From: Candidatus Saccharimonadota bacterium
GTDB lineage: Bacteria; Patescibacteriota; Saccharimonadia; Saccharimonadales; UBA4665
Direction: 5' to 3'
Assembly: GCA_027459325.1 (NCBI GenBank)
Contig: DAIDIO010000002.1
Span: 1,951-65,950, forward strand
DNA: 64,000 bases
The notes under the pieces are model-generated. The model had not been told where the DNA came from, searched no databases, and saw only the letters and a program-made list of their open reading frames with translations. Every line of letters starts with the position of its first letter. Positions within the stretch are counted from its first letter, which is position 1. Shown here one piece after another: positions 1 through 64,000 of the stretch. A program made the position numbers and the translations under genes.

Positions 1-263
1 CCCTCCGGCATAGATTGTGTCTGCCTCGGTGAAACTTCAATTAAAAACTGGATGGCGGTTTCCCAGTCATTGCTATCAAGTGTGGTCAGTATTTTACAAA
101 AACGGGTACTGCCACCAAGACGGTCGTAGGCCAGTAAGCAGGGATCAACGTCAACAATAACTGCTTGCTGTCCAAGTTTGGTTATTTTGTCGGCTCCGTA
201 CAGGCTCTCTAGCTCGGCCAGTCCTAGTTCCGGTTGGCGTCCCAGTATCAATAAACTTTGCAT
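1..263 (-). CDS. partial CDS (first 87 codons; continues past window start), unknown function
   Basis: The reverse strand has ATG at 263-261 with GGAGGTAG directly upstream (264-271). The frame stays open to position 1 (MQSLLILGRQPELGLAELESLYGADKI...). It is absent from the ORF track because it has no in-window stop. Confidence 0.5.
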   Translation of the reverse strand, partial: MQSLLILGRQPELGLAELESLYGADKITKLGQQAVIVDVDPCLLAYDRLGGSTRFCKILTTLDSNDWETAIQFLIEVSPRQTQSMPE

Positions 264-311
264 CTACCTCCTAGTTTACCTGATTTGACAGCCGGTTGAT
301 ATAATAGGGAA

Positions 312-1373
312 ATGCAGTCATGGTTCCGCCGCAACTGGAAGTTAGCGGTTAATCTCTTTACTTTAGTGGCACTTGCTTTATTAGTCTTCGCAACCAGGCA
401 TCAGATAGGATCGACCTTTAGCCACTTATCTCATGTTAAAGTCTGGTTCCTGCTTCTTATAATTCCTATTGAAGCTCTTAATTATCATGCTCAGGCCAAA
501 ATATACCAGCGACTCTTTACGATTGTAGGTAATAAAATGTCCTATAGGTTTTTATATCGGGCATCGCTGGAACTTAATTTTGTTAATCACGTTTTCCCGA
601 GCGGTGGCGTTACTGGAATATCCTATTTTAGTCTAAGGTTGCGTAAGGGCAAAGAATTGGGTGCCGCTAAAGTTACGCTGATTCATCTTATGAAAATCGT
701 TATGTATATTGTGGCCTTTGAAATTATCTTAATTTTCGGGGCTATAGCACTAGCGCTCATGGGAGATGTTAATAAGCTGGTTATTTTAGCGGTTGGCGCC
801 TTATCGGTGACTTTAATATTCCTGTCCTTTGGTTTTCTATTCATTGTCGGTAAGCGCAGCCGCATCGATGGCTTTTTTATCTGGCTTACCAGGTCTGTAA
901 ATAAGTTAATCCGAAGCGTACGACCAAATTCACCGGAAACCATTAACGTTACGGCGGCCCGCAATATTTTTGGCGAATTCCACACTACTTATTTACAACT
1001 TAAGGCTAACTATACACAGCTAAAAAGCCCGTTCGTCTATTCTTTCGTGGCTGATGTAACCGAAGTGGCTGCTTTATATGTTGTTTATATGGCCTTTGGC
1101 AAGTATGTGAATATTGGCGCCGTTATATTGGCATACGGCGTTGCTAACTTTGCCGGTTTAGTCTCAGTATTGCCAGGCGGCGTGGGCATATATGAAGGGC
1201 TAATGACTGTAGTACTCGCAACCACCGGCATCTCTCCCGGTGTTAGTCTGCCAATAACGGTAATGTATCGTGTGCTTAATACTCTGGTACAGATACCTCT
1301 AGGATACGTTCTCTATAACCGGGCAATTAGTAAAGGCCGATTAAATAAAAAGGACATAGCTAGTGGAGCGTGA
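312..1373 (+). CDS. polytopic membrane protein, lysyl-phosphatidylglycerol-synthase-TM-like / flippase-like (UPF0104-type)
   Basis: 353 aa with about 8 hydrophobic helices. The overall pattern resembles the LPG_synthase_TM family. Called by eye only. Confidence 0.5.
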   Translation: MQSWFRRNWKLAVNLFTLVALALLVFATRHQIGSTFSHLSHVKVWFLLLIIPIEALNYHAQAKIYQRLFTIVGNKMSYRFLYRASLELNFVNHVFPSGGVTGISYFSLRLRKGKELGAAKVTLIHLMKIVMYIVAFEIILIFGAIALALMGDVNKLVILAVGALSVTLIFLSFGFLFIVGKRSRIDGFFIWLTRSVNKLIRSVRPNSPETINVTAARNIFGEFHTTYLQLKANYTQLKSPFVYSFVADVTEVAALYVVYMAFGKYVNIGAVILAYGVANFAGLVSVLPGGVGIYEGLMTVVLATTGISPGVSLPITVMYRVLNTLVQIPLGYVLYNRAISKGRLNKKDIASGA

Positions 1374-2490
1374 AGCTATTGAACTTAGTGTCAGCGATTT
1401 TGTAGGGCTTTTTAATCAAACTCTTGATATGGCATATCCTAGCGTTACCATTGTCGGTGAACTGGCTAACCTCAGGATCAGCCGCAATAAATGGATTTAT
1501 TTTGATTTAAAAGACGAAGCGGCAAGTGTTAAGTTTTTTGGAAGCGTCTATCAGTTGCCCGGGCCTTTAGAAGAGGGTTTACTTATTAAAGTTCGTGGCC
1601 AGCCTAGACTACATAATTTATACGGTTTTAGTATTAACGTACAAAGCATGCAGCCCACTGGGGAGGGCAGCATCAAAAAAGCAGCCGACCTTTTAAAACA
1701 GCAGCTAGATAAAGAAGGTTTATTTGACGCTTCACGCAAAAGGTCTTTGCCATATCCTCCCCAGCGGATAGGGCTTATAACATCTAAACAGTCAGCGGCC
1801 TATGCTGACTTTATAAAGATAATTAATTCAAGATGGTCCGGACTGACGATAGAACTAATTGACGTCCAAGTTCAAGGCGAAGCTGCGCCACAGCAGATTA
1901 TCACTGCGATAAATCAATTTAATAGTGACACTAGGCCGCCTGATGTGTTGGTGCTAATAAGAGGTGGAGGTAGCGCTGAAGACCTTATGGCCTTTAGCAC
2001 GGAAGAAGTAACCAGGGCTGTTGCAACCAGCCGGGTGCCAACTCTTGTGGCTATTGGTCATGAAATAGATGTTTGTCTTAGTGAACTAGCGGCCGATCAA
2101 CGAGCCAGTACTCCCAGCAATGCTGCAGAGCTACTGGTGCCGGATAAGCTATCCTTATTAAATCAGCTTGAAAGTCTAAGCCTAGATCTTACTAATATAA
2201 CTAATAGTTATATGAGGGCTGCACATCAAAACATAATCGATTTAAGTAAATCTATAAGAGATAATTTTGAGTCTAGACTAAAAGCGGCACAAAATCATTT
2301 GATGGCAAGCTCGGCTATTGTGGCGGCTTATAACCCTGAGTCAATTTTAAAAAGAGGTTACGCTATTGTAAGGGCAAGTGATGGTAATGTTGTGCACTCG
2401 GCAAAAGAAGTTGAAAAGGGAAATCTTGTTAATATTAAGCTGCATAAGGGTGCTTTAGTGGCAACCGTCGACAAAATTAATTCTAACTAG
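1363..2490 (+). CDS. xseA: exodeoxyribonuclease VII large subunit
   Basis: N-terminal OB-fold-like region, an LIRGGGS.EDL motif and a coiled-coil C-terminus. It is followed directly by xseB. Confidence 0.88.
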   Translation: MEREAIELSVSDFVGLFNQTLDMAYPSVTIVGELANLRISRNKWIYFDLKDEAASVKFFGSVYQLPGPLEEGLLIKVRGQPRLHNLYGFSINVQSMQPTGEGSIKKAADLLKQQLDKEGLFDASRKRSLPYPPQRIGLITSKQSAAYADFIKIINSRWSGLTIELIDVQVQGEAAPQQIITAINQFNSDTRPPDVLVLIRGGGSAEDLMAFSTEEVTRAVATSRVPTLVAIGHEIDVCLSELAADQRASTPSNAAELLVPDKLSLLNQLESLSLDLTNITNSYMRAAHQNIIDLSKSIRDNFESRLKAAQNHLMASSAIVAAYNPESILKRGYAIVRASDGNVVHSAKEVEKGNLVNIKLHKGALVATVDKINSN

Positions 2491-2498
2491 GAGATAAA

Positions 2499-2699
2499 AT
2501 GTCAAAATCAGCAAGAACTTATACAGAAATAAAAAACGAGCTGGATCAGGTAGTGTCGGCTTTGCAGAAAGAGGATCTAGACGTTGAGGAAGCATTGACT
2601 CTTTATGAACAGGGACAACAGCTGATCAAAGAATTAGAAAATTACCTGCAACAAGCTGAAAATAAAGTAATAGAGCTTAAAGCAAAATTTGCTAAATGA
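2499..2699 (+). CDS. xseB: exodeoxyribonuclease VII small subunit
   Basis: 66-aa helical protein (LE.IV..LE...L.LEE.L.LYE.G..L). Its position immediately after xseA fits. Confidence 0.85.
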   Translation: MSKSARTYTEIKNELDQVVSALQKEDLDVEEALTLYEQGQQLIKELENYLQQAENKVIELKAKFAK

Positions 2700-3190
2700 T
2701 CATTGCTATTATAATTATTGCCGCGCTTATAGTAGCTATATGTTTTTCAGCTGTTTTGCTATTTGGTGCGCCATATTTGCCGACATTAGCACCGCAAGTT
2801 CAGGCAGCGCTTAAACTCGCGGATTTAAAGCCTAATCAAAGCTTGATTGAGCTAGGTTGCGGAGACGGCCGGGTGTTAATAGCTGCTGCCGAAGCGGGGC
2901 TGAGCGTTACAGGTTATGAAATTAACCCTATTTTAGCCTTAATTGCTTGGTTGAGAACCAGGAAGTATGGCGGTAAAGTTAAAGTAGAATGGGGCAACTT
3001 CTGGCATAAACAGTGGCCTGAAACAGATGCGGTATTTGTATTTTTATTAGACAAATATATGAAAAGATTGGATACATTATGTATTCAAAATACATCAAGG
3101 CCGTTGAAGCTGGTTAGCTTTGCTTTTAAAGTTCCGGATCGAAAACCGGTAAAGGTCCTTAACGGGGTATATCTGTATGTCTACAGGTAG
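2696..3190 (+). CDS. class I SAM-dependent methyltransferase with N-terminal TM helix
   Basis: Motif I is ELGCGDGRVL. The start overlaps the xseB stop in an ATGA. Confidence 0.65.
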   Translation: MIIAIIIIAALIVAICFSAVLLFGAPYLPTLAPQVQAALKLADLKPNQSLIELGCGDGRVLIAAAEAGLSVTGYEINPILALIAWLRTRKYGGKVKVEWGNFWHKQWPETDAVFVFLLDKYMKRLDTLCIQNTSRPLKLVSFAFKVPDRKPVKVLNGVYLYVYR

Positions 3191-3229
3191 ATATTGCTTG
3201 AGCAAGTATGTTTAGGGTAAGATTAGCCT

Positions 3230-3880
3230 ATGATTAAACATAACCAGGAAGGCGCTGCCAGTAGCGGTTTAATTATTGCGAGCTTGAGCGTGCTGTGCCT
3301 TCTTGCTCTGGTGTTTGGAGGATGGGCTTATTCCGGCAGGCAACACTACAAGAATGATAGCCAAGGCCTGATTAGTGCCGCTGTTAAAACTGCAGTAGCG
3401 CAATCGGTTAGTGCTCAAAATGCCCAGTTTGCCCAAGCCGAACAATTTCCTTTAAGTACCTATAATGGCCCCGCGGCTTACGGGAGTATGATCATTCAGT
3501 ACCCCAAAAACTGGAGCGGTGAAGTAGATAACGGTGGAAATAATGCCTTTGAGGCCTTTTTTGCGCCAGGAGTATTACCGTCTGTAACTGACCAAAGTTC
3601 AATTTTTGCATTAACAGTTCAAGTACTTAATCAGGCATATACTGACGTTGTTTCGGGAATTCAATCTTCACCGGGTGTTACCATTAGCGCATACGCTCTA
3701 CCAAAAGTTAAAAACTTAGTAGGCGTTGAAGTCAGTGGCCCGATCGGTCCCAATCAAACGCAGCAAACGATGATTATTCTTCCGCTTAGGACTAATACTC
3801 TCGAGATAGCGACTGACGGCAGTCAGAATTTGAGTGCTTTTAACAGTATAATTTTGCCTAATTTCAGCTTTTCGCCATAG
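3230..3880 (+). CDS. hypothetical membrane-anchored/secreted protein
   Basis: Single N-terminal TM helix followed by a polar domain. No motif recognised. Confidence 0.45.
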   Translation: MIKHNQEGAASSGLIIASLSVLCLLALVFGGWAYSGRQHYKNDSQGLISAAVKTAVAQSVSAQNAQFAQAEQFPLSTYNGPAAYGSMIIQYPKNWSGEVDNGGNNAFEAFFAPGVLPSVTDQSSIFALTVQVLNQAYTDVVSGIQSSPGVTISAYALPKVKNLVGVEVSGPIGPNQTQQTMIILPLRTNTLEIATDGSQNLSAFNSIILPNFSFSP

Positions 3881-3946
3881 ATCTTTTGGTCTACAATAGA
3901 AATTAGTAAGCGAAGGGTAGAGCGGCCTAATAAAGCCGTATGTGAT

Positions 3947-4666
3947 ATGGGCACTCAAGAACAAACATTTCAGATACTGTCTCAAGAATTGTTACTGGTT
4001 GTTGCCGAGGAATTAAAACTGCCATTTATGCAAATAGCACGACTTGCGGAGCAGGCCGAGCTATCCGGTCAAAAACTTAATACTGCCTTGATTGAATCAA
4101 CCGCCGACTCGGCTTTAAAGCTAATAGATAACTATATTTTAGGAGTAAGGCTGAGTCTAAGCCCGGAGCGGCTGGGACTGGAAAATGTATCAGTGTCTTC
4201 GGTGCTCTATGATACCCGCGAAGAACTATATTCCTATGCTAAAAATTACGGTGTCGATTTAGATCTCAATATTGCCGGTAAGTACGGCCCAGTCTCTGCA
4301 AATAAAAAGGGCCTGGAAGCGGCGTTAGTCAGCCTTGGCGCGGCATTAATAGAGGCATTACCGGCTATCGGCACATGCCAGTTGAGGCTAAAGCTAGCAA
4401 CCCATCGCAGCCGTTACGGTATTGTTGCGGGCGTCTACGCCGATACTAAACAAGTGAGTTTAAGTGCCTTGCAAGCCGGACGAAAACTTTCCATTTCGAG
4501 TCGGCAACCGCTGGTAAATTTAAGCCATTCCAGCGGGGCAGGCATCTTTGTAGCCGACTCTATTCTAAAAGCCATGAATCTTAACTTAACAGTTAGTCGT
4601 CACGATAAATGGTATGGCATAGCAACTATATTGCCACTTAGTCAACAACTACAACTAATAACATGA
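3947..4666 (+). CDS. soluble histidine-kinase-like protein with degenerate H-box (His replaced by Glu)
   Basis: AEELKLPF aligns with the SHE(L/M)RTP H-boxes of the two bona fide kinases in this window. C-terminal G-box-like segments (GAGIFVADSIL) are present. The stop overlaps the start of the downstream receiver gene (ATGA). Confidence 0.45.
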   Translation: MGTQEQTFQILSQELLLVVAEELKLPFMQIARLAEQAELSGQKLNTALIESTADSALKLIDNYILGVRLSLSPERLGLENVSVSSVLYDTREELYSYAKNYGVDLDLNIAGKYGPVSANKKGLEAALVSLGAALIEALPAIGTCQLRLKLATHRSRYGIVAGVYADTKQVSLSALQAGRKLSISSRQPLVNLSHSSGAGIFVADSILKAMNLNLTVSRHDKWYGIATILPLSQQLQLIT

Positions 4667-5049
4667 CGAAGCTCTTGCTAATAGAACCTGATCGAATGCT
4701 GGCCAGCATTTACTTTGATGCTTTAAGCGCAGCTGGCTGTGAGGTTATTTATGCAGCAGGCGCGCAGCTGGCAATTTTAGTTGCCGATCAGATACAGCCT
4801 GACCTAATTGTTCTTGAATTACAACTCATAGAGCATTCCGGCATAGAGTTTCTGTATGAGCTTAGGTCTTACGCCGACTGGCAAAAGGTGCCGGTAATAA
4901 TAAATTCAGTTGTTCCACCCAGGGAGTTCAATAATAGCTATAAGCTATTAAAAAAGGAGCTAGGAGTAGTAGACTATCTATATAAGCCCAGCAGTACACT
5001 TAAGACACTAGTCGCGGCAGTTAATAAGGTTAGCCTGAGCAAAGTGTGA
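4663..5049 (+). CDS. stand-alone receiver (REC) domain protein with phospho-acceptor Asp replaced by Glu
   Basis: CheY-like pattern: LLLIEPD, DLIVLELQL (Glu where Asp57 is expected), VIINS and YLYKP. Confidence 0.7.
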   Translation: MTKLLLIEPDRMLASIYFDALSAAGCEVIYAAGAQLAILVADQIQPDLIVLELQLIEHSGIEFLYELRSYADWQKVPVIINSVVPPREFNNSYKLLKKELGVVDYLYKPSSTLKTLVAAVNKVSLSKV

Positions 5050-5735
5050 AAACTTTAATCACCGAGGGTATAGTATTAAACCGGATCAATTACGGCGAGG
5101 CCGACAGGATTTTGACGATACTTACTCGTGATAGTGGCAAATTAAGGTTAATGGCCAAAGGGGTGCGGAGAGTAAAGTCTAAGCTAGCTGGCGGCATAGA
5201 GCTGTTTAGTGTTAGCGAGCTTAGCTATATTAGCGGTCGAAATGATATCGGCACCTTAGTTTCCAGTCGCCTTAAAACCTACTATAGCCATATTGTTGAA
5301 GATATGGACCGCGTCCAGTTAGGTTATGAATTAATTAAGTTATTAAATAAAACTACGGAAGACAATTATGAGCCCAGCTACTTTGAATTACTTGAGCAAA
5401 CTTTCATGGCGCTGAATGATTTATCGCTCGATCTAAATTTGGTTAAAACCTGGTTTAAAGCCCAGCTACTCCGCGATGCTGGGCATATGCCAAACCTGAC
5501 TGCTGATCGAGAAGGGAATAAACTTAAAGAAGAAAATAATTATACTTTTGATGTTGAGCATATGGGTTTCGTAGCAAATAAATCAGGAAGCTACACAGCC
5601 AATCATATTAAGCTGCTCAGACTAATCTTTAGTGCTAATACCCCAGCTGTATTAAGCAGGGTTAAATCGGTAGAGTCCTTGCTTACAAATTTGATGCCGC
5701 TGATAAATACTATGTATGATGACCATATTTCCTGA
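5046..5735 (+). CDS. recO: DNA repair protein RecO
   Basis: N-terminal OB-fold pattern (GIVL....YGE.D.I...LT...G) and typical length. Confidence 0.8.
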   Translation: MKTLITEGIVLNRINYGEADRILTILTRDSGKLRLMAKGVRRVKSKLAGGIELFSVSELSYISGRNDIGTLVSSRLKTYYSHIVEDMDRVQLGYELIKLLNKTTEDNYEPSYFELLEQTFMALNDLSLDLNLVKTWFKAQLLRDAGHMPNLTADREGNKLKEENNYTFDVEHMGFVANKSGSYTANHIKLLRLIFSANTPAVLSRVKSVESLLTNLMPLINTMYDDHIS

Positions 5736-5800
5736 AAAGTAGCGATCAAGCTAAAAGTGTGGTATTTTATACCCATAAATTTCTTTAGGAAGAATTAAAT

Positions 5801-6055
5801 ATGTCTATTGCGATACGTTCAGATTACCAAAAGGATGGCCGTGCGGGGGCAGAGATTTGGGAACACCGCTTAACCAATATTAATACGCTACTTGAAATAG
5901 GCTTTTTGACAGTCAATGATCACGTTGGCTTTCTAAACGAAAGACCAGAGGTTTTTAATGCTATCGTAGGTTATAACCTGGCTAGTCATATAGAAATGCA
6001 TTTGGGTGCTAAAGCCTCCGATTTTGCTAGCCGCGAAGCTGTTGCAAGCCGCTAA
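5801..6055 (+). CDS. hypothetical protein
   Basis: 84-aa ORF in its own intergenic slot. No motif recognised. Confidence 0.35.
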   Translation: MSIAIRSDYQKDGRAGAEIWEHRLTNINTLLEIGFLTVNDHVGFLNERPEVFNAIVGYNLASHIEMHLGAKASDFASREAVASR

Positions 6056-6093
6056 TAATTGCCGTCTCAACACCTCTGCTATAATGTGGGTTA

Positions 6094-7431
6094 ATGACCG
6101 AACAGCCTAATCTAGAAACCATTGTAAGTTTATGTAAACGCCGCGGCTTTGTTTTTCAGGCTAGCGAGATATATGGTGGTCTGGCGGGCTTTTATGATTA
6201 CGGCCCACTTGGCGTGGAGCTGGTCAATAAGCTGAAAGCTGAGTGGTGGCGGGCGACCGTAACGGACAACGATAATATCTTCGGAGTCGACGGCGCCATT
6301 ATACAGAACCCTAAGCTTTGGGAAGCCTCCGGCCATGTTGCTGGCTTTAATGATCCAATGGTTGAAGACTTAGTTACCCATAAACGTTACAGAGCTGATC
6401 ATTTGGCTGGTACAGACTCAACTGATTTAAAGGAACTGGCGCAGTTACTTAAAGATAAGCAGTCGCCAGACGGGAATAACTTAAGTGAACCGCGATATTT
6501 CAATATGATGATGCAGACCTTTATTGGTCCAGTTCATGATAGTAATTCGGTAGCTTATTTGCGACCAGAAACGGCTGGTTCTATATTTACTAATTTTAAT
6601 AATGTCCGAGAGACTATGAGAGCTAAACTGCCTTTTGGCATAGCTCAGATTGGTAAGGCCTTTCGGAATGAAATTAGCCCTAGGGATTTCATTTTTCGGG
6701 TCAGAGAACTGGAACAGATGGAAATGCAATACTTTATAAAGCCTGACCAGCAAGCCGATGTATATGAATCATGGCGACAGTTTGCCTGGAGCTTTTTAGT
6801 GGACAAGTTAGGCATTAAAGAAGAGAATTTGCAGTGGCATGAGCATGACGAAAAAGAACGCGCTCATTATGCCGCAGCTGCTCATGATGTCTATTTTAAA
6901 TTCCCTCAAGGCTTTAAGGAACTCTGGGGAACCCACAACCGGACCGATTACGATCTTACAAATCACCAGAACTTCAGCGGTAAGGATTTAACCTACTATG
7001 ACGAAGACACTAAGGATAAATACATTCCATACGTTATTGAGTCTTCAGTTGGTGTTGGAAGAATGTTTATGGCAGTACTGGTAAACGCTTACCATGAAGA
7101 GCAGGTTAATGGTGAAACCCGGGTTGTGCTAAAGCTAAAGCCAGAACTAGCGCCATATCGGGTAGCGGTCTCGCCGCTTCTTAAGAACAAGCCTGAACTT
7201 GTTGCTAAAGCCAGGCAAGTTTATGAGAATTTAAAGACTGAATTTGGTTCGGTTATGTGGGACGATAACGGTAATATCGGTAAAAGGTATCGCCGCCAAG
7301 ATGAAATAGGCACACCTTATTGTGTGACTGTTGACTTTGATTCACTGAGCGACGACAGTGTAACAGTCCGTGACCGTGATACGACGGAGCAAAAACGGGT
7401 TAAGATTAGTGAGCTAGTATCAAATCTTTAG
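6094..7431 (+). CDS. glyQS: glycine--tRNA ligase (dimeric class II type)
   Basis: Contains IYGG..G.YDYGPLG, FRNEISPR and a C-terminal anticodon-binding domain. Confidence 0.93.
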   Translation: MTEQPNLETIVSLCKRRGFVFQASEIYGGLAGFYDYGPLGVELVNKLKAEWWRATVTDNDNIFGVDGAIIQNPKLWEASGHVAGFNDPMVEDLVTHKRYRADHLAGTDSTDLKELAQLLKDKQSPDGNNLSEPRYFNMMMQTFIGPVHDSNSVAYLRPETAGSIFTNFNNVRETMRAKLPFGIAQIGKAFRNEISPRDFIFRVRELEQMEMQYFIKPDQQADVYESWRQFAWSFLVDKLGIKEENLQWHEHDEKERAHYAAAAHDVYFKFPQGFKELWGTHNRTDYDLTNHQNFSGKDLTYYDEDTKDKYIPYVIESSVGVGRMFMAVLVNAYHEEQVNGETRVVLKLKPELAPYRVAVSPLLKNKPELVAKARQVYENLKTEFGSVMWDDNGNIGKRYRRQDEIGTPYCVTVDFDSLSDDSVTVRDRDTTEQKRVKISELVSNL

Positions 7432-7487
7432 CCGCCAGTGATTTCTCAGCTAGTCGGATTAAATTTTAAACAGGATATAATTAACTT

Positions 7488-8045
7488 ATGGCAAACAAAA
7501 ACCAAGCCAACGTCTACGCTTTCATTGACAGTCAGAATTTAAATCTTGGTACACAGCGCATGGGGTGGAAGCTTGACTGGCGACGTTTCCGTCAGTATCT
7601 GCATGATAAATACGGCGTTACCAAAGCCTATATGTTTATAGGCTACATGAGTGAGAATGAATCACTCTATGAATATATGCATGAGCTTGGTTACTTAGTG
7701 GTGCTGAAGCCGACAATTGATGTAATGAATCCCGAAGGCCGGGAAGAGCAAAACGGTCACCACGAGGAACGCGAAAAACCAATGGTTAAAGGCAATGTTG
7801 ATGCTGAATTGGTGCTTTATGCCATGAAAGAGCAGCCAAATTACGATAAAGCGATTATTGTTTCCGGAGATGGCGATTTTTATAGTTTAATCGAATATCT
7901 TGATGAAGCTGGACGGCTTGACTGTGTTATGGCTCCCAACTGGCAATACTCAAGCTTGCTTAAACCTTTTGAGGATAAGATTGTTAGGTTAGATAAATTA
8001 CGACGTAAACTCGCTTATCATGATAAAAAAAGAGTAGTTAAGTAG
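7488..8045 (+). CDS. NYN-domain (LabA-like) putative RNase
   Basis: Contains FIDSQNL and VSGDGDF motifs. Confidence 0.7.
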   Translation: MANKNQANVYAFIDSQNLNLGTQRMGWKLDWRRFRQYLHDKYGVTKAYMFIGYMSENESLYEYMHELGYLVVLKPTIDVMNPEGREEQNGHHEEREKPMVKGNVDAELVLYAMKEQPNYDKAIIVSGDGDFYSLIEYLDEAGRLDCVMAPNWQYSSLLKPFEDKIVRLDKLRRKLAYHDKKRVVK

Positions 8046-8059
8046 GAGGCCCGATAAGC

Positions 8060-8686
8060 ATGAAAATAACTAAATATGTGCATGCCTGTTTACTGGTTGA
8101 AACTGATGACAGGGTAGCGCTTTTTGACCCGGGTGCTATGAGCTATCCGGTTTTTAACATAGCGAAACTGTCTCGTCTGGATGACATCTTTATTACCCAC
8201 AATCATGGCGATCACTATCTAACACCATTTATTAAAGAGCTTAAAGAAAAATTTCCCAATGCCAGGATTACGACTACCGCCGAAGTAGCCTCTGAACTTA
8301 AGAAAGAGGGTATTGAAGCCAAGACAGATGCTCCATCAGGGGTAGAATTCTTTGATTCACCTCATGAAAGTGTTGAACCACTGTTTCCGCAGCCCGAAGA
8401 AATAGGCATACATTATTTAGATAAACTGAGCCATCCTGGTGATTCTCATAGTTTTAAAGAGACAAAAGAGATACTGGCGCTACCTATTACCGGACCCTGG
8501 GGTAGTTCAATTAAAGCCCTTAATCTTACACTAGAACTAAAGCCAAAGTTTGTCATACCAATTCATGATTGGCATTGGAGTGATGAAGCCAGAAAGCAAA
8601 TGTACGATAGTTATGAAACGGTACTGGCAAAATCGGACATCAAAATATATAAGCCGCAAACTGGCATAGCCATCGAAATAAATTAG
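8060..8686 (+). CDS. MBL-fold metallo-hydrolase
   Basis: Contains the HNHGDH (HxHxDH) motif. Confidence 0.75.
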   Translation: MKITKYVHACLLVETDDRVALFDPGAMSYPVFNIAKLSRLDDIFITHNHGDHYLTPFIKELKEKFPNARITTTAEVASELKKEGIEAKTDAPSGVEFFDSPHESVEPLFPQPEEIGIHYLDKLSHPGDSHSFKETKEILALPITGPWGSSIKALNLTLELKPKFVIPIHDWHWSDEARKQMYDSYETVLAKSDIKIYKPQTGIAIEIN

Positions 8687-8695
8687 GTTGAATCT

Positions 8696-10009
8696 TTAGT
8701 ATAGACCCAAGCAGGCTATAGCCTTTTTTGCGATCTTGCTTGGCGTGGAAGGGTGCTTGTTCAAGTAAATCGCCATTCTATAAATTCTAATTAATCGTTT
8801 TGTTTCATCTTCCCAATTCCGGCCTTCCGCGAATTGTCGGCCGTTTTCTCCTAAGCTAAATCTTAGCTTAGGGTTGTTGATTAATCTGGTTACGACATCT
8901 TTCAGTTGTTCTGCGGTTTCATACTTTAGCCCATTCACACCTTCCTCTACCAGCTGAATAAAGGCGCCTTTATCTGGAGTTACTACTGGCAGGCCAGCAG
9001 CTAAGCCTTCGAATAATACTTGGGAATAGGATTCTGTTTCACTTGTTAAGACCATGATGTCGCCGTTAGAGTAGGCGTCAGCCAGTTCTTCGCCTCTGAG
9101 CATGCCAGTAATTACTGCACCCGGTAGCAATTGTTCCAGGTTTTGTCTTTCAGGGCCATCACCAACCAGGACAATTTTTGAGTTAGGTAGGTCCTCAATA
9201 TCTTTTAGTTTACTTAAACTCTTCTCGGCTGCCAGTCTACCCGGCACTAATATTACTAGCTCGTCGTCTTTTATGCCCCACGCTTGACGCTGTTTAATAG
9301 CATCGGGCCGGTATCGTCTTTCGGGATTAAACATAGGGTCAACACCATTAGCAAGTCTAACAAGGGTATCTTTTGAAACTTGTTCTCTTTCGAGAATATA
9401 TTCATCCATAGCAATAGACGGGGAATAGTTAATATCTGCTCGTCCATGCATCCGGTTTTCTTGTCTTTTTACGAAACTGTCTATTATTGGAGCGCCTGGT
9501 AAAAACAGCTTGGGGATCATGTTTCTGGCGATGAATCGGTTAAAAGATTGTGCTCCGGCAACAATAGGTAAGTGGTGATCGTAAGCCATATCTATGACGC
9601 TGCCTCCTAGAAAAAATAAGCCAAATGGTCCTCTCATCGGGGTTGCTGCGTGGACTACGTCGAAATTACCGTCACTCAACATCTTACTAAAGCTTATTGC
9701 CGGACGTAGTATGCTAAGTTGAAAGTTTCGAATGGGCAAATAGCCTGTTTCTATGACTTTTGCTCCACCTAAAGGCCCATGTATAGCTTTATCATAATCG
9801 GGTAGTAAGATGGTCAGTTCATGCTGTGCTTCGGTCAGCAGCGGTGCGGTATACATAAGTTTATTGACCGGGCCTGATATAACCGAACTTTCATTGGCCC
9901 ATAGTATTTTTAACTTTTCCGGTTGGTCACTGAATAGCTGTTCCTCAACACGGTTAATAGTAGCATCCTCGCTTACCGGGAAATTCTCTGTAATCATCAG
10001 AAACAACAT
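8696..10009 (-). CDS. glycosyltransferase family 4 (GT-B)
   Basis: The C-terminal half shows the Glycos_transf_1 pattern (SETESYSQVLFEGLAAGLPVV). Confidence 0.75.
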   Translation of the reverse strand: MLFLMITENFPVSEDATINRVEEQLFSDQPEKLKILWANESSVISGPVNKLMYTAPLLTEAQHELTILLPDYDKAIHGPLGGAKVIETGYLPIRNFQLSILRPAISFSKMLSDGNFDVVHAATPMRGPFGLFFLGGSVIDMAYDHHLPIVAGAQSFNRFIARNMIPKLFLPGAPIIDSFVKRQENRMHGRADINYSPSIAMDEYILEREQVSKDTLVRLANGVDPMFNPERRYRPDAIKQRQAWGIKDDELVILVPGRLAAEKSLSKLKDIEDLPNSKIVLVGDGPERQNLEQLLPGAVITGMLRGEELADAYSNGDIMVLTSETESYSQVLFEGLAAGLPVVTPDKGAFIQLVEEGVNGLKYETAEQLKDVVTRLINNPKLRFSLGENGRQFAEGRNWEDETKRLIRIYRMAIYLNKHPSTPSKIAKKAIACLGLY

Positions 10010-10109
10010 ATGTCAAAATGTAGCCATCTGTCAAATTATAACTCCCAGAATCTACCACGAAAATTTATCTTAATTTGGGAAAGGGAAATACCGGCAGTGA
10101 GGGGTCTAA

Positions 10110-10424
10110 TTAATTAGGCTGAACGTTCATTGATAAATTATCATGCTTATAGCATATATTTCTGGCGTATGAAGAGCGTAGATCGTAGCAATTAAACGTC
10201 GATCCACTGGCGTTGATGAGTAAATTAACATCGTATTGCTCTTTGCCGAGTTGGTCTTGGGCCGAAGTTGCCGAACTGTCCGCCCGGCTGATTAAATTGT
10301 CGTAATGAAGGTGGTTTATAAAGTTCACAACTAACCCTGTTATTAGGCAGCAGGCGATCAATACAGTCAATCCAATAAAAACATATAATTGAGGGTGTTT
10401 GGGTGTCTTGCTGGTTTTTTTCAT
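10110..10424 (-). CDS. hypothetical single-TM protein
   Basis: Basic N-terminus followed by one TM helix. Confidence 0.4.
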   Translation of the reverse strand: MKKTSKTPKHPQLYVFIGLTVLIACCLITGLVVNFINHLHYDNLISRADSSATSAQDQLGKEQYDVNLLINASGSTFNCYDLRSSYARNICYKHDNLSMNVQPN

Positions 10425-10582
10425 GGCGGTCGTCTTGTAAGGATTAGATTATGAGTTTATGCTAGCACTTTTTTTAAAAATTAGTATGTAATCATTTAAA
10501 CCCTAACTGCAACTTTTACCTAAACCTTCGTGCAAGTTATTAAGCTAGCTCTAAGCTATACAGTTATAATATAATCATAAGC

Positions 10583-11686
10583 ATGTATACCTACCTGGTT
10601 GAAGAAAGTACAAAAATTACCCCCTCAACATTACTTTTAACACTTAGTCGCGACGAAAGCGAAAGACCCTTGGCATTCCAGCCCGGCCAATACGCCGCCA
10701 TCAGTTATGAGAAAAGAGGTAAACCTTCAGCTGCTCGGTGTTTTTCTATAGTCAGTTCACCGACAGACCAACATACCCTACAGTTTAGTATGCGTGTCCG
10801 GGGTAAGTTCACTAATGCGTTATCAAAGCTGAAACAGGGAGATGTTGTTGATGTCTATGGTCCTTTTGGAGGTTTTGTTTTTGATATGACGGTCGAAAAG
10901 AGGGCTGTATTTATTGCGGGCGGTATCGGCATTACGCCGTTTATGAGCATACTACGGTATCTTAGCGCCCTTAATGCAAGTAATGAAGTTACATTAATAT
11001 ATAGTTGCGCAACTCAAGATGATATACCATTTTTTGATGAATTAACCGCTATTGAGAAAGCACATCCGCATATTCAGGTGGTGTTCGTGATCGGAAAAGG
11101 TCCAACCGATAAACTTATACCCGAAAAGGTCCGGACCGGACATATTACACCTGAGCTTATTGATGAAATTACTAAGCAACACTATCAAGACCTGAGGTTC
11201 TTTTTATGTGGTCCGCCTATGTTTATGAAGCCTATGATTAAGGCCTTAGTGAAACGGGGAGCCAACAAGAGCGACATCTTAACCGAGGCATTTACTCAGT
11301 CCTCGCCAAAACAAACCAGCATATTACGTAGCTGGCCGGCCAATGTCTATGCTCTCGGTGCAATTAGTTTCGTATTCGGTAGTTTTTTAGTAATGGTAAG
11401 CGATTTACTTCAGGCTTTACCGCCGACAACAACCCTAAAACCAACAAAAAATGCACCATATCTGGTTACTAATGCCCGGGGCCAGCAGCTTGACCAGTTA
11501 GTTAATAGCATTCCGCCTTCACCGGATCTTATAACGGTACCGACGACACCTACGGCTAGTCAGTCCGCAAGTAGCGCTAGCACCAATACGGTTACTACCC
11601 AAACACAAACAATCGCACCCATCTATTCGGCACCAATTACTGTAGCTCCAACCTGTCATACCACGCCGTCGGGAAGGTGTATCTAG
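10583..11686 (+). CDS. FNR-like FAD/NAD(P)H oxidoreductase with C-terminal TM helix and Thr/Pro/Ser-rich tail
   Basis: Contains RCFS (RxYS-type FAD motif), GGIGITP (NAD(P)-binding) and LCGPP. A TM helix (VYALGAISFVFGSFLVMV) follows, then a T/P/S-rich tail ending CHTTPSGRC. Confidence 0.75.
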   Translation: MYTYLVEESTKITPSTLLLTLSRDESERPLAFQPGQYAAISYEKRGKPSAARCFSIVSSPTDQHTLQFSMRVRGKFTNALSKLKQGDVVDVYGPFGGFVFDMTVEKRAVFIAGGIGITPFMSILRYLSALNASNEVTLIYSCATQDDIPFFDELTAIEKAHPHIQVVFVIGKGPTDKLIPEKVRTGHITPELIDEITKQHYQDLRFFLCGPPMFMKPMIKALVKRGANKSDILTEAFTQSSPKQTSILRSWPANVYALGAISFVFGSFLVMVSDLLQALPPTTTLKPTKNAPYLVTNARGQQLDQLVNSIPPSPDLITVPTTPTASQSASSASTNTVTTQTQTIAPIYSAPITVAPTCHTTPSGRCI

Positions 11687-11698
11687 GAATAGAAAAAC

Positions 11699-12643
11699 AT
11701 GCAGTATTACCAAGAGAATATAGCCTTAGGCAGCAGAACTGGTTTAACGCTGGTTAGTAGTGGGTCGGCTTCTGATATTAATTCTGTATACCATGAGCTA
11801 TGGAAGGATATTTTCCGGTTTGAACGTCGCTTTAGTCGCTTCATACCCGATAGCGAGTTGTCAATGTTTAACAAAAACGCAGGCACCCGTCAGTTTATAA
11901 GTCCTGAATTTAAAAAACTTCTGGAGACAAGTGTGGCGTTGGCAAAGTTAACTAATAATCTTTATAATCCGTTTATTCTTCCAGCTCTTCAAGCGGCTGG
12001 CTATAAGCATTCGCGTGTACCGGGTTTTGAGAAGGATGAAGTAGATGATCATTCTCAAAAAGCTGTTACTACAATAGATAAGTTGAAGGTAGGAGAGGAC
12101 TGGGCGGTCATACCATACGGAACGGCAATTGATTTAGGGGGTTGCGGTAAAGGCTATCTAGCTGATATGTTAGCCCGCAAATTGCCAGATTTTGTCACTG
12201 GCTATTGGCTGTCTTTTGGTGGAGATATTGCTGCTGGCGGCTTAGACAATAACAGTTTGCCATGGCATGTTACTGTTGAAAGCGCCATCGATGAAAAACA
12301 AAGTATCTCTACTATCGTTGCCGAAGCTAAATGCGGTATTGCTACATCAGGAACGATTGTGCATGGCGGTAAACAGGCCGGCAACAAGTGGCATCATATA
12401 ATTGATCCTCGAACCAAACAGCCGGCAAAAACAGACGTATTACTTGCGACAGTCCATCATACATCGACTGTAGTGGCTGATGTGTTGGCGAGCTGTGCCG
12501 TTATATTAGGTAGCAGCGAGGCAATGCATTTTCTGAAAAAATATAAGGCAAAAACAGCAATCATTCAGTATATTGGTAAAAACGGTAAAATAGAAAATAT
12601 TCAGTATGGAGATACTTTGATTCCTGGAGTAGTATATGCGTAA
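11699..12643 (+). CDS. apbE: FAD:protein FMN transferase (ApbE family)
   Basis: Contains AIDLGGCGKGYLAD and HIIDPRTKQP motifs. No obvious signal peptide. Confidence 0.82.
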   Translation: MQYYQENIALGSRTGLTLVSSGSASDINSVYHELWKDIFRFERRFSRFIPDSELSMFNKNAGTRQFISPEFKKLLETSVALAKLTNNLYNPFILPALQAAGYKHSRVPGFEKDEVDDHSQKAVTTIDKLKVGEDWAVIPYGTAIDLGGCGKGYLADMLARKLPDFVTGYWLSFGGDIAAGGLDNNSLPWHVTVESAIDEKQSISTIVAEAKCGIATSGTIVHGGKQAGNKWHHIIDPRTKQPAKTDVLLATVHHTSTVVADVLASCAVILGSSEAMHFLKKYKAKTAIIQYIGKNGKIENIQYGDTLIPGVVYA

Positions 12644-13388
12644 AGTTTACTTATTCGGTATGATTATTGGTCTTATGTTGGTTGGTGGCAGTACGTTGCT
12701 GACTGAATCAGTATTTGCGGCTAGCCCTCAGCAGGCTACGAATCAAAGTCTTACGGCAGGTCAAGCTCCAGATATATTAATACAGCCCGTACAAGGGCCT
12801 AGTGTAACGAAGCAGCTTGAAGGCCGGGCAAAGTCGACTTGGCCTTGGTATATCACCAGGGCAGCCGGTATGGTGGCTGCCGTATCCTTAGTTTTCTTAA
12901 TGCTATCAGGCATTGGCTTTATTACTGGCGCTACTTTTCGTTTCTTGGAACCACTAACAGCTTGGGCTACACATAAAGCAATTGCGTATGTTTTCGGAGC
13001 ATCATTAGCCGTTCATGGCATAGCCTTGCTTTTTGACAAATTTGTACCCTTTAATGTCGCTCAAATACTGCTGCCGTTTTTATCTTCTTACCGGAAAGTA
13101 ACTATCGCCGGACACCATGTCGGGTCACTATACGTGGCCTTGGGGGTAATTGCATTTTATTTTGTCTTGGCTATCATAATCTCTTCAATTGTATGGATAG
13201 ATAAAAAACCACACACATGGAAGCTATTCCACTTTCTGGCATACCTAACTATGATATTTGTATTCTTTCACGCACTATACTTAGGAACTGATTTAAGTCA
13301 CGGAATACTGAGGGTAATATGGATAATCTTTGGGATTACTGTTGCGATTGCTATTTTATATCGGCTACGAAGATGGGGAAGAGCATAG
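12636..13388 (+). CDS. ferric-reductase-like (NOX/FRE/YedZ-type) bis-heme transmembrane protein
   Basis: Signal/TM segment followed by about 5 TM helices. Two intramembrane His pairs are spaced 14 apart (THK...VHG) and 13 apart (FHF...FHA). Confidence 0.6.
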   Translation: MRKVYLFGMIIGLMLVGGSTLLTESVFAASPQQATNQSLTAGQAPDILIQPVQGPSVTKQLEGRAKSTWPWYITRAAGMVAAVSLVFLMLSGIGFITGATFRFLEPLTAWATHKAIAYVFGASLAVHGIALLFDKFVPFNVAQILLPFLSSYRKVTIAGHHVGSLYVALGVIAFYFVLAIIISSIVWIDKKPHTWKLFHFLAYLTMIFVFFHALYLGTDLSHGILRVIWIIFGITVAIAILYRLRRWGRA

Positions 13389-14017
13389 TGATTAAGAATA
13401 AAGAACTGGCAACTATACGGGAACGTAATAAGCGTAAACGCTTGGCTGGGTGGCTATTTTTTTATTTGCTTCTAATCTTTCTTTTTATTTACTCATTTCA
13501 TGGCCAGACCAAAAAGGTGAATACTCTTAATTTTGCAAGCGGTAATTTACAACTTACTACATCAAAATCTAAATATACGGTTGGTGACACCATTAGCTAT
13601 ACACTAAAAAATGGTTTCAAGCAGCCCATAACTTTCATTAATAATTGCCCTAATGAACCTTTGTATGTTTACAGCTGGTCCAATAATAGCTGGGTGCGAA
13701 TACATGATACAGCCAATGCCAGCGCCTGTAATAATATCCCCAAACAACAAACCATTGCTGCCGGCTCGTCGTATACCCAGAACTTCAATAGTTGGCCCAA
13801 TCTATTCAATAAACCGGGAATTTACCGTATAGTTGGCTTCGCCAGTAATTATACTGAAATACCTTATGCTGATTTTAAAGTATTAGCCAAACCTGTTGCG
13901 CCAAAAGTCGTAACCCAGACGCAAGTTATCATTCAGAAGATAATAACCCCAATTTATGTTCCAGTGCCTAGTTCAGGCGGGGGGGATAGTGGAGGAGGCG
14001 GTGGCGGGGATCATTAA
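13373..14017 (+). CDS. hypothetical single-TM protein with extracytoplasmic beta-rich domain and Gly-rich C-terminus
   Basis: I prefer the internal ATG at 13373 (MGKSIV...) over the track start at 13319, which lies deep inside the preceding gene. One TM helix is present and the C-terminus reads GGGDSGGGGGGDH. Confidence 0.45.
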   Translation: MGKSIVIKNKELATIRERNKRKRLAGWLFFYLLLIFLFIYSFHGQTKKVNTLNFASGNLQLTTSKSKYTVGDTISYTLKNGFKQPITFINNCPNEPLYVYSWSNNSWVRIHDTANASACNNIPKQQTIAAGSSYTQNFNSWPNLFNKPGIYRIVGFASNYTEIPYADFKVLAKPVAPKVVTQTQVIIQKIITPIYVPVPSSGGGDSGGGGGGDH

Positions 14018-14082
14018 CCTTCTGGCATAGTTGGCTAAAAAATCCGTGTAACTGTTGAAGAAATGATTCCAATAAAATAAGC

Positions 14083-14484
14083 TTGACCGTTATGACATTT
14101 TATGCTAGTATACATAGCATGATTTACGATAAAAATAGACCAGGCCCACTCGGGGAAGCGATTGATCGCTTTGATACACCAGAAACAAATTTCTTAGATA
14201 AAAGAACAGGAAATTATCTAAGAGGATTAAATGTAAACGTAGAACGTGCTCGTCATCGTGGCAGGAATGCGCTGTTACTAGCGGGCGTATTAGTAGCCGG
14301 CGGTATCGGCATTAACGAGCTGGGTAGTGTTATGGCCAATGAGTCTATGCACGAACCGGGACAGACCTATCTAAAGTATCAGCAGGAGCAACAGCAAACT
14401 CAAAGTCTGCGAACAGAAGAAGTCAGTCGCCCTCAAGAAGAGCATGTTTTGGTACCGGTAACCACCAGTGGTTCAGCTAAATAA
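14083..14484 (+). CDS. hypothetical protein
   Basis: 133-aa ORF with one central hydrophobic helix. It starts at a non-ATG codon in the track. Confidence 0.3.
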   Translation: MTVMTFYASIHSMIYDKNRPGPLGEAIDRFDTPETNFLDKRTGNYLRGLNVNVERARHRGRNALLLAGVLVAGGIGINELGSVMANESMHEPGQTYLKYQQEQQQTQSLRTEEVSRPQEEHVLVPVTTSGSAK

Positions 14485-14508
14485 CTCGCTTAAGAACAAT
14501 TTACCTTT

Positions 14509-14539
14509 ATAGCGCCTACAATAATAACCTAGGCGCTAT
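14509..14539 (+). terminator. stem-loop downstream of 14083..14484
   Basis: ATAGCGCCT (14509-14517) pairs perfectly with AGGCGCTAT (14531-14539) around a 13-nt loop. The following T-tract is weak. Confidence 0.4.
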
Positions 14540-14623
14540 ATGTTGTGTATAACATGTTACCTCTGTAATACTTGTGGATAACTGGTGTCAGAAACACCAC
14601 CAATTGTAAGGTTTTTAACTTGC

Positions 14624-14661
14624 AGTGGGTTCTAGTGGGTAGTACACTCATGACAGTGGGT
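14624..14661 (+). promoter_or_regulatory. three direct AGTGGGT repeats, candidate MraZ operator
   Basis: AGTGGGT occurs at 14624-14630, 14634-14640 and 14655-14661, with start-to-start spacings of 10 and 21 nt. The repeats lie 70-107 nt upstream of mraZ. Confidence 0.55.
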
Positions 14662-14730
14662 AGAAATGGAACGGCAAAATAGCGTTACAGTTCGAAAAAT
14701 AAAAACCACTAGTAATTAACAAGGATACCA

Positions 14731-15090
14731 ATGGCCACGGTAGACTACTTTGAAAGAAAGCTTGACGACAAGCGGCGGTTAACTATTCCGCCGGAACTAC
14801 GCGACAAGTTTAAAAGCGGGGCAGTCGTAACACGTGGGTTTGGCCAGTATCTTCATCTTTACCCAAAAGATGTTTGGGATAACATGGTTGAACCAAGGCT
14901 TGATGGTGATATTCTTGACGAGCGCATAGCTGATCTGAACGTCCAGTTTAGAATGGGCAAGATAGATCAATCGCTAGATGGCAAGCAAGGACGCATCACC
15001 TTAGAGCAGCACTTACTTGATTACGCAGGGATCAAGAAGGACATTGTAGCCGTTGGTGTAGGTCGTTACTGGCGCATATTGCCTGCTTAA
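14731..15090 (+). CDS. mraZ: transcriptional regulator MraZ (short form)
   Basis: Two SpoVT/AbrB-like halves are present (LDDKRRLTIP and LDGKQGRITL). It heads the dcw cluster. Confidence 0.82.
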   Translation: MATVDYFERKLDDKRRLTIPPELRDKFKSGAVVTRGFGQYLHLYPKDVWDNMVEPRLDGDILDERIADLNVQFRMGKIDQSLDGKQGRITLEQHLLDYAGIKKDIVAVGVGRYWRILPA

Positions 15091-15275
15091 ATATTATTAA
15101 CAGTTCTTTAACAATTAAAACAAACAGCTAAAATTACCGAATAGAATGAACCTTCGAGTTTACCTATTCGGCAGTCAACAAGTGGAATCTCGGTAGCAAA
15201 CCACTCAAAAAAAACGCTTTGCACCTTACACAAAACACCTCCCAAAACTCCACCTCACACATAAGTCTCTCAATC

Positions 15276-15303
15276 TTGACGTAGCGAATCGTATTTATAC
15301 AAT
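15276..15303 (+). promoter_or_regulatory. candidate sigma70-type promoter for rsmH and downstream genes
   Basis: TTGACG (15276-15281), a 16-nt spacer, then TACAAT (15298-15303). Confidence 0.35.
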
Positions 15304-15364
15304 TTGCTGTGTCTCACTAAAAACAAAAACTATATAAAAAAACAAAAAGTTGACTGCTGATTAG

Positions 15365-16318
15365 GTGACCTTGCAAACAAAAATGCGAGAAAAGATGCAC
15401 CAAAACAAAAACCAAAATAAAAATAAACACGATCCGGTACTTCTAAACGAAGTCCTTCAATATCTTGACCCACGGCCAGGGGATAAATACCTTGATCTAA
15501 CGGCGGGATATGGCGGCCACGCGCTTATAGTAGCGGATAGGATTGGAAGCCTCAAACAAAGCGTATTAGTAGATCGTGATGAAAACGCGGTCAAGGAATT
15601 ACAAAAAATATTTCCAGCTGATACAGAGATACTACACACGGATTTCTTATCCGCTAGTAGTGAATTAAAAGACAGGGGACGACAGTTCGATGTTATTTTG
15701 GCGGATTTAGGCGTATCGTCACCGCACCTTAACGAAGGCTCACGTGGCTTTTCAATAAACAATTCCGGCCCGCTAGACATGCGTATGGATCAAAGCCAGC
15801 AACTCACTGCTGAAATTATAGTTAATAGCTATAACGAAGCCCAGCTGGTAGACATCCTAAGGCGCTATGGCGAGGAACCAAAAGCAAGGTCAGTGGCAAG
15901 GGCTATAATCAAGGCCCGGCCTATAAAAACAACTGATTTGCTTGCGGAAACGGTTAAAACCGTATGGCCTAAAAGGGGAAAGACGCACCCAGCAACTCGA
16001 ACCTTTCAGGCCTTACGGATAGCCGTTAATGACGAACTGGGATTGCTGGAGAAAAGCTTACCAATATGGCTTGAGTTGCTTAGTCCGGGAGGCCGGATAG
16101 CAATAATTAGCTTTCACAGTCTGGAGGACAGGCTTGTAAAGCAAGCACTCAAGCAAGTCAGTGGCAATCGGCTTGATGCCGACTTCATGCTGCTGACTAA
16201 AAGACCGATAACCGCGAGCCAAACTGAAATCGTCCATAATCCGCGTGCCCGCAGCGCAAAACTGCGAGCCGCAGCGAAAATAAAAAGGAAAGGGAACTTA
16301 CATGCCTATTCAGGTTAA
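15365..16318 (+). CDS. rsmH: 16S rRNA (cytosine1402-N4)-methyltransferase
   Basis: Contains HDPVLLNEV and DLGVSSPHL motifs. The exact start is uncertain (GTG 15365, or ATG 15383/15395), and the N-terminus is Asn/Lys/Gln-rich. Confidence 0.88.
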   Translation: MTLQTKMREKMHQNKNQNKNKHDPVLLNEVLQYLDPRPGDKYLDLTAGYGGHALIVADRIGSLKQSVLVDRDENAVKELQKIFPADTEILHTDFLSASSELKDRGRQFDVILADLGVSSPHLNEGSRGFSINNSGPLDMRMDQSQQLTAEIIVNSYNEAQLVDILRRYGEEPKARSVARAIIKARPIKTTDLLAETVKTVWPKRGKTHPATRTFQALRIAVNDELGLLEKSLPIWLELLSPGGRIAIISFHSLEDRLVKQALKQVSGNRLDADFMLLTKRPITASQTEIVHNPRARSAKLRAAAKIKRKGNLHAYSG

Positions 16319-16423
16319 AAGTAGCTCCCGAGCTTATAAGATCCACGTAAAAGTGGTTTAAGATAAGCGACCAGCCCTGGAGTTTCTTCAGGGCTGGGTA
16401 AATAAAAACAAAAAAGGAAAAAT

Positions 16424-16771
16424 ATGACATATTCAAGTTCGCTAGCCATGAACCGTAGCCGGTTTGTTGGCCGCAACCAGAATACGGTGACATATCGGAC
16501 TCAAGCTAAAACGCTGGGACCGGTGTCGAACGCTATCATTCTGATTGTTTTAGCATGCCTACTTGGCATGTTTTATCTGGCGCAGGTTACAAAAACTAAT
16601 GCGTTTGGTTATCAAATCAATAACTTACAACAAACACAGACCAGCTTAGCGGCTGAGCATAGTAATTTGGAAGTCCAATCAGCAAGATTACAGGCTGTCA
16701 GTCGAGTACAGAACAGCAGCGTTGCTAAAGCTATGACTCCCGTTTCGCCATCTGGCGTTGTTTCTAACTAA
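16424..16771 (+). CDS. ftsL: FtsL-like cell division protein
   Basis: 115 aa with one TM helix and a coiled-coil. It lies between rsmH and ftsI. Confidence 0.55.
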   Translation: MTYSSSLAMNRSRFVGRNQNTVTYRTQAKTLGPVSNAIILIVLACLLGMFYLAQVTKTNAFGYQINNLQQTQTSLAAEHSNLEVQSARLQAVSRVQNSSVAKAMTPVSPSGVVSN

Positions 16772-16835
16772 ATCGACTCGCTTTCACGGAATAAAGCGGG
16801 TCTTTTTAGGGTGAAACGTTTATAATATTAGATGA

Positions 16836-18617
16836 ATGGACGATAACAAAAACCATGAGGGCGCTTCAAATAAAAGAGTTCGCGTTTGGTACGGACTACT
16901 AGTCTTGGTGCTATGCGTATGCGTATTGCAGTTGTTTAACGTCGAGGTTATCCATTATCAGCATTACAAAGCGGCGGCTTTAAGTGATCAACTTGAACAG
17001 TATCAAATCCCCGCTACCAGGGGGCTTATAGAGGCTCAGGAGGGCAATTCAATTGTTCCAATAGTTCTCAATCAAAAACTATATACACTTTACGCCGACC
17101 CTCCACTAATAAAAGATGTTCCTAAAACTGCAGCTAAGATTGCGGCAATAACCGGAGCCAATGTCAATAATTATGAGATGCTTATGAGAACTAAAAACAC
17201 TCAATACGTGATTTTGGCACATAAAATTAGCTCTTCCCAGAATTCGAAGATTTTAGCCTTACAATTTCCGGGTATCGGCAGCCAGGGGCAAGACTACCGA
17301 ACCTATCCTAACGGTTCGCTAGCTTCACAGCTGCTCGGATTTGTTAATAATTCCGGAGTTGGTGAGTATGGACTGGAACAAGCACTTAATAAACAACTTG
17401 CCGGAACGCCAGGGAAACTAAAAGCCATAACCGACGCAAATGGAGTTCCGCTGGCAGCTAGCAGAGGTAATATAGACATTCAGCCGACAAATGGACAGAA
17501 TGTTGTTACTACCATCAATCTAGGTATGCAGGCGCAGCTTGAGCAGATACTGTCTAGTGAGTATAAGACTACCAAGTCTCAGGGGCTTAGTGCCATAATT
17601 ATGGATCCATATACCGGGCAAGTTAAAGCTATGGCCAATTATCCATCCTATGATCCGTCTAATTATGAAAACGTTAGCGACCCGAGCCTATTTCAGAATG
17701 CCGCCGTAGATAATCCTATTGAGCCGGGTTCGACTATGAAAACACTGACAACTGCGGCCGCTCTTAATCTTGGAGCGATTACGCCTAATGAATCTTTCTA
17801 TGATCCTGCACACTGGGTTATAGACGGTTTTAATATTACAGACATTGAACAAGATGGCGGTGCGAGGGAGCAGAATATAGCCAGTATCTTAGCTTTGTCA
17901 CTCAATACTGGGGCAACATGGATGTTGATGCAAATGAGTAACCCAGGTGGCACAACTATCAATGATAAAGGTATAAATGCCTGGCACAATTACATGGTTT
18001 CACATTTTCGGCTTGGCCAACCGACAGGAATCGAACAGGGCTATGAGGCTAGTGGTTTCGTTCCGCCGGCTAATTTAAATGACCCGAGTATTGATCTTCG
18101 TTATGCCAATACGGCATTTGGACAAGGTGTTAGCTTGACTGCTCTGCAGGAGCTAGCAGCCTTCAATAGCGTTATTAATGGGGGGACTTATTATAAGCCA
18201 ACTCTAGTCTCGAAGTTTATTTCACCAAATGGTAAAACCACCAACAATAACCCTAAGATTTTAGAAAAAAATGTCGTTTCATCTAAAATTGCACCCGAAG
18301 AAATACCACTACTCGAAAACGTAGTTACTACCTACTTGCACGAAGGCTTTGGTTTTATGAATTTTCCGTCCAACTATATTGTTGGCGGTAAAACCGGTAC
18401 GGCTCAAGTTGCACGACCGACCGGCGGCTACTATAACAATATCTTTAACGGTACATATATCGGATTTGTTGGGGGTGATAAACCCCAGTACACCATAGTT
18501 GTCTATAATATAAAGCCAAATGTTCCGGGTTATGCCGGATCTTATGGGTCTCAACCGGTTTTCGCAGATATTGCTCATATGTTAATTAATGATGGAGATG
18601 TAACGCCAAAGAACTAA
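16836..18617 (+). CDS. ftsI: class B penicillin-binding protein / peptidoglycan D,D-transpeptidase FtsI
   Basis: N-terminal TM helix plus the STMK (SxxK), SLN (SxN) and KTGT motifs. Confidence 0.9.
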   Translation: MDDNKNHEGASNKRVRVWYGLLVLVLCVCVLQLFNVEVIHYQHYKAAALSDQLEQYQIPATRGLIEAQEGNSIVPIVLNQKLYTLYADPPLIKDVPKTAAKIAAITGANVNNYEMLMRTKNTQYVILAHKISSSQNSKILALQFPGIGSQGQDYRTYPNGSLASQLLGFVNNSGVGEYGLEQALNKQLAGTPGKLKAITDANGVPLAASRGNIDIQPTNGQNVVTTINLGMQAQLEQILSSEYKTTKSQGLSAIIMDPYTGQVKAMANYPSYDPSNYENVSDPSLFQNAAVDNPIEPGSTMKTLTTAAALNLGAITPNESFYDPAHWVIDGFNITDIEQDGGAREQNIASILALSLNTGATWMLMQMSNPGGTTINDKGINAWHNYMVSHFRLGQPTGIEQGYEASGFVPPANLNDPSIDLRYANTAFGQGVSLTALQELAAFNSVINGGTYYKPTLVSKFISPNGKTTNNNPKILEKNVVSSKIAPEEIPLLENVVTTYLHEGFGFMNFPSNYIVGGKTGTAQVARPTGGYYNNIFNGTYIGFVGGDKPQYTIVVYNIKPNVPGYAGSYGSQPVFADIAHMLINDGDVTPKN

Positions 18618-18650
18618 TGAGATGGTATAATAAACCGAAAATAACACTTT

Positions 18651-19691
18651 ATGAATTCACTTAACATTTTTATCAGTGCGCATAATTTATCGAGAATTCT
18701 TTTACTGGGATTTGCTGGCTTTGTGGTAAGTATGCTGATCACTCCGCTCTATACCACTCTTGCCTATAAGCACCAGTGGTGGAAACGCCAAAGAACTGAT
18801 GCTTGGTCGGGAGGTAAAGCTACGGTTTATGCTAAATTACATGCCGATAAGCATAAACGAAACATCCCGACAATGGCTGGTTTGATTTTTATTCTATCAA
18901 CGGTATTGGTCACCATCTTTGCTAACTTAAAAAGAAATCAGACGTGGTTACCGCTGGCTGGACTGTTTGCCGCCGGGTTGGTAGGCTTGACAGACGACGC
19001 TATGAATATTCGTAGTAGCGGCAAGGGCATTGCGGGCATGAGCGCCAAGCTCAAATTCTTATTGTATAGCATCGTAGTATTGATTGGTGGCTGGTGGTTT
19101 TACAGCAAACTCGGTGTGAATTATGTTCATTTACCTTGGGTTAATAACTGGCATGTCGGCATATTTATAATCGTCATATTTTGGTTGGTTGTCATAGCTA
19201 CCGCTATATCTGTTAATTTCACAGACGGATTAGATGGTTTAGCTGGTGGATTACTGGCCTCGTCTTTTATGACCTATGCCGTTATTTGCGTCATGGAGCA
19301 CAAGTTTGCCTTAGCAGGCTTCTGTCTGACAGTAGTCGGCGGCTTACTGAGTTATACCTGGTTTAACATTTATCCGGCCCGATTTTTTATGGGTGATGCT
19401 GGTGCATTTGCGCTTGGCACGGCTCTCGGTATTATTGCGCTTCAAACTAATACAGTATATGTATTACCGTTTTTAGGGGGTGTCTATGTAATTGAAACCG
19501 GTTCAGTCATTATTAACCGTTTGTCTAGGAAGTTTAGGCATGGAAAAAAAGTATTTTTATCCAGTCCAATTCATCATCACTTTGAAGCCATAGGCTGGCC
19601 GGAGACAAAGGTGACGATGCGCTTTTGGATACTTGGGCAAGTAGCGAGCGTGCTAGGGCTTATTATCTTTTTGCTTGGGCGAAAAGGGTAG
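18651..19691 (+). CDS. mraY: phospho-N-acetylmuramoyl-pentapeptide transferase
   Basis: Polytopic membrane protein with NFTDGLDGLA and MGDAGAFALG motifs. Confidence 0.92.
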   Translation: MNSLNIFISAHNLSRILLLGFAGFVVSMLITPLYTTLAYKHQWWKRQRTDAWSGGKATVYAKLHADKHKRNIPTMAGLIFILSTVLVTIFANLKRNQTWLPLAGLFAAGLVGLTDDAMNIRSSGKGIAGMSAKLKFLLYSIVVLIGGWWFYSKLGVNYVHLPWVNNWHVGIFIIVIFWLVVIATAISVNFTDGLDGLAGGLLASSFMTYAVICVMEHKFALAGFCLTVVGGLLSYTWFNIYPARFFMGDAGAFALGTALGIIALQTNTVYVLPFLGGVYVIETGSVIINRLSRKFRHGKKVFLSSPIHHHFEAIGWPETKVTMRFWILGQVASVLGLIIFLLGRKG

Positions 19692-19702
19692 GGGATTAAG
19701 GG

Positions 19703-20941
19703 ATGAGAACGGCTCAACGGTCGCGGCACCCGCTGGCAGAAACTGAATTGACGCTCGGCCGTAAGCATCGGCCCGACTACTGGTTAATGATATGGGGGCT
19801 GACCCTCATGCTTATCGGGCTGGTAGTCTTATATTCTATTAGCCCGGCTCTGGCGCAGACAAATCATGTTAGTAATAACTATTATTTAATAAAGCAGATA
19901 ATAGCTATTTTTCTGAGTTTTATAGCGTTTTATGCAACTTACAAGATACCATTAAAGTTGTGGCGGACTTATTACAAACCGATTTTAATAATTGCCGGCT
20001 TAGTAACGCTCATTGCACTGGCTATGCCAGTTAACCCAGCCTATCCAGCGCACCGTTGGGTGCGGCTGGGAGGCTTTTCGTTTCAGTCGGTAGAAATAGT
20101 TAAGTTCGCGGGCCTAATTTGGCTGGCTAGCTTTTTAGCTAAACGGATTAAGCAAGGGATGATTACTCAATTCCATAAAACCTTAAAACCCTTGCTCTAT
20201 GTGTTAGGCATTATTGGTGTAGTAATAGTCGGCGTACAAAGTGATTTAGGCTCAGCCGGTGTTATTGCGGCTATGCTGTTCACGATGGCCTATGTGGCTG
20301 GACTACCCTTGAAGCGCATTGGCCTTATAGCACTCATAGGCATTATAGGGCTTATTTTGGCGGTTTCCTCAACGCCTTATCGTCGGCAACGACTGGAAGC
20401 CTTCCTGCACCCTCAGAGCAATTGTCAGGGCAGTGGGTACCAGGCCTGCCAGGCGCTGATAGCTGTTGGTTCAGGAGGCTTTCTTGGACTGGGACTGGGA
20501 AGTAGCGTCCAGGCCTATGGTTATCTGCCGGAAGCAGATAACGACTCGATCTTCGCAATATACGCCGAAAAGTTTGGTTTTATTGGTAGTACTGTATTGC
20601 TTTTGATCTTTGCAGCCTTCTTTACAAGGATAAAGAATATTGCCGAGAGGTTGCCGGACGACTTTTCAAGGCTATTGGTTGTTGGAATTCTGACATGGCT
20701 GAGCGTACAGGCCTTGATAAACATCGGGGCAATGATCGGTTTGCTTCCACTTAAAGGTATTACATTGCCATTTATTAGCTACGGAGGTACTAGTATTGTC
20801 TTCACCACCGCTGCGATAGGTTTAGTTTTCCAAGCCTCTCAGTATACTTCTATGAAGCCAAGAGAGGTGACTGCGGAGCCCGCTTCGTCAAGACGTAGTG
20901 GCGGTTATTCTGGGCGCCGGCTAGGGAGGGCTGACTATTGA
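19703..20941 (+). CDS. ftsW: SEDS-family peptidoglycan polymerase FtsW/RodA
   Basis: About 10 TM helices with EADNDSIFA and LPFISYGGTS motifs. Confidence 0.9.
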   Translation: MRTAQRSRHPLAETELTLGRKHRPDYWLMIWGLTLMLIGLVVLYSISPALAQTNHVSNNYYLIKQIIAIFLSFIAFYATYKIPLKLWRTYYKPILIIAGLVTLIALAMPVNPAYPAHRWVRLGGFSFQSVEIVKFAGLIWLASFLAKRIKQGMITQFHKTLKPLLYVLGIIGVVIVGVQSDLGSAGVIAAMLFTMAYVAGLPLKRIGLIALIGIIGLILAVSSTPYRRQRLEAFLHPQSNCQGSGYQACQALIAVGSGGFLGLGLGSSVQAYGYLPEADNDSIFAIYAEKFGFIGSTVLLLIFAAFFTRIKNIAERLPDDFSRLLVVGILTWLSVQALINIGAMIGLLPLKGITLPFISYGGTSIVFTTAAIGLVFQASQYTSMKPREVTAEPASSRRSGGYSGRRLGRADY

Positions 20942-22107
20942 CTATCATCCTAACCGGGGGCGGTAGCGGCGGGCATATTACGCCACTACTGGCCGTAGCT
21001 CGCGTACTTAAACAACACGATCCTGAAGCACATATTATTTATTTTGGGCAAAAGGGCGATCCATTCGCTAAAATTACCGGGGATAGTGAGCTTTTTGATA
21101 GGATTGTCTTAGTAAGAGCAGGGAAGTTTCGCAGATTTCACGGTGAAGGCATAAAACAGTTTTTTAATATTCCAATAATGCTAAAAAATATCCGGGATTT
21201 ATTCTATGTGCTGTACGGAATTATTGAAAGTACTTGGAAGATTAGAAACTTAAAGGTTCAAGTGGTATTTAGCAGGGGTGGGTATGTTAGTGTGCCGGTA
21301 GCTATTGCGGCTAAAATTAATAGGGTGCCGTATATTACCCATGATTCAGATCCAATACCCAGCCTGGCTAATCGGATTATTGCTCCAGGGGCGGCCAGGC
21401 ATGCCGTGGCCTTGCCAAAGGAAATTTACCCTTACCCGCAGACTCGAACGGTAACTACGGGTATTCCGCTCAATCATCATTTCGTGCCGGTTACTGAGGA
21501 GCTTAGGAGCAGGTACAGAAAAGATATAGGGCTACCACAAACCTCTAAAATGCTTTTCGTTATTGGCGGTGGATTAGGCTCGCAAACCCTTAATAACGCC
21601 ATAGTTGAAGCGGCTTCCGAATTAATGAAAGAGTTTGACGATTTATACATTTACCATATAGCTGGACAAACTAACGAGATGGACCTGAAAAAGCAGTATG
21701 AGGACGTACTAGATCTGAGTGGGCAGGGAAGAGTAAAAGTTTATGGTTTTGTAAGTGATGTCTATAAATACAGCGGTGCGGCCGATGTTATTGTTAGTCG
21801 GGCAGGGGCCACTAATTTAGCCGAATTTGCTATACAGGGAAAACCAGTAATTATTGTGCCTAGTCCATTTTTAACCGGCGGTCATCAAGTAAAAAACGCT
21901 GAATATCTTAGTGACAAGCAGGCGGCAGTTATGGTTAGCGAAAGCAATCTCGACAGTTTAGGTTCAAGAGTTGCAGAATTGTTAAACAATAAAAAAGAAC
22001 AGAATATATTGGGCCAAAATCTTAGCAAGCTTGGCATAAATGATGCCTCAGAAAAAATTGCCGACTTAATATTAGAGGTGGGTAACAATGATAAAAAGAA
22101 GAGCTAA
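20938..22107 (+). CDS. murG: UDP-GlcNAc:lipid I N-acetylglucosaminyltransferase
   Basis: GGGSGGHITP loop and GT28 layout. The start overlaps the ftsW stop. Confidence 0.9.
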   Translation: MTIILTGGGSGGHITPLLAVARVLKQHDPEAHIIYFGQKGDPFAKITGDSELFDRIVLVRAGKFRRFHGEGIKQFFNIPIMLKNIRDLFYVLYGIIESTWKIRNLKVQVVFSRGGYVSVPVAIAAKINRVPYITHDSDPIPSLANRIIAPGAARHAVALPKEIYPYPQTRTVTTGIPLNHHFVPVTEELRSRYRKDIGLPQTSKMLFVIGGGLGSQTLNNAIVEAASELMKEFDDLYIYHIAGQTNEMDLKKQYEDVLDLSGQGRVKVYGFVSDVYKYSGAADVIVSRAGATNLAEFAIQGKPVIIVPSPFLTGGHQVKNAEYLSDKQAAVMVSESNLDSLGSRVAELLNNKKEQNILGQNLSKLGINDASEKIADLILEVGNNDKKKS

Positions 22108-23014
22108 AAAGTTAGTAAAAACAGGTCGTCAGAGACCGCTTCCAGAGGCTAAAGCTTCTAGTCCGTCACCGTATTCTTATAGTTCCAGGCGCTCAGAAGA
22201 CGCTGTTAATGTCGGCCGCGGGGAGACGCCAAAGCAGAAAATTACCAGGAATGCCACTAGCGGAAAGCGCAAAGCGGTATTAATTATATCTCTCATAATC
22301 TTAGCTTTAATAGCTATCAAGCTTTTAAGTTTGTCCAGTACACCTGTGATAAAGATAGCTGGATCAACCAGCAATAATGCACTTATAAATAAAAACTCTG
22401 CAAGTGTTTATGCCAACGCGGCGAGTAAGTATTTAAGTGGCTCAATACTTAATAGCAATAAAATAACACTGGACTCTGAAGGTCTAGTAAGCTATTTAAG
22501 TAACAAATTTCCCGAGCTGAGTAGTGTAAGAGTTAGCCTGCCTTTCCTAGCTAATCAGCTTTTGGTCTATGTAATCCCCAGCCAGCCGGCAATTATTCTA
22601 ATAGAATCGTCGTCTTCTTATGCAATAGATCAAACCGGTCGGGCCATATTAAGCGCCAGTAGTCCTCAGGCTTTAGGGTTAAGCTTGCCGGTCGTCACAG
22701 ACCACAGTGGCCTAAATGTAGCGCTTGGAAAAAAAGCTATTACCAGTAATGATGTTTACTTTATTGAGGAAGTAGTCGGGCAGCTGCAGGTTAAAGGCTT
22801 TAAAGCAACCAATATGAGCTTACCGGCCAACAGCGACGAGCTCGATGTTGGGGTAGTAGGGCAGCCCTTCTATATTAAGTTTAATCTTTATAATAACGAT
22901 CCGCGGCAGCAAGCAGGGACTTTCCTGGCAGTGATCAATAAACTTAAGTCAGAGAATATTACACCGTCAAAGTATGTAGACGTCAGGGTCGACGGACGGG
23001 CGTATTACCAGTAG
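22088..23014 (+). CDS. ftsQ: FtsQ/DivIB-like cell division protein
   Basis: Basic N-terminus, one TM helix and a POTRA-like extracytoplasmic domain. It is the last gene of the dcw cluster. Confidence 0.55.
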   Translation: MIKRRAKKLVKTGRQRPLPEAKASSPSPYSYSSRRSEDAVNVGRGETPKQKITRNATSGKRKAVLIISLIILALIAIKLLSLSSTPVIKIAGSTSNNALINKNSASVYANAASKYLSGSILNSNKITLDSEGLVSYLSNKFPELSSVRVSLPFLANQLLVYVIPSQPAIILIESSSSYAIDQTGRAILSASSPQALGLSLPVVTDHSGLNVALGKKAITSNDVYFIEEVVGQLQVKGFKATNMSLPANSDELDVGVVGQPFYIKFNLYNNDPRQQAGTFLAVINKLKSENITPSKYVDVRVDGRAYYQ

Positions 23015-23037
23015 TTCCCCTATTCTCCTCCGCTCTA

Positions 23038-23056
23038 GTTCGCTTTTTGTTTAGTT
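23038..23056 (+). repeat. direct repeat copy 1 (GTTCGCTTTTTGTTTAGTT)
   Basis: Matches 23597-23615 at 18 of 19 positions. The two copies bracket a non-coding AT-rich gap. Confidence 0.7.
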
Positions 23057-23596
23057 ACTAGTAATAACTCTATTCACAAAAAAATATATATAAATCAAGC
23101 AAAGTAGGGCAAAGTCAAATTTTATCAAAAATATAGAAAAGTGGGGGATATGTATTAAATCTCACATAATGCTAAAAAAGCAATACTTTCACGACATAGC
23201 TGTGGAAAAGTCAAATTGTGTAATCTGGCTTATTTAAGACACTAGGCAGTAATGAGCCTGAGCTGATATAAGGGGCTATAGGTCGGTTATAGAAGTGTTA
23301 GTAATGGCATTGATGATAGATATTTCAAAAGAAATGCAGAATTACAGAAATAGTCCCCTGCAGAAGGGGTATCAGTTTACCACCTGTATAATAAAATGCC
23401 GTGTCGCAAAATATACATTGGACGACATTATGTCTGCATACCGATCTTTGCATATATACCTACCCCACTGCCAGTATTTTTCTATAAATCCATTGCGTTT
23501 TCTTGTTTAATAAAAAATCCCCTATTCATAATCAAGTGGTTCTAGCGGTTATAAGTCTGCCGGCTTATGTTGCCTGCTTTTGTCTAGCTTGCCTAT

Positions 23597-23615
23597 GTTC
23601 GCTTTTTGTATAGTT
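23597..23615 (+). repeat. direct repeat copy 2 (GTTCGCTTTTTGTATAGTT)
   Basis: Matches 23038-23056 at 18 of 19 positions. Confidence 0.7.
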
Positions 23616-23651
23616 GACCATACTAAGTGTTCGTAAAATGTTTTTTAATAG

Positions 23652-24221
23652 CTAGTTTAAAAATCGCGGTTCAATATCAACAAAAACAACCGCATTTTTA
23701 CCAGGGGTAGTATCAGGGGTGGATAATTTGGACAAATCAACAACGAATTGTTGTGGTCCGATATCTCTTAATTTATATGGACGTTCGGCCTGGATATAAT
23801 CTGTGCTATGAAAAATAAGATCTGAATACAGGTGTTCTTTTTCGTTAACTTGACGGTGGCTTCTGACAACTTCTACCTCTGCAGCTAATACATGGTTTTC
23901 CGGCGCCCCTAATCTCTCGCATAAACGGATTTGAGAAGATAAACCACTAATCCTAGTCCACGGCAACCGATAAAGACCTAATTCATGTTTAACTAACCTG
24001 GAGCCTGTATACATCGCAATTGCTCGAAATTCATCCTCCGCTCTTTCAATCAGTATCGGCAATGATAGACGTTCTGAAAGAGGCGGTTCTATCCGAAGTA
24101 GTCTTAGAAAGTTATCGCGCCCTTCTTCAGCGGCTTTTCTAAACTCGGCTTTTGTTCTTAAAAGCTGCTGTTCTTGAGTGAAGACTTTTTCTATGCCCTT
24201 ATATCTTGTCTGGGAAAGCAT
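23652..24221 (-). CDS. hypothetical protein
   Basis: 189 aa, lying 4 nt downstream of the sigma-r4/HARE-HTH gene. No motif recognised. Confidence 0.45.
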   Translation of the reverse strand: MLSQTRYKGIEKVFTQEQQLLRTKAEFRKAAEEGRDNFLRLLRIEPPLSERLSLPILIERAEDEFRAIAMYTGSRLVKHELGLYRLPWTRISGLSSQIRLCERLGAPENHVLAAEVEVVRSHRQVNEKEHLYSDLIFHSTDYIQAERPYKLRDIGPQQFVVDLSKLSTPDTTPGKNAVVFVDIEPRFLN

Positions 24222-24225
24222 TTAT

Positions 24226-25272
24226 CTATTCTTCAGAAAGTGCGTAAGTGGCTTTAGCTACCCGTTTGAACTGCGGTTTACCTTGAAGGTTAAGAAGGAT
24301 GGTAGTTTCTTTTACAAATCTACTCTTTAGTACTCTTTTTACTATTTCGTCACGATGTAGGGGCTCGCCGGCTTCTCTAAGAACTTCAGAAATAATGTCG
24401 GCTACTGTTCCCTTTTCATATCCCCATTCTTTTAGTGCGTAGATTCCTCTACCGATCAGGACGAATCTCTTGTCTTTAATAAGTTCGTTATGGATTGCCT
24501 GGGTGGTTACATCCTTGCGCTTAAAGTCGCTTTCTTTAATAGCGGCAGCGATTTCATTAAAGTGCATGTGTTTACCATTCTCGCTTAAGATAACGTATAT
24601 CTTGTCACGAATGTTCTTTGGGTTAACCATTGGCCATTTAACCAGTCCCCAGCGGTTGTTAAGGGTTGCTAGCTGCTTAGAAGTGCTGGCAAGTGCCTCG
24701 GCCTGTTTAGGGTCAGTCAAGCCGGCAATTTTGGCTATTTCGCTGATGGTATTAGGTTCGCCTAAAGTCTTTATTGTGCTAATAATTTTCTCAACATTAC
24801 TCTTAAGGGTTTTCTCGTCGAACGAAGCCTTAATGGCTACGCTGTTATAGTAGTTGTCGTCTTCAGCGATAACACTCAGAGAGGGGCATAACTGGGCTAA
24901 AAAGGCTACTCGAGACTGCTCTTCCCTGCCTGGATCAGTAGTTATTTCGCTAGTGATCAGACTAACCCGAGCAACTTGTCCATGGCCTTGTAAGATCTCA
25001 ATCAGCTTAGCTTCAAAAGTAGCCAGCTCCGGGTTGCTGGCGCCCTGGTCCGGCATGGAACGAAGTTTTGTCACTACTGATTTTTCCAGCTGTCTGACTC
25101 GTTCCCTGGTAATACCTAAGGTTTCGCCAATCTGCTCAAGAGTTTCCTTTCTCTCGAACAGGCCGAATCGGCGGGCAACAATTTCCCGTTCCCTTTCCCG
25201 GTCAATTGTGCCTAAAACTGAAGTAACTAATTCCTCCGTAGAGCTGGTCAAAACTGGCTTAGCTTGGGTCAT
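24226..25272 (-). CDS. sigma-70 region-4 HTH plus HARE-HTH domain protein
   Basis: Contains RRFGL...TLEQIGETLGITRERVRQLE (sigma region 4) and a C-terminal MHFNEIAAAI...GRGIYALKEW (HARE-HTH, as in the RNAP delta subunit). Confidence 0.6.
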   Translation of the reverse strand: MTQAKPVLTSSTEELVTSVLGTIDREREREIVARRFGLFERKETLEQIGETLGITRERVRQLEKSVVTKLRSMPDQGASNPELATFEAKLIEILQGHGQVARVSLITSEITTDPGREEQSRVAFLAQLCPSLSVIAEDDNYYNSVAIKASFDEKTLKSNVEKIISTIKTLGEPNTISEIAKIAGLTDPKQAEALASTSKQLATLNNRWGLVKWPMVNPKNIRDKIYVILSENGKHMHFNEIAAAIKESDFKRKDVTTQAIHNELIKDKRFVLIGRGIYALKEWGYEKGTVADIISEVLREAGEPLHRDEIVKRVLKSRFVKETTILLNLQGKPQFKRVAKATYALSEE

Positions 25273-25483
25273 ATTTTAATTAAATTCCTATATAAAGAGT
25301 TTCTTATATATTTATTATAAAACTATAACGTTTCAAAGTCAACACGTTTACCCTCTTTATTAGGCTTATTGTAGCACAATACTGACAATTCCGCATACTA
25401 GATGCCTAAGAATATTACTTGTCCACAGGGTTTACAGGCTGGCAAACAACTTTCAACTAGCACTGATTAGTATTTAAGCTCTA

Positions 25484-27781
25484 CTATTTAGTAGATTTAC
25501 GGGTTTTTCGTTTAAAGCGGGACTTTTTAGCAGGCGCTTTATCCAGTAGTTCCTTGGCCTGCTGCTCTGTTATATTACTGGGTTCAACATCTTTCGCTAT
25601 TCTTGCATTTTTTTTGCCGTCGGTTACGTATGGTCCGTAAGGACCGTTTAAGATTTTTATGCCGCTACTGAATTCTTTTATATTCTTGGCTGCCTCTTTA
25701 TCCAGTTTTTCTTCATATAATTTTCTGGCTTCGTCTTCAGTTATAGTATGTGGATCGAGCGGTTTTATAGAGACGTATAGCTTGCCGACTTGAATATATG
25801 GACCGAATCTACCGATGTTAGCTTTAATGTCCTCACCCCCTGTTGTTTTCCCTACTAGTCTGGGCAGTTTAAACATTTCCAGGGCTTGTTCTAGCGTAAC
25901 GGTATCAAGTGTAGTCCCAGCGGGCATTGGTGCAAAAATAGGCTTTTTTTCAGTATCTTCGGTGTCGCCTTTAAGTAACATCGGGCCATAACGACCAAAT
26001 CGGGCATAAATAATCTGTCCATCACTGGGGTCAACTCCTAATTCGCGGGCTTGAGACACTTCATTACGGGATATGTCTGCCGAGCTTTCAACGAGGGGAT
26101 GGAAGTCTTTATAGAAGTTGGCGATCATTTGGTTCCAGACTTCTTTGCCTTCAGCAATGTTATCGAATTCTTGCTCGGCTTTAGCGGTAAAAGCATAATC
26201 GACAATGGCCGGGAAATACTTAACCAAGAAGTCAGTTACTACTTCGGCTACCCCAGTTGGAAGCAGTTTGGCTTTATCGGCGCCGGTAGTTACTAGCGAT
26301 TTCGTCTCGGTGATTTCTTTATTTTTAAGAAGGAGTTCATTAACTTCCCGTTCGCTACCAACTACATCGGTTTTTTCAACATAACCCCTACTTTGAATGG
26401 TTGAGATGGTCGGTGCGTAAGTACTTGGTCTGCCGATGCCTAATTCTTCGAGTTTGCGGACCAGGCTGGCTTCGGAGTATCTGGCCGGCGGTCGAGAAAA
26501 GCTTTCAGTTGCCCTAATTTCTTTTGCTAGTAGCTGCTGGTTAGGCCTAAGACTAGGCAAAATAACGTCGTCTTTGCTGCCGCCGTAAACTTTCATGAAG
26601 CCATCAAAGCGTAGTACTTCTCCTTTGGCTATGAAGTTTTCCTTTTGATTACTAATGGCTATAAGTACTTCAGTGCGTTCTAGCTCGGCGGGGCTCATTT
26701 GACTGGCCACTGCACGGCGCCAAATAAGGCCGTAGAGCCGTTTTTGAGCTTCATCAGCGCCAGCTACCTGGCGGGCGACATTTGTCGGTCTAATCGCCTC
26801 GTGAGCCTCTTGGGCGCTCTGGTTCTTAGTCTTGTATTGCCGGTATTTATAGTATTTCTGGCCGTATTCTGAAACTATATGCTGTTTTATGCTGTCAGTG
26901 GCTTGTTTGGATAAGATAGTGCTATCGGTACGCATGTAAGTTATATGCCCTGCTTCGTATAAGCGCTGTGCCAGAGTCATTGTTTGACGAACACTGTAAC
27001 CTAACCGACGACTGGCCTCTTGTTGCAGGGTGCTGGTTGTGAATGGTGCGCTTGGGCTGCGCATACCGGGATTAGTTTTAATGTCGCTTATGGTGAAACG
27101 GGCAGCTTTGACTTTATCTAGCCATTCATGGGCGTGAGTGATATTGTCTAGTTTTTCAGATAATTCAGCAGGTAGCTCGGTGCCGTCAGCATCGAAGATG
27201 GCGGTAACCTTATAGCTGCTTTCGGTAGCAAACTCTTTGATTTCCCTTTCCCGCTCAACAATCAGGCGAACGGCAACCGATTGAACGCGTCCAGCTGACA
27301 GTCCGCCCTTGACCTTCTTCCATAATACCGGTGACAATTCGTAACCTACCAGCCGGTCGAGCACTCGCCTGGCCTGTTGAGCTTCTACCAGTTTAATGTC
27401 AACGTTTCGGGGGTTTTTTATAGCCTCTTCGATGGCTGGCTTGGTAATTTCGTGAAAAACGATTCTTTTAGTTGTTTTAGGATCGAGTGACAGAGCCTGG
27501 GTTAAATGCCAGGCAATAGCCTCGCCTTCACGGTCTTCATCGCTGGCTAACCAGACATCTTTGTTTTTAGCTGCAGATTTTAGCTCACTAACGACTTTCT
27601 TTTTATCCGGACTGATTTCATATTTCGGTTCAAATCCATGGTCAATGTCTATACTCAGTCCTTTTTTAGGTAAATCTCTAATATGGCCAAAGCTACTCAT
27701 TACCGAGTAGTCTTTACCAAGAAAGTTCTCGATGGTTTTGGCTTTAGCCGGGCTTTCAACTATTACTAAATTTTTTGCCAT
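25484..27781 (-). CDS. topA: DNA topoisomerase I
   Basis: TOPRIM domain (LVIVESPAKAKTI) and active-site YMRTDS. The C-terminus carries RFGPY-type repeats with no Cys4 zinc ribbons. Confidence 0.95.
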   Translation of the reverse strand: MAKNLVIVESPAKAKTIENFLGKDYSVMSSFGHIRDLPKKGLSIDIDHGFEPKYEISPDKKKVVSELKSAAKNKDVWLASDEDREGEAIAWHLTQALSLDPKTTKRIVFHEITKPAIEEAIKNPRNVDIKLVEAQQARRVLDRLVGYELSPVLWKKVKGGLSAGRVQSVAVRLIVEREREIKEFATESSYKVTAIFDADGTELPAELSEKLDNITHAHEWLDKVKAARFTISDIKTNPGMRSPSAPFTTSTLQQEASRRLGYSVRQTMTLAQRLYEAGHITYMRTDSTILSKQATDSIKQHIVSEYGQKYYKYRQYKTKNQSAQEAHEAIRPTNVARQVAGADEAQKRLYGLIWRRAVASQMSPAELERTEVLIAISNQKENFIAKGEVLRFDGFMKVYGGSKDDVILPSLRPNQQLLAKEIRATESFSRPPARYSEASLVRKLEELGIGRPSTYAPTISTIQSRGYVEKTDVVGSEREVNELLLKNKEITETKSLVTTGADKAKLLPTGVAEVVTDFLVKYFPAIVDYAFTAKAEQEFDNIAEGKEVWNQMIANFYKDFHPLVESSADISRNEVSQARELGVDPSDGQIIYARFGRYGPMLLKGDTEDTEKKPIFAPMPAGTTLDTVTLEQALEMFKLPRLVGKTTGGEDIKANIGRFGPYIQVGKLYVSIKPLDPHTITEDEARKLYEEKLDKEAAKNIKEFSSGIKILNGPYGPYVTDGKKNARIAKDVEPSNITEQQAKELLDKAPAKKSRFKRKTRKSTK

Positions 27782-27846
27782 AGTCAGTCATCCATATAAA
27801 CTTAAAAGTATAATAAATGCAACTAAAATATCTATCGGTTTGAAGT

Positions 27847-28029
27847 TTAGATATTGATATAGTCGTCGATTCTTTTGTAGATCCAAATACCCAAAGGTAT
27901 ACCAAGCAAACCAAAAACTATGCTGAGGACGCCAAGTTCTTTACCATGATCAAGCGCTGCCCCGATATAACTGGTAATAGTACTGACTATCAGAACTAGG
28001 CCGCTCTTTACTAATCTTTGCATATTCAT
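27847..28029 (-). CDS. small two-TM membrane protein
   Basis: 60 aa with two hydrophobic helices. Confidence 0.35.
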   Translation of the reverse strand: MNMQRLVKSGLVLIVSTITSYIGAALDHGKELGVLSIVFGLLGIPLGIWIYKRIDDYINI

Positions 28030-28128
28030 GAGCTAGAACTAGTCTAGCATGAGCATTAGCTTTTATGCACCTTAATCTGTAATAAAAACATAAGCTTCTT
28101 GATAATTATTAAAATACATTATAAAGTA

Positions 28129-28157
28129 TTGACTTTAGAACATGAATTTGCTAGAAT
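28129..28157 (+). promoter_or_regulatory. near-consensus sigma70-type promoter
   Basis: TTGACT (28129-28134), a 17-nt spacer, then TAGAAT (28152-28157). There is no plus-strand CDS downstream. Confidence 0.55.
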
Positions 28158-28163
28158 AGCAAC

Positions 28164-28575
28164 TTGTGATTCCGCTAAGACGGAATTCAAGCACCTTTTA
28201 CCCCCATTCTAACGTCTAACTCTTAAAACAAGAGATAGACATTAAGTTAGATTGTTTTAGAGCGCGCCATAAGAAAAGTTGTTACCCTCCACTTCTCTTT
28301 AATAAGCATGTTTAGGGGCAACCCTAAACACGCTCTAAAACATACTAACCCCTTTAACTAGATTCCTCGGATTTTTTTAAGTCCCCGGGGTCCCCGTCAG
28401 AAGTGAGCCTAAACGGTAGCTTTGAAGTTGACTTCAAGGCTGACACAGTCATCTTATATGTTCGACATGATGTTTCGCTGGGGTGGGTTGAAGGGTAATT
28501 CCTTGGGGCAAACAAGTTTTGTCCCTAGTAACAGGCTAACGAGCGGTGCCCACCCCCTCTCGTTGGCCTGTTTTT
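28164..28575 (+). ncRNA. candidate structured non-coding RNA (about 410 nt), family not recognised
   Basis: The region is bounded by the promoter above and an intrinsic terminator: AGGCTAACGAG 28533-28543 pairs with CTCGTTGGCCT 28559-28569, followed by GTTTTT. Internal structure includes:
- a 5' hairpin at 28163-28191;
- a hairpin at 28208-28251;
- an 11-bp long-range pairing, GTTTTAGAGCG 28254-28264 with CGCTCTAAAAC 28331-28341;
- a GCAA-tetraloop hairpin at 28310-28329;
- hairpins at 28419-28440 and 28505-28525;
- GGGGTGGG 28480-28487, complementary to CCCACCCC 28549-28556 in the terminator loop.
No ORF of 60 aa or more is present. Confidence 0.5.
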
Positions 28576-28578
28576 AGT

Positions 28579-29220
28579 TTAAATTAGGAAACTTCGGGTA
28601 TCTTGGGGTAAACTGCCGCCAAAGATGTATTCACTAATGATTGATAGAGTTTCCCGGCTTAGATTATTAAGCTCAGATAGCTCAGTTTTATTGAATTTCT
28701 GAAGCACAAAATCTTCTGATGGTATCTGTTCAGGACTTTTTGGTCCAATACCTATCCGTACCCGGCCGTAGTTTTCGCCAATGGCCTTTGAGATAGACTT
28801 AATACCATTGTGACCACCACTGCTGCCACCTATACGCAAACGGATCTGACCGAAGTTAATATCTAGATCATCATGAATTACCAGGATATGCTCGGGGCTT
28901 ATATGATAGAACTGAGACACTTCTAACACCGCTTCCCCGCTGAGGTTCATATAAGTAGTTGGTTTAATTGCAATTACTTTGGTAGCGTTCATGCTGCCTT
29001 CGCTTACATGGGCTTTAAAGTTTTTCTTTAGGATCCAACCACTCATTTCATCTGTTTTTTCGACAAATTCATCAATGCAGTAAAAGCCGATATTGTGGCG
29101 GGTCAGGTCATATTTGGTTTCGGGATTGCCGAGCCCTACCAGCAGTATGGTTTTATTAAGCCCGATAGTATAAAAGCTGGCATTATCGGTAACCTGTGGT
29201 CGTCTTTGAAGCCACCCCAT
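28579..29220 (-). CDS. pth: peptidyl-tRNA hydrolase
   Basis: Contains GLGNPETKYDLTRHNIGF. It has an N-terminal extension of about 25 aa if the track start is used. Confidence 0.9.
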   Translation of the reverse strand: MGWLQRRPQVTDNASFYTIGLNKTILLVGLGNPETKYDLTRHNIGFYCIDEFVEKTDEMSGWILKKNFKAHVSEGSMNATKVIAIKPTTYMNLSGEAVLEVSQFYHISPEHILVIHDDLDINFGQIRLRIGGSSGGHNGIKSISKAIGENYGRVRIGIGPKSPEQIPSEDFVLQKFNKTELSELNNLSRETLSIISEYIFGGSLPQDTRSFLI

Positions 29221-29222
29221 AA

Positions 29223-30581
29223 CTACTTTGAAACCTCTTTAGTTGGGCTGACGCCATGTTTATGGGCGACATGCTTTTCGATAAACCACAGCTGGACAGG
29301 CGTTCCCTCAAAGCCAAACGCTTCACGCATTCGGGTTTCTAAATAGCGTTTATAGCTCCAGTGAATGAATTTGGTTGAACTGCCGAAGATTTTGAAAGCT
29401 GGTATAGGATTATCTGTTTCCTGGACAATGTAATTAAGTTTAGGATTCCGATTCTTTAAACCGGCTGGCGGATGAGCCAGAATAGCCAGTTTTAACCAAC
29501 GGTTTAAGGTGCTGGTGGGAATTCGGGTTTGCCGGGCTCTCTCTATATCTAGTGCCAGGTCAAATATCTTAGTGACGTTCTGACCGGTCACGCTACTAGT
29601 GAAGATAAGTGGTGCCCAAGGGGCAAATTCAAAGTTAGCAGCAATTTGAGGTGCCAGCGCGTCCCGAGTGAAGGCGTCTTTGTCTTTAACGGCGTCCCAC
29701 TTGCTGACAACCAGAATCAGGCCCTTACCAGCGTCTTTAATCATGCCGGCAATTTTTTGGTCTAGCTGGACATTAAGTTCATTAACGTCCATGAGCATTA
29801 AACAGACATCAGCTTCCTCAATGGCACTGAGCGCCCGGATGACACTGAACTTTTCAACTCCAACCTTAATCTTGCCACTTCGCCTGATACCGGCAGTATC
29901 CAGGATTGCTACTTCTCTCCCCTTATATTTAATAATGGCGCGGTTAACATCCCGGGTTGTGCCGGCCCGGTCGGCAACAATGGCCTGCTGCTTTTTAGCC
30001 AGGGTGTTAAATAGATAAGATTTACCGACGTTTGGCCGACCTAAAATTGCGATCGTAAACCGGTCACTATCGTCAAAGTCCGTTACTTTTGGGATTTCTT
30101 CAGATAAATGAGTTAGCAGGTCACTGATGCCGCGGTTTTGTGTCGCTGAGGTAAAAAATATGGGTTTAATGCCCAGACGTTCAAAATTATGGGTCGATTT
30201 GCCGGCTTTATCTATCTTGTTAACAATTAAATAAACCGGCTTTTTACTTTTTAGGGCAAGCTTGGCTACCCGTCTATCTTCTTCGGTAATCGGCACATCG
30301 GCCTCTACTACTACCCAGATAATATCGGCGCTGTCGGCGGCTTGAATGATCTGTTCCTGAATGGTAAATTCAAAATCGTCTTCCGGATCTTTAATTCCAG
30401 CAGTATCAACCAACCAAAAATGGTGGTTGTTTATCTCGGCTTTGGCCATGACGGAGTCGCGGGTTGTTCCCGCTTCCCTTGCTACGATTGCCTCTCTACG
30501 ATCTAATATTGAGTTAAATAGACTAGATTTTCCGACATTGGCTCTACCGACAATTGCTATAATTGGTAGTTTCTTAGACAC
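29223..30581 (-). CDS. der: ribosome-associated GTPase Der/EngA
   Basis: Two tandem GTPase domains (GRANVGKSSLFN and GRPNVGKSYLFN) plus a KH-like C-terminus. Confidence 0.93.
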   Translation of the reverse strand: MSKKLPIIAIVGRANVGKSSLFNSILDRREAIVAREAGTTRDSVMAKAEINNHHFWLVDTAGIKDPEDDFEFTIQEQIIQAADSADIIWVVVEADVPITEEDRRVAKLALKSKKPVYLIVNKIDKAGKSTHNFERLGIKPIFFTSATQNRGISDLLTHLSEEIPKVTDFDDSDRFTIAILGRPNVGKSYLFNTLAKKQQAIVADRAGTTRDVNRAIIKYKGREVAILDTAGIRRSGKIKVGVEKFSVIRALSAIEEADVCLMLMDVNELNVQLDQKIAGMIKDAGKGLILVVSKWDAVKDKDAFTRDALAPQIAANFEFAPWAPLIFTSSVTGQNVTKIFDLALDIERARQTRIPTSTLNRWLKLAILAHPPAGLKNRNPKLNYIVQETDNPIPAFKIFGSSTKFIHWSYKRYLETRMREAFGFEGTPVQLWFIEKHVAHKHGVSPTKEVSK

Positions 30582-30610
30582 TGACCATATTATATCCTAT
30601 TAACCGGTTT

Positions 30611-31258
30611 TTACACCTCACTAAATTGGCCAGCCGGTAAAGATCCCAGGCGGTATCCACCTATCTGCTGACGGTGAAGCTTGATCACCTGGTAATTTAA
30701 GGCCTCAAAGGTCCGCCTGATTTGTCGATTTCTTCCCTCGCGAATGGTTACCTTAACGGTGTTTTTAGGCATCATATCAATTTGCATTTGGCTGACACCA
30801 TCACTGAGTATGATGCCTTCTGCGATTTGTACCTGGTCGGCTTTATTTAGCGGCTTATTAAGTTCAACAAGATATATCTTCTCTTTAGAGTATCGGGGGT
30901 GAGTCAGTTTTAAGGCTAGATCGCCATCATTGGTTAGTAAAAGAAGACCAGACGAGTCTTTATCTAATCTTCCAACGGGCTTAAGATCACGATAGTTGCT
31001 TGGCAATAGATCATAAATCGTCGGGCTTCCCTGTCCTTCCCGGCTGCAAACGTAGCCAACAGGCTTATTTAACATAATTGTAAGGATCCGGGACGGCTTT
31101 AATATTTTACCTTCGAGAGTTACTTGATCGGCGTTTGTGACCTGAGCGCCAGCGGTTGCTGGTTTTTCATTAATCATTATCTGGCCGTTCGAGATTAACG
31201 TATCGGCCTGACGCCTGCTGACACCTGTTGCCTGGGCAACAAATTTATTTATTCGCAT
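30611..31258 (-). CDS. RsuA/RluB-family pseudouridine synthase with S4 domain
   Basis: N-terminal S4 domain (RINKFVA..TGVSRRQAD) and a GRLDKDSSGLLLLTNDG motif. Confidence 0.85.
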   Translation of the reverse strand: MRINKFVAQATGVSRRQADTLISNGQIMINEKPATAGAQVTNADQVTLEGKILKPSRILTIMLNKPVGYVCSREGQGSPTIYDLLPSNYRDLKPVGRLDKDSSGLLLLTNDGDLALKLTHPRYSKEKIYLVELNKPLNKADQVQIAEGIILSDGVSQMQIDMMPKNTVKVTIREGRNRQIRRTFEALNYQVIKLHRQQIGGYRLGSLPAGQFSEV

Positions 31259-31267
31259 GTATAAACC

Positions 31268-32359
31268 CTAAAGCGAGATGCTGTTTGGGTCAAACGGTTT
31301 TTCAGGTGCGGTTGGCTGGGTTGAAGCTTGTTGAGGAGTAATAACACTGCCGACACCCGCTTCTTTAGCTTGCTCGGCGGCCAGTAAGGCCTGTATATCT
31401 GGTTTCTTATTAACTTCACTGTCGGCTGGTGGGTTTATAACTTTCTCATGAGACATGGTAGATGTTGAAGAGCTGGGTGCAGAGGTTTCAGAGTCAGCTT
31501 CGTTTTTAACGGCAGAGGTTGAAGATTGAATAGAAGCCGGTGCTGCACCAGGAGTTTCGTTCATTAAATTATTGACGGTGTCATTCATTAATTTATCGTC
31601 GTTAGCAGTTTCAGATGAGGTTTCAGCTGGTTGTGCTGCTGGAGCTGGGGCCGCAATTGGCGCAGGGTCAGCTACGCTAGGTTCAGTAGTTGGGGCGGGT
31701 GCATCGGTAGTGGCCCCCGCAACAAAATTTTCTATTTGATTTTCAATAGCTGCTGATTCTTCAGACGTTGTTTGGGCCTGGGAGGTTGAGTCGGTTATAG
31801 CTGGGTTTGTTACTGGTTGGGCTGCTTGAACCGGGGCCGCAACTGGCGCAGGGTCAGGAGCAGCAACCGGTGCTGGAGCTGGGGCCGCAACTGGCGCAGG
31901 GTCAGGAGTTGGAGCGGAGGCTGGAGCTACACTGGCGGGCGCAGGAGCTGCTACCGGTGCTGGGGCCGCAACTGGCGCAGGGTCAGCCGGCGCGTCCTCT
32001 AATAGTTCGTGGGCAACTCTTACAATATCTTCCAGAGTAACCTGAGATTTTACCAGGTATCGGTCAGCTCCGAGCTGATCTGCTCGTTGCTGGTCGTCAC
32101 TTTGTCCTAGAGCTGTGAGCATAATGACTTTTACGTTTTTCAGACCGTCAGTATTCTTAAGAATATCCAGCATCTCAAAGCCGCTGATTTTAGGCATCAT
32201 AACGTCAGATATAATTAGATCCGGTTTCTCTGCCTTGGCAACAGCAAGAGCGTCCTCGCCGTCTTTGGCGGTTACTATGGCATAGCCTTCGGCCTGTAGC
32301 CTGGCTTCATAGATTTCTCTTAGATTGTTGTCATCTTCGACAAGTAAAAGTTTTGACAT
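31268..32359 (-). CDS. response-regulator receiver domain fused to long Pro/Ala-rich low-complexity tail (no recognisable output domain)
   Basis: Canonical REC domain (LLVEDD, DLIISDVMMP, LTA, YLVK) followed by about 240 aa rich in PAPVAA repeats and Ser/Thr. Confidence 0.8.
   Translation of the reverse strand: MSKLLLVEDDNNLREIYEARLQAEGYAIVTAKDGEDALAVAKAEKPDLIISDVMMPKISGFEMLDILKNTDGLKNVKVIMLTALGQSDDQQRADQLGADRYLVKSQVTLEDIVRVAHELLEDAPADPAPVAAPAPVAAPAPASVAPASAPTPDPAPVAAPAPAPVAAPDPAPVAAPVQAAQPVTNPAITDSTSQAQTTSEESAAIENQIENFVAGATTDAPAPTTEPSVADPAPIAAPAPAAQPAETSSETANDDKLMNDTVNNLMNETPGAAPASIQSSTSAVKNEADSETSAPSSSTSTMSHEKVINPPADSEVNKKPDIQALLAAEQAKEAGVGSVITPQQASTQPTAPEKPFDPNSISL
31647..31986. repeat. 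four copies of a 25-nt GC-rich repeat inside the REC-tail gene
   Basis: GGGGCCGCAA(C/T)TGGCGCAGGGTCAG occurs at 31647-31671, 31833-31857, 31881-31905 and 31962-31986. Confidence 0.85.
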
Positions 32360-32423
32360 TGTTATACCTATCTATGCGGCTTATGTTTAATTAGTTTCAT
32401 TGTATCACGCTGACCATAAAATA

Positions 32424-33668
32424 TTAATTAATGGAAGTTACAGAGCCTGCTTTTGTTTGAGTCTGTAATGCATTGGCTTTTTCAGTAGTTAAGCGTGGCA
32501 GATTTATAAAAAAGGTACTCCCCTTGCCTAACTCGCTTTCTACCCAGATTCGCCCGTTATATAGCTCAATTATCTTCCGGCAAATAAATAGGCCTAAGCC
32601 GGTACCGCCAATTGTTCGGGTTGCCGAATTATCCACTCGGTAAAATTTCTGAAACAGATGGGGTAAATCTTCTTTTGGAATACCGGCTCCGGTATCCCTT
32701 ATAAAGCATTGGACCACTTGGTCATTTCCGGTAAGACCGATAGTAATTTTACCTTCAGGAGTGTATTTAACGGCGTTATCAAAAAGATTGGTTATAACTT
32801 CCCTTAACCGATCCGGGTCAACATAGGCATAGTAAAGAGGTGTAATTATCTTTTGGCTACCTTCTTTTGTGGCATTAATAACCGACTGATTTGTATCACC
32901 AAAAACGTAATCAACTTCCAAGTTTTTCTTTGCGGCAACTAACCTTAAATCGCTTATAATTTGGTTTAGAAATTCGTTTATTTCTACCACTGCCGGGTGG
33001 CTGGTCAGTCGACCGTCCTCAGCCTTGGCGCTAGTAAGTAAGTCTTGGAATAGTTGGCCCAAGTGCTGCGTCGAAGCGTGAGCTTTTTCCAGATAGCCTC
33101 TTGCCCGGCTATCTATAGTTGATACCTTGTCATTCAAAGCGAGAGCCAGATAACCTTCTATAGCAGCAACTGGAGTTCTCATCTCATGACTTGCAGTGCT
33201 TATAAAGTCCGCTCTTTGCTTCTCGTTAGATCTTTCCTCGCTTACGTTATTGAGCACTGCTACCGCTTGGTAGACTTGTTGATTAGAATTGATGAGCGGG
33301 GTTAAGTGAAGCCTTATCGGGATGCTTTGGTTATCCCGCGTTAGCAGCATTAAGTCGTTGTTAGTCATTGGGTTGCCGGTGCTAAATATCTGATGCAGAG
33401 GGTTTTGAGAGGCGTCCAGTTTTTCATTCTTGCTATTAACCAGCTGTACCACGGAATCAACATTTATCCCGGTTGCTTCATCGGTTTTCCAACCACACAG
33501 TTTGCTGGCACTTGGGTTTATAAGTTGGATGGTAAATTGGTTGTCGATTAATATCACACCATCGTCGAGTCCATCAATAATTACCTTGGACTGCAAGGTC
33601 TGATCGGCTTTGCTGGGTTTAGCTGTATCTGCACCGCCGGCAGTGTGGGAGAATAATTTTAGGCTCAT
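32424..33668 (-). CDS. cytoplasmic PAS-domain sensor histidine kinase
   Basis: PAS-like N-terminal half, H-box SHEMRTP, and N, G1 and G2 boxes (GTGLGLFICRKI). Confidence 0.85.
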   Translation of the reverse strand: MSLKLFSHTAGGADTAKPSKADQTLQSKVIIDGLDDGVILIDNQFTIQLINPSASKLCGWKTDEATGINVDSVVQLVNSKNEKLDASQNPLHQIFSTGNPMTNNDLMLLTRDNQSIPIRLHLTPLINSNQQVYQAVAVLNNVSEERSNEKQRADFISTASHEMRTPVAAIEGYLALALNDKVSTIDSRARGYLEKAHASTQHLGQLFQDLLTSAKAEDGRLTSHPAVVEINEFLNQIISDLRLVAAKKNLEVDYVFGDTNQSVINATKEGSQKIITPLYYAYVDPDRLREVITNLFDNAVKYTPEGKITIGLTGNDQVVQCFIRDTGAGIPKEDLPHLFQKFYRVDNSATRTIGGTGLGLFICRKIIELYNGRIWVESELGKGSTFFINLPRLTTEKANALQTQTKAGSVTSIN

Positions 33669-33771
33669 ACTTATTATGTTTATTTTAGCAAAATATATCT
33701 ATTTCTTTTAAGCTTTAGTTGTAATAGACGCCGCCTAACAGATCTGATAGTATATTGATGATATTAATCAT

Positions 33772-33846
33772 GGCCTCATCGTCTAGCGGCTAGGACACTG
33801 GGTTCTCATCCCAGCAACCGGAGTTCGATTCTCCGTGAGGTCACCA
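33772..33846 (+). tRNA. tRNA-Glu (anticodon CUC), CCA encoded
   Basis: Cloverleaf by eye: acceptor GGCCTCA/TGAGGTC, anticodon stem CTGGG/CCCAG with loop TTCTCAT, and T-arm GGAGTTCGATTCTCC. Confidence 0.9.
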
Positions 33847-33881
33847 TAGGAAACTTACAGATAAGTTTTGATTATAAATTT
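33839..33881 (+). repeat. att-like repeat, copy 0 (tRNA-Glu 3' end plus 35 nt downstream)
   Basis: The 43 nt GGTCACCATAGGAAACTTACAGATAAGTTTTGATTATAAATTT are identical to 34623-34665. Confidence 0.9.
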
Positions 33882-33952
33882 TAGACATACAAGTTGATTG
33901 TCAATTCTGATTTGTTAAGTAGTTCAATTCAGCTCAGCGCATAATCGCAGAT

Positions 33953-33982
33953 TTGACATAAACGTACAACTAACTGTACAAT
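33953..33982 (+). promoter_or_regulatory. promoter and GTACA-N6-TGTAC operator-like inverted repeat of TA cassette 1
   Basis: TTGACA (33953-33958), an 18-nt spacer, then TACAAT (33977-33982). The inverted repeat GTACA (33964-33968)/TGTAC (33975-33979) overlaps the -10 element. Confidence 0.5.
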
Positions 33983-34006
33983 AGAAATGTAATAAAAGGA
34001 TAACCC

Positions 34007-34264
34007 ATGAGTACAAAGACTATCGACGCAACAGATTTACGCAACAATCTATCCGCAACCATTAGCACTTTAGGAAAGGACGACATCTTGTTTATTAAGA
34101 GCCGAGGCAAACTTACAGGTAAAGCTATCATTGATGATGAGTTGCTCGAGGACTTACTCTTGCTAAAAGATGGTGAATATATCGCTGACATTGCCAGGGC
34201 GCGGGAAGAGATAAAGCAAGGTAATATTTACACGTTTAATGAGGTTTTTGGAGACGTTTTGTAA
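34007..34264 (+). CDS. Phd/YefM-family antitoxin
   Basis: 85 aa with a typical N-terminus (TIDATDLRNNLSATI). Its stop overlaps the toxin start (TAATG). Confidence 0.8.
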   Translation: MSTKTIDATDLRNNLSATISTLGKDDILFIKSRGKLTGKAIIDDELLEDLLLLKDGEYIADIARAREEIKQGNIYTFNEVFGDVL

Positions 34265-34527
34265 TGACTCCCTACCGCATAGTGTTTGCGGGTAGTAGCA
34301 AGAAGGATTTAGATAAACTTGACCGAGTTACGCGGCAGCGAATTGCTAAGAAACTCCAGTATTTCTTAGAGCAAGAAAACCCGCTAGTTTATGCCCGTCA
34401 ATTAGTCCACTCGAATATAGGCAGCTATCGCTTTCGAGTTGGTCACTATCGCATAGTATTTGATGTAAAAGGTCATACACTTCAGGTAGTAAGCATTAAG
34501 CACAGAAAAGATGTATATAAAGGCTAG
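34264..34527 (+). CDS. RelE/ParE-family toxin
   Basis: 87 aa with the YRFRVGHYRIVFDV...HRKDVY pattern. Confidence 0.8.
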   Translation: MTPYRIVFAGSSKKDLDKLDRVTRQRIAKKLQYFLEQENPLVYARQLVHSNIGSYRFRVGHYRIVFDVKGHTLQVVSIKHRKDVYKG

Positions 34528-34603
34528 GGTTTTACTTTAGCTTAGATTATTTCTCAAACCTTGAGTAGCATGTTCCATCTAATAATTTCTCCAGTCAATA
34601 ACG

Positions 34604-34665
34604 TATAAACCGAATGGTCTAGGGTCACCATAGGAAACTTACAGATAAGTTTTGATTATAAATTT
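34604..34665 (+). repeat. cassette-end element E1
   Basis: TATAAACCGAATGGTCTAGGGTCACCA plus 35 nt identical to the sequence downstream of tRNA-Glu. Confidence 0.9.
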
Positions 34666-34753
34666 CTGTAACTTGGGACTTTTCTCCAAGTGAATACAAG
34701 GCCAAAATTAACGCTTAAGAACCAGCCTCGATGTATTCGGCCACTACAGACTA

Positions 34754-34782
34754 TTGACACTAGGGTTAACTTAAGTTAAACT
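34754..34782 (+). promoter_or_regulatory. promoter plus 14-nt perfect palindrome of TA cassette 2 (leaderless layout)
   Basis: TTGACA (34754-34759), a 17-nt spacer, then TAAACT (34777-34782). The palindrome TTAACTTAAGTTAA (34766-34779) lies in the spacer. The ATG at 34789 falls at the expected transcription start and has no SD. Confidence 0.5.
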
Positions 34783-34788
34783 TGAATT

Positions 34789-35055
34789 ATGAAGACAATT
34801 GGCGCAAAAGATTTAAGACAAAATATGGATGAAGTGCTTGACCGTGTAATAAGTGGTGAGGACATCATTGTCCAGCATCGTTTTAAAAAGCCCGTGCGCT
34901 TGAGCGCCCTTAACACTTTGGCTAATAAGAACCGCCAAAAGCTTGCTGGTCTTAAAGCATTTGAGAAGGCTCCCAAACAACCTTCTTCGTTTAATTCCAG
35001 TAAGACTGTTAAAGAGCTTTACCATGAATCTATCTCTGACAAGTACGCAAGCTAG
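34789..35055 (+). CDS. Phd/YefM-like antitoxin (VapB role)
   Basis: N-terminus reads MKTIGAKDLRQNMDEVLDRV. It overlaps the PIN toxin gene. Confidence 0.6.
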   Translation: MKTIGAKDLRQNMDEVLDRVISGEDIIVQHRFKKPVRLSALNTLANKNRQKLAGLKAFEKAPKQPSSFNSSKTVKELYHESISDKYAS

Positions 35056-35434
35056 TAGTGTTTTTCTAGATGCCAATATAGTTCTTGAAATTATCCTAGA
35101 ACGACAAAACCAGCAATTGGCTAAAGAGTTGTTATATAAATATAGTGACAACTTGAATATCTCCTCATTAACTGCGCACCTCATTACATATTTTGGCCAG
35201 AAACGAGTTGATTTACCTGTGTTAAGGAGTTTTTTAGCGGACTACATTGTTCTCTCACTAGACTCCGAAGATTTTGAATGGGCGTTTAACAACATACGAA
35301 ATAATGATTTCGAAGACGCACTTCAACTTAGCATAGCAATAAGAAATGGTTGCAATAGTTTTATTACCTTTGATAAACAACTAGTTGATACCTACGCTAA
35401 CCTAAAAAATATTTCTATTCAGTTGCTCTCTTAA
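35024..35434 (+). CDS. vapC: PIN-domain toxin VapC
   Basis: I prefer the internal ATG at 35024 (MNLSLTS...). VFLDANIVLE (first acidic PIN residue) and later D/E positions are present. The track start at 34943 would overlap most of the antitoxin. Confidence 0.72.
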   Translation: MNLSLTSTQASSVFLDANIVLEIILERQNQQLAKELLYKYSDNLNISSLTAHLITYFGQKRVDLPVLRSFLADYIVLSLDSEDFEWAFNNIRNNDFEDALQLSIAIRNGCNSFITFDKQLVDTYANLKNISIQLLS

Positions 35435-35473
35435 GCGTTACGTTCCAACGTATTATCTCTATCAGGATAAGCG

Positions 35474-35534
35474 TATAAACCTAATGGTCGAAGGTCACCA
35501 GAGAAATCTTACAGATGAGAATTGGTTATAAATT
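35474..35534 (+). repeat. cassette-end element E2
   Basis: TATAAACCTAATGGTCGAAGGTCACCA, followed by a tail about 76 percent identical to that of E1. Confidence 0.8.
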
Positions 35535-35612
35535 ACGAATTTAATTGTTTGTAACCACACCAGTTCTTAACTCTCATGCATCATCCAGCGCATTATTTCA
35601 ACCACCATAGAC

Positions 35613-35632
35613 TTATAAACCGAGTGGCCTAG
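35613..35632 (+). repeat. partial cassette-end element E3
   Basis: TATAAACCGAGTGGCCTAGG, lacking the GGTCACCA terminus. Confidence 0.6.
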
Positions 35633-35648
35633 GATTAGCAATATCATA

Positions 35649-35677
35649 TTGACATTTTTATACCACTTTGATACTAT
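35649..35677 (+). promoter_or_regulatory. promoter of TA cassette 3 (leaderless layout)
   Basis: TTGACA (35649-35654), a 17-nt spacer, then TACTAT (35672-35677). The ATG at 35684 lies 7 nt after the -10 element. Confidence 0.5.
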
Positions 35678-35683
35678 TAAATT

Positions 35684-35965
35684 ATGACTACAAAACTACA
35701 AGTGCCTATAGACACTAATGTAAGAGACGGTCTTGAGCAGCGAGCCAAAGAACTTGGCTTTGATTCAGCTCAAGCATATATAAGATTTTGGGCAAAATCT
35801 GAAGTGGAAGGACGTAAAATTGATTTTGGCACTCCCATGGTCACTTTAAGTCCAGAGGCAGATAGCCGTTACGAAAAAGTTGTAGCGGATATGGCAAAGT
35901 TAAGAAAAACTGGAAAACTAAAGGCCTATTCGACAGTAGAAGAGTTCATGAAAGACCTTAAGTAG
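35684..35965 (+). CDS. antitoxin (RelB/DinJ- or RHH-like)
   Basis: 93 aa. Its stop overlaps the GTG start of the downstream toxin. Confidence 0.5.
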   Translation: MTTKLQVPIDTNVRDGLEQRAKELGFDSAQAYIRFWAKSEVEGRKIDFGTPMVTLSPEADSRYEKVVADMAKLRKTGKLKAYSTVEEFMKDLK

Positions 35966-36231
35966 TGAAACCTATATACAGAGATAAAAATTTTGAAAAG
36001 CACTTTAAGACCAGAATAACTCCCAATGATAATTTAGTTAAACAGTTTGAGCTAAGGTTAGCTATGTTTAGAGAGGGCGTCAGAGGCAAGCCTATTAATG
36101 ACCACGGCTTGAAAGGTAAAAAACGTATGTATAGAGCTTGGTCGGTTGCAGGAGATATTAGAGTGGTTTACCGTGAGACAGATGAATACTACGAGTTTCT
36201 AGATATTGGCTCTCACAACCAGGTTTATTAA
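35965..36231 (+). CDS. YafQ/RelE-type mRNA interferase toxin
   Basis: 88 aa with the F.K.FK...L...PL....DH.L.G....R...V..D.R..Y pattern. Confidence 0.68.
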   Translation: MKPIYRDKNFEKHFKTRITPNDNLVKQFELRLAMFREGVRGKPINDHGLKGKKRMYRAWSVAGDIRVVYRETDEYYEFLDIGSHNQVY

Positions 36232-36289
36232 GCTGAATAGCCTAGGTTTAGTGTTCTATTCCACCGAATAATTTCGCCTGCCAAAGCCT

Positions 36290-36316
36290 TATAAATCGAG
36301 CGGTCTAGGGTCACCA
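36290..36316 (+). repeat. cassette-end element E4
   Basis: Sequence is TATAAATCGAGCGGTCTAGGGTCACCA. Confidence 0.8.
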
Positions 36317-36458
36317 AGAAAGAGTTTTCAGTTTATGCTCAAATTTTACTCTTCTTGTCCGTTTTTTTAAAATTCTAAAGATGCCTACCTCAAGCGGTGT
36401 TTTAAATCAATTTCATCTGTAAAATATTTCGATTCACTATAATGTTAGTATAGTTATT

Positions 36459-37115
36459 ATGAGTGAACGTAGAGCAGAAATTGCTGACTTGTATTATCGA
36501 ACTAACTCGGTGCGATTCGGAGCATTTAGATTATCTGTTCATATAGATAATCCAAACTTACCTTTGTCGCCTTACTATTTGCATTACCCTGAACCTGGAG
36601 AGCCAGGGAGTGAATTACTACCAAAACTTTACCACTTAATAGGGCAAGAGTTCTTTACGATATGCGAATCAAAAGGATTCAGACCAAAACGCATAGCTGG
36701 TGTACCGAAAGGAGCATTGCCACTAGCTGATGCGCACGCAAGGCATTATGAGAATTATCCCTATAACCTGCTGACTTTCACGAAAGCCGAAGAACCTGGT
36801 AAAACTACCTTTATTGGTCCCGATGGAGAGTTTAGTGAAGGCGAAGAACTGATAATTGATGAAGACCATACATCTGGTGGACGTAATAAGAAATTAATCC
36901 GCGCAGCAGCGGTTTCAGGTGGTTTAGTTGTTCCAAATATGTTGACAGTTGTAGATAGACAGCAAGGAGGGGTTGAAAATATGGCGCGAGAAGGCACCAG
37001 ACTATTGGCCATATTCACTATCGATGAATTGCTGCAATTTGGAACTGATTTTGGATACGCAACTCAAACGCAGGCTGACGCAGCAAAGGAATACTGGAAT
37101 CTAAATCAGTACTAA
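36459..37115 (+). CDS. type I phosphoribosyltransferase, orotate-PRTase (PyrE)-like
   Basis: Contains VRFGAFRLS....LSPYY and the PRPP loop ELIIDEDHTSGG. Confidence 0.65.
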   Translation: MSERRAEIADLYYRTNSVRFGAFRLSVHIDNPNLPLSPYYLHYPEPGEPGSELLPKLYHLIGQEFFTICESKGFRPKRIAGVPKGALPLADAHARHYENYPYNLLTFTKAEEPGKTTFIGPDGEFSEGEELIIDEDHTSGGRNKKLIRAAAVSGGLVVPNMLTVVDRQQGGVENMAREGTRLLAIFTIDELLQFGTDFGYATQTQADAAKEYWNLNQY

Positions 37116-37127
37116 ATCTTATGCAGA

Positions 37128-37388
37128 TTACTTTTTATATACATCCTTGCGGTGTTGAACCCTATGGAGCTTAATTTTGTCACTATCTACATCAAAAATT
37201 AACCTATAATTATCAACTCGGAAGCGATAATCTCCACCACTAGAATCTACTAGTTTCTTAGCAAACGATAGTGGATCAGTTTGATCTAAAAAAAATTTGA
37301 TTTTTTTGGCTATTCTTTTTTGAGCTATGCTGTCCAGTGATTGAATATCTTTCTTTGCTTGACTCTCAATTACCAATTGGTACTTCAT
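37128..37388 (-). CDS. RelE/ParE-family toxin (paralog of 34264..34527)
   Basis: YRFRVDNYRLIFDV...HRKDVY pattern. I prefer the ATG at 37388, which overlaps the antitoxin stop as TAATG exactly as in cassette 1. The track start at 37400 is a TTG. Confidence 0.8.
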   Translation of the reverse strand: MKYQLVIESQAKKDIQSLDSIAQKRIAKKIKFFLDQTDPLSFAKKLVDSSGGDYRFRVDNYRLIFDVDSDKIKLHRVQHRKDVYKK

Positions 37389-37642
37389 TAGTCTACCCAA
37401 AGATCACCAAATACTTCTTCAGGCGAGTACCATTCTTTGCTGGCACGAGCTTTAGCTATCGACTCTACATATTCAGGGTCTTGTACAGCCAGCAGATCTT
37501 CTAAAGTATCTATATCAATGAGTGCGGATTCAACTTTGCCGTGTCGCTTAACAAGAACTATATTTTTATTGTCATGAACAGCATCTAATACTTCAGACAG
37601 GTGTTTTCGCATTACCGATGCATCTATTGTTTGAGTGCCCAT
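37388..37642 (-). CDS. Phd/YefM-family antitoxin (paralog of 34007..34264)
   Basis: Reads MGTQTIDASVMRKHLSEVLDAV. GTAC-containing repeats lie upstream at 37655-37700. Confidence 0.8.
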   Translation of the reverse strand: MGTQTIDASVMRKHLSEVLDAVHDNKNIVLVKRHGKVESALIDIDTLEDLLAVQDPEYVESIAKARASKEWYSPEEVFGDLWVD

Positions 37643-37773
37643 CTTGTATCCTTTGTACTATTTAATATTACGTTAATATTGTACAAAAATATAGTACGAA
37701 TTGTCCATGCTTTACCTCTATATTGTGCTGTTGTGAAAAGTAAAGCCGATGAGCTAGGCCAGATGTATGCCTT

Positions 37774-38097
37774 TTAAATGCCTTTCATGCCAACGAGAGT
37801 CCATCGACTACCGTCTAGGCGAAGACGGTATAGAACTTGCCCGTCGCTAACGTCAAAGAGCTTGACTAATTTATCCTTCTTATTAATCAGATATCTTAAA
37901 CCTTCTTCAAGGAAGTTGTACTCCCGACCCTCGTAAACCATTCTTTTTGGGTAACTTTCTATACCCTTTTTACTGTTACGAAAATAAACTGAAGTTACTT
38001 CGATTTCCTGATTTGAAAATGAGTTAATAGTCATAATATTGTCCCCTACCCTTTTAGAATTATTAATACAAAGAGAAATTCGCTTCCTAATGTTCAA
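37774..38097 (-). CDS. hypothetical protein
   Basis: 107-aa ORF (possibly starting at the internal Met, MTINSF...). No motif recognised. Confidence 0.3.
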   Translation of the reverse strand: MNIRKRISLCINNSKRVGDNIMTINSFSNQEIEVTSVYFRNSKKGIESYPKRMVYEGREYNFLEEGLRYLINKKDKLVKLFDVSDGQVLYRLRLDGSRWTLVGMKGI

Positions 38098-38335
38098 AGA
38101 AGTGATAAACGGCTTTAAAATTAAGCTTTATGTAAGACTGGTCTAACACCTACCGTTTAAGAGGTTTTAGCTTTAATCGCCTTAAGCAAGCTGTTGATTT
38201 AAAGAAAGTAGGGACCGAAGTGTACTTTCCGTGGATAAGTTATAAGTCCGTAAGGTAAATTGGCCTTCCAAAGTCCTCGCGTGGCTAATATTTATTATAG
38301 AACGAGCCGTCAATAATAAACATAGTTTTTATGGT

Positions 38336-38725
38336 TTATTTGATGTTATCTATAAATGTTACTAGTTCGTGGGGTGTTAGTTCGGCTTTAACTAAATAGC
38401 CATCAGCTTGTTTCTCTATGTCCGCTCTAACATCTTCCCGTTGTTCTAGGTTAGTTATGATTAGTATCTTAGCTTTAATAGGGGGCACTCTGGCCGGGTC
38501 TCTAAGCTTTCTGAGGATTTCTATGCCGGTTAAATTAGGCACCATCAGGTCGAGCAGGATGATGTCGTAGGCATTAGTTTCAGCTTCTGTTAGCGCTTGA
38601 CTGCCGTCGGCGATTACAGTAACTTCATAACCGCCTTTACTTAGCGCCCTGGCGTAGAGTTCGCTTATGAAATGTTCGTCCTCTATACATAAAACTTTGC
38701 GGGTGGGTTGGTTGGTTTCTTGCAT
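38336..38725 (-). CDS. stand-alone response-regulator receiver protein
   Basis: Canonical CheY-like residues are present (CIEDE, DIILLDLMVP, ITN, YLVK). Confidence 0.85.
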   Translation of the reverse strand: MQETNQPTRKVLCIEDEHFISELYARALSKGGYEVTVIADGSQALTEAETNAYDIILLDLMVPNLTGIEILRKLRDPARVPPIKAKILIITNLEQREDVRADIEKQADGYLVKAELTPHELVTFIDNIK

Positions 38726-38743
38726 TATTAATACTATATAACG

Positions 38744-40282
38744 CTATCTTCTATAAAGCGAATGGTTCTTTATCCAGCCGTGCGCGCCGCGGACCATTTC
38801 ATTATCGCCGGAGGCTTTAGCCTCTTGACTAAGCCGGTCATACGGCTGCAGAGTAAAGCCAAAAGTACTGCCCTCACCTTCTTTGCTGCGAACCCATAAA
38901 TTGCCGCCGTGAGCGGTTATTATTGCCTTGGATAAGTAAAGTCCGAGACCAGTGCCACCGACCTGAGACCGATTATGGTGGTCTCTGTAAAACTTTGTAA
39001 ATAAGTTCGGCAGGACGGCCGTTGGGATTCCTCTGCCAAAGTCTTGGACCGTAGTTTCTACGAGACCGTCGTTAGTTAAATGTGATGAAATTTTAATAAC
39101 TTTACTGTCAGCGCTATATTTTATGGCGTTATCTACCAGATTATTAATTACCTCTTGGATGCTTATTTGATCAACACCGACTACCGGTAAACCGTCAGTG
39201 ACTGATAATTCTAAACTAATACCTCTGACTTTAGCTCTGAGCGATAAGTTTTCGATAGATAAATTCAAAATAGCCGGCCAATCGCCTTTTTCTAGTTTTA
39301 GTTCTAGTTGGTCGTCATCTACTCTGGCTACATTTAGGATGTTATTAACAAATGCCATAAGCTGCTCGGCTTGGGCTTGCATTTTTTCCATAAAGCTTTG
39401 CAGCTCGGGATCCAGTTTGCCGCTTAGTTCTTCCTGGAAAACTTCGATGTAACCCCTCAATAAGGTGAGGGGCGTTCTCAGCTCATGGACACTGAGGGCG
39501 ACAAAACTGATCGCCTGGTCGTCCTGGCTGTATTGCTTAGTGTGATCAAATAGCAGCATCATGGTTTCATGGCCATCGGGATTCGCCCGGTTGTAATAAG
39601 CAGCAAGATCAAATAGCAGTGTCGGATGATTATCTCTGACATCCATTCGTACCCTCTCCCAGGCTTTAGATGCCGTGGCGGCAGTTGTCTTAACGGTTTT
39701 CAGCCAGTTATCGAAGGTATCCTCAGAGGCAAAAGCCATATCAAGGACCATATAGACGTTTTTGCCGATCAGATCTTTAACAGCGATGCCGATATAGTCG
39801 GCGGCGGCCGGGTTAGCAAAGCGGATGGTTTCTTCGGCATCAAGGACAAACAGCGGTAACGGTAAATTCTGGGCTACGAAATTTAGAGTAAGCTCTTTGG
39901 CTTTAGCGGAACTTTCCTGGCTAGCTTTATCGGCGGCACTTATTAACTGGTAAATATGTCCGCTTAAATTAGAGACTAAATCTTTGCCAAAAGTCAGGCT
40001 TTCGATGTCCGGTTTAGTGACGCTGTCGGCTTCCGGTGTTAAGTGAAATACGACTTGCCATAAGGCCGTCAGCGGCTGCATTAAAAATTTACCTAGCAGA
40101 CTCGAAATAATCAGAGAAACAATAATGCTGATTACTATTAGAATGCCAACAACAATATATAGGTTAAAATTACCTAACTTTAACGCCACGAAGAAGAGAC
40201 CGATTACCGTTACATTAGTGACCATCAGGCTTACAAATAGATTTAATTTTGCCTGTTGTGTCAGCTTCTGCAAATAGTCCAC
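38744..40282 (-). CDS. membrane sensor histidine kinase (2 TM, PAS, HisKA, HATPase)
   Basis: H-box SVHELRTPL plus N and G boxes (GGTGLGLYLSKAI). Confidence 0.88.
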   Translation of the reverse strand: MDYLQKLTQQAKLNLFVSLMVTNVTVIGLFFVALKLGNFNLYIVVGILIVISIIVSLIISSLLGKFLMQPLTALWQVVFHLTPEADSVTKPDIESLTFGKDLVSNLSGHIYQLISAADKASQESSAKAKELTLNFVAQNLPLPLFVLDAEETIRFANPAAADYIGIAVKDLIGKNVYMVLDMAFASEDTFDNWLKTVKTTAATASKAWERVRMDVRDNHPTLLFDLAAYYNRANPDGHETMMLLFDHTKQYSQDDQAISFVALSVHELRTPLTLLRGYIEVFQEELSGKLDPELQSFMEKMQAQAEQLMAFVNNILNVARVDDDQLELKLEKGDWPAILNLSIENLSLRAKVRGISLELSVTDGLPVVGVDQISIQEVINNLVDNAIKYSADSKVIKISSHLTNDGLVETTVQDFGRGIPTAVLPNLFTKFYRDHHNRSQVGGTGLGLYLSKAIITAHGGNLWVRSKEGEGSTFGFTLQPYDRLSQEAKASGDNEMVRGAHGWIKNHSLYRR

Positions 40283-40285
40283 AGC

Positions 40286-41491
40286 CTACTGTCCGTATGT
40301 TACTTGGGATGGGCTTGTGACTGCTGTAATCCATGTTTGACCTGGATCCAAAGTCAGTGGCTGCCCTGTGCTTGTAGTAAATGTAATTTGCGAAGAATTA
40401 CTGGTCTTAGACCATTGGCCGGTTGTTTCTATGCCGTCCTGAAACACATAGGCAGTGCCACTAGACAAGGTGTTGTAGTCTGAGTAATATGCCCCACTGG
40501 AATCCAGAGCACCTTGGGTATAAGGTACTACAATGGCAATTACCACGGTCGGACTGAGTTGTTGGTTGGTATTGGCATCAATCATGGCTGTACCACCTTC
40601 GCTTCTAAGGTAGCTGTTAGTTTTTGGGTTATAGGCATAACTTACGTCATAGTCTGGTCCGGACAGGGTTAGATTAATTGTTGACGCATCGGGTTTAGCG
40701 GAGGGACTCGCCGGTTTTCTTGGAAAGCCGGTGTAGTTTACTGAAGTGAAGCCTTTATCTACCTCCAGTTGGTTAAGCTCGGCGATCGAGGTGTAAACGT
40801 TATGTGGCGCTACGCGTGAGGAGATGCGGTGATAAAAGCTGCCGTTGTAGAATTCATTTAAATCTTTGGTCCCCCAGGCTGTTATATCATTAAGTCCGTC
40901 GGGACTGCCACCGACGTGGGCATAAGCCGCATCAAAACCCATATCCCAGCTGACAAAATACGGCCGGGCGCTTCTGATGGGGCCAACATTTGCGGGAGCA
41001 CTATCCTGGTAAAGTGCTAAAAATCTTGTAATTCCCCCTTCGGCTAAGGCTTCAAATACTACCCCTGCTCCGGCTAGACCGGATTGAGGTCGGGCCTGCA
41101 TACTATTTTCAATCATGACTCCAGTAACGGGTATTTTATTAACGCTTGGAGCGACTGGCAGGCCGGATAGCGTCGAAGGCACTAGATCGGATTTTGGTAC
41201 AACTTTAGTTCTTAGAACTGCTATGACATTTTTATGAGGTTTTGGTGCTGGATTGGATAAAGTATTAACCAGAACAACAATCAGGATTAAAATTAGCAGT
41301 AAAACAATAGCTAAGATAGCCCAGCCTTTTTTAGTTTTTGGCTTTCTTAATTTCAATTTACTAAATCTGGATTTCTTTATAGTAGGGTTTTCCTTGATAG
41401 GTTGATCAGGTGAATCTTCGTTTAGCTCAAAGTCTATTTTCGGATTAGGGTGTGGCTGATATTGTAAGGGACGATTTGGCTCCATGGTCAC
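40286..41491 (-). CDS. DUF3048-family membrane-anchored protein (YerB-like)
   Basis: N-terminal TM helix, then GVMIEN...ARPQSGL..A.VVFE.LAEGGITRFLALY. Confidence 0.65.
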   Translation of the reverse strand: MTMEPNRPLQYQPHPNPKIDFELNEDSPDQPIKENPTIKKSRFSKLKLRKPKTKKGWAILAIVLLLILILIVVLVNTLSNPAPKPHKNVIAVLRTKVVPKSDLVPSTLSGLPVAPSVNKIPVTGVMIENSMQARPQSGLAGAGVVFEALAEGGITRFLALYQDSAPANVGPIRSARPYFVSWDMGFDAAYAHVGGSPDGLNDITAWGTKDLNEFYNGSFYHRISSRVAPHNVYTSIAELNQLEVDKGFTSVNYTGFPRKPASPSAKPDASTINLTLSGPDYDVSYAYNPKTNSYLRSEGGTAMIDANTNQQLSPTVVIAIVVPYTQGALDSSGAYYSDYNTLSSGTAYVFQDGIETTGQWSKTSNSSQITFTTSTGQPLTLDPGQTWITAVTSPSQVTYGQ

Positions 41492-41536
41492 TATTATATC
41501 AAACGCTTATGGTTTATTCTGTAGAACTTTCTTTGT

Positions 41537-42964
41537 TTAAAAACAGTCTAATTGCTGGTCAATTCTTTTTAAGACTTTTTCCTTGCCGAGGACATTCAGG
41601 CTTTCGGCTAAGCTGGGGCTAGCTGGAGACTGAGTCGTGGCAATACGTATTAGACTAAACAGCACTGCCGGTTTTTGACCGGTTTGTGCGAGAAGGCTAT
41701 TTAAACAATCTGTCAAATCTGAAGTCTCAAAATTACTGTGCTGTAGAGCGTCTCTTGCCTGGCTAAGCAAGTCCTTTAGATCCGGTTTTGTGAGCTTTGC
41801 TAACTGCTTATGGTGGCTGATGAGGTCAGGATTAACTGGCAGGTCGACAAAAAAGAATCTGGAGAGTTCAGCTAATTCGCCAAAGTATTTCAAGCGTTCC
41901 TGGACTAGAGTTAAAACCGAGCGTTTATAGGCTTCGCCGTAGCCGTCAGCTTCAGTTGGCCAGTAGTCCAGGCAGGCTTTATAAAGTTCATCCAAGGACA
42001 TATCGCGGATTAAATTACCGTTAATCCAGTTAAGGCGTCTTTCATCAAACTGTGCTCCAGAACGTCCGACCCGGTCTAAGCTGAACTTTTGAATCAACTC
42101 ACTTTTTGTAAAGATTTCCTGTTGACTGCCATCATTCCAGCCGAGAGTTGCAATGAAGCTAATTAAAGCTTCAGCTAAGTAGCCACTGCGGATATAATCG
42201 AGAACATCGCGGGCTCCATCCCGTTTCGATAATTTCTTTTTGCCGTCTGGACCGAGTACGGGCGGCAGAGTCGTTAAAACCGGTGGTTGAAGGCCCAGCG
42301 CTTCATATAAATTAAGGTAATTAGGTACGCTTGGCAAAAATTCCTGACCGCGCAGGATATGGCTAATCTTCATTTCGCTGTCATCAACTATATGAGCAAA
42401 GTTATAGGTCGGGAAACCATCGGACTTAATAAGTACGAAATCGTCAATTGTCTCAGGTCCACTTTTCATGTCGCCCATCACTGCGTCTTGCCATTCATAC
42501 GCTTTGGGGTCGGATTTAAATCTTAGGGGTGTAGAGCCGTCCCAAGGTGTTGTTTGATCCGGCCGGTAATTGCGGTATAAAAATGGCAATTTGTTTGCAG
42601 CGGACTCTTCCCTAAAAGTTTTTACCTGCTCCGCTGTATAAGGATCTGCGTAAGCCCGGCCACTGGCGATCAGCTTATTAGCCCAAGTTTTGTAGATTTC
42701 CAGTCGTTCGCTTTGAATATATGGCGCATACGGCCCGCCTTTATCTGGTCCTTCATCGTAGTCGAGCCCTAAAGCCAGGAGGGAGCGTATAATGTGATCT
42801 TTGGCTTCTTTAACTTCCCTTTGCTGGTCGGTATCTTCAAGTCTAAGGATAAATGTACCATTAGCCTGCCTGGCTAGCAGCCAGCCGAATAAGGCAGTTC
42901 TGATGCCACCGACATGTAAATAGCCGGTGGGACTTGGAGCAAAGCGGGTACGAACATCAGTCAT
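41537..42964 (-). CDS. gltX: glutamate--tRNA ligase
   Basis: Contains RFAPSPTGYLHVGG (HIGH motif) and KLSKR (KMSKS motif). Confidence 0.93.
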   Translation of the reverse strand: MTDVRTRFAPSPTGYLHVGGIRTALFGWLLARQANGTFILRLEDTDQQREVKEAKDHIIRSLLALGLDYDEGPDKGGPYAPYIQSERLEIYKTWANKLIASGRAYADPYTAEQVKTFREESAANKLPFLYRNYRPDQTTPWDGSTPLRFKSDPKAYEWQDAVMGDMKSGPETIDDFVLIKSDGFPTYNFAHIVDDSEMKISHILRGQEFLPSVPNYLNLYEALGLQPPVLTTLPPVLGPDGKKKLSKRDGARDVLDYIRSGYLAEALISFIATLGWNDGSQQEIFTKSELIQKFSLDRVGRSGAQFDERRLNWINGNLIRDMSLDELYKACLDYWPTEADGYGEAYKRSVLTLVQERLKYFGELAELSRFFFVDLPVNPDLISHHKQLAKLTKPDLKDLLSQARDALQHSNFETSDLTDCLNSLLAQTGQKPAVLFSLIRIATTQSPASPSLAESLNVLGKEKVLKRIDQQLDCF

Positions 42965-43002
42965 AGTTTGCCTACATTATATGAGATAGCTAGCTATATT
43001 GC

Positions 43003-43464
43003 CTAATCTAGCGCTATGCCGTTGAAGCGGTTTGCGACTAGAGCCCGGGTAAAGCGGTGCAGACGTTTGACTGGCTGTTGCTCGAGATTAACCAGCTGAT
43101 CCTCGGCATTTTCTATAGCGTTCATAATTTGTTGGTCGAAAGACCGTAACCCCTCTAGAGCCGGTTTATGTACAATAGCCTTGATTGGCTGTTGTGGAGT
43201 TGGCACGAAGTGGGACCGCGAAGGCATAACAAAGTGGCTAACATAATTGCTTTTTGGTATCTGAGAGGCTCGGGCCAGTCTTTCAGGACTAAAGTAAGTT
43301 TGTTTGGTTGGCGCCAGCACTACTGGTTCGTGATGAGGAATTGCGTGGGCGGCTTTTAAATGACGTCTGTTCACTTCCGGTTTATCGACAGCTTTTCGCA
43401 TTAGCGTTCTTGACGGCATTGGTCGATGGTGTGCAAGATGATTGATTTGTCTAGTTTTTGTCAT
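43003..43464 (-). CDS. hypothetical basic protein
   Basis: 153-aa ORF. No motif recognised. Confidence 0.35.
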   Translation of the reverse strand: MTKTRQINHLAHHRPMPSRTLMRKAVDKPEVNRRHLKAAHAIPHHEPVVLAPTKQTYFSPERLARASQIPKSNYVSHFVMPSRSHFVPTPQQPIKAIVHKPALEGLRSFDQQIMNAIENAEDQLVNLEQQPVKRLHRFTRALVANRFNGIALD

Positions 43465-43551
43465 TTTTGTTTATTTTAGGGTAGTTTTCTATTACTAATA
43501 CTAAACCCTCTTGAGAATTGATTCAAGTACATCCATACTTAGTATCTGATT

Positions 43552-45048
43552 ATGGACTATTTAGATCCGAAGCAAGAATTAAAGCAACGAGTTACTCTGC
43601 TAATCGGCTATGTTCTGGTGGCGGTGGCGATTGCCTTCGCGGCTCTTGTTTTGTTATATCAGGCGTACGGCTTCGGTTTCGGCAAAAACGGATCAGTTAT
43701 CCAGAACGGTTTGCTGTTTTTCTCGTCCCAGCCCAACCCTGCCAATATCTACATTAATGGTAAATTGGCGGCCAACCCTACTAATACCAGGCTGTTTGAG
43801 CCGTCCGGTATTTACCAGGTTGAGCTAACAAGAGCTGGATATCGTAACTGGTACCGTCGTATTACTGTTGACGGTGGCAGTGTTGAGCATTTTGATTACC
43901 CGCTGCTTATACCAAATAAACTTATAACTACTAAAATAAACAGTTATGCTGCCGCTCCTGGCATGATGACCGAGAGTTTGAACCAGAAGTATATCCTGAT
44001 TGAAGAACCTGGTAGCCTGACCAATTTTGACTTATATGATTTATCTAACCCTGCCAAACCGGTGGTTACGAGTTTGGTTTTACCTAGTAATGTCTTGACC
44101 CAAAGTGTTACGGGCGGCGCTCAGAGCTTAACTTTTGTAGCCTGGGCTGACGACAATCAACACGTCCTACTCAAGCATCTGTATGATAATAAAAGCGAAT
44201 ACATATTGCTGGACATTGCTGATATGACACAGTCGGCGAATCTAAACACTACCTTTAACGTAAATCCGCCAGACTTAAGCCTAGATAACATTAAATATAA
44301 TAACTATTACTTTTTTGACCCGTCTACCGGAGTCGTCAGCACCGCCAGTTTAAGCGACCCTTCAACCGTTACTCCGGTCTTAAGTCATGTACTAGCCTTT
44401 CACTCATATGATACAAATGAGATTCTTTATGCAACCGATCAAGGCGCTAAACCAGGTAAAGTGTTAATTAAGCTGTACAGCCCGTCGGCTACCTATACCA
44501 TCACCAGCCTGCCAGTAAGCAGTGGTACTTACTTATTAAATATGGCAACCTATAACGGTACCTTATATGCGGCAGTTGGTTCCACCTCTGGACGTTTTGT
44601 TTACATCTATCAGGATCCGATCGGCCAATTGCAGTCGGCTCCCGGACAAAACTTAGCTCCATCCTGGGTGCTTCACGTTAATAACCCTAACTACTTAAGT
44701 TTCTCGGACAACGCCCAGTTCATAATGACCGAAAATAACAATAATTATGCGGTTTATGATATTCAGAATTCACTAGGCTATTTATATACCGATCAAACTA
44801 AACCGCTGGATCCGCCGCAGGTCCATGCCACTTGGATGGACGGAGACCGATTGATCTATGTCAGTGGCGGTAAGATTGATATCCAGGACTACGATAACAA
44901 TAACCAGCAGACTTTAGTAAGCGCTTCTCCAGATTATGTCCCGGCCTTTTCTTCAAACTACAAGTACATGTTTTCGCTGTCGCCGGCTGCCGGCTCGACC
45001 AGCTATAACCTTAACTCCACGCCCTTAATGATCCCCTCAGACCTTTAA
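43552..45048 (+). CDS. membrane-anchored PEGA-domain protein with large beta-rich ectodomain
   Basis: TM helix followed by a PEGA-like segment (ANIYINGK......GIYQVELTRAGYRNW). Confidence 0.55.
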   Translation: MDYLDPKQELKQRVTLLIGYVLVAVAIAFAALVLLYQAYGFGFGKNGSVIQNGLLFFSSQPNPANIYINGKLAANPTNTRLFEPSGIYQVELTRAGYRNWYRRITVDGGSVEHFDYPLLIPNKLITTKINSYAAAPGMMTESLNQKYILIEEPGSLTNFDLYDLSNPAKPVVTSLVLPSNVLTQSVTGGAQSLTFVAWADDNQHVLLKHLYDNKSEYILLDIADMTQSANLNTTFNVNPPDLSLDNIKYNNYYFFDPSTGVVSTASLSDPSTVTPVLSHVLAFHSYDTNEILYATDQGAKPGKVLIKLYSPSATYTITSLPVSSGTYLLNMATYNGTLYAAVGSTSGRFVYIYQDPIGQLQSAPGQNLAPSWVLHVNNPNYLSFSDNAQFIMTENNNNYAVYDIQNSLGYLYTDQTKPLDPPQVHATWMDGDRLIYVSGGKIDIQDYDNNNQQTLVSASPDYVPAFSSNYKYMFSLSPAAGSTSYNLNSTPLMIPSDL

Positions 45049-46339
45049 AGCGCCTGTCGACTCTGAAGATTAAGTAATAAGCGGCGGCTATTACAGCAAC
45101 TAAAGAGATTAATTTACCCCAGAAACTACCAATAAACCGGCTCCACAGGCTAGGGCCATTACCCGGCAAGCTGGTAGTAGATGGTCCGCTCGAAATGCTA
45201 GCAGCCGGCGTAGCATTGCCTGTCGGGCTTGGGCTAATCTGCTGGCCGACGACAACCAAACGGTTAATACTGGTTCCCGGAGGGTCGCAGGTAATTAATG
45301 TTGCGGTAGCTGTTTGACCCGGAACGGCATTAAGTACGCTGACATCTGAAGGCGGAACTATGGTTTTACTAATAACTTTATAGACGTAAACCTTGTCGTT
45401 AAAAGTCAGGTAAAAGGTGTCGCCGTTAACCAGTGTGTGCAGCAACACAAAGGCAAACTTATATTTGCCTGGGTTAAAGATGTTATTACTGCTGTGGCCA
45501 AAGAAAGCAGCATTACCGTTCTGACCAGGCAGTACCGTAGTTGGATAGTGTACTACCCCATCTTCCAGATCATTTTCGATGGCTGCTTCGCTCGTCGAAG
45601 TTTCACTATAAGTTACCGGAATTTCGACATTAATCTTAGGAATGATTACTTCAGGAGTCGGCGTCGGGGCCACACCACCGCCATTTAATATGATTGGCGT
45701 GTCAGCACTGACGCTGCTGGGCCTAATAAAAGGCGTAATGATTAACTGGTTGAAGAAGCTGAACATAAAGATTATTACCACAAAGGTCCCCATGCCCAAA
45801 CCAAAAGCTAATGACTGCAGATTATGCTTAGCCTTAATTTTGCCGCCGGCTGTGACCTTATCTCTTATAGCTCCACTGATTTCTTTAGGGGTGCGTTTGT
45901 CTGGAATAGTCTTAGCTCGTTTGGGCCTGGCAGCCTGATGTTTATGTTCGGCTATAAGTGCTGGCCGGTTGGCAAGAGCGGTTGGGTTGACTGGTGATTG
46001 GCCGGTTAGGGCTGACTGGCTATCGTAAAACTCCTGCCAGACTTCATGCTTCTCGTTATCGCTTAGAGATGAATAATAGTTGTGCCACTCGGTTTGGATC
46101 TCGGCCATGGTTTTTCCGGACCGGCTGAGTTCGGACATAAACTGTTGGTGCTTGCTGCGTGGACGGCTGTTTCTGGCTTCAATTATTTCAGCATTAGCAC
46201 TGGGCTCATCTTCATAGAGTCTTGCGATTTTATGGCGAATCATCTTAGCAGCATCGGTTTCATTCTCTAGCTCACCCGAAAAGACTCTGACCTGGTCATT
46301 ATGAATATTTTCTTCTTGGTAACGATTATGCTTTGCCAT
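45011..46339 (-). CDS. sortase-domain transpeptidase with long N-terminal cytoplasmic extension
   Basis: Contains FFGHSS (His) and TLITCDP (TLxTC catalytic Cys). One TM helix precedes the domain and one follows it. Confidence 0.72.
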   Translation of the reverse strand: MAKHNRYQEENIHNDQVRVFSGELENETDAAKMIRHKIARLYEDEPSANAEIIEARNSRPRSKHQQFMSELSRSGKTMAEIQTEWHNYYSSLSDNEKHEVWQEFYDSQSALTGQSPVNPTALANRPALIAEHKHQAARPKRAKTIPDKRTPKEISGAIRDKVTAGGKIKAKHNLQSLAFGLGMGTFVVIIFMFSFFNQLIITPFIRPSSVSADTPIILNGGGVAPTPTPEVIIPKINVEIPVTYSETSTSEAAIENDLEDGVVHYPTTVLPGQNGNAAFFGHSSNNIFNPGKYKFAFVLLHTLVNGDTFYLTFNDKVYVYKVISKTIVPPSDVSVLNAVPGQTATATLITCDPPGTSINRLVVVGQQISPSPTGNATPAASISSGPSTTSLPGNGPSLWSRFIGSFWGKLISLVAVIAAAYYLIFRVDRRFKGLRGSLRAWS

Positions 46340-46434
46340 AGTAATTAATATAGTAACTATATAACCTGGATCTAACTAATTTAAGTATAGTACAATTACA
46401 CCTTAGAGTTGTCTAAGAATCCTTACAATAATAA

Positions 46435-46522
46435 GGGCGAGTGGTGAAATTGGTATACACGCTAGACTCAAAATCTTGTGAGCTTAACGCTCGTGAGGGT
46501 TCAAGTCCCTCCTCGCCCACCA
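46435..46522 (+). tRNA. tRNA-Leu (anticodon CAA), long variable arm, CCA encoded
   Basis: Acceptor GGGCGAG/CTCGCCC, anticodon loop CTCAAAA, variable arm GAGCTTAACGCTC and T-arm GAGGGTTCAAGTCCCTC. Confidence 0.87.
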
Positions 46523-46545
46523 ATTTATTCTGTTCATTTTAAGTA

Positions 46546-47049
46546 TTACCAGGGGCATAAAGTAGTTTCGGTATCAGGGATTATCTCCTGACTGCCGTAA
46601 ATAAATGCATGGCTTGTCCAGAAAGCTATGCTGTCTGAATTGGCTTCTTTTGACTGCGGAAAAGGCTCATCATCATTGAATTTTCCTATCCAGGCGCTAG
46701 ATAATGTATAACTCGCGTCTTTATTTGGTACGAGGTGAACGGCAATGGTCTGGCAAAGGTCCCCGATCCTATTCTTTACAAATGGCACTAGGCCGTCATT
46801 TTCCCTGTTCTTTCGAACTGCGTAAACAATTTCATCTTTTTTGATTACTTCTACAACATCACACCGACCAATAACCCGGTGCCGGTCAAAGTGGTCAGCT
46901 ACCTCTTGCCCGGTTAATTCCAGGCTCGTTATAACTTCTTGCAGCAGCGGTGCTAGTTCGGGGTTGTCGTGAAGATGCGTAGCGGCATGGGAGTGAACTT
47001 CATCGTAGAATACCTTTATATGGTTTTTGGAAGTTGCTATTACCTTCAT
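46546..47049 (-). CDS. hypothetical protein
   Basis: 167 aa, lying 11 nt downstream of the multi-wHTH ORF. No motif recognised. Confidence 0.45.
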   Translation of the reverse strand: MKVIATSKNHIKVFYDEVHSHAATHLHDNPELAPLLQEVITSLELTGQEVADHFDRHRVIGRCDVVEVIKKDEIVYAVRKNRENDGLVPFVKNRIGDLCQTIAVHLVPNKDASYTLSSAWIGKFNDDEPFPQSKEANSDSIAFWTSHAFIYGSQEIIPDTETTLCPW

Positions 47050-47060
47050 ATTTTAATTAA

Positions 47061-48500
47061 TTAAGCTGTAGCTTCAAGGAAGTCTTTCGCTGGAACATCA
47101 TTATTTTCTATTTGCGATTTAAGTTCTCTCAAGCGGCCTATTTCTGCGTCAAAACCGGTTCTGCTGAGTTCAAAGAATTGCATATCAGCATATCGTTGGT
47201 TAAGATAGCTCTTCACATGGTAGTTGCCGCTAATTGATGCGAGCTCGCGACATTCGCCTAAAAGTTTATCTGCTTCAGCCGCTTCGTCTTCGCCGATTAC
47301 TTCTTCTAGCTCTCTTAACTCGTGCATTGCCCTTAACGCAAACTTTAGCCCCTCTCTAGTTAGTCTTAAATTGGTTAAAGTGTCTTTTAGTATACTTCCA
47401 TCTTTTCTGATTATTGCTTCTAAATACTTCTTGTTTTTTCTAAGCTCATAAATGCGCCGGGTAGCTGTATCTTCGGTAATATCTAATGCCCGGGCTATAT
47501 CAGGGATTATACCTTGGGTGTTATTTGGATGGGCTATCCAGTCGCTATAGAGAGGAAGGCTTGATTCGGCTGTAGTTTCATCGAAGTATATTCCGCTCAT
47601 AAACATTACATGCTCAATAATTCTAAGGCCGGTAGTCGCTCTTATTGGTTTCTCTTTCGGATCTTTAAGATAACTATGATAGGTTTTTAAAAGTGCAATA
47701 CGCTTTTCACCTGCTGGTGTTAAGACAATTACCTTTCGATCAAAGTCTACTGATACATAGCCATTTTTTTCCATGCTACCTAGTGATTTAGCATAAGAGT
47801 CATAACTAATATCGGCAGCTAAGCGCTTCCTGACTTCGGCAGCCGGGCTATCGCCTGTAAAGTATATAACGCCATTACATAGTTCTAATTCAGCAAATAT
47901 TTCTAGTATTCGGTAACCGGTTCGCTTAACAATTTTGACGTTGGCTTCATGCTGTATAAAATCAAGGCTGTCATCGGCTAGTAGGGGAAAGCCTTCAGGT
48001 TTAATTATCTTTTGAGGATAGGGGTATACTGGCTCATCCGTTTCCTCAATTTCATCTTTAGAAACCACTGGCGCTGATTTAGTTTGCCTGATCGTTTGCG
48101 TTGAGCGATCCATTAATATTTTTAGGGCTTCTGAGGTCAGTCGGTATCGAGGCCCACCATTCAGTGTAAGTCCGCGCTCAAGTGTACTTATAAGAAGATC
48201 TTGGAGCATTTCCGGAGATAATTTTTCTGACTCAGCCAAGCCTTTATTGGTAATCGCCTGTAGATAATTAATATAATGCTCATCGGTTTGCTTGAAGGTA
48301 CCAGCCAGTCCTATAGCCAGTAATAGTTTTATGCTTAGATCTTCTTTTGCAAAATCTGATCTTTCATAGGATTTATAAAAAAGCTTATCTTCTACCCTGA
48401 AGGTAAAATCTAATTCTCCTTCAGAAGGACGACTTTCATAGTCTAGATCAATTTCGTCTTCTAATGCCTCTTTGCGCCACTGGTTAAGTGGCGGTGTTCT
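47061..48500 (-). CDS. -1 frame portion of a multi-winged-helix orphan protein (the track ORF 47061..48239 starts at a TTG; this frame is open upstream to 48557)
   Basis: At least two MarR-like wHTH segments and a C-terminal coiled-coil. There is no ATG, GTG or TTG in the 106 open codons between the upstream in-frame stop (48558-48560) and 48239. Confidence 0.5.
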   Translation of the reverse strand, partial: RTPPLNQWRKEALEDEIDLDYESRPSEGELDFTFRVEDKLFYKSYERSDFAKEDLSIKLLLAIGLAGTFKQTDEHYINYLQAITNKGLAESEKLSPEMLQDLLISTLERGLTLNGGPRYRLTSEALKILMDRSTQTIRQTKSAPVVSKDEIEETDEPVYPYPQKIIKPEGFPLLADDSLDFIQHEANVKIVKRTGYRILEIFAELELCNGVIYFTGDSPAAEVRKRLAADISYDSYAKSLGSMEKNGYVSVDFDRKVIVLTPAGEKRIALLKTYHSYLKDPKEKPIRATTGLRIIEHVMFMSGIYFDETTAESSLPLYSDWIAHPNNTQGIIPDIARALDITEDTATRRIYELRKNKKYLEAIIRKDGSILKDTLTNLRLTREGLKFALRAMHELRELEEVIGEDEAAEADKLLGECRELASISGNYHVKSYLNQRYADMQFFELSRTGFDAEIGRLRELKSQIENNDVPAKDFLEATA

Positions 48501-49378
48501 AAAAAAGGTTTCGGTCCCGCTTTCAGTTTGGCGGCATCTTTGCCTGTGTCGCGGTATTTAGGTCCTTCCACTACTTCCATTGTTAGCTGCCTTCTAACTC
48601 GAGCTGATAATTGACGTTTAGGTTGCCCGTTAGTTACTAAACTTTCCACTTGAGGCTGTGCCGATTCTTCAGTATTAGGTTTTTCCTCAAGTACGGCTTT
48701 CAGATTATTTATAACGTCCCCGCTAATAAATTTATAAAATTTTGCTGTCAGGCGATTTACATTTAAGCTGATACTTTTTACGCGTGTTGGATTCGATTTT
48801 TGTAATTCTATTAATCCTATCCTTGCTAAATAATTTTGGGCGTTGTTCCAGTCTTTGCCCTGAAGCTGCAGAGCTTCGGTTATCACTTTGCCGCAGCTAG
48901 ACGATTCCAAAGTAAAATTGGGTTGTTTAAGAAGAAACAGAATGATGCTTTCATATCTTTTTTGTGAAGGAGATAAGATAGATTCCGCGTCTCGAGATTT
49001 ATCTGGCAGGTTAGGTGTAACTTTATCGACGATTTCTATAGTCGGCTTTACTATATGAAGTACGGGAGCGGTCGATTGTTGAGGATTAACTGATGCTTTG
49101 TCATTGATTTGCTGACTTTCATAATATGAAATCTGTGTTTGAAGTTTAACAATTTCCTCATCTCGTTCATTGAGTGCTAAGAGTGACCGCCCTAATTCCT
49201 CTTCCAAGTGGTTGATTCTTGTGGCCGGACCATCTCTCAGGCCTTCTTTAGGGGGTGAATATTTAAGCTGCCATGCCGGAGATTCAGCGGACAGTCTTAT
49301 AGAAATGTTTTCCTCACCCGACACTAAAGTGGTCGTATTATTTATTTCCCGCATATAATTAAAATAATTATATAACAT
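48461..49378 (-). CDS. zero-frame ORF (305 aa): coiled-coil plus wHTH orphan protein
   Basis: ATG start. Contains a MarR-like segment (ITEALQLQGKDWNNAQNYLARIGLIELQK). It ends 14 nt after the frameshift hairpin. Confidence 0.6.
   Translation of the reverse strand: MLYNYFNYMREINNTTTLVSGEENISIRLSAESPAWQLKYSPPKEGLRDGPATRINHLEEELGRSLLALNERDEEIVKLQTQISYYESQQINDKASVNPQQSTAPVLHIVKPTIEIVDKVTPNLPDKSRDAESILSPSQKRYESIILFLLKQPNFTLESSSCGKVITEALQLQGKDWNNAQNYLARIGLIELQKSNPTRVKSISLNVNRLTAKFYKFISGDVINNLKAVLEEKPNTEESAQPQVESLVTNGQPKRQLSARVRRQLTMEVVEGPKYRDTGKDAAKLKAGPKPFLEHRHLTSGAKRH
48475..48506 (-). promoter_or_regulatory. candidate programmed -1 ribosomal frameshift cassette
   Basis: Read on the minus strand:
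- T_TTT_TTA lies in the zero frame (48506-48500).
- A 6-nt spacer GAACAC follows (48499-48494).
- Then comes a hairpin CGCCACT/AGTGGCG with a 5-nt loop (48493-48475). Confidence 0.55.
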
Positions 49379-49478
49379 TTTTTATAAAGCAAATAAATAT
49401 TGTTAAAAAAATACAGCGAGGCAGATTTTTGCTGTATTGATTTTCCTCACTAACCTAGCTATTATTTTCATAACGCTT

Positions 49479-50306
49479 ATGTCAAAAGAGGAAACAGCGA
49501 TTAATGTCACTGAGGAAGATTCAGAGGGGCAACCTATGAATGATTCTGTTGATGAAGCTGCTGCTCAGGAAGAAATAACTCCTGCCGATAGCCAGGAATC
49601 AACTTCTGACGAAGAAGTGGCCGTTAAGTCTAGTGAGGCTCCGATTGTAAATACAGCTGAGCCGGTCCATACTCCAGAGATTGCTCCCCTAGGCATAGGT
49701 GGAAGTCAGCATCTTCTGGAATTACCGGCCTCTACCGCTAAACCAGGTATTCCCAAACTAGCCTTTCTTATTCTAGGTTTAATTATTATTGCCGTCATTA
49801 TTGTTTCCGTATCGTCCGGTTGGCATCATAAGTCAAATAAGGCAGCAGCTTTAGTTACAAGTAATAAGTGGACGACATATTCTAGTTCGGGTGGTAATTT
49901 CACAGCTTTATTTCCTACAGGTCCTACAGTCTCTCAGCAAAATGTTACTTTAAACGGCGTTTCGTATAACGAGACCACAGTGCAGTCTTCCAAGAATGAT
50001 GCTGTATATCAGGTGGTCTACACTACTCCCGAGCAGGAAGCAGATACTGACGCGACTCTCGACAAGCTGGTTCACGATACGGTTTCCAATATTCAGTCAG
50101 GCCAGCTGCTATATTCTAGCTATTTATATGTTAATGGCCATCGGACTGAGACTTTTCAAATAACCGGAGTTAGAAATGGTAACAATGTCTTTATGAAGGG
50201 TGAGTTTGTGGTAGCCGGCAATATTCAGTATGCCCTGCTGGCGTCCCAGTACGATGCTTTTGCGCCTGATTCAGCCTATTTCCTTAGCCATTTTAGCGTT
50301 AATTAG
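49479..50306 (+). CDS. hypothetical membrane-anchored protein (acidic N-terminus, one TM, ectodomain)
   Basis: I prefer the ATG at 49479 (MSKEETA...) over the track start at 49437. Confidence 0.45.
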   Translation: MSKEETAINVTEEDSEGQPMNDSVDEAAAQEEITPADSQESTSDEEVAVKSSEAPIVNTAEPVHTPEIAPLGIGGSQHLLELPASTAKPGIPKLAFLILGLIIIAVIIVSVSSGWHHKSNKAAALVTSNKWTTYSSSGGNFTALFPTGPTVSQQNVTLNGVSYNETTVQSSKNDAVYQVVYTTPEQEADTDATLDKLVHDTVSNIQSGQLLYSSYLYVNGHRTETFQITGVRNGNNVFMKGEFVVAGNIQYALLASQYDAFAPDSAYFLSHFSVN

Positions 50307-51102
50307 CAGTATTTTGGTCTATAAGGGCGGTTGTTATGCTTGCGAGCGGCTGAGAAGGATTCTGAATCCACCAGGTAATGGCTTTAGCGGCTGTTTCGAC
50401 TCGCCAAACTGGTTTTTCGGCCTCTAGTTTTGTGCTTGTTATATTGCCACCGGCGGCTACCAAGATATTATCTGCATGCTTTACGACTAAATTTATCGGG
50501 TACTTTTCGCTAAACGTATGGAGCGTTTCTGCCAGCTTCAGTAGGTCCATATGAAATTTGAATGCTTGCGGGAAGTGTGCGCTCATAGCTAGTTTTTGCA
50601 GTTGCGCAATCGCCGTTACAATCAGAGTATTTTCTCTGTTTATAAGGCTCTCAGCTGAAGGCGTAAAGTAATCGAGAGCATCTTTAGTTACTGCTAGGGG
50701 TCCTGTGTAGTGGGCACTAAACTGCTCTAAAAATATTGCCGTTTCTGAATTACGCCCAAAATCGCCGGCCAGTAAAACGCCGTCGGCCCAGTTGCTAGCA
50801 TATAGGGCTTGATCAAGAGCCTGACGGGCGATGCTGCCGCTGGGGGTTGATGCAAGGTATTCACCGCCCACAAAAAAGCTGCTGAGGGTTTTTTGAAGAA
50901 CATCCGGCAGCATTACTCTGGCAACTCCTATGCCGGCTTGAGTAGCAGCACTGTAGGCTGTAGCGACAGCAGCAAATGATTGAATGTGGCCGCCAACTAT
51001 TAATAACTTGCCTGCCTGGTTTTTATGTTCCGGACGGCTCCAAAGTAAATCCGGAAACAGCGGTATTTTAGGGTCCTGTTTCTGCCAGTAATCTATGCCC
51101 AT
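50299..51102 (-). CDS. YjeF-C/carbohydrate-kinase-like protein, possible NAD(P)HX dehydratase
   Basis: GKLLIVGGH....A..A..AA.QAGIGV pattern. The assignment is weak. Confidence 0.4.
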   Translation of the reverse strand: MGIDYWQKQDPKIPLFPDLLWSRPEHKNQAGKLLIVGGHIQSFAAVATAYSAATQAGIGVARVMLPDVLQKTLSSFFVGGEYLASTPSGSIARQALDQALYASNWADGVLLAGDFGRNSETAIFLEQFSAHYTGPLAVTKDALDYFTPSAESLINRENTLIVTAIAQLQKLAMSAHFPQAFKFHMDLLKLAETLHTFSEKYPINLVVKHADNILVAAGGNITSTKLEAEKPVWRVETAAKAITWWIQNPSQPLASITTALIDQNTAN

Positions 51103-51108
51103 ACAACT

Positions 51109-51909
51109 TTATAGGTCCAAGGTAATTGAAATGGGGCAATGATCAGAGCCAAGAATGTCGGCCTGAATATCAGCCGCCTTAATTTTGTCTTTAAGTGCTT
51201 TGCTAGCCAGAAAGTAGTCAATCCGCCAGCCGACGTTTCTGGCGCGGGCATTAGCAAAGTGTGACCACCACGTATAATGGCCATTGCCTCTGGTAAATAT
51301 TCTAAAGCTATCAATAAAGCCGCTGTCGATGTAGGCACTAAGTCCGGCGCGTTCTTCGTCGGTAAAGCCCTTCTTGCCAATATTGGGTTTAGGGTTTGCC
51401 AGATCATCTTCGGTGTGGGCAACATTAAGATCGCCGCAGAAAACCACTGGCTTCGATTTATTCAAATGTTTGACATACGTAAGAAATGCCGGATCCCAAT
51501 GTTTATGCCTGAGTTCTAACCGGCTTAAATCATCCTTGGCGTTCGGGGTATAAACCGTTACTAGCCAAAAGCTGTCAAACTCAGCGGTTAGTACCCTACC
51601 CTCTTTATTAGCATCACCATAGATGTCGCCGGTTACGTTATACTGTTTAATAACATCTTCAGGAAAACCATCAATGACCTGCAAGGGCTTAATTTTTGAA
51701 AGTATGCCAGTGCCGCTGTAGCCTGGTTTGTCAGCTGGATACCAGAAAGCGTTATAGCCTTGCGTGTCAATGTCAATTTGGTCGGCTTTGGCTTTAATTT
51801 CTTGCAAACAGATTATATCGGGCTTATGTTTATCGATGAATGGCTGCCATAACCCCTTACGGTTGACCGCCCTAATACCGTTGACATTCCAGGAATAAAT
51901 CTTAATCAT
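51109..51909 (-). CDS. xth: exodeoxyribonuclease III
   Basis: Contains SWNVNGIRA, LQEIK and GSDHCPI motifs. Confidence 0.92.
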   Translation of the reverse strand: MIKIYSWNVNGIRAVNRKGLWQPFIDKHKPDIICLQEIKAKADQIDIDTQGYNAFWYPADKPGYSGTGILSKIKPLQVIDGFPEDVIKQYNVTGDIYGDANKEGRVLTAEFDSFWLVTVYTPNAKDDLSRLELRHKHWDPAFLTYVKHLNKSKPVVFCGDLNVAHTEDDLANPKPNIGKKGFTDEERAGLSAYIDSGFIDSFRIFTRGNGHYTWWSHFANARARNVGWRIDYFLASKALKDKIKAADIQADILGSDHCPISITLDL

Positions 51910-51961
51910 ATCTTAAAAAGTATAGTCTTTCGCCTTGTCTTTTGCTAGACTGGTTGGTTAG

Positions 51962-52678
51962 ATGGCAGAAGTTAAGTACCTCAGAGTTTTACTTAAGCTG
52001 TCCGGTGAACAATTATCCGGTCGCTATGAATTTGGCGTTGATCCGGAAATTGCTACTTTTTTGGCAGAGGAAGTTAAAAAGGTTGTATCAACCGGCTGCC
52101 AGGTAGTTTTAATTGTTGGTGGCGGCAATATGGTGCGCGGTGCGAAAATTGCCGGGCACGGAATTAAGAGAGTTACGGCCGATCAAATGGGCATGTTATC
52201 CGGACTTATGAACTCGATGGCGCTAACTGATATTTTTGAGGCGAACGGTATTAATACGCGTTGCCTGAGTAATATATTTGCCGAACAGGTGGCCGAATCC
52301 TATTCTTACCGGCGGGCCGAAAAGCATTTACAAAGCGGTCGTGTAGTTATTCTGGCCGGTGGTACTGCCAGGCCTTATGTTACTCATGATACGGCGGCAG
52401 TTAGCTTTGCACTTGAGCTGGATTGCCAGGTGGTATTGAAAGCTACCAAGCACGACGGCGTTTATGATAAAGATCCGGCTAAATTTGACGATGCTTCAAA
52501 GTTATCTAAAGTCAGCTTCCAGCAAGCCGTTGAAGATAATTCAATTATGGTTATGGACAAAGCGGCAATTGGTCTGGCGCTTGAGCAAAGTAAACCAATA
52601 ATAGTCTTCGATGTTATGAAGGCGGATAATCTTGTTAGCCTAGTCCGTGGAAAACCGATCGGCACCCTGATCGATTAG
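51962..52678 (+). CDS. pyrH: UMP kinase
   Basis: Contains LLKLSGE and IVGGGN motifs. Confidence 0.93.
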   Translation: MAEVKYLRVLLKLSGEQLSGRYEFGVDPEIATFLAEEVKKVVSTGCQVVLIVGGGNMVRGAKIAGHGIKRVTADQMGMLSGLMNSMALTDIFEANGINTRCLSNIFAEQVAESYSYRRAEKHLQSGRVVILAGGTARPYVTHDTAAVSFALELDCQVVLKATKHDGVYDKDPAKFDDASKLSKVSFQQAVEDNSIMVMDKAAIGLALEQSKPIIVFDVMKADNLVSLVRGKPIGTLID

Positions 52679-55047
52679 ATCGTCAGGTCAGATGCGTCCA
52701 GGTTTGTATTAGTTCCTGGTTTAATCTCTCCACTAAGTATTTTTTTGGCTATCGTATCCTCAACCGCTTTTTGCAGAACCCGTCGCATCGGTCGGGCGCC
52801 AAACGTCGGGTCATAGCCCTTCTCGACTATTTTATTAATCGCGGCTTCGGTCAGACTGACAGTAATATTCTGCTGGCTTAGAGTTTGATTTACTTCCTTC
52901 AGCATCAGCATTACTACGCGGGCCAGTTCGTCGGGCTGCAGCGGTCTAAAGATTACGACTTCATCGAAACGGTTGATGAGTTCTGGTTTAAAATCATTAT
53001 GCTTAATCAGTTCTTCTATAAGTTCATCATGGAAATCATTTATATTTTCATTAAATTCGATACGTTTACGAATTGACTGGGCGCCGGCGTTGGAGGTTGC
53101 AATAATAACGCAGTCTTTAAAAGATACACTTCTGCCCTGGCTGTCACTAAGGCTACCTTCGTCGAGTATTTGCAGCAATAAATTAAGTATTGACGGGTGG
53201 GCCTTTTCTATTTCGTCAAGCAGTACTACACTAAATGGTTTTTGACGGACACTTAAAATTAGACTTTTAGTTTCATTTGTGCCGTCGGACAGCAAGCGGT
53301 TTAGGTCGCTGGGGTTCTGGTATTCACTCATATCCAAACGGATCATATTATCCACTGACTTAAAGTAAGTGCTGGCTAGCGCTTTAGCTAGTTCGGTTTT
53401 ACCGACGCCGGTTGGACCTAGAAATAAGAAACTGCCAACTGGTCTGTGAGGATTAGTTACTCCTGCCCTTGCCCGTCTCAGGGCGTTAGCTACTACGCTG
53501 ACCGCCTGATCCTGATTAATCATTTGCTGGTGGATCCGGTCTTCCAGGTTCAGTAGTTCCTCGGCCTCAGCCGGATGAGCCGAGCCAACCTTTACGCCGT
53601 ACATATCTTCAACGGCGGCTTCGATACTGGCTCTCGTTATGACGCTGCCCTGGCTGTAGGGGATGCTCCGACTTAGCAGGCTTATGGCTTTGCCAGGATA
53701 GGCTTCATCGCTGGAATAACGTCCGCTCAAACTATAGCTGGCTGTTAAAGCTTCGTAGGCAATTAGTACTTTATTTTTATTCTCTAAGCCTACGGCGGTA
53801 TCCTCTAGCACATGAAGTGTATCGGTTTCGCTGAACTCATTTAGCACAATTGGCGTAATTTGTGAGGCCAAAGCCGGGTTCCTAGCCTTGATTGTTTGAA
53901 AGCCATTAGGGGTGAGAGCCAGGATGATTGGTACACTACCTGCTCCAATAATACTTTGCAGTATTTTAGCACCATCGAAACTGCCGGTGCCTTCCGTCAG
54001 GAAAGCTTCGGCATCATCAAGAAACAAGATTATATGCCCAGCGTGAGCAGCTTCATTAGCTAGGCTGATCATTATGTATTCAATGTCACCCGGCCTACGT
54101 ACATTTGACACGATGTCGGTGGCATTAATCATTACGAGTTCATGGAAAGCAAGGTCACCTGAGGTCTTTCCTTCGATAAGTCGTTGGGCTAAAGCATAGA
54201 CGTTGCTGGTTTTGCCTACCCCGACTTGCCCAATAACGGCTAGCGCACGCGAATGGTTTTCCAGGGCGGCTTCAATTGCTAAAACCCCGCGACTTGCGGT
54301 TAGCCAGCCAAAATGAATTTGGTCTTTCATAATGCTTTGGCTCAAATTAAGGCCGAATTTATTAAGCAGAGGTGTATAACCGAAGGCCCAGTCCCTGCCA
54401 ATGCCGCCAAATTTTTGTTTCTCGCGGTCACCAAATTCAACCAAGTTTCGGCCTAACCATACCGATACGGTTTTAATATCTTCCAGTTTAGACTTTTGTT
54501 CAAGCAGCAGCGCGCCTAAGTCTTTCGAATTTAACATTAAGCCGGCTGCTACAAAACCAGGTTCGATTAGCTTACTGCCTACCCCGTCAGCTATAACGGC
54601 GGCAATATCCAGGGCCGATTTAATAGTTGATTTATCTAAGTGCTCAATGCATAGGCTGACAACCTCGGAAGATAATAGCAGATGATGATAGATAAAGCCT
54701 GTTTGCCAGCTTTTTTCTAGGCTTGCCCATAATACTTGTGGCGTAAGCTCTTTTTTGGGATCAATATTCGCAAGCACTTCAGCACTCAACCGTTCAGTTA
54801 GTCCGTTACCTTTAATTGGTAAGACGTTTAAGTAGCGTTTCCACCAGATTGCCGGAACCAGGAATAATAGCGCCAATGAAATAAAGAAGAAGCTATAACG
54901 CGTATGTCCGTTGACAGCCACTATAACTGCTCCAGCTAATGCTATAAAGCCAAGGCTAAGTGAAGCAAGATAGCTTTGCCTGCTAAGCCGTTTAGCCAGG
55001 CGAGCGGTATAAGCCCGATCGGAAGCTAAATCAAGCAGTCCTACCAT
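52675..55047 (-). CDS. membrane-anchored Clp/Hsp100-family double-AAA+ ATPase
   Basis: I prefer the ATG at 55047, which overlaps the upstream stop.
- Two TM helices lie near the N-terminus.
- AAA-1 has GQVGVGKTS with Walker B FLDD.
- AAA-2 has GPTGVGKTELAKALA with Walker B LLDEIEKAH. Confidence 0.82.
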   Translation of the reverse strand: MVGLLDLASDRAYTARLAKRLSRQSYLASLSLGFIALAGAVIVAVNGHTRYSFFFISLALLFLVPAIWWKRYLNVLPIKGNGLTERLSAEVLANIDPKKELTPQVLWASLEKSWQTGFIYHHLLLSSEVVSLCIEHLDKSTIKSALDIAAVIADGVGSKLIEPGFVAAGLMLNSKDLGALLLEQKSKLEDIKTVSVWLGRNLVEFGDREKQKFGGIGRDWAFGYTPLLNKFGLNLSQSIMKDQIHFGWLTASRGVLAIEAALENHSRALAVIGQVGVGKTSNVYALAQRLIEGKTSGDLAFHELVMINATDIVSNVRRPGDIEYIMISLANEAAHAGHIILFLDDAEAFLTEGTGSFDGAKILQSIIGAGSVPIILALTPNGFQTIKARNPALASQITPIVLNEFSETDTLHVLEDTAVGLENKNKVLIAYEALTASYSLSGRYSSDEAYPGKAISLLSRSIPYSQGSVITRASIEAAVEDMYGVKVGSAHPAEAEELLNLEDRIHQQMINQDQAVSVVANALRRARAGVTNPHRPVGSFLFLGPTGVGKTELAKALASTYFKSVDNMIRLDMSEYQNPSDLNRLLSDGTNETKSLILSVRQKPFSVVLLDEIEKAHPSILNLLLQILDEGSLSDSQGRSVSFKDCVIIATSNAGAQSIRKRIEFNENINDFHDELIEELIKHNDFKPELINRFDEVVIFRPLQPDELARVVMLMLKEVNQTLSQQNITVSLTEAAINKIVEKGYDPTFGARPMRRVLQKAVEDTIAKKILSGEIKPGTNTNLDASDLTI

Positions 55048-55403
55048 AGTAGTCCCGCCACCACGCCACCGATTATGCCGAGTGGCAGCAACGGCCAAAT
55101 GATGAGCTCAATTAAGGTCAAGATTGCAATAAAGATAGTCATAATTAAGGCGGTCAACAGTACGAACAAACGAATAACAAAGCCGATAGTTCGGCTGAAA
55201 ATGTTATCCGTCCAGGCCCGAAATTTTTCCTCTAAAGATGCACCTGGATAGGTAATAATTCTGCGCCATGGAGCAAATAGCGTACTTAGCAACTGGTTTA
55301 CACTGAAAACTTGGGCGACGTTAGCGGTCCGGCGGTTAAAACTTTTGGCTACCGCTGCCCAGCCATCTCCATACCACCATAACAAAAATACCCGCATAAA
55401 CAT
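55041..55403 (-). CDS. small polytopic membrane protein, translationally coupled to the Clp-like ATPase
   Basis: 120 aa with 2-3 TM helices. Its stop TAG overlaps the downstream ATG (ATGGTAG). Confidence 0.5.
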   Translation of the reverse strand: MFMRVFLLWWYGDGWAAVAKSFNRRTANVAQVFSVNQLLSTLFAPWRRIITYPGASLEEKFRAWTDNIFSRTIGFVIRLFVLLTALIMTIFIAILTLIELIIWPLLPLGIIGGVVAGLLW

Positions 55404-55474
55404 AAGTAGTATTGTATCACTATCTGGTGTCGAGGAGAGTGCCGGTCTTTGAGGATTATTGTTCTAATTGATGC

Positions 55475-55564
55475 TGGCGGAGGGAGAGGGATTCGAACCC
55501 TCGGTACGTTTGCACGCACACACGCTTTCCAAGCGTGCCAATTAAACCGCTCTTGCATCCCTCC
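55475..55564 (-). tRNA. tRNA-Ser (anticodon GGA), long variable arm, CCA encoded
   Basis: Reverse strand: acceptor GGAGGGA/TCCCTCC, anticodon stem CACGC/GCGTG with loop TTGGAAA, and T-arm GAGGGTTCGAATCCCTC. Confidence 0.9.
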
Positions 55565-55660
55565 AGATAGTCAATATTGTGGGTTTAATTGTTAATTATA
55601 TCGCAAATTACTACAAAAACATCTTGCCAGTTTAGCAAATACGGAGTTAAACTAGTACAA

Positions 55661-56527
55661 ATGGCATTAATCGAGTTACAAGACGTCAGTAAACTGTACG
55701 GCTTCGGGGACGCTACAACTCTAGCGCTCGACGAAGTTAGCCTTACTATAAACAAGGGTGAGTTTGTGGCGGTTATGGGCCCTAGCGGTTGCGGCAAAAG
55801 CACGCTTATGAATGTTATTGGGCTACTGGATAAACCGTCACATGGCCAGTACCGGCTTGACGGCAAACTGGTTTCACGGCTCAGCGCTAACCAATCTGCC
55901 AAAATCCGGAGGGATAAGATTGGCTTTATTTTTCAGTTCTTTAATTTACTGCCAAAACTTACTGCCTTAGAGAATGTTGCCCTACCTTTAACCTATAAAG
56001 GTATGTCGGTAACGAAGCGGCTGAAAATAGCTAGCGAGATGCTTGACCGGGTGGGTGTGCAAAGCCGCGAGTATTATTTGCCTGGACAATTGTCGGGCGG
56101 TCAATTGCAATGCGTGGCGATTGCCAGGGCTTTAGTCAATAATCCCCAGATAATTATTGCCGATGAGCCAACTGGTAACCTGGATAGCGGTAGCTCACGG
56201 TTAGTCATGGAGCTACTGGCTGAAATACATAAAATGGGTAACACCATCATATTTGTGACACATAACCCGGAGCTTACCCGGTTTGCCACTAGGGTAGTCT
56301 ATATGCACGACGGCGGCATCATTCATGATGAAGCTTCAACGATCGGTCGGGTTGCTACTACTGCCCGTAAAGTTCTCTATACCATTCCAGCCACCCGTGA
56401 AGAAGACGATCTGGCTGGCGTTTCCCTTCTGATGAAGGCCCTACCAAGTAAATCGTCAGTGGCTAAACAGCCGGTCATTAAAGTCAAGAAACCCCGAACT
56501 ATTAAAAGTAAAGCAAAGGCTAAATAA
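55661..56527 (+). CDS. ABC transporter ATP-binding protein (MacB/LolD-type) with Lys-rich C-terminal extension
   Basis: I prefer the ATG at 55661 (MALIELQDV...). Walker A GPSGCGKST, signature LSGGQLQ and Walker B IIIADEPT are present. Confidence 0.9.
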   Translation: MALIELQDVSKLYGFGDATTLALDEVSLTINKGEFVAVMGPSGCGKSTLMNVIGLLDKPSHGQYRLDGKLVSRLSANQSAKIRRDKIGFIFQFFNLLPKLTALENVALPLTYKGMSVTKRLKIASEMLDRVGVQSREYYLPGQLSGGQLQCVAIARALVNNPQIIIADEPTGNLDSGSSRLVMELLAEIHKMGNTIIFVTHNPELTRFATRVVYMHDGGIIHDEASTIGRVATTARKVLYTIPATREEDDLAGVSLLMKALPSKSSVAKQPVIKVKKPRTIKSKAKAK

Positions 56528-57760
56528 ATGTTAGGATTTGGTCTAGGCAGCAATATTAAAGCCGGTATAAGCACTTTAAAAACCTCTAAAGGAAGAAGTT
56601 TTGGCATAATGCTGGGCATAATTATTGGCGTCACGTCAGTTATAACAATCCTAGCCATCGGTGATGGCATCAAGACGCAAATCAGTGGTCAAATCCATAA
56701 ATACGGCAAGGACATTATTATTGTTAAACCTTCGCAGCTTAATCTGGGTAGTACTTCCGGTGCTCCCCTGTCTAGTTTAAATATATTAAGCCCGCTAACT
56801 TATAGAGATATAAATACCGTTAATCACGTAAATGGCGTTAGTGCCAGTGCACCGGTGACACTGGTGCCGGGAACGCCTAAGGGGGATTATGGAGCTTACC
56901 ACCAGGGTTTTGTTATTGGAACAAGTGCCAGTTTTCCAAGCCTTATAAATCAGTCACTTGCTTACGGTGATTTTTTCAGTGATAGTAATAATAATAACGG
57001 TGATGAAGTCGCGGTTTTAGGCCAAACGGCTGCCGAGGCGATGTTTAAAGAAAATGTTCCACTAGGCGCCAGCTTTACTTTTCACGGACAAACTTTCGTT
57101 GTTGATGGCATATTTAATACCTTTGACTCTACACCTTTAAGTCAACAGGCTAATTTTAACGATGCCATCTTTATACCCAATAGCATTGCCGAATCGTTTA
57201 CTAACAACACGGCGCCAACCTATGAGATATTTGCCCGCTCCACCGATCCCAATCAGGCGGCCATTACAGCTAAGAATGTCGCCAGCGCCCTCGATGTTGC
57301 CCACGGTGGCTCAAGCAACATAACTGTTAATACCGGTACCCAGGATCTTGCCAGTAATAATTCTATCGTTAATCTGACTACTGGCTTAGTGGCAGGTGTA
57401 GCCGGCATCTCCCTGCTGGTGGCCGGTATAGGCATTATGAATGTAATGCTGGTATCGGTTTCGGAACGGGTACGGGAAATAGGTATCAGAAAGGCGGTAG
57501 GAGCTACCAATCGGCAAATTAGAAATCAGTTCATTGCCGAGGCCACTTTCTTAAGCTTGTCTGGAGCCTTAATCGGTATAATTTTATCTTTTCTAATAGA
57601 GCTGGGCATAAGGCTGGTTACTAGTCTGACTCCTATCATAACCTGGCAAAGTGTAATTATTGTAACCGGGATTTCACTACTTGTCGGCATAGTCTTTGGG
57701 ACGGTCCCGGCAATTAAAGCATCAACTAAAGATCCCATAGAAGCACTGCGCGCGGAATAG
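56528..57760 (+). CDS. ABC transporter permease (MacB-like periplasmic domain plus FtsX domain)
   Basis: TM1, a large ectodomain, then 3 C-terminal TM helices. The gene abuts the ATPase gene. Confidence 0.87.
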   Translation: MLGFGLGSNIKAGISTLKTSKGRSFGIMLGIIIGVTSVITILAIGDGIKTQISGQIHKYGKDIIIVKPSQLNLGSTSGAPLSSLNILSPLTYRDINTVNHVNGVSASAPVTLVPGTPKGDYGAYHQGFVIGTSASFPSLINQSLAYGDFFSDSNNNNGDEVAVLGQTAAEAMFKENVPLGASFTFHGQTFVVDGIFNTFDSTPLSQQANFNDAIFIPNSIAESFTNNTAPTYEIFARSTDPNQAAITAKNVASALDVAHGGSSNITVNTGTQDLASNNSIVNLTTGLVAGVAGISLLVAGIGIMNVMLVSVSERVREIGIRKAVGATNRQIRNQFIAEATFLSLSGALIGIILSFLIELGIRLVTSLTPIITWQSVIIVTGISLLVGIVFGTVPAIKASTKDPIEALRAE

Positions 57761-57761
57761 T

Positions 57762-58931
57762 CTATTCCGCACACTGGCCTGTGTTGACAGCGGAAGTTCT
57801 ATACTTGGCCTGATTAATTTCTTGGCTTACTTTGTCCATAGCCAGAGCGTAGCCGACCTGATTATAAGTTGTACTTTCGGCGAATACGACACCCATAACA
57901 TTACCGTTTTCTTCAACTAATGGGCCACCGGAATTACCGGGTATAACATTAGCCGCAATTTCATAAATATTCCTGAGCGTCACGCCATTGCCATAGATGT
58001 TATGGCCGCTGGCCTGAAATTCAGCCATAACAGCCGCTGGATCAGCTTTAAAGCCGCCACCACCAGGGTAGCCTAAGACGGCTCCTGGAGTGTTGGTGCT
58101 GATTGATTTTGTGTCAATGGTTAGAGGCTTGCCTGCCAGACCGGAGGTTCTAAGCACAGCTAAATCCAAATTTGGATCAAACCATATGACAGTTGCATAA
58201 TGGCGCCCATTAACATCAAAAATATATGGCGAACTTATACCGGCTACAACATGGGCGTTGGTGGCCACTAAATTGTTGCCGACCACAAAACCTGAGCCAG
58301 AGACTATCCCCCCGCAGCCGGTACCCTCGATCTTGACTACAGATGTCCGATCGGCATTAACGGCGCTAAGTAACGCTCCAAGTGTTGGTGTGGTGACGTT
58401 ATTATTAGGGATTGGCTCGTTGCCGATGAATACATCAGGAAAGCCATTGGGGTCAATTATTCTACCGAGATCAGAGATAATGTTTGGTGCCGGCGGCATT
58501 ATATTATTTAGGGCGGCAATAATATGGGAGGTTTTTATATAACCTTTAACCCTGGTAGCCGGTAGGCTCTGGATAACTGAGGAGGCCAGCCAGATGAGCA
58601 ACAGCATGGAAATGCCGGTTAGAATTGCGCCTAGGTAATTATCGGCGGAATCGAGTTGCTTTATTTTTAGCCGATACTTGAAATGCAGCCCAATATATTC
58701 TCCGGCTGATAAACCGATTAGGCTAAGACCTAGCATGGTCGCAACAGTGACGATCGCCCGGTTGGTTGGAGTATGGACCAGGCTGATAGTATAGCTATCA
58801 ACCAAGCGGCCTAAGAAAAGCCCGGCAATTAGCCCGATGACCGAGAAAAACTGACTTAAAAATCCTCTTCCCCAGTTTCTCAGAACGGCATAAATGACTA
58901 TTAAAACTATAAGCAGGTCGATCAACATCAA
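57762..58931 (-). CDS. CvpA-family membrane domain fused to trypsin-like serine protease (MarP-like)
   Basis: Four N-terminal TM helices. The catalytic triad contexts are TNAHVV, DLAVL and GNSGGPL. Confidence 0.8.
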   Translation of the reverse strand: MMLIDLLIVLIVIYAVLRNWGRGFLSQFFSVIGLIAGLFLGRLVDSYTISLVHTPTNRAIVTVATMLGLSLIGLSAGEYIGLHFKYRLKIKQLDSADNYLGAILTGISMLLLIWLASSVIQSLPATRVKGYIKTSHIIAALNNIMPPAPNIISDLGRIIDPNGFPDVFIGNEPIPNNNVTTPTLGALLSAVNADRTSVVKIEGTGCGGIVSGSGFVVGNNLVATNAHVVAGISSPYIFDVNGRHYATVIWFDPNLDLAVLRTSGLAGKPLTIDTKSISTNTPGAVLGYPGGGGFKADPAAVMAEFQASGHNIYGNGVTLRNIYEIAANVIPGNSGGPLVEENGNVMGVVFAESTTYNQVGYALAMDKVSQEINQAKYRTSAVNTGQCAE

Positions 58932-59002
58932 ACTCCTTCTTCAAGCTCTTTAACAAAGGACTATATTAATTTTAGCAAGTCAGGGCTTTAGGGGCACTGA
59001 AA

Positions 59003-60346
59003 TTATCTTACTTTTTCTGCGGCGTTGGGGTAAATTCTTAAGCCTTCATCATTATCCGCCCAGGTGTCTAGTAGTGGTTGAAGGATACGCCAAGTTGTCA
59101 AAACTTCTTCATCGGAGGCAAATAATGACTGGTCACCCCTAACTGCGTCCATAAGGACCCGTTCGTAAGCATCTACCGTATGAGCACTTTTAAAAACGTC
59201 TTTATACTTTAGATCCAGTGCCGTATGTGTCATGTTGTTAGTCAGGCCCGGCTCTTTAATTAGCAGATTAAGACTTATACCTTCATTAGGTTGTATCTGA
59301 AACGTTAAGCTATTACGACGTCTTTCCCCGGCACTCTTAAAAGCAATTGTTATGTCGGCGAGCGTACGGTTCATGCCTTTGCCATGCTCAAGCAGTAAAG
59401 GTACGCCCTGCCAGGCGGTTAACTGGCTGGAAAGTTCAAGTTTAACGTATGTTTCCACGTTGCTATCCTTGCCAACCTCCTGACGGTATGTCTGATACTG
59501 GCCTCTAATGGCTTTAGTAGGTCTGGCTTCTTGTAAACTAGCAAAAAACTTAAGTTTAGCAGCGTGGATGGCTTTGCTGGTCATATTTTCCGGCACGTCC
59601 ATAAGGGTCAGTGCTAGTATTTGCATCAGGTGACTTTGGATCATGTCACGCAGGGCGCCAGTCTGCTCGTAAAAATTTACCCGGCCTTCAATGCCTAAGG
59701 TTTCAAATTGACGGACATGGACGGAATCTATGTGCCCATTGTTCCATAGAGGTACAAAAATCGGATTATGTAGCCTGAAGGATAGTAGGTTTTGTGCAGT
59801 TTCCTTGGCCAGGTAGTGATCAATCCGATAAATTTGCTCTGCTTGATAAGCGGAACCGACGAGCTTGACCGCTTCGGTTGCTGATGTCAAATTATAGCCA
59901 AACGGTTTTTCAAGTAAAATGCGGTTAGCTTCGCTATTAAGTCCGGTCGCCTTTAAGTTGGAAATAATCGGGCCGTAAGCGCTAGGCGGGATCGACATAT
60001 AGAATAGTCGGCTATGATTGGCATTATTATCCAAATCATCTAATTTGTCTTTCAACTTCTGGAAATCGCTCAGCTTTTCAGGATCTATCTGTACTGTGTC
60101 TATTGAAGCGTTCAATTGATTTAAAGCCTCATCTTCGCACGCTTCGTCTCGGTCGTTTAAGCTGCCTTCAATAAGATGCATAAGATCTGCTTTAGACAGC
60201 GGGCTACGGCTTGTGCCAATTATCTGTGTGCCTGTTGGCAGCAGTTTTTTATGAAATAGGTGGTAGACCGCCGGTAGCAATTTCCGTTTGCTTAAATCTC
60301 CCGTGATTCCAAATATTACTATTACTGGGGCTGATTGATTAGTCAT
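59003..60346 (-). CDS. zwf: glucose-6-phosphate 1-dehydrogenase
   Basis: Contains GITGDLSKRKLLPA, EKPFG and RIDHYLAKE motifs. Confidence 0.92.
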   Translation of the reverse strand: MTNQSAPVIVIFGITGDLSKRKLLPAVYHLFHKKLLPTGTQIIGTSRSPLSKADLMHLIEGSLNDRDEACEDEALNQLNASIDTVQIDPEKLSDFQKLKDKLDDLDNNANHSRLFYMSIPPSAYGPIISNLKATGLNSEANRILLEKPFGYNLTSATEAVKLVGSAYQAEQIYRIDHYLAKETAQNLLSFRLHNPIFVPLWNNGHIDSVHVRQFETLGIEGRVNFYEQTGALRDMIQSHLMQILALTLMDVPENMTSKAIHAAKLKFFASLQEARPTKAIRGQYQTYRQEVGKDSNVETYVKLELSSQLTAWQGVPLLLEHGKGMNRTLADITIAFKSAGERRRNSLTFQIQPNEGISLNLLIKEPGLTNNMTHTALDLKYKDVFKSAHTVDAYERVLMDAVRGDQSLFASDEEVLTTWRILQPLLDTWADNDEGLRIYPNAAEKVR

Positions 60347-60421
60347 TATTATTTAAGGTTATCGCCTTTTATATATATTACCAACTTTTGTTATTTGCAA
60401 TATGTAGTATAATATGGCGTT

Positions 60422-60757
60422 ATGAATGAAAATATGAATGGTGCCTGGCGGCAGTTATTTAGCTTGCTTGATCTAGCAAGCGACCAGTCCATGCTGTCAC
60501 GGGCTATTGAAGATGCTATGGAGTCTGAAGTAGTGCCTATTGAAGATATTGATCAATACCTATCAATGCGCTTTGAAGAGAGCTACATAAGTAGTGACTA
60601 TAAAGAGTCAGAAAAGTGGTTATTTTTAGCGCAGGCAGTCCGGCAGCGGATGATTGAGATGGATGTAACTGACCAGTTAACTCATGAAGACCGCGAATTC
60701 TTCGCTTTCAACCTACCGTTAGAAGTTATTCTTGGCTCCAGCGAGCTAAACTTCTGA
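60422..60757 (+). CDS. hypothetical acidic protein
   Basis: 111-aa ORF. No motif recognised. Confidence 0.35.
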   Translation: MNENMNGAWRQLFSLLDLASDQSMLSRAIEDAMESEVVPIEDIDQYLSMRFEESYISSDYKESEKWLFLAQAVRQRMIEMDVTDQLTHEDREFFAFNLPLEVILGSSELNF

Positions 60758-60786
60758 AATTTACGCATGTATAATAGATCTTTGTA

Positions 60787-61677
60787 ATGCCAAAAATAAA
60801 CCAAGTTGTTTTAATGTCCGGAGCTGATTACTTTAATGATGAATTTGCCATTAATGCGCAGATGGATTCAAATGTAAAAGTTGATGTAGCGGCGGCCATT
60901 AAAGAACATGAATCAATTAAAAATGCTTTCATTCAAGCCGGTATTGAGGTTAAGCAGGTTCAACCGCCTTCGACTTCGCAAGACGGCGTTTATACCGCCA
61001 ACTGGGCACTTATAAGGAGCGGTAAGGCCCTGATGGCCCGGTTGCCAAATAAACGCAAATCCGAAGAAGCCTATGCCAAACAAGCCTTGGAAGATCTAGG
61101 CTTGCAAATCCTCATAATGCCTGAACACGTTGAGAGATTTAGTGGACAAGGTGATGCCCTGCCCTGCGGGGGGACGGTATTTACACAATCGCCTTTTCGG
61201 ACCACTAAAGATGCTCACCCCTACATTAAGTCGCTGCTTGGCTTTAATGAGGTTATCAGTTTAGAAACTAAGCCGAAGCGTTGGTTTAGGTTCGGTCCGG
61301 CCAAGATTAATAAAATAACCGGCTGGCCGGATAGTCCAACGTATGACATCGATCTAGCTCTTGCTGTACTTAAATGGCCAGAAGGCAACCAAAAAGGGCT
61401 GATCGCCTACTGCCCTGACCTATTTAAAAGCACTAGTAGTAAACTTTTAGCAAATTATGATCAAGTAGATAAGATAATTGTGTCTAAGCATGAAGCGCTG
61501 ACGGCTTTTTGTTTAAACCTTGTTTCAACCGGCGAAATTGTTGTCTTAAATTCTAATGCTCCAAAGTTCCAAGCTGATCTAGAATCCCACGGGCTTAAAA
61601 CTATAACCCTGGATCTACCTGAACTTCGTAAAGGTGGTGGATCGATCCGCTGCTCTAGCTTAACCTTAGATAACTAA
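60787..61677 (+). CDS. guanidino-group-modifying enzyme superfamily protein (amidinotransferase/DDAH-like)
   Basis: C-terminal GGGSIRCSSL with the catalytic Cys. At 296 aa it is too short for ArcA. Confidence 0.65.
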   Translation: MPKINQVVLMSGADYFNDEFAINAQMDSNVKVDVAAAIKEHESIKNAFIQAGIEVKQVQPPSTSQDGVYTANWALIRSGKALMARLPNKRKSEEAYAKQALEDLGLQILIMPEHVERFSGQGDALPCGGTVFTQSPFRTTKDAHPYIKSLLGFNEVISLETKPKRWFRFGPAKINKITGWPDSPTYDIDLALAVLKWPEGNQKGLIAYCPDLFKSTSSKLLANYDQVDKIIVSKHEALTAFCLNLVSTGEIVVLNSNAPKFQADLESHGLKTITLDLPELRKGGGSIRCSSLTLDN

Positions 61678-61850
61678 CTGTATTTTTATGTCCAGGGTTC
61701 TACTCTAAGCACATCATTCTTTATGCTGCTTAAGTCTTTATTAATCAAGTCTTGCTATTACAGCGTATTCTGAGACTTATCCACACCAGTAGTTTGACAG
61801 ATTGAACATTAAGGTGCATGATTCAATTATCACTTAAAGGAGGGTGAAAA

Positions 61851-62390
61851 ATGAGTGCAGTTAGTGTCACGAGGGATAACTGGTGGGCTCTAGTGCTAGG
61901 GGGTGTGGCAACGTTATTATTTGGTTTGGCAGCAGTTTTTTGGCCAGGCCTGGGCTTGCATGTACTGCTCTATCTGTTTAGCGCTTTTGTGCTGATCGTC
62001 GGAGTAGTAGATGCCCTAACCGGTTTAAGCAGTATTGGAGTTGCCGATACCTGGTTTCTGCCGTCGGCTTTAGGTGCGTTTGAATTAGGCGTAGGAGTTT
62101 ATTTGGTAAGACATACCAATGTTAAGTTCACGACCTTTGTAGCTTTAATTGGCTTTGCGCTAATAGCTAGAGCGGTAGTTGAGGCAGTTAACGCTTACTT
62201 TAGCGTAGCTAATATTGCTAAAGCTCAGGCTTTGGCTTATTTGAGCGCACTTGTCGCTTTGGTAGCCGGCATCCTAATTTTGTTTGCAAAACAGAAACAT
62301 GGCGTTTCCTTTGTATGGCTACTTGGGACTTACGCTATCGTAACTGGCATTTTCCAGATATCCGGTCTTGCTAATCGTCCTATTAAATAG
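61851..62390 (+). CDS. HdeD/DUF308-family membrane protein
   Basis: Six TM helices and a WWALVLGGVATLLFGLAAVFWPG pattern. Confidence 0.65.
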   Translation: MSAVSVTRDNWWALVLGGVATLLFGLAAVFWPGLGLHVLLYLFSAFVLIVGVVDALTGLSSIGVADTWFLPSALGAFELGVGVYLVRHTNVKFTTFVALIGFALIARAVVEAVNAYFSVANIAKAQALAYLSALVALVAGILILFAKQKHGVSFVWLLGTYAIVTGIFQISGLANRPIK

Positions 62391-62404
62391 TTACTAATAG
62401 GCAT

Positions 62405-62446
62405 AAAGGACGGTTCTATTAGGATTACTAACCGTCCTTTTTTTAT
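62405..62446 (+). terminator. rho-independent terminator
   Basis: AAAGGACGGTT (62405-62415) pairs perfectly with AACCGTCCTTT (62430-62440) and is followed by a T-run. Confidence 0.85.
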
Positions 62447-62502
62447 TGTCTTTAAGCTATTATTCATCTAAGCTCAGTTAATATAGTCTATACGGCCTAA
62501 TT

Positions 62503-63153
62503 ATGAAAAAATACATGCCCCATTTTTTTACTGTTACCCTGGCAATTACTGCCCTTATCTATAACTCCTGGCCGCTCGGTTACTGGTTAGATAATCATAC
62601 AGCTAAGTTCGGTGTGCCTAGCGATCTTGAGGATCCTCATCATGCTTATTCATGGGTATTTATTTGTGGCGATGTAATTACGGCCTTACTGATTCTGGCT
62701 CTGACTCTTTATCTGGCTCGGCGTCTTGTTAATTTACGGCTTAGATATGCCTGGGTTAGCTTAACTCTCGGTCTATTCTTATTCGGGTTTTTCACTGGTT
62801 TTGGAGCGGCTGCCCCTGACAGGTGTCATGGCCGGTTCTCGGCATGCCTTGTTATTCTACAAGATAAAGTGAGTGTTGACGGGATTGAATCAACACTAGC
62901 CTTTAGCGGTCTTCTAATTGCCCTGTTTAGTATTGCCATATTGTCACTAGGTCTAAACAGGTATTACCAACTACTGGCTTGGATAATGTTTATTTGCTGG
63001 TTCATTCTCGGCGCCATCTTTTTTCACCGTTCAGTATATAGACAAAATATTCATAATATTGAACAAGTATTCTTAGTCTTAAGCGGCATTGGTTTAGTCA
63101 TATCCGGAATGGTTATAGATAAGTACAAACTTATTACTCAACCGCCTATATAG
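62503..63153 (+). CDS. polytopic membrane protein (DUF998-like)
   Basis: About 6 TM helices. The family call is tentative. Confidence 0.4.
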   Translation: MKKYMPHFFTVTLAITALIYNSWPLGYWLDNHTAKFGVPSDLEDPHHAYSWVFICGDVITALLILALTLYLARRLVNLRLRYAWVSLTLGLFLFGFFTGFGAAAPDRCHGRFSACLVILQDKVSVDGIESTLAFSGLLIALFSIAILSLGLNRYYQLLAWIMFICWFILGAIFFHRSVYRQNIHNIEQVFLVLSGIGLVISGMVIDKYKLITQPPI

Positions 63154-64000
63154 CCACCGCTATATTGCAGTAAGAAGTAGGTCCAGAGTATGCTGGTGCC
63201 GATGACGCAGATAATGTAGAGGTTGGGCCGGTGGCGGCTATAGCCGTAAAGCATTAAAGGAATCGGAAAGGCCATCAGTACGTAGCGGTTAAAGCCACCA
63301 AATTGCTGCCCGACTATCGGGATCAGTAAAAATAATAAGCCGTAAATAGACAAGCTGCGCCGTTTATTCCACCAGTAAATAGCTGAAATAATGATTAAAA
63401 TAATAAATATTAAACTGATCAGATCAGCACTTGGCAGCAGATTGGTATAATGACTTGCCAGCCAACCGTGGCTTTTTTGAGCAGTAATAAAACTAAAAGG
63501 CTGGGCAAACTTTTCACCCAGATAAAACATATAAGCTATTATACCAAGACTACCGGTTAGCAGGGTTAGGATTATGCGGCTTAACTTAACTTTATCTTCT
63601 ATCATGATTAGACCGATTAAGGCAAGAACAAACAGTCCGGTAATATGAGTGGCGCTCATGAATGCGGCCAGTAGCCCGGCCAACCAGTAGCTCTTCTTTA
63701 GAGTAAAGTAGATACTGCCTAGGGCTAGCATTGCGAAAAGACTTTCCGTGTAGACGGCCAGGAAAAAGATCGCTGTCGGGAAAAGTAGCAACAGTATAGC
63801 CGCCTTAAACCGCCCATTCAGATCATCTTTAAATAACAGACCGATAATTTGCATGTAGAAGTAGATAATACCTATTAGACATAACCAAGAGATTATGACA
63901 CCGGCGTAGAGGGGTGATCCGGTTAAGTAACTAAGTACATGAATCAGCAATGGATAAAGTGGGAAGAAATTAGCCAGATCTGTGCTACTGTATCCGGAAT
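63138..64000 (-). CDS. partial polytopic membrane protein, GT-C-type glycosyltransferase-like (continues past window end)
   Basis: The frame stays open from 63950 to the window edge (SGYSSTDLANFFPLYPLLIH...). More than 8 TM helices. The track start is only a TTG. Confidence 0.45.
   Translation of the reverse strand, partial: SGYSSTDLANFFPLYPLLIHVLSYLTGSPLYAGVIISWLCLIGIIYFYMQIIGLLFKDDLNGRFKAAILLLLFPTAIFFLAVYTESLFAMLALGSIYFTLKKSYWLAGLLAAFMSATHITGLFVLALIGLIMIEDKVKLSRIILTLLTGSLGIIAYMFYLGEKFAQPFSFITAQKSHGWLASHYTNLLPSADLISLIFIILIIISAIYWWNKRRSLSIYGLLFLLIPIVGQQFGGFNRYVLMAFPIPLMLYGYSRHRPNLYIICVIGTSILWTYFLLQYSGGYIGG

Follow-up and report, generated by a model that had tools for sequence, protein, structure and literature searches.

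A candidate new class of large structured non-coding RNA encoded between topA and pth in Candidatus Saccharimonadales

The stretch of DNA analysed here, termed the window (64,000 nucleotides), very probably carries, between topA and pth, the gene of a new RNA family of Candidatus Saccharimonadales that has no counterpart in Rfam 15. The gene of this molecule, termed topA-pth RNA, extends from promoter to U-tract over positions 28129-28575 of the plus strand, opposite to its flanking genes. The inferred transcript comprises ~414 nt (28162-28575, plus strand), with a start deduced from the position of the -10 box and an end deduced from the U-tract. Both topA (25484-27781) and pth (28579-29220), identified by Pfam matches, are on the minus strand, as is a 60-aa ORF (27847-28029) located between topA and the gap in which the RNA resides. 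The gap measures 549 bp (28030-28578, from this ORF to pth), and none of its ORFs reaches 60 aa: the longest have 53 aa on the minus strand and 51 aa on the plus strand. The ORF list thus bears out both the ORF-free gap and the minus-strand orientation of the flanking genes described in an earlier note on this DNA. That note had considered the region an unassigned RNA of ~410 nt, for which it left two options, a very divergent housekeeping RNA and a novel large non-coding RNA. The proposal is now supported by conservation, synteny and covariation.

The transcript is predicted to be made from a near-consensus sigma-70 promoter of the extended -10 type and to finish at an intrinsic terminator. 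The promoter scan located a -35 box TTGACT (28129-28134, plus strand) and an extended -10 box TGcTAGAAT (28149-28157, plus strand). This promoter (TTGACT-17-TAGAAT, 28129-28157, plus strand) matches the consensus at 10/12 positions, includes the TG of an extended -10 element and is the top promoter-like site across a 1.8-kb scan. Among the matches listed, the pattern TTGACn-16/17-TGnTAnnnT is common to all 112 sequences: the -35 box reads TTGACA in 103, TTGACT in 8 and TTGACC in 1 of the 112 members, TG plus TAnnnT occurs in 112/112, and 108 members have a spacer of 17 nt against 4 with one of 16 nt. The near-consensus promoter recognised in the earlier note is therefore confirmed by its score and by its conservation in 112/112 members, and the terminator proposed ~410 nt downstream was recovered in the minimum free energy (MFE) fold as a hairpin with 14 outer pairs (28528-28573) followed by a U-tract. 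A simple terminator scanner missed this hairpin because its loop is longer than 8 nt. The U-tract is kept in 110/112 family members (among the matches listed) and the terminator stem covaries, such that the RNA has its own promoter and its own terminator, both conserved with it. The reading of the plus strand is favoured by the ratio of G-U to A-C oppositions within helices, which is 1037 to 216 across the family.

Could the gap instead be explained by a small protein gene, or by a pseudogene in decay such as a remnant of dprA? In two loci (L202 and L203), public gene callers covered the RNA with ORFs of 114-126 aa, and dprA is missing in the window while it is present in the loci of most relatives. 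The called ORFs of L202 and L203 are, however, without a Pfam match, and the RNA of the window contains 9-15 stop codons in every frame of both strands. In addition, spacings between anchor motifs display no mod-3 preference, what is conserved are helices with compensatory changes rather than codons, and loci that possess dprA carry the RNA too, adjoining dprA. The protein or pseudogene explanation, which the earlier note had named as an alternative, is contradicted by the stop codons and the lack of mod-3 bias and is barely credible.

When Saccharimonadales loci were collected by their Pth protein alone, 19/19 contained the topA-pth RNA, and the homologous intergenic regions of relatives, whose comparison had been suggested in the earlier note, are thus conserved. 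The full-length element was detected by nhmmer in 7/7 Saccharibacteria loci fetched via Pth peptides, and the RNA is present in 11/11 loci obtained with exact Pth homologues. Scanning metagenomes for motifs revealed at least 120 further loci, all with the RNA. Since the scan pattern, used for 120 of the 139 loci, fixed GGTGGG, TTGAAGGG and GGTGCCCACCCCC, the invariance of these three segments is read from the 19 protein-retrieved loci only. The RNA appears to be conserved throughout soil and groundwater Saccharibacteria, the loci retrieved being those of Saccharimonadales, and its length across the family ranges from 318 to 590 nt (median 399). It occupies a fixed slot between pth-der-rluB and (dprA/orf60-)topA, always on the opposite strand: among the matches listed, pth lies 3' of the RNA and on the opposite strand in 79/79 loci, and topA lies 5' of it, likewise on the opposite strand, in 59/59. 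Phage and plasmid collections gave no match, which argues that the RNA is not mobile. Approximately 100 nt of the RNA are near-invariant while the neighbouring Pth has diverged to 43-85% identity.

The position next to pth raises the question of a cis-acting element, either an antisense or terminator module for pth or a riboswitch-like leader with a switching G-rich strand. In the window the terminator lies right beside the stop codon of pth (~3 nt), the distance being -8 to +25 nt in several loci, and an ORF on the same strand follows the RNA in a few cases (L166, L109 and L143). Switch-like features are also apparent, as the G-rich strand matches four C-rich segments and the 5' linker mimics a junction strand. 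Against this explanation, the distance between RNA and pth spans -8 to 3766 nt, filled in places by unrelated insertions, while the RNA itself remains constant. The genes inserted before pth differ from locus to locus and lie in either orientation, and the RNA is for this reason not regarded as a leader. No conserved same-strand gene is located downstream, the neighbour being the convergent pth in 79/79 loci (among the matches listed). A length of 400 nt with ~100 near-invariant positions far exceeds the needs of a terminator, and covariation was observed in just one of the competing pairings. A cis-acting role is therefore quite unlikely. The gaps between the RNA and pth are not conserved, and no conserved partner protein or second element was identified there: only pth and antisense shadows cluster, and no protein gene is consistently adjacent.

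The plus strand of the region folds with an energy of -148.7 kcal/mol (z = -8.5), a value matched by 0/100 shuffled sequences; the minus strand of the same region folds with z = -5.5. Covariation was assessed with a pair-count test on 63 sequences of <80% identity, using shuffled and slid controls. Paired cells amounted to 89.5%, against 79.7% in shuffled and 38-51% in slid alignments, changes on both sides were observed in 66/95 pairs, and the covariation score was 0.309 compared with 0.142 after shuffling. On all five measures, 0/500 shuffles reached the observed values. The pairs with the highest mutual information fall nearly all inside predicted helices. Secondary structure is thus backed by covariation above the controls, and the earlier view of a highly structured RNA holds, with a z of -8.5 and covariation beyond 500/500 shuffles; helix covariation in relatives, one of the checks it had proposed, is strong (66/95 pairs changed on both sides).

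The predicted fold comprises, in order, the 5' hairpin P1, an 18-bp P3 helix carrying P4, a long-range helix with P5x and a three-way junction inside it, P6 and the terminator hairpin, with variable hairpins inserted at fixed points. P1 (28165-28191, plus strand, as are all elements that follow) presents changes on both sides in 8/9 pairs. It is followed by a conserved 5' linker, CACCUUUUACCCCCAUUCUAAC (28192-28213), which has no partner supported by covariation. This linker is complementary to 28246-51 and to 28487-96, and alternative pairings are possible; these are 91-96% paired, with covariation no better than in shuffles, and the C-run of the linker is deleted in L002-L004. The variable hairpin Pv1 (28214-28241) is absent in many members and displays compensatory changes among close relatives. 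In the P3 domain (28246-28349), an 18-bp helix formed by 28246-64 and 28331-49 encloses P4 and Pv2, is 95-97% paired and shows changes on both sides in 13/18 pairs. The 11-bp helix 28254-64/28331-41 reported in the earlier note is the inner part of this longer helix. P4 (28276-28294) consists of an AAGU/ACUU stem capped by an invariant 11-nt loop, UGUUACCCUCC, in which UACCCUC is identical in 63/63 sequences and for which no intramolecular partner is supported by covariation. Pv2 (28310-28329) is conserved in position and varies in sequence and length. The GCAA-capped hairpin noted earlier is present here in the window, but it is a variable rather than a conserved feature of the family.

The 9-bp long-range helix, predicted to form between CCCUUUAAC (28350-28358) and 28487-28495, directly abuts P3 and encloses the helix 28392-96/28479-83. 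It is 99.1% paired. At its terminal pair, 105 sequences have C:G and 9 have G:C, without a mismatch among the 114, and ~4 independent switches account for this distribution. RNAalifold, applied to close relatives, predicted the same helix independently. Pv3 (28361-28391), a variable hairpin, is absent in some members. The 5' strand of P5x, CCCCG (28392-28396), pairs with UGGGG (28479-28483), and the paired variants CCCCA:UGGGG, CCCCG:CGGGG, CCCGG:UCGGG and CCCGA:UCGGG were found. The duplex energy of P5x is -5.47 with its own partners and -4.68±0.11 with shuffled partners; the stretch is fully complementary to its own partner in 52/82 cases, compared with 43.9±2.4 for shuffled partners (maximum 51 in 500). 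The P5 domain (28402-28479) is a three-way junction made up of P5 (28403-06/28475-78), P5a (28407-17), P5b (28418-41) and P5c (28442-74), with 20/21 pairs changed on both sides. The central domain differs in ~8/63 members. The invariant G-rich strand GGGGUGGGUUGAAGGG (28480-28495) supplies the 3' sides of two helices, 28480-83 pairing with 28392-95 and 28487-95 with 28350-58. Its sequence complements that of four distinct C-rich segments, all conserved, and its GGUGGG and UUGAAGGG motifs are intact in 19/19 protein-retrieved loci. P6 (28504-28526) is 96% paired, with 8/8 pairs changed on both sides, and is dispensable, being missing in L208, L209 and L211. P7 (28528-28575), the intrinsic terminator hairpin with its U-tract, shows changes on both sides in 12/14 pairs and exposes a 15-nt loop, CGGUGCCCACCCCCU (28544-28558), that is invariant in 19/19 protein-retrieved loci.

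Several other pairings were considered and set aside. The pseudoknot between 28480-87 and 28549-56 proposed in the earlier note involves perfectly complementary segments, but it has no covariation support: the G-rich strand is occupied by the covarying nested helices 28392-96/28479-83 and 28350-58/28487-95, and two of its G positions, the outer ones, vary against a fixed terminator loop. This contact is possible as an alternative or intermolecular interaction only. The tertiary pairing suggested between 28281-90 and 28489-98 does contain seven contiguous pairs (28282-88/28492-98), but these do not covary, the outermost pair fails in 34/63 sequences and the 3' partner is taken by the helix with 28350-58. 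A closing helix drawn by RNAalifold (28192-97/28492-97 plus 28200-05/28481-88) covaries no better than shuffles; the C-run on which it draws is deleted in L002-L004, and the partners it would need are engaged in helices that do covary. The hairpin UCUAAC/GUUAGA (28208-13/28246-51) is compatible with the fold, but its changes are one-sided only, and the substitution G28246->A is compensated by the P3 partner and not by 28208-13.

Comparison with known RNA classes revealed no relative. Rfam 15, searched at gathering thresholds and at E<=10 with the window, the RNA alone, 7 genome loci and 12 metagenome loci, produced no family match for the topA-pth RNA; what was returned were tRNAs elsewhere and spurious hairpin-type matches, namely miRNA precursors on P3 and, on the terminator, models of leaders or sRNAs. 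This search covered the models that the earlier note had listed for checking (RNase P, tmRNA, SRP, 6S and large non-coding RNAs), none of which matched at E<=10. No description of the RNA was found in the searchable literature. The earlier failure to recognise an RNase P P4, a tmRNA end or an SRP domain IV motif extends to the family, as these motifs are essentially absent in 101 members. The novel large non-coding RNA was preferred over the divergent housekeeping RNA, the two options initially left standing, because there is no Rfam match, the signature motifs are absent and the topology is unlike that of RNase P RNA or tmRNA.

One comparison is to RNase P RNA (RF00010/RF00011, including the diverged forms of the candidate phyla radiation, CPR), with which the topA-pth RNA shares a size of ~400 nt, a strong promoter of its own, conservation across the clade, blocks of invariant sequence, and a fold that combines long-range helices with peripheral hairpins of variable form. 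CPR bacteria are known for RNase P RNAs whose scores fall below Rfam thresholds. For 10/35 circular CPR genomes, Lui et al. 2021 (PMC8172020) had to go down to 5 bits with RF00010, and a limit of E<=10 would not list an RF00010 match of 5-12 bits. At E<=10, neither RF00010 nor RF00011 matched the RNA of the window or any of 12 homologues (matches of roughly <12 bits not being listed), and the P4 signature motifs are missing. The CR-I/P4 5' strand GGAAAGUC (as DNA GGAAAGTC) occurs in 0/101 members, with AAAGUCC in 1/101, while the CR-V/P4 3' strand ACAGAA..GGCUUA occurs in 0/101, with ACAGAA alone in 1/101. The helix order also differs: the two ends are not paired with each other as in P1/P2 of RNase P RNA, which enclose the whole molecule, the 5' end forming a local, covarying hairpin just downstream of the conserved promoter and the 3' end the terminator hairpin. 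Beyond the first hairpin comes a strand rich in C and U, in place of the purine-rich P4 strand of RNase P. Resemblances of GGGUUGAAGGGUG and CUCCAC to the S-domain of E. coli RNase P, and of GUUUUAGAGC to the S. pyogenes CRISPR repeat, have no model-based support and are presumed to be coincidental. RNase P RNAs with recognisable conserved features were, moreover, reported in 35/35 genomes, two Saccharimonadia among them (PMC8172020), which counts against this explanation. A very divergent RNase P RNA is thus very unlikely.

Another divergent housekeeping RNA, that is tmRNA, SRP RNA or 6S RNA, would also agree with conservation across the clade and with strong constitutive promoter signals, and 6S RNAs, with their weak sequence conservation, are often missed by Rfam. 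For tmRNA, however, ARAGORN found none, the T-arm motif (GGUUCGAnUCC) occurs in 0/101 members and CCACCA in 2/101, no tag ORF is present and RF00023 did not match. For SRP RNA, the domain IV (helix 8) motifs are found in 0/101 members, with no match to RF00169 or RF01854. Even a weak Rfam match to 6S RNA (RF00013) is absent, as it is for tmRNA and SRP RNA. The likeness to 6S RNA and Ms1 is that of an abundant-looking housekeeping non-coding RNA with a strong constitutive promoter; 6S RNA is a single irregular rod of ~180 nt with a large central bubble, in contrast with the fold described here, which is twice as long and has three domains with junctions. Membership of any of these classes is highly improbable.

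In general appearance the topA-pth RNA is closer to the raiA motif RNA, OLE, ROOL and GOLLD, which are also several hundred nucleotides long and lineage-restricted, with covarying helices, long-range pairings and near-invariant unpaired blocks; like them it is (here by prediction) a stand-alone RNA whose function is not deducible from its neighbours. Those families belong to Bacillota, Actinomycetota or phages, while the present one is found in Patescibacteria. Furthermore, ROOL and GOLLD reside in prophages or beside tRNAs and OLE in an operon with partner proteins, in contrast with the fixed pth/topA housekeeping locus. The covariance models of OLE, GOLLD, ROOL, HEARO and raiA gave no match at E<=10. 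Large ornate RNAs such as ROOL, GOLLD and OLE are reported to form homo-oligomers, and the topA-pth RNA might similarly be catalytic, or an RNA-only self-assembling complex of that type, rather than a binding scaffold. Its size, its highly invariant unpaired segments and its multi-junction fold are as in ribozymes and large non-coding RNAs, and the complementarity of the terminator loop and of the P4 loop to the G-rich strand could act in trans between copies. The lack of homology to the ROOL, GOLLD and OLE models, and the lack of association with prophages or tRNA genes, make this explanation rather unlikely.

With respect to function, the topA-pth RNA would act in trans, as an abundant and stable RNA and not as a cis-regulator. 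Three C-rich elements, invariant, single-stranded and without a partner inside the molecule, would provide its working surfaces, namely the P4 loop UGUUACCCUCC, the 5' linker CACCUU..ACCCCCC and the loop of the terminator, GGUGCCCACCCCCUC. These elements appear to resemble the CACCUCC 3' tail of 16S rRNA. The mechanism we favour is a scaffold or decoy that would bind either a protein specific for C-rich or 16S-3'-end-like RNA, or G-rich RNA, in a housekeeping role related to translation or the ribosome. The specific proposal of a trans-acting scaffold or decoy working through C-rich loops is possible but doubtful. As to the broader role, there is about an even chance that the RNA represents a hitherto undescribed, housekeeping-grade class universal in Saccharimonadales, and perhaps in Saccharibacteria more widely, with a core role that is either catalytic or that of the RNA subunit in a ribonucleoprotein, perhaps including mimicry of the 16S 3' end. 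Under this core-role reading, the RNA would be about as well conserved as RNase P RNA, and the protein solutions usual elsewhere would have been lost from these reduced genomes. Gene, family and mechanism taken together, the overall account is somewhat probable.

A sponge for Shine-Dalgarno sequences was considered and rejected: GGAGG is found upstream of 3/62 ORFs of the window (crude start calls), SD-like motifs seeming to be rare in this genome, and no target with at least 9 nt of complementarity was found at gene starts in the 64,000-nt window. The C-rich-loop sRNAs of Bacillota (RsaE/RoxS type) have comparable unpaired and conserved C-rich motifs, here CCCUCC, CCCACCCCCUC and ACCCCCC, which could pair with G-rich sites such as ribosome-binding sites as in that type. 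In contrast with RsaE and RoxS, the topA-pth RNA has four times the size and a much more elaborate structure, and there is no homology.

Patescibacteria (CPR) represent a large share of bacterial diversity, with tiny genomes and mostly uncultivated members. According to a preprint, the best-studied strain has no validated small RNAs. New large structured RNAs are uncommon, and RNase P, OLE, ROOL, GOLLD and raiA each opened new biology. Judged from comparative sequence data, the topA-pth RNA is a candidate for a new class among the large non-coding RNAs of bacteria. It probably matters to the cell, because its promoter, ~100 of its nucleotides and its position have been kept while Pth diverged. 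Saccharibacteria are now transformable and Tn-seq is feasible (PMC10633639), such that essentiality, partners and structure would be open to experiment if cultivated strains carry the RNA. A family model would keep gene callers from drawing spurious ORFs over it and would serve as a marker for Saccharimonadales genomes.

The RNA under study (28162-28575, plus strand, predicted at about 400 nt) lies in a gap of 549 bp flanked by topA (25484-27781, minus strand) and a 60-aa ORF (27847-28029, minus strand) on one side and by pth (28579-29220, minus strand) on the other; as the earlier note had stated, no ORF in the gap reaches 60 aa. Synteny around the RNA is strict, with pth on its 3' side in 79/79 loci with enough flank and topA on its 5' side in 59/59 loci, both on the opposite strand. 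dprA (Pfam DNA_processg_A) lies between the RNA and topA in most relatives. When its positions (3108-3959 in locus L123, 5750-6613 in L208 and 5789-6640 in L209) were compared with window interval 27782-28128, dprA was found to be absent there, and likewise at that position in the window's closest relatives, the clade carrying a 58-60-aa ORF in its place. The 60-aa ORF of the window (MNMQRLVKSGLVLIVSTITSYIGAALDHGKELGVLSIVFGLLGIPLGIWIYKRIDDYINI), which sits between the RNA promoter and topA, has no Pfam match, and its sequence looks like that of a small two-helix membrane protein; tblastn matches at 34-52% identity occur in 7 other loci, and most of the relatives retrieved by way of Pth have a called gene of ~53-62 aa at the same spot (L201, L202, L204, L205 and L208-L211). 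Beyond topA as seen from the RNA, a 348-aa protein (24226-25272, minus strand), conserved in 24 related loci, joins Sigma70_r4 to a C-terminal HARE-HTH domain, an unusual pairing of domains for a sigma-like protein. Where der begins at its 5' end (30497-30571, minus strand), the Rfam model RAGATH-12 matches below threshold (27.3 bits, E = 0.22; the gathering score is 75), probably by chance. The neighbours pth, der and rluB all have roles in translation, their linkage to the RNA being positional only.

The window comes from a Saccharibacterium. The closest relatives by Pth peptides are MAGs labelled Candidatus Saccharibacteria or Saccharimonadales (47-58% identity), and among closer Pth homologues (62-85% identity) most of those bearing a name are listed as 'Candidatus Saccharimonadales bacterium'. 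With the window region as query, nhmmer recovered the element in full, from promoter to terminator, in 7/7 Saccharibacteria loci (E = 1e-28 to 1e-38), always with the RNA downstream of pth and opposite to it in strand, and 11/11 further loci fetched purely through Pth proteins also carry it. A metagenome scan with a pattern of two invariant 3' motifs of the RNA returned at least 120 loci, and every locus listed holds the RNA; among those listed, 106 are full length, and 101 were left after collapsing at 92% identity. Public gene calls of 126 aa and 114 aa overlie the RNA in L202 (2953-3333, minus strand) and L203 (2219-2563, minus strand), respectively; neither has a Pfam match, and both are probably annotation artefacts, made because the RNA is unannotated.

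The plus-strand promoter previously read as TTGACT, 17 nt and TAGAAT is indeed present at 28129-28157, with a score of 10/12 and a TG at the extended -10 position. The 112/112 family sequences keep TTGACn, a spacer of 16-17 nt, the extended -10 TG and TAnnnT (103 have TTGACA, and the spacer is 17 nt long in 108), and 110/112 have the U-tract; the inferred RNA length in these sequences is 318-590 nt, with a median of 399. Within the helices, G-U pairs outnumber A-C mismatches by 1037 to 216, and the RNA is therefore assigned to the plus strand. The minimum-energy fold of this strand, at -148.7 kcal/mol, has z = -8.5 relative to dinucleotide shuffles, while the minus strand of the same region has z = -5.5. 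The fold contains two hairpins that had been proposed earlier, the terminator with its U-tract (28528-28573) and a GCAA-capped hairpin (28310-28329). The 11-bp long-range helix described in the earlier note is real, but its length is 18 bp (28246-64/28331-49, termed P3). The segment 28254-28263 of the P3 5' strand, GUUUUAGAGC, exactly matches the opening 10 nt of the type II-A CRISPR repeat of Streptococcus pyogenes; neither cas genes nor repeats were seen near 28254-28263, and thus the likeness is probably a coincidence.

RNAalifold per-pair counts on 98 sequences show covariation in nearly every helix, and almost all top pairs of an all-against-all mutual information analysis fall inside the RNAalifold helices. 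In a formal covariation test on the family alignment A3 (63 sequences below 80% identity; 500 shuffles), 89.5% of cells were paired (79.7% when shuffled, 38-51% when slid by 1-3 columns), 66 of 95 pairs were changed on both sides (43.9 shuffled, 36-48 slid) and the covariation score was 0.309 (0.142 shuffled, 0.06-0.10 slid); the observed values were reached by 0/500 shuffles on any measure. Two plus-strand long-range helices missed before also emerged, 28350-58 (CCCUUUAAC) with 28487-95 (GUUGAAGGG) and 28392-96 (CCCCG) with 28479-83 (UGGGG). The terminal pair of the former is C:G in 105 sequences, G:C in 9 and a mismatch in 0/114, having switched ~4 times independently (parsimony on a neighbour-joining tree), and this helix is also predicted independently by RNAalifold on seven close relatives. 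The second helix presents the matched variants CCCCA:UGGGG, CCCCG:CGGGG, CCCGG:UCGGG and CCCGA:UCGGG; its duplex energy is -5.47 with its own partner versus -4.68±0.11 with shuffled partners, and a fully complementary stretch is found in 52/82 own pairings versus 43.9±2.4 shuffled ones (maximum 51 in 500).

These two helices use up the G-rich strand 28480-95, and competing pairings therefore lose. Neither the pseudoknot of the G-rich segment with the terminator loop nor the 28281-90/28489-98 pairing, both suggested in the earlier note, covaries better than shuffles, and the strand they need is already taken; RNAalifold's own 5'-closing helix was rejected on the same grounds. All three are 89-95% complementary and may be alternative or intermolecular contacts. 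The 5' linker (28192-28213, ACCUUUUAC...UUCUAAC) holds near-copies of the junction strand 28344-28358 (ACUAAC-CCCUUUAAC) in swapped order. In principle, the linker might take the place of that strand in both the P3 base and the long-range helix, an exchange that may represent an intermediate of folding or a switch and that finds no support in covariation.

Other parts of the RNA are variable. The hairpins Pv1 (28214-41), Pv2 (the GCAA hairpin) and Pv3 (28361-91) are variable insertions, and P6 (28504-26) is dispensable, since three loci are without it. A different central domain is seen in ~8/63 A3 sequences (rows L173, L180, L106, L083, L086, L137, L126 and L107), where the P5 three-way-junction domain (28402-79) is replaced across alignment columns ~450-650 by a sequence starting AACCCCGYAUUCCCCCUCGUUUU and ending GGAGGCCUUCAAGGUGGG; L106, L126 and L107 have an additional ~30-nt insertion in the P3 3' strand. 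In locus L176, the terminator hairpin occurs a second time in isolation, its invariant loop unchanged (AGCCUCCAGCGGUGCCCACCCCCUCUGGAGGCUCUUUUUUU; 878-923, minus strand), ~700 nt past the RNA's own terminator and unaccompanied by other parts of the RNA, and thus the terminator hairpin module can be duplicated alone.

Comparison with Rfam 15, at gathering thresholds and at E≤10, gave no match for the window RNA, the whole window or 19 homologous loci, save spurious hairpin matches. RNase P P4 motifs, a tmRNA T-arm and SRP domain IV, sought in vain in the single sequence, are likewise found in 0/101 members (isolated occurrences: AAAGUCC 1, ACAGAA 1, CCACCA 2), and ARAGORN detected no tmRNA. In CPR bacteria, RNase P RNA is sometimes highly diverged, and RNase P RNAs with recognisable features were recovered from 35/35 circular CPR genomes, two Saccharimonadia among them (PMC8172020). 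An RNase P identity was rejected as the topology is incompatible: a 5' hairpin directly follows the promoter, a terminator forms the 3' end and a C/U-rich strand occupies the place of P4. The region is not coding, the reading as leader of a conserved gene was also rejected, and the RNA is not phage or plasmid borne. A literature search found no description of this family, and a TM7x transcriptome preprint reports no validated small RNAs in TM7x. Of the two possibilities raised at the outset, the novel large ncRNA is thus borne out by a conserved family with covarying helices, its own promoter and terminator, and no Rfam match.

Judged from sequence, the RNA shows the hallmarks of constitutive strong promotion, terminator-bounded transcription, a compact fold and strong purifying selection. 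As a hypothesis for its mechanism, we propose that it would act in trans. Its functional surfaces would be invariant unpaired elements, because the sole G-rich strand is already paired; candidates are the loop of P4 (28276-94), UGUUACCCUCC, the terminator loop GGUGCCCACCCCCUC and the partly dispensable 5' linker. The C-rich elements presumably resemble the CACCUCC tail of 16S rRNA, a stretch that base-pairs with Shine-Dalgarno sequences and to which Era and other factors bind. Within the 22 nt upstream of 62 long ORFs in the window, taking longest-ORF starts with unrefined start codons, GGAGG occurs in 3/62 and AGGA in 10/62, and the commonest 5-mers are A/T-rich. Because Shine-Dalgarno motifs are apparently rare in the genome, we favour, with low confidence, a scaffold or decoy that binds protein, rather than a sponge for mRNAs. 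Alternatively, the RNA may work as a ribozyme, assemble from RNA alone or switch between conformations. Whether scaffold, decoy or one of these, the evidence is strong that Saccharibacteria possess a real family of large, structured RNA, apparently new to description.

Follow-up and report, generated by a model that had tools for sequence, protein, structure and literature searches.

Toxin-antitoxin units behind a tRNA-Glu gene in a Saccharimonadota genome: a probable pile-up of small elements integrated by a serine recombinase encoded elsewhere

The 64-kb stretch of Saccharimonadota DNA analysed here (the window, taken over its whole length) contains three toxin-antitoxin units downstream of a tRNA-Glu(CTC) gene, each of them ended by a conserved element of about 64 nt. 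The first-pass annotation had described a tRNA-anchored array of this kind, and ARAGORN, Rfam, a motif count and Pfam together confirm it. Its features are listed below.

33772-33846, + strand: tRNA-Glu(CTC) (ARAGORN, Rfam), anchor of the array and predicted left half of the attachment site
33839-33846, + strand: predicted crossover core GGTCACCA, the last 8 nt of tRNA-Glu(CTC)
33847-33930, + strand: right arm of cassette 1, TAGGAAACTTACAGATAAGTTTTGATTATAAATTT..., one of a family of conserved right arms ~90 nt long; an exact repeat of its first 35 nt follows E1
33953-34527, + strand: cargo of cassette 1; promoter-like site 33953-33982, 85-aa antitoxin-position ORF 34007-34264 (no Pfam hit), ParE/RelE toxin 34264-34527
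34554-34631, - strand: E1, predicted detached integrase-tail reading frame MVTLDHSVYTLLTGEIIRWNMLLKV, then a stop; element at 34567-34630 (+), 59 bits
34631-34665, + strand: right arm of cassette 2, short form of 35 nt, with the core a 43-nt perfect repeat
34754-35434, + strand: cargo of cassette 2; promoter-like site 34754-34782, Phd/YefM-like antitoxin 34789-35055, PIN (VapC-like) toxin 35024-35434
35437-35500, + strand: E2, predicted degenerate integrase-tail fragment with intact core, 45.6 bits
35501-35535, + strand: right arm after E2, GAGAAATCTTACAGATGAGAATTGGTTATAAATTA, from repeat comparison
35584-35633, + strand: E3, predicted truncated integrase-tail fragment without core, 42.8 bits, model positions 10-59
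35649-36231, + strand: cargo of cassette 3; promoter-like site 35649-35677, 93-aa antitoxin-position ORF 35684-35965 (no Pfam hit), YafQ-like toxin 35965-36231
36228-36317, - strand: E4, predicted intact integrase-tail reading frame LVTLDRSIYKALAGEIIRWNRTLNLGYSA, then a stop, with core; element at 36252-36316 (+), 62.4 bits
36317-38330, no strand: distal variable region with a weak right arm and genes at 36459-37115, 37128-37642 (-) and 37774-38097 (-)

Adjacent small genes with recognisable toxin domains place the three units among type II toxin-antitoxin systems. The toxins were identified by Pfam as ParE_toxin (2e-9), PIN (4e-8) and YafQ_toxin (9e-7, 0.4 bit below the cut-off), so the earlier gene labels hold for the ParE/RelE, PIN and YafQ toxins; among the antitoxins they hold for that of cassette 2, which is Phd/YefM-like at a sub-threshold level (PhdYeFM, 2e-5, 24.5 bits against a cut-off of 29.8). 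The antitoxin-position ORFs of cassettes 1 and 3 have no Pfam match. Strong promoter-like sites of the form TTGACA-17/18-TAnnnT lie at 33953, 34754 and 35649, one per unit and matching 10-11 of 12 positions, in agreement with the claim that every unit has its own TTGACA promoter. The cassette 1 module recurs at 74-83% protein identity in the related loci L004, L010, L013, L014 and L020, and the cassette 3 gene pair is 77-79% identical to a pair in L014. The segment from 36317 to 38330 is probably the decayed distal part of the variable region; it includes a 218-aa gene at 36459-37115 that is OPRT-like by eye from its sequence, has no Pfam hit and forms a bounded cassette in L013, together with a second ParE/Phd pair (37128-37642, - strand) and a 107-aa ORF (37774-38097, - strand). 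The conserved chromosomal flank begins at a response regulator (38336-38725).

The cassette ends share a 27-nt motif with exactly three occurrences in the window (34604-34630, 35474-35500 and 36290-36316), all on the + strand, and none in 100 dinucleotide-preserving shuffles. The core GGTCACCA is present in seven copies in the window against 0.9 expected; four copies are in register, and a conserved 56-nt left arm stands upstream of three. A search with nhmmer yields a family of four elements of 58-66 nt, longer than first described. The exact repeat reported earlier (33839-33881 = 34623-34665) is matched at 43/43 positions, and the tail of E2, put at about 76% identity to it, is indeed similar, with 35/43 positions (81%) identical with the core and 27/35 (77%) without it. 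E4 was said to keep only the core; the core is kept and a weak tail is also present. E3 is truncated and lacks a core, as stated, although its coordinates had been off by one base, and it and the stretch 35501-35583 are what is left of a cassette junction that was emptied or has decayed. Read in reverse, E2 gives LVTFDH and a stop, then VYTLILIEIIRWN. No age gradient is seen in the window, since preservation is best in E4, the copy farthest from the tRNA; the closest relative of E4 is the element preceding the OPRT-like cassette of L013. A weak dyad, CTAGGGT-C-ACCATAG, read from the sequence, appears to be centred on the core.

An array of small single-function cassettes with conserved ends, common toxin-antitoxin cargo and a recombinase that may be locally absent resembles integron arrays and CALINs, and an integron-like platform had been proposed for this locus; in such a platform, attC-type sites would recombine as folded single strands by means of a tyrosine integron integrase acting in trans. 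The likeness is superficial and lies in the layout, with conserved ends on cassettes of ~0.8 kb that carry toxin-antitoxin genes and have no integrase close by. Folding, which had been suggested as a check for attC-like hairpins, gave z of ~0 to +1.3 for the elements, and E1-E4 fold no better than shuffles whether alone or with their right arms (z -0.8 to +1.3); there is no inverted-repeat pair inside them. Integron cassettes are mostly promoterless and co-oriented, with IntI, attI and Pc at the array head, all absent by definition in CALINs. Here, the units have their own promoters and no shared Pc, cargo lies in both orientations among relatives, the array head is a tRNA gene with neither IntI nor attI, and the conserved end appears to be double-strand serine-integrase coding DNA, its left arm continuous with the genes described below. 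We therefore give an integron-like mechanism a negligible probability.

The earlier report that no recombinase is visible is borne out: none of the ORFs of at least 80 aa across the 64 kb has a recombinase motif, and Pfam found no recombinase among ten ORFs that could not be placed by eye. Neither a gene for a large serine recombinase (LSR) nor an LSR remnant is present in the 64-kb window, so that the tie between such an enzyme and these particular cassettes is comparative only, and the cassettes, lacking a recombinase beside them, would be passengers or fossils.

The comparison draws on at least 49 related loci with such arrays at tRNA-Glu(TTC or CTC), among which cassette content differs at the same chromosomal site. 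The recommended search for the motif in related genomes found it to be widespread, in 20 genome stretches (all MAGs, mostly titled Saccharibacteria or Saccharimonadales) and 29 metagenome stretches, with serine recombinases at related loci. Wherever the tRNA falls within the fetched stretch, the element is downstream of tRNA-Glu (TTC or CTC) and in the same orientation, and the largest arrays have six copies. The suggested comparison of cassette presence and absence was equally informative: the window, L011 and L013 have both chromosomal flanks in common and contain 4.5, 2.6 and 6.7 kb of different cassettes between them. The right arm, the 85-aa antitoxin ORF and relE form a block whose left neighbour varies: it is the tRNA in the window, a type-1 element in L020 and a type-2 one in L004, and homology among these loci starts at the core. 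Breakpoints inside GGTCACCA and different cassettes in same-flank relatives agree with the original proposal of repeated site-specific insertion at one tRNA att site. Moreover, the elements of the window are closer to those of other genomes (80-83% for E1 and E4, 70% for the degenerate E2) than to each other (62-74%), which argues for separate acquisition of the units. From one genome to another, a given cassette can stand at a different rank and at either of the two tRNA-Glu genes, cargo genes lie in either orientation, and the element also follows cargo other than toxin-antitoxin genes as well as LSR islands of 4.5-12.6 kb. In relatives, the 85-aa antitoxin ORF and relE are fused into larger units, with partners that are labelled by eye with no Pfam scan as a putative 2H phosphoesterase-type protein (173-181 aa), a putative CYTH (200 aa), a putative NUDIX (151 aa) and a putative SRPBCC protein (151 aa). 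Only integrated states were seen; no circular or excised forms were found, and a viral collection gave no match.

In related Saccharibacteria loci an LSR gene adjoins tRNA-Glu, running antisense across the tRNA end sequence GGTCACCA; its frame crosses ATG GTG ACC and ends in antisense tRNA. L039 has the same left flank as the window (histidine kinase, then tRNA-Glu-CTC), and directly after its tRNA there is a reverse-strand LSR (Resolvase 2e-25, Recombinase domain), split by a frameshift, with the C-terminus ...AKNFA-MVT-SRGIEPRLPG and a stop. The 12.6-kb island of L039 contains a DnaD/RepO-like gene, a small resolvase and a type III restriction-modification system, and ends in the element followed by a right arm of the family (81% identical to that of cassette 1) and a cassette that is putatively HAD-like by eye and common to L039 and L016. 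The LSR 3' end likewise overlaps tRNA-Glu(TTC) in L053, L054 and L055. L055 also contains 51 nt of a tRNA-Glu, a partial copy that stems from a different type of element. The domain architecture of these LSRs is Resolvase, Recombinase and Zn ribbon, and a T-arm-antisense motif ends 96 of 126 full-length representatives of the clade, so that use of an intragenic attP at tRNA-type genes characterises the clade as a whole.

The reverse strand of the element encodes the peptide (M/L)VTLDHSVYKxLAxEIIRWNxxL. Synonymous changes are in excess in that frame specifically, among them AGA/CGC swaps at Arg and TTR/CTN swaps at Leu; over 63 distinct copies, pN/pS is 0.57 in the coding frame versus 0.96 and 1.13 in the other two. 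The M-V-T frame is identical between the LSR genes and the element, in E1 as ATG GTG ACC over the core at 34623-34630. LSR bodies that are 88-96% identical differ directly after ...ANNSV-(L/M)V(T/N): the LSR P0037 has the tail LVTVNRSLYRVIAKEIIRWNEVLRG (32.8 bits to the tail profile), P0036 (= L016) has LVTPLHSNWKVICSEILRWCEVLNS (19 bits), and the tails of P0042 and P0041 are antisense tRNA, so that in all four the integrase frame crosses the att core into neighbouring sequence. Type-2 tails (LVN..QVETLF..) have no statistical match to the type-1 profile. Because the LSR frame crosses the same core codons and near-identical bodies continue into the tail peptide, the element reads as the detached 3' end of an integrase gene plus the crossover core, an attR-type scar. 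The first-pass annotation had taken it to mimic the 3' end of the tRNA; the 8-nt core is indeed shared, but the rest is integrase coding sequence and not tRNA-like, and we rejected the element as a tRNA mimic.

The repeats could also be 3' halves of tRNA-Glu that tyrosine-integrase elements displaced and that later decayed; in a classical tRNA island of that type, the repeat is a sizeable 3' portion of the tRNA in a displaced copy. Scattered matches in a gapless alignment of tRNA and element, and the partial copy in L055, lend this some colour; however, the 8 shared nucleotides are all that is repeated of the tRNA, the copies are far closer to each other and to LSR tails than to it, and regex screens of the window and of ORFs from the 20 genome and 29 metagenome loci found no tyrosine recombinase motif, making this origin extremely unlikely. 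Coding-type constraint would equally be expected if the element were a small gene of 25-40 aa, or a regulatory or terminator module of the cassettes, whose identity to the tRNA end is coincidental. The motif is carried in the protein database only by short ORFs of 31-112 aa (no long protein has the canonical tail except array-internal LSRs), and the right arm has promoter-like and palindromic features. Nonetheless, LSR genes end in frame with this same peptide, the element also stands behind non-toxin-antitoxin cargo and the LSR islands, its start codons vary (ATG, TTG, CTG, ATT) with no ribosome-binding site, and it has no terminator-like fold; an independent function is thus quite improbable.

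We consider it very likely that the locus is a tRNA-Glu-anchored pile-up of small elements integrated by an LSR encoded outside the window. We count as observations the repeats, the coding left arm, in-frame fusions of LSR bodies with tails, the swapping of tails at the core, LSR islands beside the same tRNA and the between-genome polymorphism; we infer the LSR family behind these particular cassettes, the exact crossover dinucleotide and present mobility. In the proposed mechanism, attP would lie inside the 3' end of the LSR gene, with crossover within the codons (M/L)-V-T (ATG/TTG GTG ACC, the reverse complement of GGTCACCA). Integration beside the tRNA would split the gene: the LSR body would stay on the tRNA side and read into antisense tRNA (...MVTSRGIEPRLPG, then a stop), and the last ~25 codons (VTLDHSVYKxLAxEIIRWNxxL) with the core would go to the far end of the inserted DNA as an attR-type junction. 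A unit would then consist, in order, of right arm, own promoter, toxin-antitoxin pair, integrase-tail fragment and core. The right arm, which beyond about its first 10 nt has no significant similarity to LSR 3' coding DNA, is a candidate P' or B' half-site. Serine-integrase att sites (attP x attB) span ~40-50 bp, with crossover at a central dinucleotide, and canonical serine integrases recombine attP with attB only, so repeated use of the tRNA junction and integrase-less insertion would need something extra. The units are now without an integrase and would thus be mobile only with an LSR from elsewhere, supplied in trans or by an LSR element next to them with which they would excise together (accretion or cis-mobilisation); junctions E2 and E3 are already decaying.

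Whether such movement continues bears on a further possibility, that of a fossil array in which LSR integration left scars, the cassettes are now fixed and immobile, and tail conservation reflects recent arrival and not function. The lack of a recombinase in 64 kb, the in-frame stop in E2, the missing core of E3, the loss of junctions distal to E4 and the fusion of gene modules into larger units in relatives are all consistent with it, but a perfect 43-nt repeat flanks cassette 1, the tail frames of E1 and E4 are open, the constraint extends over the 63 copies, and the same cassettes have reached different ranks, both tRNA-Glu genes and different genomes; we hold fixation to be possible, though doubtful. 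Rather less likely in our estimation is that the array is a working serine-recombinase cassette-capture system, functionally parallel to the integron, with tails that are spare, selected and direction-setting. Each cassette would carry a spare integrase tail, an LSR landing at the tRNA would lose its own and regain a functional one from a co-excised cassette, and cassettes whose tails encode a working C-terminus would be picked up, shuffled and exported. Capture of this kind would explain amino-acid-level selection on the tail fragments, and the state of the tail (native or antisense-tRNA) would set the direction of recombination with no separate directionality factor.

Several known systems share parts of the architecture of the pile-up. 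CIMEs of Streptococcus ICEs (cited in PMC3146451) are integrase-less segments with functional-looking att sites whose exit needs an integrase-bearing neighbour, although their integrases are of the tyrosine type and their partners conjugative, and mobility of the cassettes here is hypothetical. Prochlorococcus tycheposons (Hackl et al., bioRxiv 10.1101/2020.12.28.424599) form tRNA-anchored variable islands by successive integrations in a small genome, with newer elements pushing older ones inward, remnants that include repeated att fragments and broken integrases, defence or adaptation cargo, and a minority of elements that use large serine recombinases; in contrast, most use tyrosine recombinases and leave partial tRNA copies, replication modules are usual, the repeat is not described as an integrase-tail fragment, and their units are much larger than 0.8 kb. 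In myxophage Mx8 intP/intX (PMC6070905) and the SSV-type 'suicidal' integrases (PMC7253208), a tRNA gene is targeted and attP falls within the integrase frame; integration gives the Mx8 integrase a new 3' end and splits that of SSV, and hybrid integrases are built from fragments of different origin; these are, however, tyrosine recombinases, with no known arrays of integrase-less mini-cassettes.

The closest parallel is with the ssrA islands of Dehalococcoides, where tandem islands have an integrase overlapping attL and include integrase-less members (PMC3146451), proposed by McMurdie et al. 2011 to be cis-mobilisable by accretion (PMC3146451). It had been suggested that the mechanism could be undescribed, a view that does not survive, as the enzyme family can be named (an LSR with attP in the 3' end of its gene) and the architecture is known from these islands (PMC3146451). 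Both systems stack tandem units behind one small RNA gene of a streamlined genome, with short direct 3'-end repeats and, just upstream of each repeat, a conserved motif unmatched in the RNA gene, as seen in the window; both have, next to attL and on the reverse strand, a serine recombinase (DsiB, ~540 aa) whose 3' end always overlaps attL and continues into either the RNA gene or the island beside it. They also share a second small resolvase (here in L039), and many members are without an integration module (DsiB/DsiA in Dehalococcoides). The DsiB-type arrangement of an LSR next to attL occurs in L039, L053, L054 and L055 and is absent from the window, which accordingly holds only integrase-less members. 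By analogy, the locus appears to be a miniature Saccharibacteria version of the island-building system known from other small-genome bacteria, and by architecture at most a sister to the DsiB system, as the target is tRNA-Glu (two isoacceptor genes) and not ssrA. The host belongs to the Saccharibacteria and not the Chloroflexi, and the repeat has a length of 8 nt, against 20 in the ssrA islands. Units here measure 0.6-1.5 kb and in many cases consist of one toxin-antitoxin pair with its own promoter, compared with multi-kb rdhA islands, and the detached 3' fragment is under amino-acid-level constraint with documented tail swapping, which the 2011 paper had raised as a possibility only.

Behind a tRNA-Glu(CTC) gene the window carries four copies, located by repeat finding and a profile search, of a repeat unit of about 64 nt that ends in GGTCACCA, the last 8 nt of the tRNA, referred to here as the core. 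The features of the array are:

33772-33846: tRNA-Glu(CTC), the anchor of the array
34567-34630: E1, profile and repeat copy
35437-35500: E2, profile and repeat copy, with a stop codon
35584-35633: E3, truncated, without the core
36252-36316: E4, the distal and best-preserved copy

These states of preservation follow no age gradient along the array. The 27-nt motif of the first-pass annotation matches three times on the plus strand and not once in 100 shuffles, the 43-nt repeat shared by 33839-33881 and 34623-34665 is perfect, and the tail of E2 matches it at 35 of 43 positions. The toxins of the three gene pairs are of ParE/RelE, PIN, and YafQ type, the antitoxins yield just one Phd/YefM match, below threshold, and a strong promoter-like site stands in front of each pair. 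Motif, repeats, and Pfam thus confirm the cassette-end repeats and the three toxin-antitoxin pairs with their own promoter-like sites first described behind tRNA-Glu. The G+C content of the cassette region is 0.36-0.40, against roughly 0.40-0.47 in most of the window. The absence of a recombinase from the 64 kb likewise holds: no tyrosine- or serine-recombinase signature is present in window ORFs of at least 80 aa, Pfam gives no recombinase domain in ten ORFs that could not be placed by eye, and tblastn finds no remnant of a large serine recombinase (LSR) in the window. The window contains integrase-less members alone.

The same annotation had proposed that the elements mimic the 3' end of a tRNA and stem either from repeated insertion at one tRNA att site or from an integron-like platform. 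Rfam recognizes three tRNAs alone in the window and places the element in no family, and the element, with or without its tail, folds no better than shuffled sequence, and an RNA element was rejected. A decayed 3' part of tRNA-Glu was also rejected, as alignment matches outside the 8-nt core are merely scattered, and no internal inverted repeat is found in the element. Lacking an Rfam match, a fold, an inverted repeat, and tRNA likeness, the element qualifies neither as an attC-type hairpin nor as a terminator or tRNA mimic; mimicry shrinks to the core itself, and the integron-like reading is left with neither an attC-type fold nor an inverted repeat.

What the element does contain is a reading frame. 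Read on the reverse strand from the core, every copy encodes (M/L)-V-T-L-D-H-S-V/I-Y-K-x-L/I-A/V-x-E-I-I/L-R-W-N-x-x-L, followed by a short variable tail and a stop. Variation among copies is synonymous in part, with arginine encoded by AGA, AGG, CGC, CGT, or CGA and leucine by TTR or CTN, and the pN/pS computed from 63 distinct copies is 0.57 here versus 0.96 and 1.13 in the other two frames. The left arm, that is, the element without its core, is coding sequence, and its variation is of the coding kind. A peptide profile search of 5.8 billion proteins recovered the motif in short ORFs of 31-112 aa alone, and no long protein starts with it. As the peptide was thus unsupported as an N-terminus, the reverse idea was taken up, namely that it is a C-terminal tail.

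The related locus L039 has the same left flank as the window, a histidine kinase and then tRNA-Glu-CTC, and directly behind the tRNA lies a reverse-strand recombinase, split by a frameshift, with Resolvase N-terminal (2e-25) and Recombinase domains. Its frame runs across ATG GTG ACC into the antisense strand of the tRNA (...AKNFA-MVT-SRGIEPRLPG*). The island that it heads, 12.6 kb in length, encodes a DnaD/RepO-like protein, a second small resolvase, and a type III restriction-modification system, and its far end is an element in frame with the recombinase, so that on an excised circle the integrase would end ...NFA-MVTLDHSIYKLIIAELNRW... Most homologues of this recombinase end ...MVT(S/P)RG(I/F)EPRLPG or ...VTSRRIELRLPG, and in three further loci (L053, L054, and L055) the recombinase gene overlaps tRNA-Glu(TTC). 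LSR C-termini occur in a native form, ...MVTLDHSVYK..EIIRWN..L, and an antisense-tRNA form, ...MVTSRGIEPRLPG. Recombinase bodies that are 88-96% mutually identical part ways exactly past ...LLQANNSV-(L/M)V(T/N), after which the individual proteins continue as follows:

P0037: the canonical tail, LVTVNRSLYRVIAKEIIRWNEVLRG, which scores 32.8 bits with the tail profile
P0036, encoded inside the array of locus L016: LVTPLHSNWKVICSEILRWCEVLNS, 19 bits
P0042 and P0041: antisense tRNA
P0038, an LSR fragment from a 1.9-Mb contig with several IS-type transposase genes as neighbours: something else

That near-identical bodies split right after the core codons indicates that the 3' end of the integrase gene contains attP and that exchange takes place inside the core. 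On this comparison the cassette-end element is a detached integrase tail plus core, a probable attR-type junction. A second tail type, with core GTGAAC and the pattern LVN..QVETLF..EYIEP, occurs joined to an LSR at L050 and L051 and unattached within the L003 array, and a third, VNHLTSNWNHILEDINQWY.., is found in P0039 and P0040. Homology between the first and second types was not retained, as the type-1 profile misses type 2; positional equivalence and the near-identical core were. Neither further element copies nor type-2 arms were found in the window.

Defence-type cargo is carried by several of these islands. Besides the restriction-modification system of L039, the L053 island (6780-11314) encodes a ThsB-like TIR protein and an ImmA/XRE pair, and the L054 island (2597-10570) an AAA_21/SMC_N ATPase, a reverse transcriptase-protease fusion, and YafQ/RelB. 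At L055, in array orientation, a full tRNA-Glu(TTC) at 7928-8002 is followed by two genes and a 3'-partial tRNA copy at 9968-10041, with 51 nt identical, directly before the serine recombinase; this tRNA-Glu thus also serves a different type of integrative element, one that has a long tRNA repeat.

The motif recurs in related genomes, a check that the first-pass annotation had called for. When one genome per species was scanned for exact matches, it turned up in 20 stretches, all from MAGs and mostly titled Saccharibacteria or Saccharimonadales, and a separate metagenome scan yielded 29 more. Wherever a tRNA falls in the fetched stretch, tRNA-Glu (TTC or CTC) lies upstream in the same orientation, in most loci 0.6-1.7 kb from the element and 12.6 kb across the L039 island. 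Profile searches show arrays of up to six copies (e.g. L003, L004, L013, L016, and L044), with cargo on either strand that appears to comprise toxin-antitoxin pairs, small enzymes, and membrane proteins. The enzymes are putatively of VOC, SRPBCC, NUDIX, ASCH, HAD, CYTH, and 2H phosphoesterase type; cargo labels were assigned by eye except for the ParE-type pairs, and Pfam on related loci supports NUDIX, CYTH, and RHH/ParE. The predicted cassette polymorphism at one chromosomal site is also seen: the window, L011, and L013 have the same chromosomal genes on either side, Der-RluB-RR-HK-tRNA to the left and RR-HK-401aa-GltX to the right, and differ in the cassettes in between, which span 4.5 kb, 2.6 kb, and 6.7 kb, respectively. 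L012 and L015 have the right flank of the window. The nearest relatives of the window elements sit in other genomes (80-83% for E1 and E4, 70% for E2), while the window copies are 62-74% identical to one another, which argues for separate acquisition rather than local duplication.

The stretch from E4 to the conserved flank holds three features (36459-38097). The first, directly after E4, is a 218-aa gene, OPRT-like by eye, with no Pfam match and no record in an exact-protein look-up; the others are:

37128-37642, reverse strand: second ParE/Phd pair
37774-38097: 107-aa ORF of no family

The L013 counterpart of the 218-aa gene (72% identity) is bounded by elements on both sides; the window variable region therefore probably reaches about 38.3 kb with its junctions decayed, and all three features are probably cassettes of older date that have lost their junctions. 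Elsewhere in the window, behind tRNA-Leu(CAA) at 46435-46522, lie two ORFs on the reverse strand, one of 167 aa without a Pfam match and one of 392 aa with a weak winged-helix match alone. This could be another small tRNA island; no repeat or recombinase was seen at 46435-48239.

Every cassette carries a conserved right arm, about 90 nt long (TAGGAAAGTTACAGATAAGATTTGATTATAAATTT...), which in many genomes also directly follows tRNA-Glu. A block of right arm, promoter, 85-aa antitoxin ORF, and relE occurs in three settings: its left neighbour is the tRNA in the window, an element of type 1 in L020, and one of type 2 in L004, and the homology of these blocks starts at the core. Local alignments of the right arm with integrase 3' coding DNA are no better than shuffles (p = 0.1-0.75); the idea that it derives by decay from LSR 3' coding sequence was dropped, save for agreement over about the first 10 nt. 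Right arms (e.g. window 33847-33930; L009 5733-5802; L017 4751-4820) contain TTACAGATAAG, with an inverted copy, CTTATCTGTA, about 50 nt beyond it in many loci, around a TTATAAA box; the two could be a protein-binding pair or part of a promoter.

Canonical serine integrases recombine attP with attB only. Yet these arrays have reused the junction at the tRNA and contain units that lack an integrase. Should the right arm serve as a B'-type half-site, a true attB would be present at the tRNA at all times and internal junctions would be attR-type; LSR modules could then come and go, excising at an internal junction and leaving cargo behind, a process of accretion and cis-mobilisation. The L039 island sits between the tRNA and a junction leading to a putative HAD-like cassette, and L016 has the same junction behind another cassette (86% identity over 533 nt), so the tRNA-proximal junction was reused with an array already present. 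No circular form was found by motif scan of viral contigs or by protein profile search, nor did the motif match any phage or plasmid form in viral contigs.

An exhaustive search with a near-full-length LSR member as query gave 204 clusters at E <= 1e-30, with a Resolvase, Recombinase, and zinc ribbon architecture. An antisense T-arm-type ending (G[IFLV]EP and relatives) is present in 96 of 126 full-length representatives among P0046-P0191, and many of the remainder have an amphipathic end, S/N-x-W-N-x-I-x-E-I/L. Judged from these termini, the clade seems to be directed at a wide variety of tRNA-type genes and to have attP within its own 3' end, the predicted natural targets being their conserved 3' ends. 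LSR-type enzymes are much used in genome engineering, and the clade yields predicted attB/attP pairs for them, as well as a natural test case for whether a C-terminal tail swap controls activity or direction.

The closest described system is that of the ssrA genomic islands of Dehalococcoides, which follow ssrA in tandem, with a 20-bp repeat of the 3' end of that gene as their boundaries and a conserved 15-bp motif, unlike ssrA, upstream of each repeat, and which include a small second resolvase, DsiA (PMC3146451). Fifteen islands lack an integration module and were proposed to be cis-mobilisable, and it was conjectured in 2011 that dsiB may be whole only in the circular form, or where an island upstream of it supplies 'the requisite 3' gene fragment' (PMC3146451). 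The amino-acid-level conservation of detached tails supports this conjecture that a neighbouring island completes the integrase. Prochlorococcus tycheposons show the same island-building at tRNA genes but with mostly tyrosine recombinases (bioRxiv 10.1101/2020.12.28.424599), and Mx8 intP and SSV-type integrases, also with intragenic attP, are tyrosine recombinases (PMC6070905, PMC7253208). Rather than an undescribed capture mechanism, the array is a miniature, tRNA-Glu-targeted Saccharibacteria variant of serine-recombinase island building, and is not integron-like; once the enzyme family and attachment-site logic are named, a recombinase-less array is explained. Searches of the available literature found nothing relevant on such arrays or recombinases in Saccharibacteria or Patescibacteria. 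What is new is the host group, in which Dehalococcoides-type island building also works in miniature, the target gene, the very small cassettes, the size of a recombinase clade with intragenic attP, and direct evidence that detached tails stay protein-coding and swap between integrase bodies. To our knowledge, little is known of how reduced Saccharibacteria episymbionts gain toxin-antitoxin and defence genes.

The same element also lies behind a gene resembling the RibD C-terminal domain (judged by eye; L056 has a similar gene with a RibD_C annotation) in three metagenome contigs of 47-51% G+C: L041 (reverse), L045 (790-1060), and L046 (reverse). In L045 a transposase-like gene of 724 aa, which by eye resembles TnsB, lies with two large genes in a Tn7-like arrangement, and L046 has genes of 1799 and 1189 aa. 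The three are near-identical for about 52 nt right of the core and then diverge completely, pointing to a second insertion hot spot just past the core.

Follow-up and report, generated by a model that had tools for sequence, protein, structure and literature searches.

Two neighbouring open reading frames (ORFs) on the minus strand of the window, the stretch of 64,000 nucleotides that was analysed from a Candidatus Saccharimonadota bacterium, are at present annotated as two "hypothetical proteins", one of 297 aa and one truncated to 392 aa. The locus raises the question of whether these frames encode two separate proteins, are the halves of a gene split by an artefact or by decay, or belong to one gene that is read through by programmed -1 ribosomal frameshifting. 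The features on which the answer depends are listed by their positions in the window.

47061..49354, minus strand: putative whole recoded gene, the zero frame encoding its N-module and the -1 frame its C-module, defined from translations and from alignment with fused relatives.
48461..49354, minus strand: zero-frame ORF, predicted short product of 297 aa, in which a coiled coil and a single winged-helix domain are followed by a basic, disordered linker and, past the slip site, by the tail EHRHLTSGAKRH.
48515..48520, minus strand: weak Shine-Dalgarno (SD)-like element, the purine stretch GCGGGA located 8 nt before the heptamer; a tentative assignment, as the match in the window is poor.
48506-48500, minus strand: slippery heptamer T_TTT_TTA (U_UUU_UUA), in X_XXY_YYZ phase over the zero-frame codons CCT TTT TTA, read from the sequence.
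48499-48494, minus strand: spacer GAACAC of 6 nt, read from the sequence (5-7 nt in all loci).
48493-48475, minus strand: candidate stimulatory hairpin of 7 bp, with the arms CGCCACT (48493-48487) and AGTGGCG (48481-48475) and the loop TAACC, from the minimum-free-energy (MFE) fold.
48463-48461, minus strand: zero-frame stop TAG, 36 nt past the heptamer, which terminates the short product.
47061..48500, minus strand: -1 frame segment of 479 codons plus the stop, which completes the linker and then encodes three winged-helix-like modules and a helical domain at the C-terminus.
48237..48239, minus strand: TTG at which ORF callers begin the "392-aa" gene, 87 codons past the heptamer.

The original prediction placed a correctly phased T_TTT_TTA at 48506-48500, followed by a 6-nt spacer, a 7-bp hairpin and the zero-frame TAG. 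Direct reading of the minus strand confirmed all of these elements. The hairpin is the MFE element in the folding prediction (-10.6 kcal/mol in the hairpin context), whereas the fold of the whole region has an unremarkable z-score of -0.8. The signal is the local hairpin and its covariation, described below, rather than global stability.

The translations also bear out that the -1 frame, from 48557 onwards, meets no stop until 47061 and that its first ATG, GTG or TTG is the TTG at 48239, with none before it. This TTG falls inside the first winged-helix module. It is not a credible start, because initiation there would remove the conserved segment FxFxV...KLLLAIG..TF.Q.DE.Y..YL...NKG. The fusion had been predicted to join 293 and 479 residues into a protein of 772 aa. 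This arithmetic holds for the mechanical ATG at 49378, but translation most likely begins at the ATG at 49354 instead. The latter corresponds to M9 in the alignment with fused relatives, and the source record annotates a 297-aa N-module product starting at this position. Initiation at 49354 would yield a short product of about 297 aa and a long one of about 764 aa.

Judged from the sequence evidence, the locus is very probably one gene that encodes two proteins by programmed -1 ribosomal frameshifting at U_UUU_UUA with a downstream hairpin, a case of programmed frameshifting not previously described. The original prediction had proposed this mechanism, and it is supported by the conservation of the signal across eight loci, the covarying hairpin, the missing independent starts and the fused relatives. 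According to the proposed mechanism, most ribosomes would stay in the zero frame and end at the TAG at 48463-48461, releasing the short product (about 297 aa), which combines a single winged-helix domain with a coiled coil and a basic tail. The hairpin located 6 nt past the site would stall a fraction of the ribosomes, on which an SD-like contact upstream of the site may also pull in most relatives. With tRNA-Phe on UUU and tRNA-Leu on UUA, the stalled ribosomes would move back one base and read the -1 frame to 47061. In the resulting protein of about 764 aa, the N-module would be extended by another three winged-helix modules and by a helical domain at the C-terminus. As only a fraction of the ribosomes would slip, the signal would fix the ratio of the short to the long isoform. 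We infer both the ribosomal nature of the slippage and its efficiency.

The predicted protein has a modular structure. In the 772-aa numbering, the N-module contains a coiled coil at approximately aa 51-94 and a winged-helix domain at approximately aa 131-231. Both halves form high-confidence folds in the AlphaFold model, in which winged helix-turn-helix (wHTH) topology is visible, and the slip site lies inside a disordered linker (aa 235-319). The N- and C-modules show similar evolutionary rates. The Pfam family HTH_45 matches the window protein with a sub-threshold score (20.8 bits against a gathering cut-off of 25.5) and is matched at E <= 0.01 by 8 of 11 family members, with a best E-value of 5e-7. 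The term "multi-wHTH" used in the original prediction is backed by the AlphaFold model together with these sub-threshold matches, and a DNA-binding role is predicted for these proteins. To call the two ORFs orphans was also fair. No Pfam family was above threshold for the window protein, the profile search of PDB sequences returned no match, and Rfam gave no relevant match for the region, with no frameshift-element family, dnaX included, even at E <= 10. Searches of PHROGs produced no meaningful match for either module.

Relatives were uncovered by an exhaustive profile search of 1.84 billion proteins. The family is rare, with 83 representatives in this set, and the sole relative bearing a taxonomic name is from a Candidatus Saccharimonadales MAG. 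The gene is single-copy and occurs in varied chromosomal contexts. Eight split loci, in which separate ORFs encode the N-module and, after it, the C-module, were compared: the window (WIN), L005, L007, L008, L009/L010, L011, L012/L017 and L025. Their C-module identities range from 22-26% to 57%, and the eight assemblies are independent, drawn from more than one study and from NCBI, ENA, JGI and Logan. The loci share ancestry, and binomial p-values over them overstate independence. L026 was left out because its contig ends before the slip site. An ORF of 422 aa terminates 9 nt before the P0026 gene, and P0026 is very likely a ninth split case. A pattern scan for the exact DNA CCTTTTTTAGAACACCGCC returned 5 genome matches and 7 metagenome matches, and no viral match. 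Only L017, on the contig shared with L012, belongs to the family, and the remaining matches were assigned to chance by tblastn. Protein-pattern scans of genome contigs and metagenome contigs returned no match.

The in-phase T_TTT_TTA is invariant in all eight split loci, where it occupies the same position in the disordered linker. By chance, an in-phase heptamer has a joint codon-usage expectation of about 0.07 per lineage. The region in which a shift is possible is narrow, with the -1 frame opening as few as 3 codons upstream of the heptamer, and the heptamer is present within this region in every locus. The zero-frame stop is TAG in 8/8 loci, 12-39 nt past the heptamer. The retention of the same signal in eight distantly related loci argues for real programmed frameshifting and not for an error.

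A shift at this site could also take place during transcription. RNA polymerase would insert an extra U while copying the T6 tract, giving 7-U mRNAs on which the ribosome, without any slippage of its own, would reach the C-module in frame. The site is indeed a T6 homopolymer, one inserted nucleotide would give an identical fusion, and bacterial transcriptional slippage has precedents (review PMC5009743). However, the tract consists of exactly six T followed by A in all eight loci and is never longer. Productive transcriptional slippage in bacteria has been described for runs of about 8-9 or more. Moreover, neither the covarying hairpin 5-7 nt downstream nor the invariant A would be needed for transcriptional slippage, yet both are predicted by ribosomal -1 frameshifting. 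Transcriptional slippage is considered an improbable explanation of this locus.

A GC-rich hairpin begins 5-7 nt past the heptamer in 8/8 loci, with energies of -9 to -18 kcal/mol; since both frames are coding here, some of the conservation may instead reflect the protein sequence (RTPP in the -1 frame and EHRR in the zero frame). A strict hairpin criterion identifies it in seven of the eight loci, compared with 0.45% of positions within the same genes. Stems found across the loci include CGCCACT/AGTGGCG, CGCCGCG/CGCGGCG, CGCCGG/CCGGCG and CCGCC/GGCGG, and the most distant locus, L025, has an unrelated 7-bp stem (CCCAAGC/GCTTGGG) at the same place. In an ungapped alignment, compensatory double changes are present in 3 of the 7 stem pairs. 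The stem covariation score is 0.218, compared with 0.082 in shuffles, and only 1 of 500 shuffles reaches 0.218; slid alignment registers yield no more than 0.109. The comparison of orthologous loci thus supports both elements of the predicted signal, with T6A in phase in every split locus and with hairpins that either covary or are replaced outright.

An SD-like GGAG/GAGG core occurs 6-19 nt upstream of the heptamer in five of the eight loci, against a background of 7%. In these relatives the element is stronger (GAGG, GGAGG or AGGGAG), and the window has only GCGGGA. This upstream purine stretch may act as a stimulator of slippage.

Amino-acid conservation of the -1 frame starts directly past the heptamer (RTPP...). 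In 6 of 7 loci checked, the first ATG, GTG or TTG of this frame comes after the conserved FxFxV motif, and the candidate starts are at non-homologous positions between loci, so that independent initiation would truncate conserved sequence. The downstream ORF had been described as having no credible independent start, and this description extends to the relatives, with no start ahead of the conserved residues in those six loci. These data also bear on the possibility that two separate proteins are made, with the C-module arising from internal initiation or from termination-reinitiation after the TAG, and with the heptamer and hairpin being incidental or serving in pausing or mRNA stability. Gene callers do annotate two genes, in a distant relative (L027/P0025) the C-module stands alone and starts at an ATG of its own, and L007 has a GTG 24 codons past the heptamer with GGAGG before it. 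However, the positions of the start codons, including a first start in the window that lies 87 codons downstream, and the conservation of the -1 frame as amino acids straight after the heptamer argue against this explanation, and fused relatives show the two modules working as one chain. The synthesis of two separate proteins is very unlikely.

Both modules are encoded in one ORF in the relatives P0002, P0006, P0013 and P0014. The locus of P0006 (L006) is nested within the frameshifting clade and contains a decayed relic of the signal (CAT_CTT_TTA GAGTAC CGCC), where the zero frame reads straight through. Single-ORF orthologs with 5 or 7 T at the site, which the original prediction had named as a sign of sequencing error or mutation, were not seen, and the fused L006 did not arise via such a change. 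Although homopolymers are prone to errors and mutation and some relatives have a single ORF, the splitting of a single ORF by a sequencing error in the homopolymer or by a phase-variable indel, put forward earlier as the main alternative, is refuted in that role and, like a pseudogene left by a recent inactivating mutation, is extremely improbable, given the identical T6A in eight independent assemblies, two halves that are conserved and well folded in the model, the decayed site of the fused L006 in place of a 5-T or 7-T variant, and covarying hairpins, which mutation would not bring. On the wider and less likely reading set out below, the frameshifting system would appear to have been repeatedly resolved into plain fusions within the family, and the P0002 lineage may have inverted it, with an A_AAA_AAG site that yields the short form instead.

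Several known recoding systems resemble the proposed one. Like the window gene, E. coli dnaX (tau/gamma) is a chromosomal gene in which a 6-nt spacer separates an X_XXY_YYZ heptamer from a simple stem-loop, and it gives two isoforms with a common N-terminus. The dnaX signal also has an upstream SD-like element, of which 5/8 loci here have a counterpart. The dnaX heptamer, however, is A_AAA_AAG, whereas all eight loci here have U_UUU_UUA, and the frameshift product is the short isoform in dnaX but the long isoform here. The proteins are unrelated, as the window protein has no DnaX or AAA+ domains. The IS3-family OrfA/OrfAB system (IS911, IS3 and IS150) also combines an HTH protein in the zero frame with a longer -1 fusion at a ratio set by the frameshift, and its heptamer is likewise followed by a structure. 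Its heptamer is A_AAA_AAG/A, which is not the case here. The earlier remark that the geometry matches dnaX and IS3 but the proteins look like neither was fair. The HIV-1 gag-pol heptamer U_UUU_UUA is identical to the site described here, and in gag-pol, too, the structure is a simple stem-loop and not a pseudoknot, and frameshifting makes the long product (PMC5009743). In contrast to HIV-1, the host here is bacterial and the gene is cellular, and the spacer, stem and proteins are unrelated. Retroviral Gag/Gag-Pol follows the same ratio-setting logic as is proposed here. In phage lambda G/GT, a conserved -1 shift similarly fixes the ratio of a short protein to a C-terminally extended fusion, and recoding of the lambda type is also kept across highly divergent sequences. 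The present gene differs from G/GT in not being a phage tail gene, with no meaningful match to PHROGs and no match to phage records.

At the structural level, the top Foldseek matches are to RPC62/RPC3 of RNA polymerase III (E = 5e-5), but with a global TM-score of only about 0.1. Single domains match MarR-type proteins, and MarR/TrmB-type wHTH regulators share with the model a string of (extended) winged helices with helical or coiled-coil parts. Based on the model, the resemblance to RPC62 and MarR would be architectural only, without a relationship at the sequence level.

The genomic context of the window is chromosomal, with genes for GluRS, UMP kinase, Clp ATPase and sortase. Megablast of positions 44000-53000 against phage records gave no match. 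An IS-element identity was rejected, as there is no DDE transposase domain (Pfam gives only the sub-threshold HTH_45) and there are no flanking terminal inverted repeats. An integrated island at tRNA-Leu is unsupported, as neither an integrase nor a repeated tRNA end is present and the loci share no conserved neighbours.

Conserved bacterial -1 frameshifting genes that are neither mobile nor of phage origin are few and include dnaX, cdd, copA and csoS2, each of which is informative on the recoding mechanism or on isoform biology. The present locus would add an unannotated gene family to the known bacterial cases. For Saccharimonadales and the candidate phyla radiation (CPR), no paper mentioning ribosomal frameshifting was found. 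We tentatively suggest, as a wider reading that is possible but not the likelier one, that an ancient, family-wide -1 frameshift using the HIV-type U_UUU_UUA exists in Saccharimonadales-type (CPR) bacteria. In E. coli, U_UUU_UUA lies outside the efficient heptamers, A_AAA_AAG greatly outperforms it, and the U-rich motifs that are favoured have the form H_HHU_UUY (PMC4066793, PMC5009743). As the heptamer is considered weak in E. coli, the family would provide a natural test of slippery-site rules across bacteria. If U_UUU_UUA is efficient in the hosts, this would point to lineage-specific decoding, for example through differently modified or balanced tRNA-Leu(UAA) or tRNA-Phe in reduced genomes. 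On this reading, the family would also define a DNA-binding system of multi-winged-helix proteins in two isoforms, with a stoichiometry that recoding hard-wires. The presence of frameshift-dependent, fused and stand-alone versions within one family offers a way to study selection for a fixed ratio of short to long product. Annotation pipelines currently break the putative recoded gene into two hypothetical proteins.

On the minus strand, the site in the window reads AAA CCT TTT TTA GAA CAC CGC CAC TTA ACC AGT GGC GCA AAG AGG CAT TAG. The terminal TAG fixes the upstream codons as CCT, TTT and TTA, so the heptamer T_TTT_TTA is phased as X_XXY_YYZ.

48520-48515, minus strand: SD-like stretch GCGGGA
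48508-48506, minus strand: codon CCT in the frame set by the TAG stop, followed by TTT and then TTA (48502-48500)
48506-48500, minus strand: heptamer T_TTT_TTA
between heptamer and hairpin, minus strand: 6-nt spacer GAACAC (direct reading)
48493-48475, minus strand: hairpin CGCCACT-TAACC-AGTGGCG, the MFE element by prediction
48463-48461, minus strand: zero-frame stop TAG (direct reading)

On the minus strand, no stop interrupts the -1 frame between 48557 and its terminator at 47061, and the first ATG, GTG or TTG in it is TTG 48239. A conceptual fusion made by switching frames at the heptamer has 293 + 479 = 772 aa. The original prediction, which proposed a -1 programmed frameshift fusing two ORFs, described this sequence correctly throughout, as judged by minus-strand reading, translations and MFE prediction; the start codon is refined here. 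The mechanical ORF begins at ATG 49378 (minus strand), whereas alignment with relatives, like the 297-aa gene called by the source, favours the second ATG, 49354; the products would therefore be approximately 297 aa and 764 aa. A promoter-like TTAACA-18-AAAAAT (49406-49377, minus strand) would place the transcript start between these ATGs, and no clear SD was seen ahead of either. In the source NCBI genome, on a 103,323-bp contig, the two ORFs are listed as distinct genes for unnamed proteins, 297 and 392 aa long.

An exhaustive search with a profile built on the C-module (the -1-frame product) retrieved 83 family representatives among 1.84 billion proteins (E <= 1e-3). In the long members P0002 (710 aa), P0006 (688 aa), P0013 (658 aa) and P0014 (663 aa), the C-module match begins near residue 200-240; in the "short" members P0001 and P0008-P0012, it begins at residue 2-10. 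The only taxonomically named host is a Candidatus Saccharimonadales MAG. The DNA of short members was fetched, giving eight split loci including the window. Upstream of each short C-module lies an ORF homologous to the window N-module (the zero-frame product), 300-412 aa where complete; that of L008 is cut by the contig end. All eight loci carry an in-phase T_TTT_TTA with a zero-frame TAG 12-39 nt downstream, and the -1 frame runs unbroken into the C-module at every locus. At six loci with complete N-modules, the assembled fusions are 772-803 aa long.

Table. Frameshift signals at the eight split loci (locus; codon preceding; spacer; hairpin)
Window; CCT; GAACAC; CGCCACT-TAACC-AGTGGCG
L005; CCT; GAACAC; CGCCGCG-AAACG-CGCGGCG
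L012 (= L017); CCT; GAACAC; CGCCGCG-AAACC-CGCGGCG
L008; CCT; GGACAC; CGCCGCG-AGACC-CGCGGCG
L011; CCT; GAACAC; CGCCGG-CAACCAA-CCGGCG
L009 (= L010); CCT; GAACAC + C; GCCGG-CAAACAA-CCGGC
L007; GCT; GCGAG; CCGCC-GATAGA-GGCGG
L025; CCT; GCGATGA; CCCAAGC-CTCCTAGAGA-GCTTGGG

Between split loci, C-modules are from 22-26% to 57% identical, and the N- and C-halves diverge at similar rates. The most distant locus, L025, has a C-module approximately 25% identical to that of the window. The zero-frame stop is TAG in 8/8 loci (including 48463-48461 in the window and 6992-6994 in L005) and lies inside the hairpin loop in L007 and L025; its invariance may reflect chance, shared ancestry or a terminator preference after the slip site.

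In an ungapped seven-sequence alignment, which left out L025 and in which L007 pairs in a shifted register, compensatory double changes occur in three of the seven stem pairs. The covariation score was 0.218, compared with 0.082 +/- 0.039 in shuffles, and was reached by 1/500 of them; the loci are relatives rather than independent draws, so p-values for this and the following comparisons are upper bounds on significance. Slid registers scored at most 0.109. L007 and L025 carry further independent hairpins of different sequence. Hairpins by a strict definition (five consecutive Watson-Crick pairs, at least four of them GC, starting 5-8 nt downstream) occur at 7/8 sites versus 0.45% of positions across these genes; at the eighth site, L025, the stem is a perfect 7 bp but poorer in GC. 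Codon-usage fractions of the genes are 0.71 for TTT/Phe, 0.30 for TTA/Leu and 0.33 for CCT/Pro; the heptamer would be expected in approximately 7% of lineages even if the Pro-Phe-Leu peptide were fixed, and was observed in 8/8. The -1 frame opens as few as three codons upstream of the heptamer (L008, L012), the zero-frame stop is as near as 12 nt downstream (L007), and the heptamer always falls between the two, in the stretch to which the shift is confined. At 5/8 loci, versus 7% of equivalent windows, a GGAG or GAGG core (for example GGGAGG in L008 and AGGGAG in L009) precedes the heptamer by 6-19 nt; GCGGGA is the window's weaker counterpart. This core recalls the SD-like stimulator of dnaX and is a likely, still unproven, third component of the signal.

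Residues 135-757 of the conceptual fusion align with P0002 as one piece in BLASTP, spanning the junction, and both modules therefore exist as one natural polypeptide. In a rough NJ tree, the fused L006 (encoding P0006) groups inside the frameshifting clade. Its site reads CAT CTT TTA GAG TAC CGC C..., with the zero frame running on through a divergent linker, and is a decayed relic, not a 7-T allele. The fused forms P0002, P0006, P0013 and P0014 branch among frameshifting lineages, and the frameshift site is also present in the deep branch L025; the tree, rough as it is, thus suggests an ancestral frameshift with several later losses. In L001 (~10650-10665), which encodes the fused P0002, the linker equivalent holds an in-phase GA_A_AAA_AAG, a dnaX-type heptamer with no obvious downstream hairpin. 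A -1 shift there would stop after KALEI* and yield an N-module-only protein, so that this one lineage would make the same two isoforms by an inverse arrangement. In the distant relative L027/P0025 the C-module stands alone, has its own ATG and directly follows a sigma-70 gene.

Transcriptional slippage on the T run could also make a fusion mRNA, but this is improbable, as the run never exceeds six in the eight loci, and a phased heptamer ending in A with a spaced hairpin is needed by the ribosome, not the polymerase. Slightly less probable still is separate translation of the C-module by independent initiation or reinitiation. A second gene with a proper start and neither heptamer nor hairpin was not found among the eight split loci: in 6/7 loci checked, the first -1-frame start is 3' of the conserved FxFxV motif, at positions non-homologous between loci. 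In the window this start lies within the first C-module domain, 87 codons past the heptamer; protein-level conservation of the -1 frame begins directly past the site (RTPP in six loci). That one ORF is split by a sequencing error or phase variation, the main alternative in the original prediction, or as a pseudogene, is very improbable, since the site is exactly T6A in eight assemblies from four data sources, both halves are conserved with a covarying hairpin, no single-ORF ortholog with five or seven T was found, and the fused L006 has a decayed site. Heptamer and hairpin in all eight loci, the covariation, the lack of an independent start and the fused relatives support the predicted recoding, and the site is very probably a real, conserved, canonical ribosomal -1 programmed frameshift.

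In the proposed mechanism, ribosomes that stay in the zero frame would stop at TAG and release the N-module, which would end in a short basic tail (EHRHLTSGAKRH). With the A-site codon 6 nt upstream of it, the hairpin would resist unwinding, with an SD-like contact possibly adding tension on the ribosome; peptidyl-tRNA-Phe on UUU and aminoacyl-tRNA-Leu on UUA would slip back to pair with UUU UUU, and decoding would restart in the -1 frame at AGA (Arg). This should give the junction ...KPFL-RTPPLNQW..., with a possible minor Phe variant, as for the same heptamer in HIV-1 (PMC5009743). The outcome would be a fixed ratio of short to long isoforms with a common N-module.

The layout of putative SD-like element, heptamer, spacer and stem-loop resembles that of dnaX and IS3, and the recoded product is the long form, as in IS3 OrfAB, lambda G/GT and Gag-Pol. 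Membership in the dnaX, IS3, lambda or Gag-Pol families was rejected, given a heptamer that differs from those of dnaX and IS3 and no transposase, inverted repeats, phage context or match to Rfam frameshift-element models. The heptamer is identical to that of HIV-1. In E. coli, the HIV-1-type heptamer is much weaker than A_AAA_AAG and falls outside the efficient motifs (PMC4066793; PMC5009743). The heptamer is unusual for bacteria, and the gene family is previously undescribed; our literature search found no paper pairing ribosomal frameshifting with Saccharibacteria, Patescibacteria or the candidate phyla radiation.

An AlphaFold2 model of the fusion, built on a 35-sequence alignment, has a mean pLDDT of 77.7, with 439 residues at >=90. 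Its parts are as follows.

aa 51-94: long helix
aa 131-231: winged-helix domain
aa 235-319: disordered linker, with the slip site at residue 293
aa ~320-430, 453-570 and 583-675: three beta-hairpin/winged-helix modules
aa 675-760: helical C-terminal domain

The top PDB structural match in Foldseek is the RNA polymerase III subunit RPC62 (E = 5e-5, but TM ~0.1), also a string of extended winged helices, and MarR/TrmB-type regulators match single domains. Pfam gave HTH_45 alone, sub-threshold, and sequence search found no PDB match to a family protein. The fold class is consistent with a DNA-binding multi-wHTH protein. Among 11 full-length members (C-termini compared included L005, L007, L008, L009, L011, L012 and P0002), seven end in Ala-Ala (LAA, VAA, KAA, RAA, AAA); the window protein ends in ...EATA (47064-47075). 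Ala-Ala ends are similar to that of the ssrA tag, a ClpXP recognition signal, and might serve as a degron built into the long isoform only. Sigma-70-type genes adjoin family members in L009 (1218-2252), L011 (1734-2759) and L027 (1-501) and carry Sigma70_r4 with a weak HARE-HTH match; the L027 neighbour, an rpoD-like C-terminus, is immediately 5' of the stand-alone C-module. Together with the RPC62-like multi-wHTH fold, these neighbours hint at a link to transcription.

The window derives from a cellular chromosome and has ~43% GC; near the locus are GluRS, UMP kinase, a Clp-type ATPase, a sortase and three tRNAs. No similarity to phage records, no inverted repeats flanking the frameshift gene, and no integrase or att-like repeat were found in the window, and no neighbour genes are kept across related loci. 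Directly after the frameshift gene lies a 167-aa ORF (46546-47049, minus strand) matching PHROG 23674 of unknown function, 24 nt from a tRNA-Leu(CAA) (46435-46522, plus strand). An ORF on the other side (49437-50306, plus strand) has a weak match to a "Sie-like" PHROG; so has a neighbour gene in L005, a locus that additionally encodes a serine integrase. A degraded mobile element at the window locus is possible but unsupported. Two relatives have apparently mobile or defence contexts: L005, with a large serine recombinase, a DnaG-type zinc-ribbon protein and a small-terminase-like DNA-binding protein (3-1475, 2793-3386 and 5251-5841), and L006, with an NgoFVII-like restriction enzyme, a LexA/S24-methylase fusion and Vsr (2883-6092). 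The other relatives lie in ordinary chromosomal neighbourhoods.
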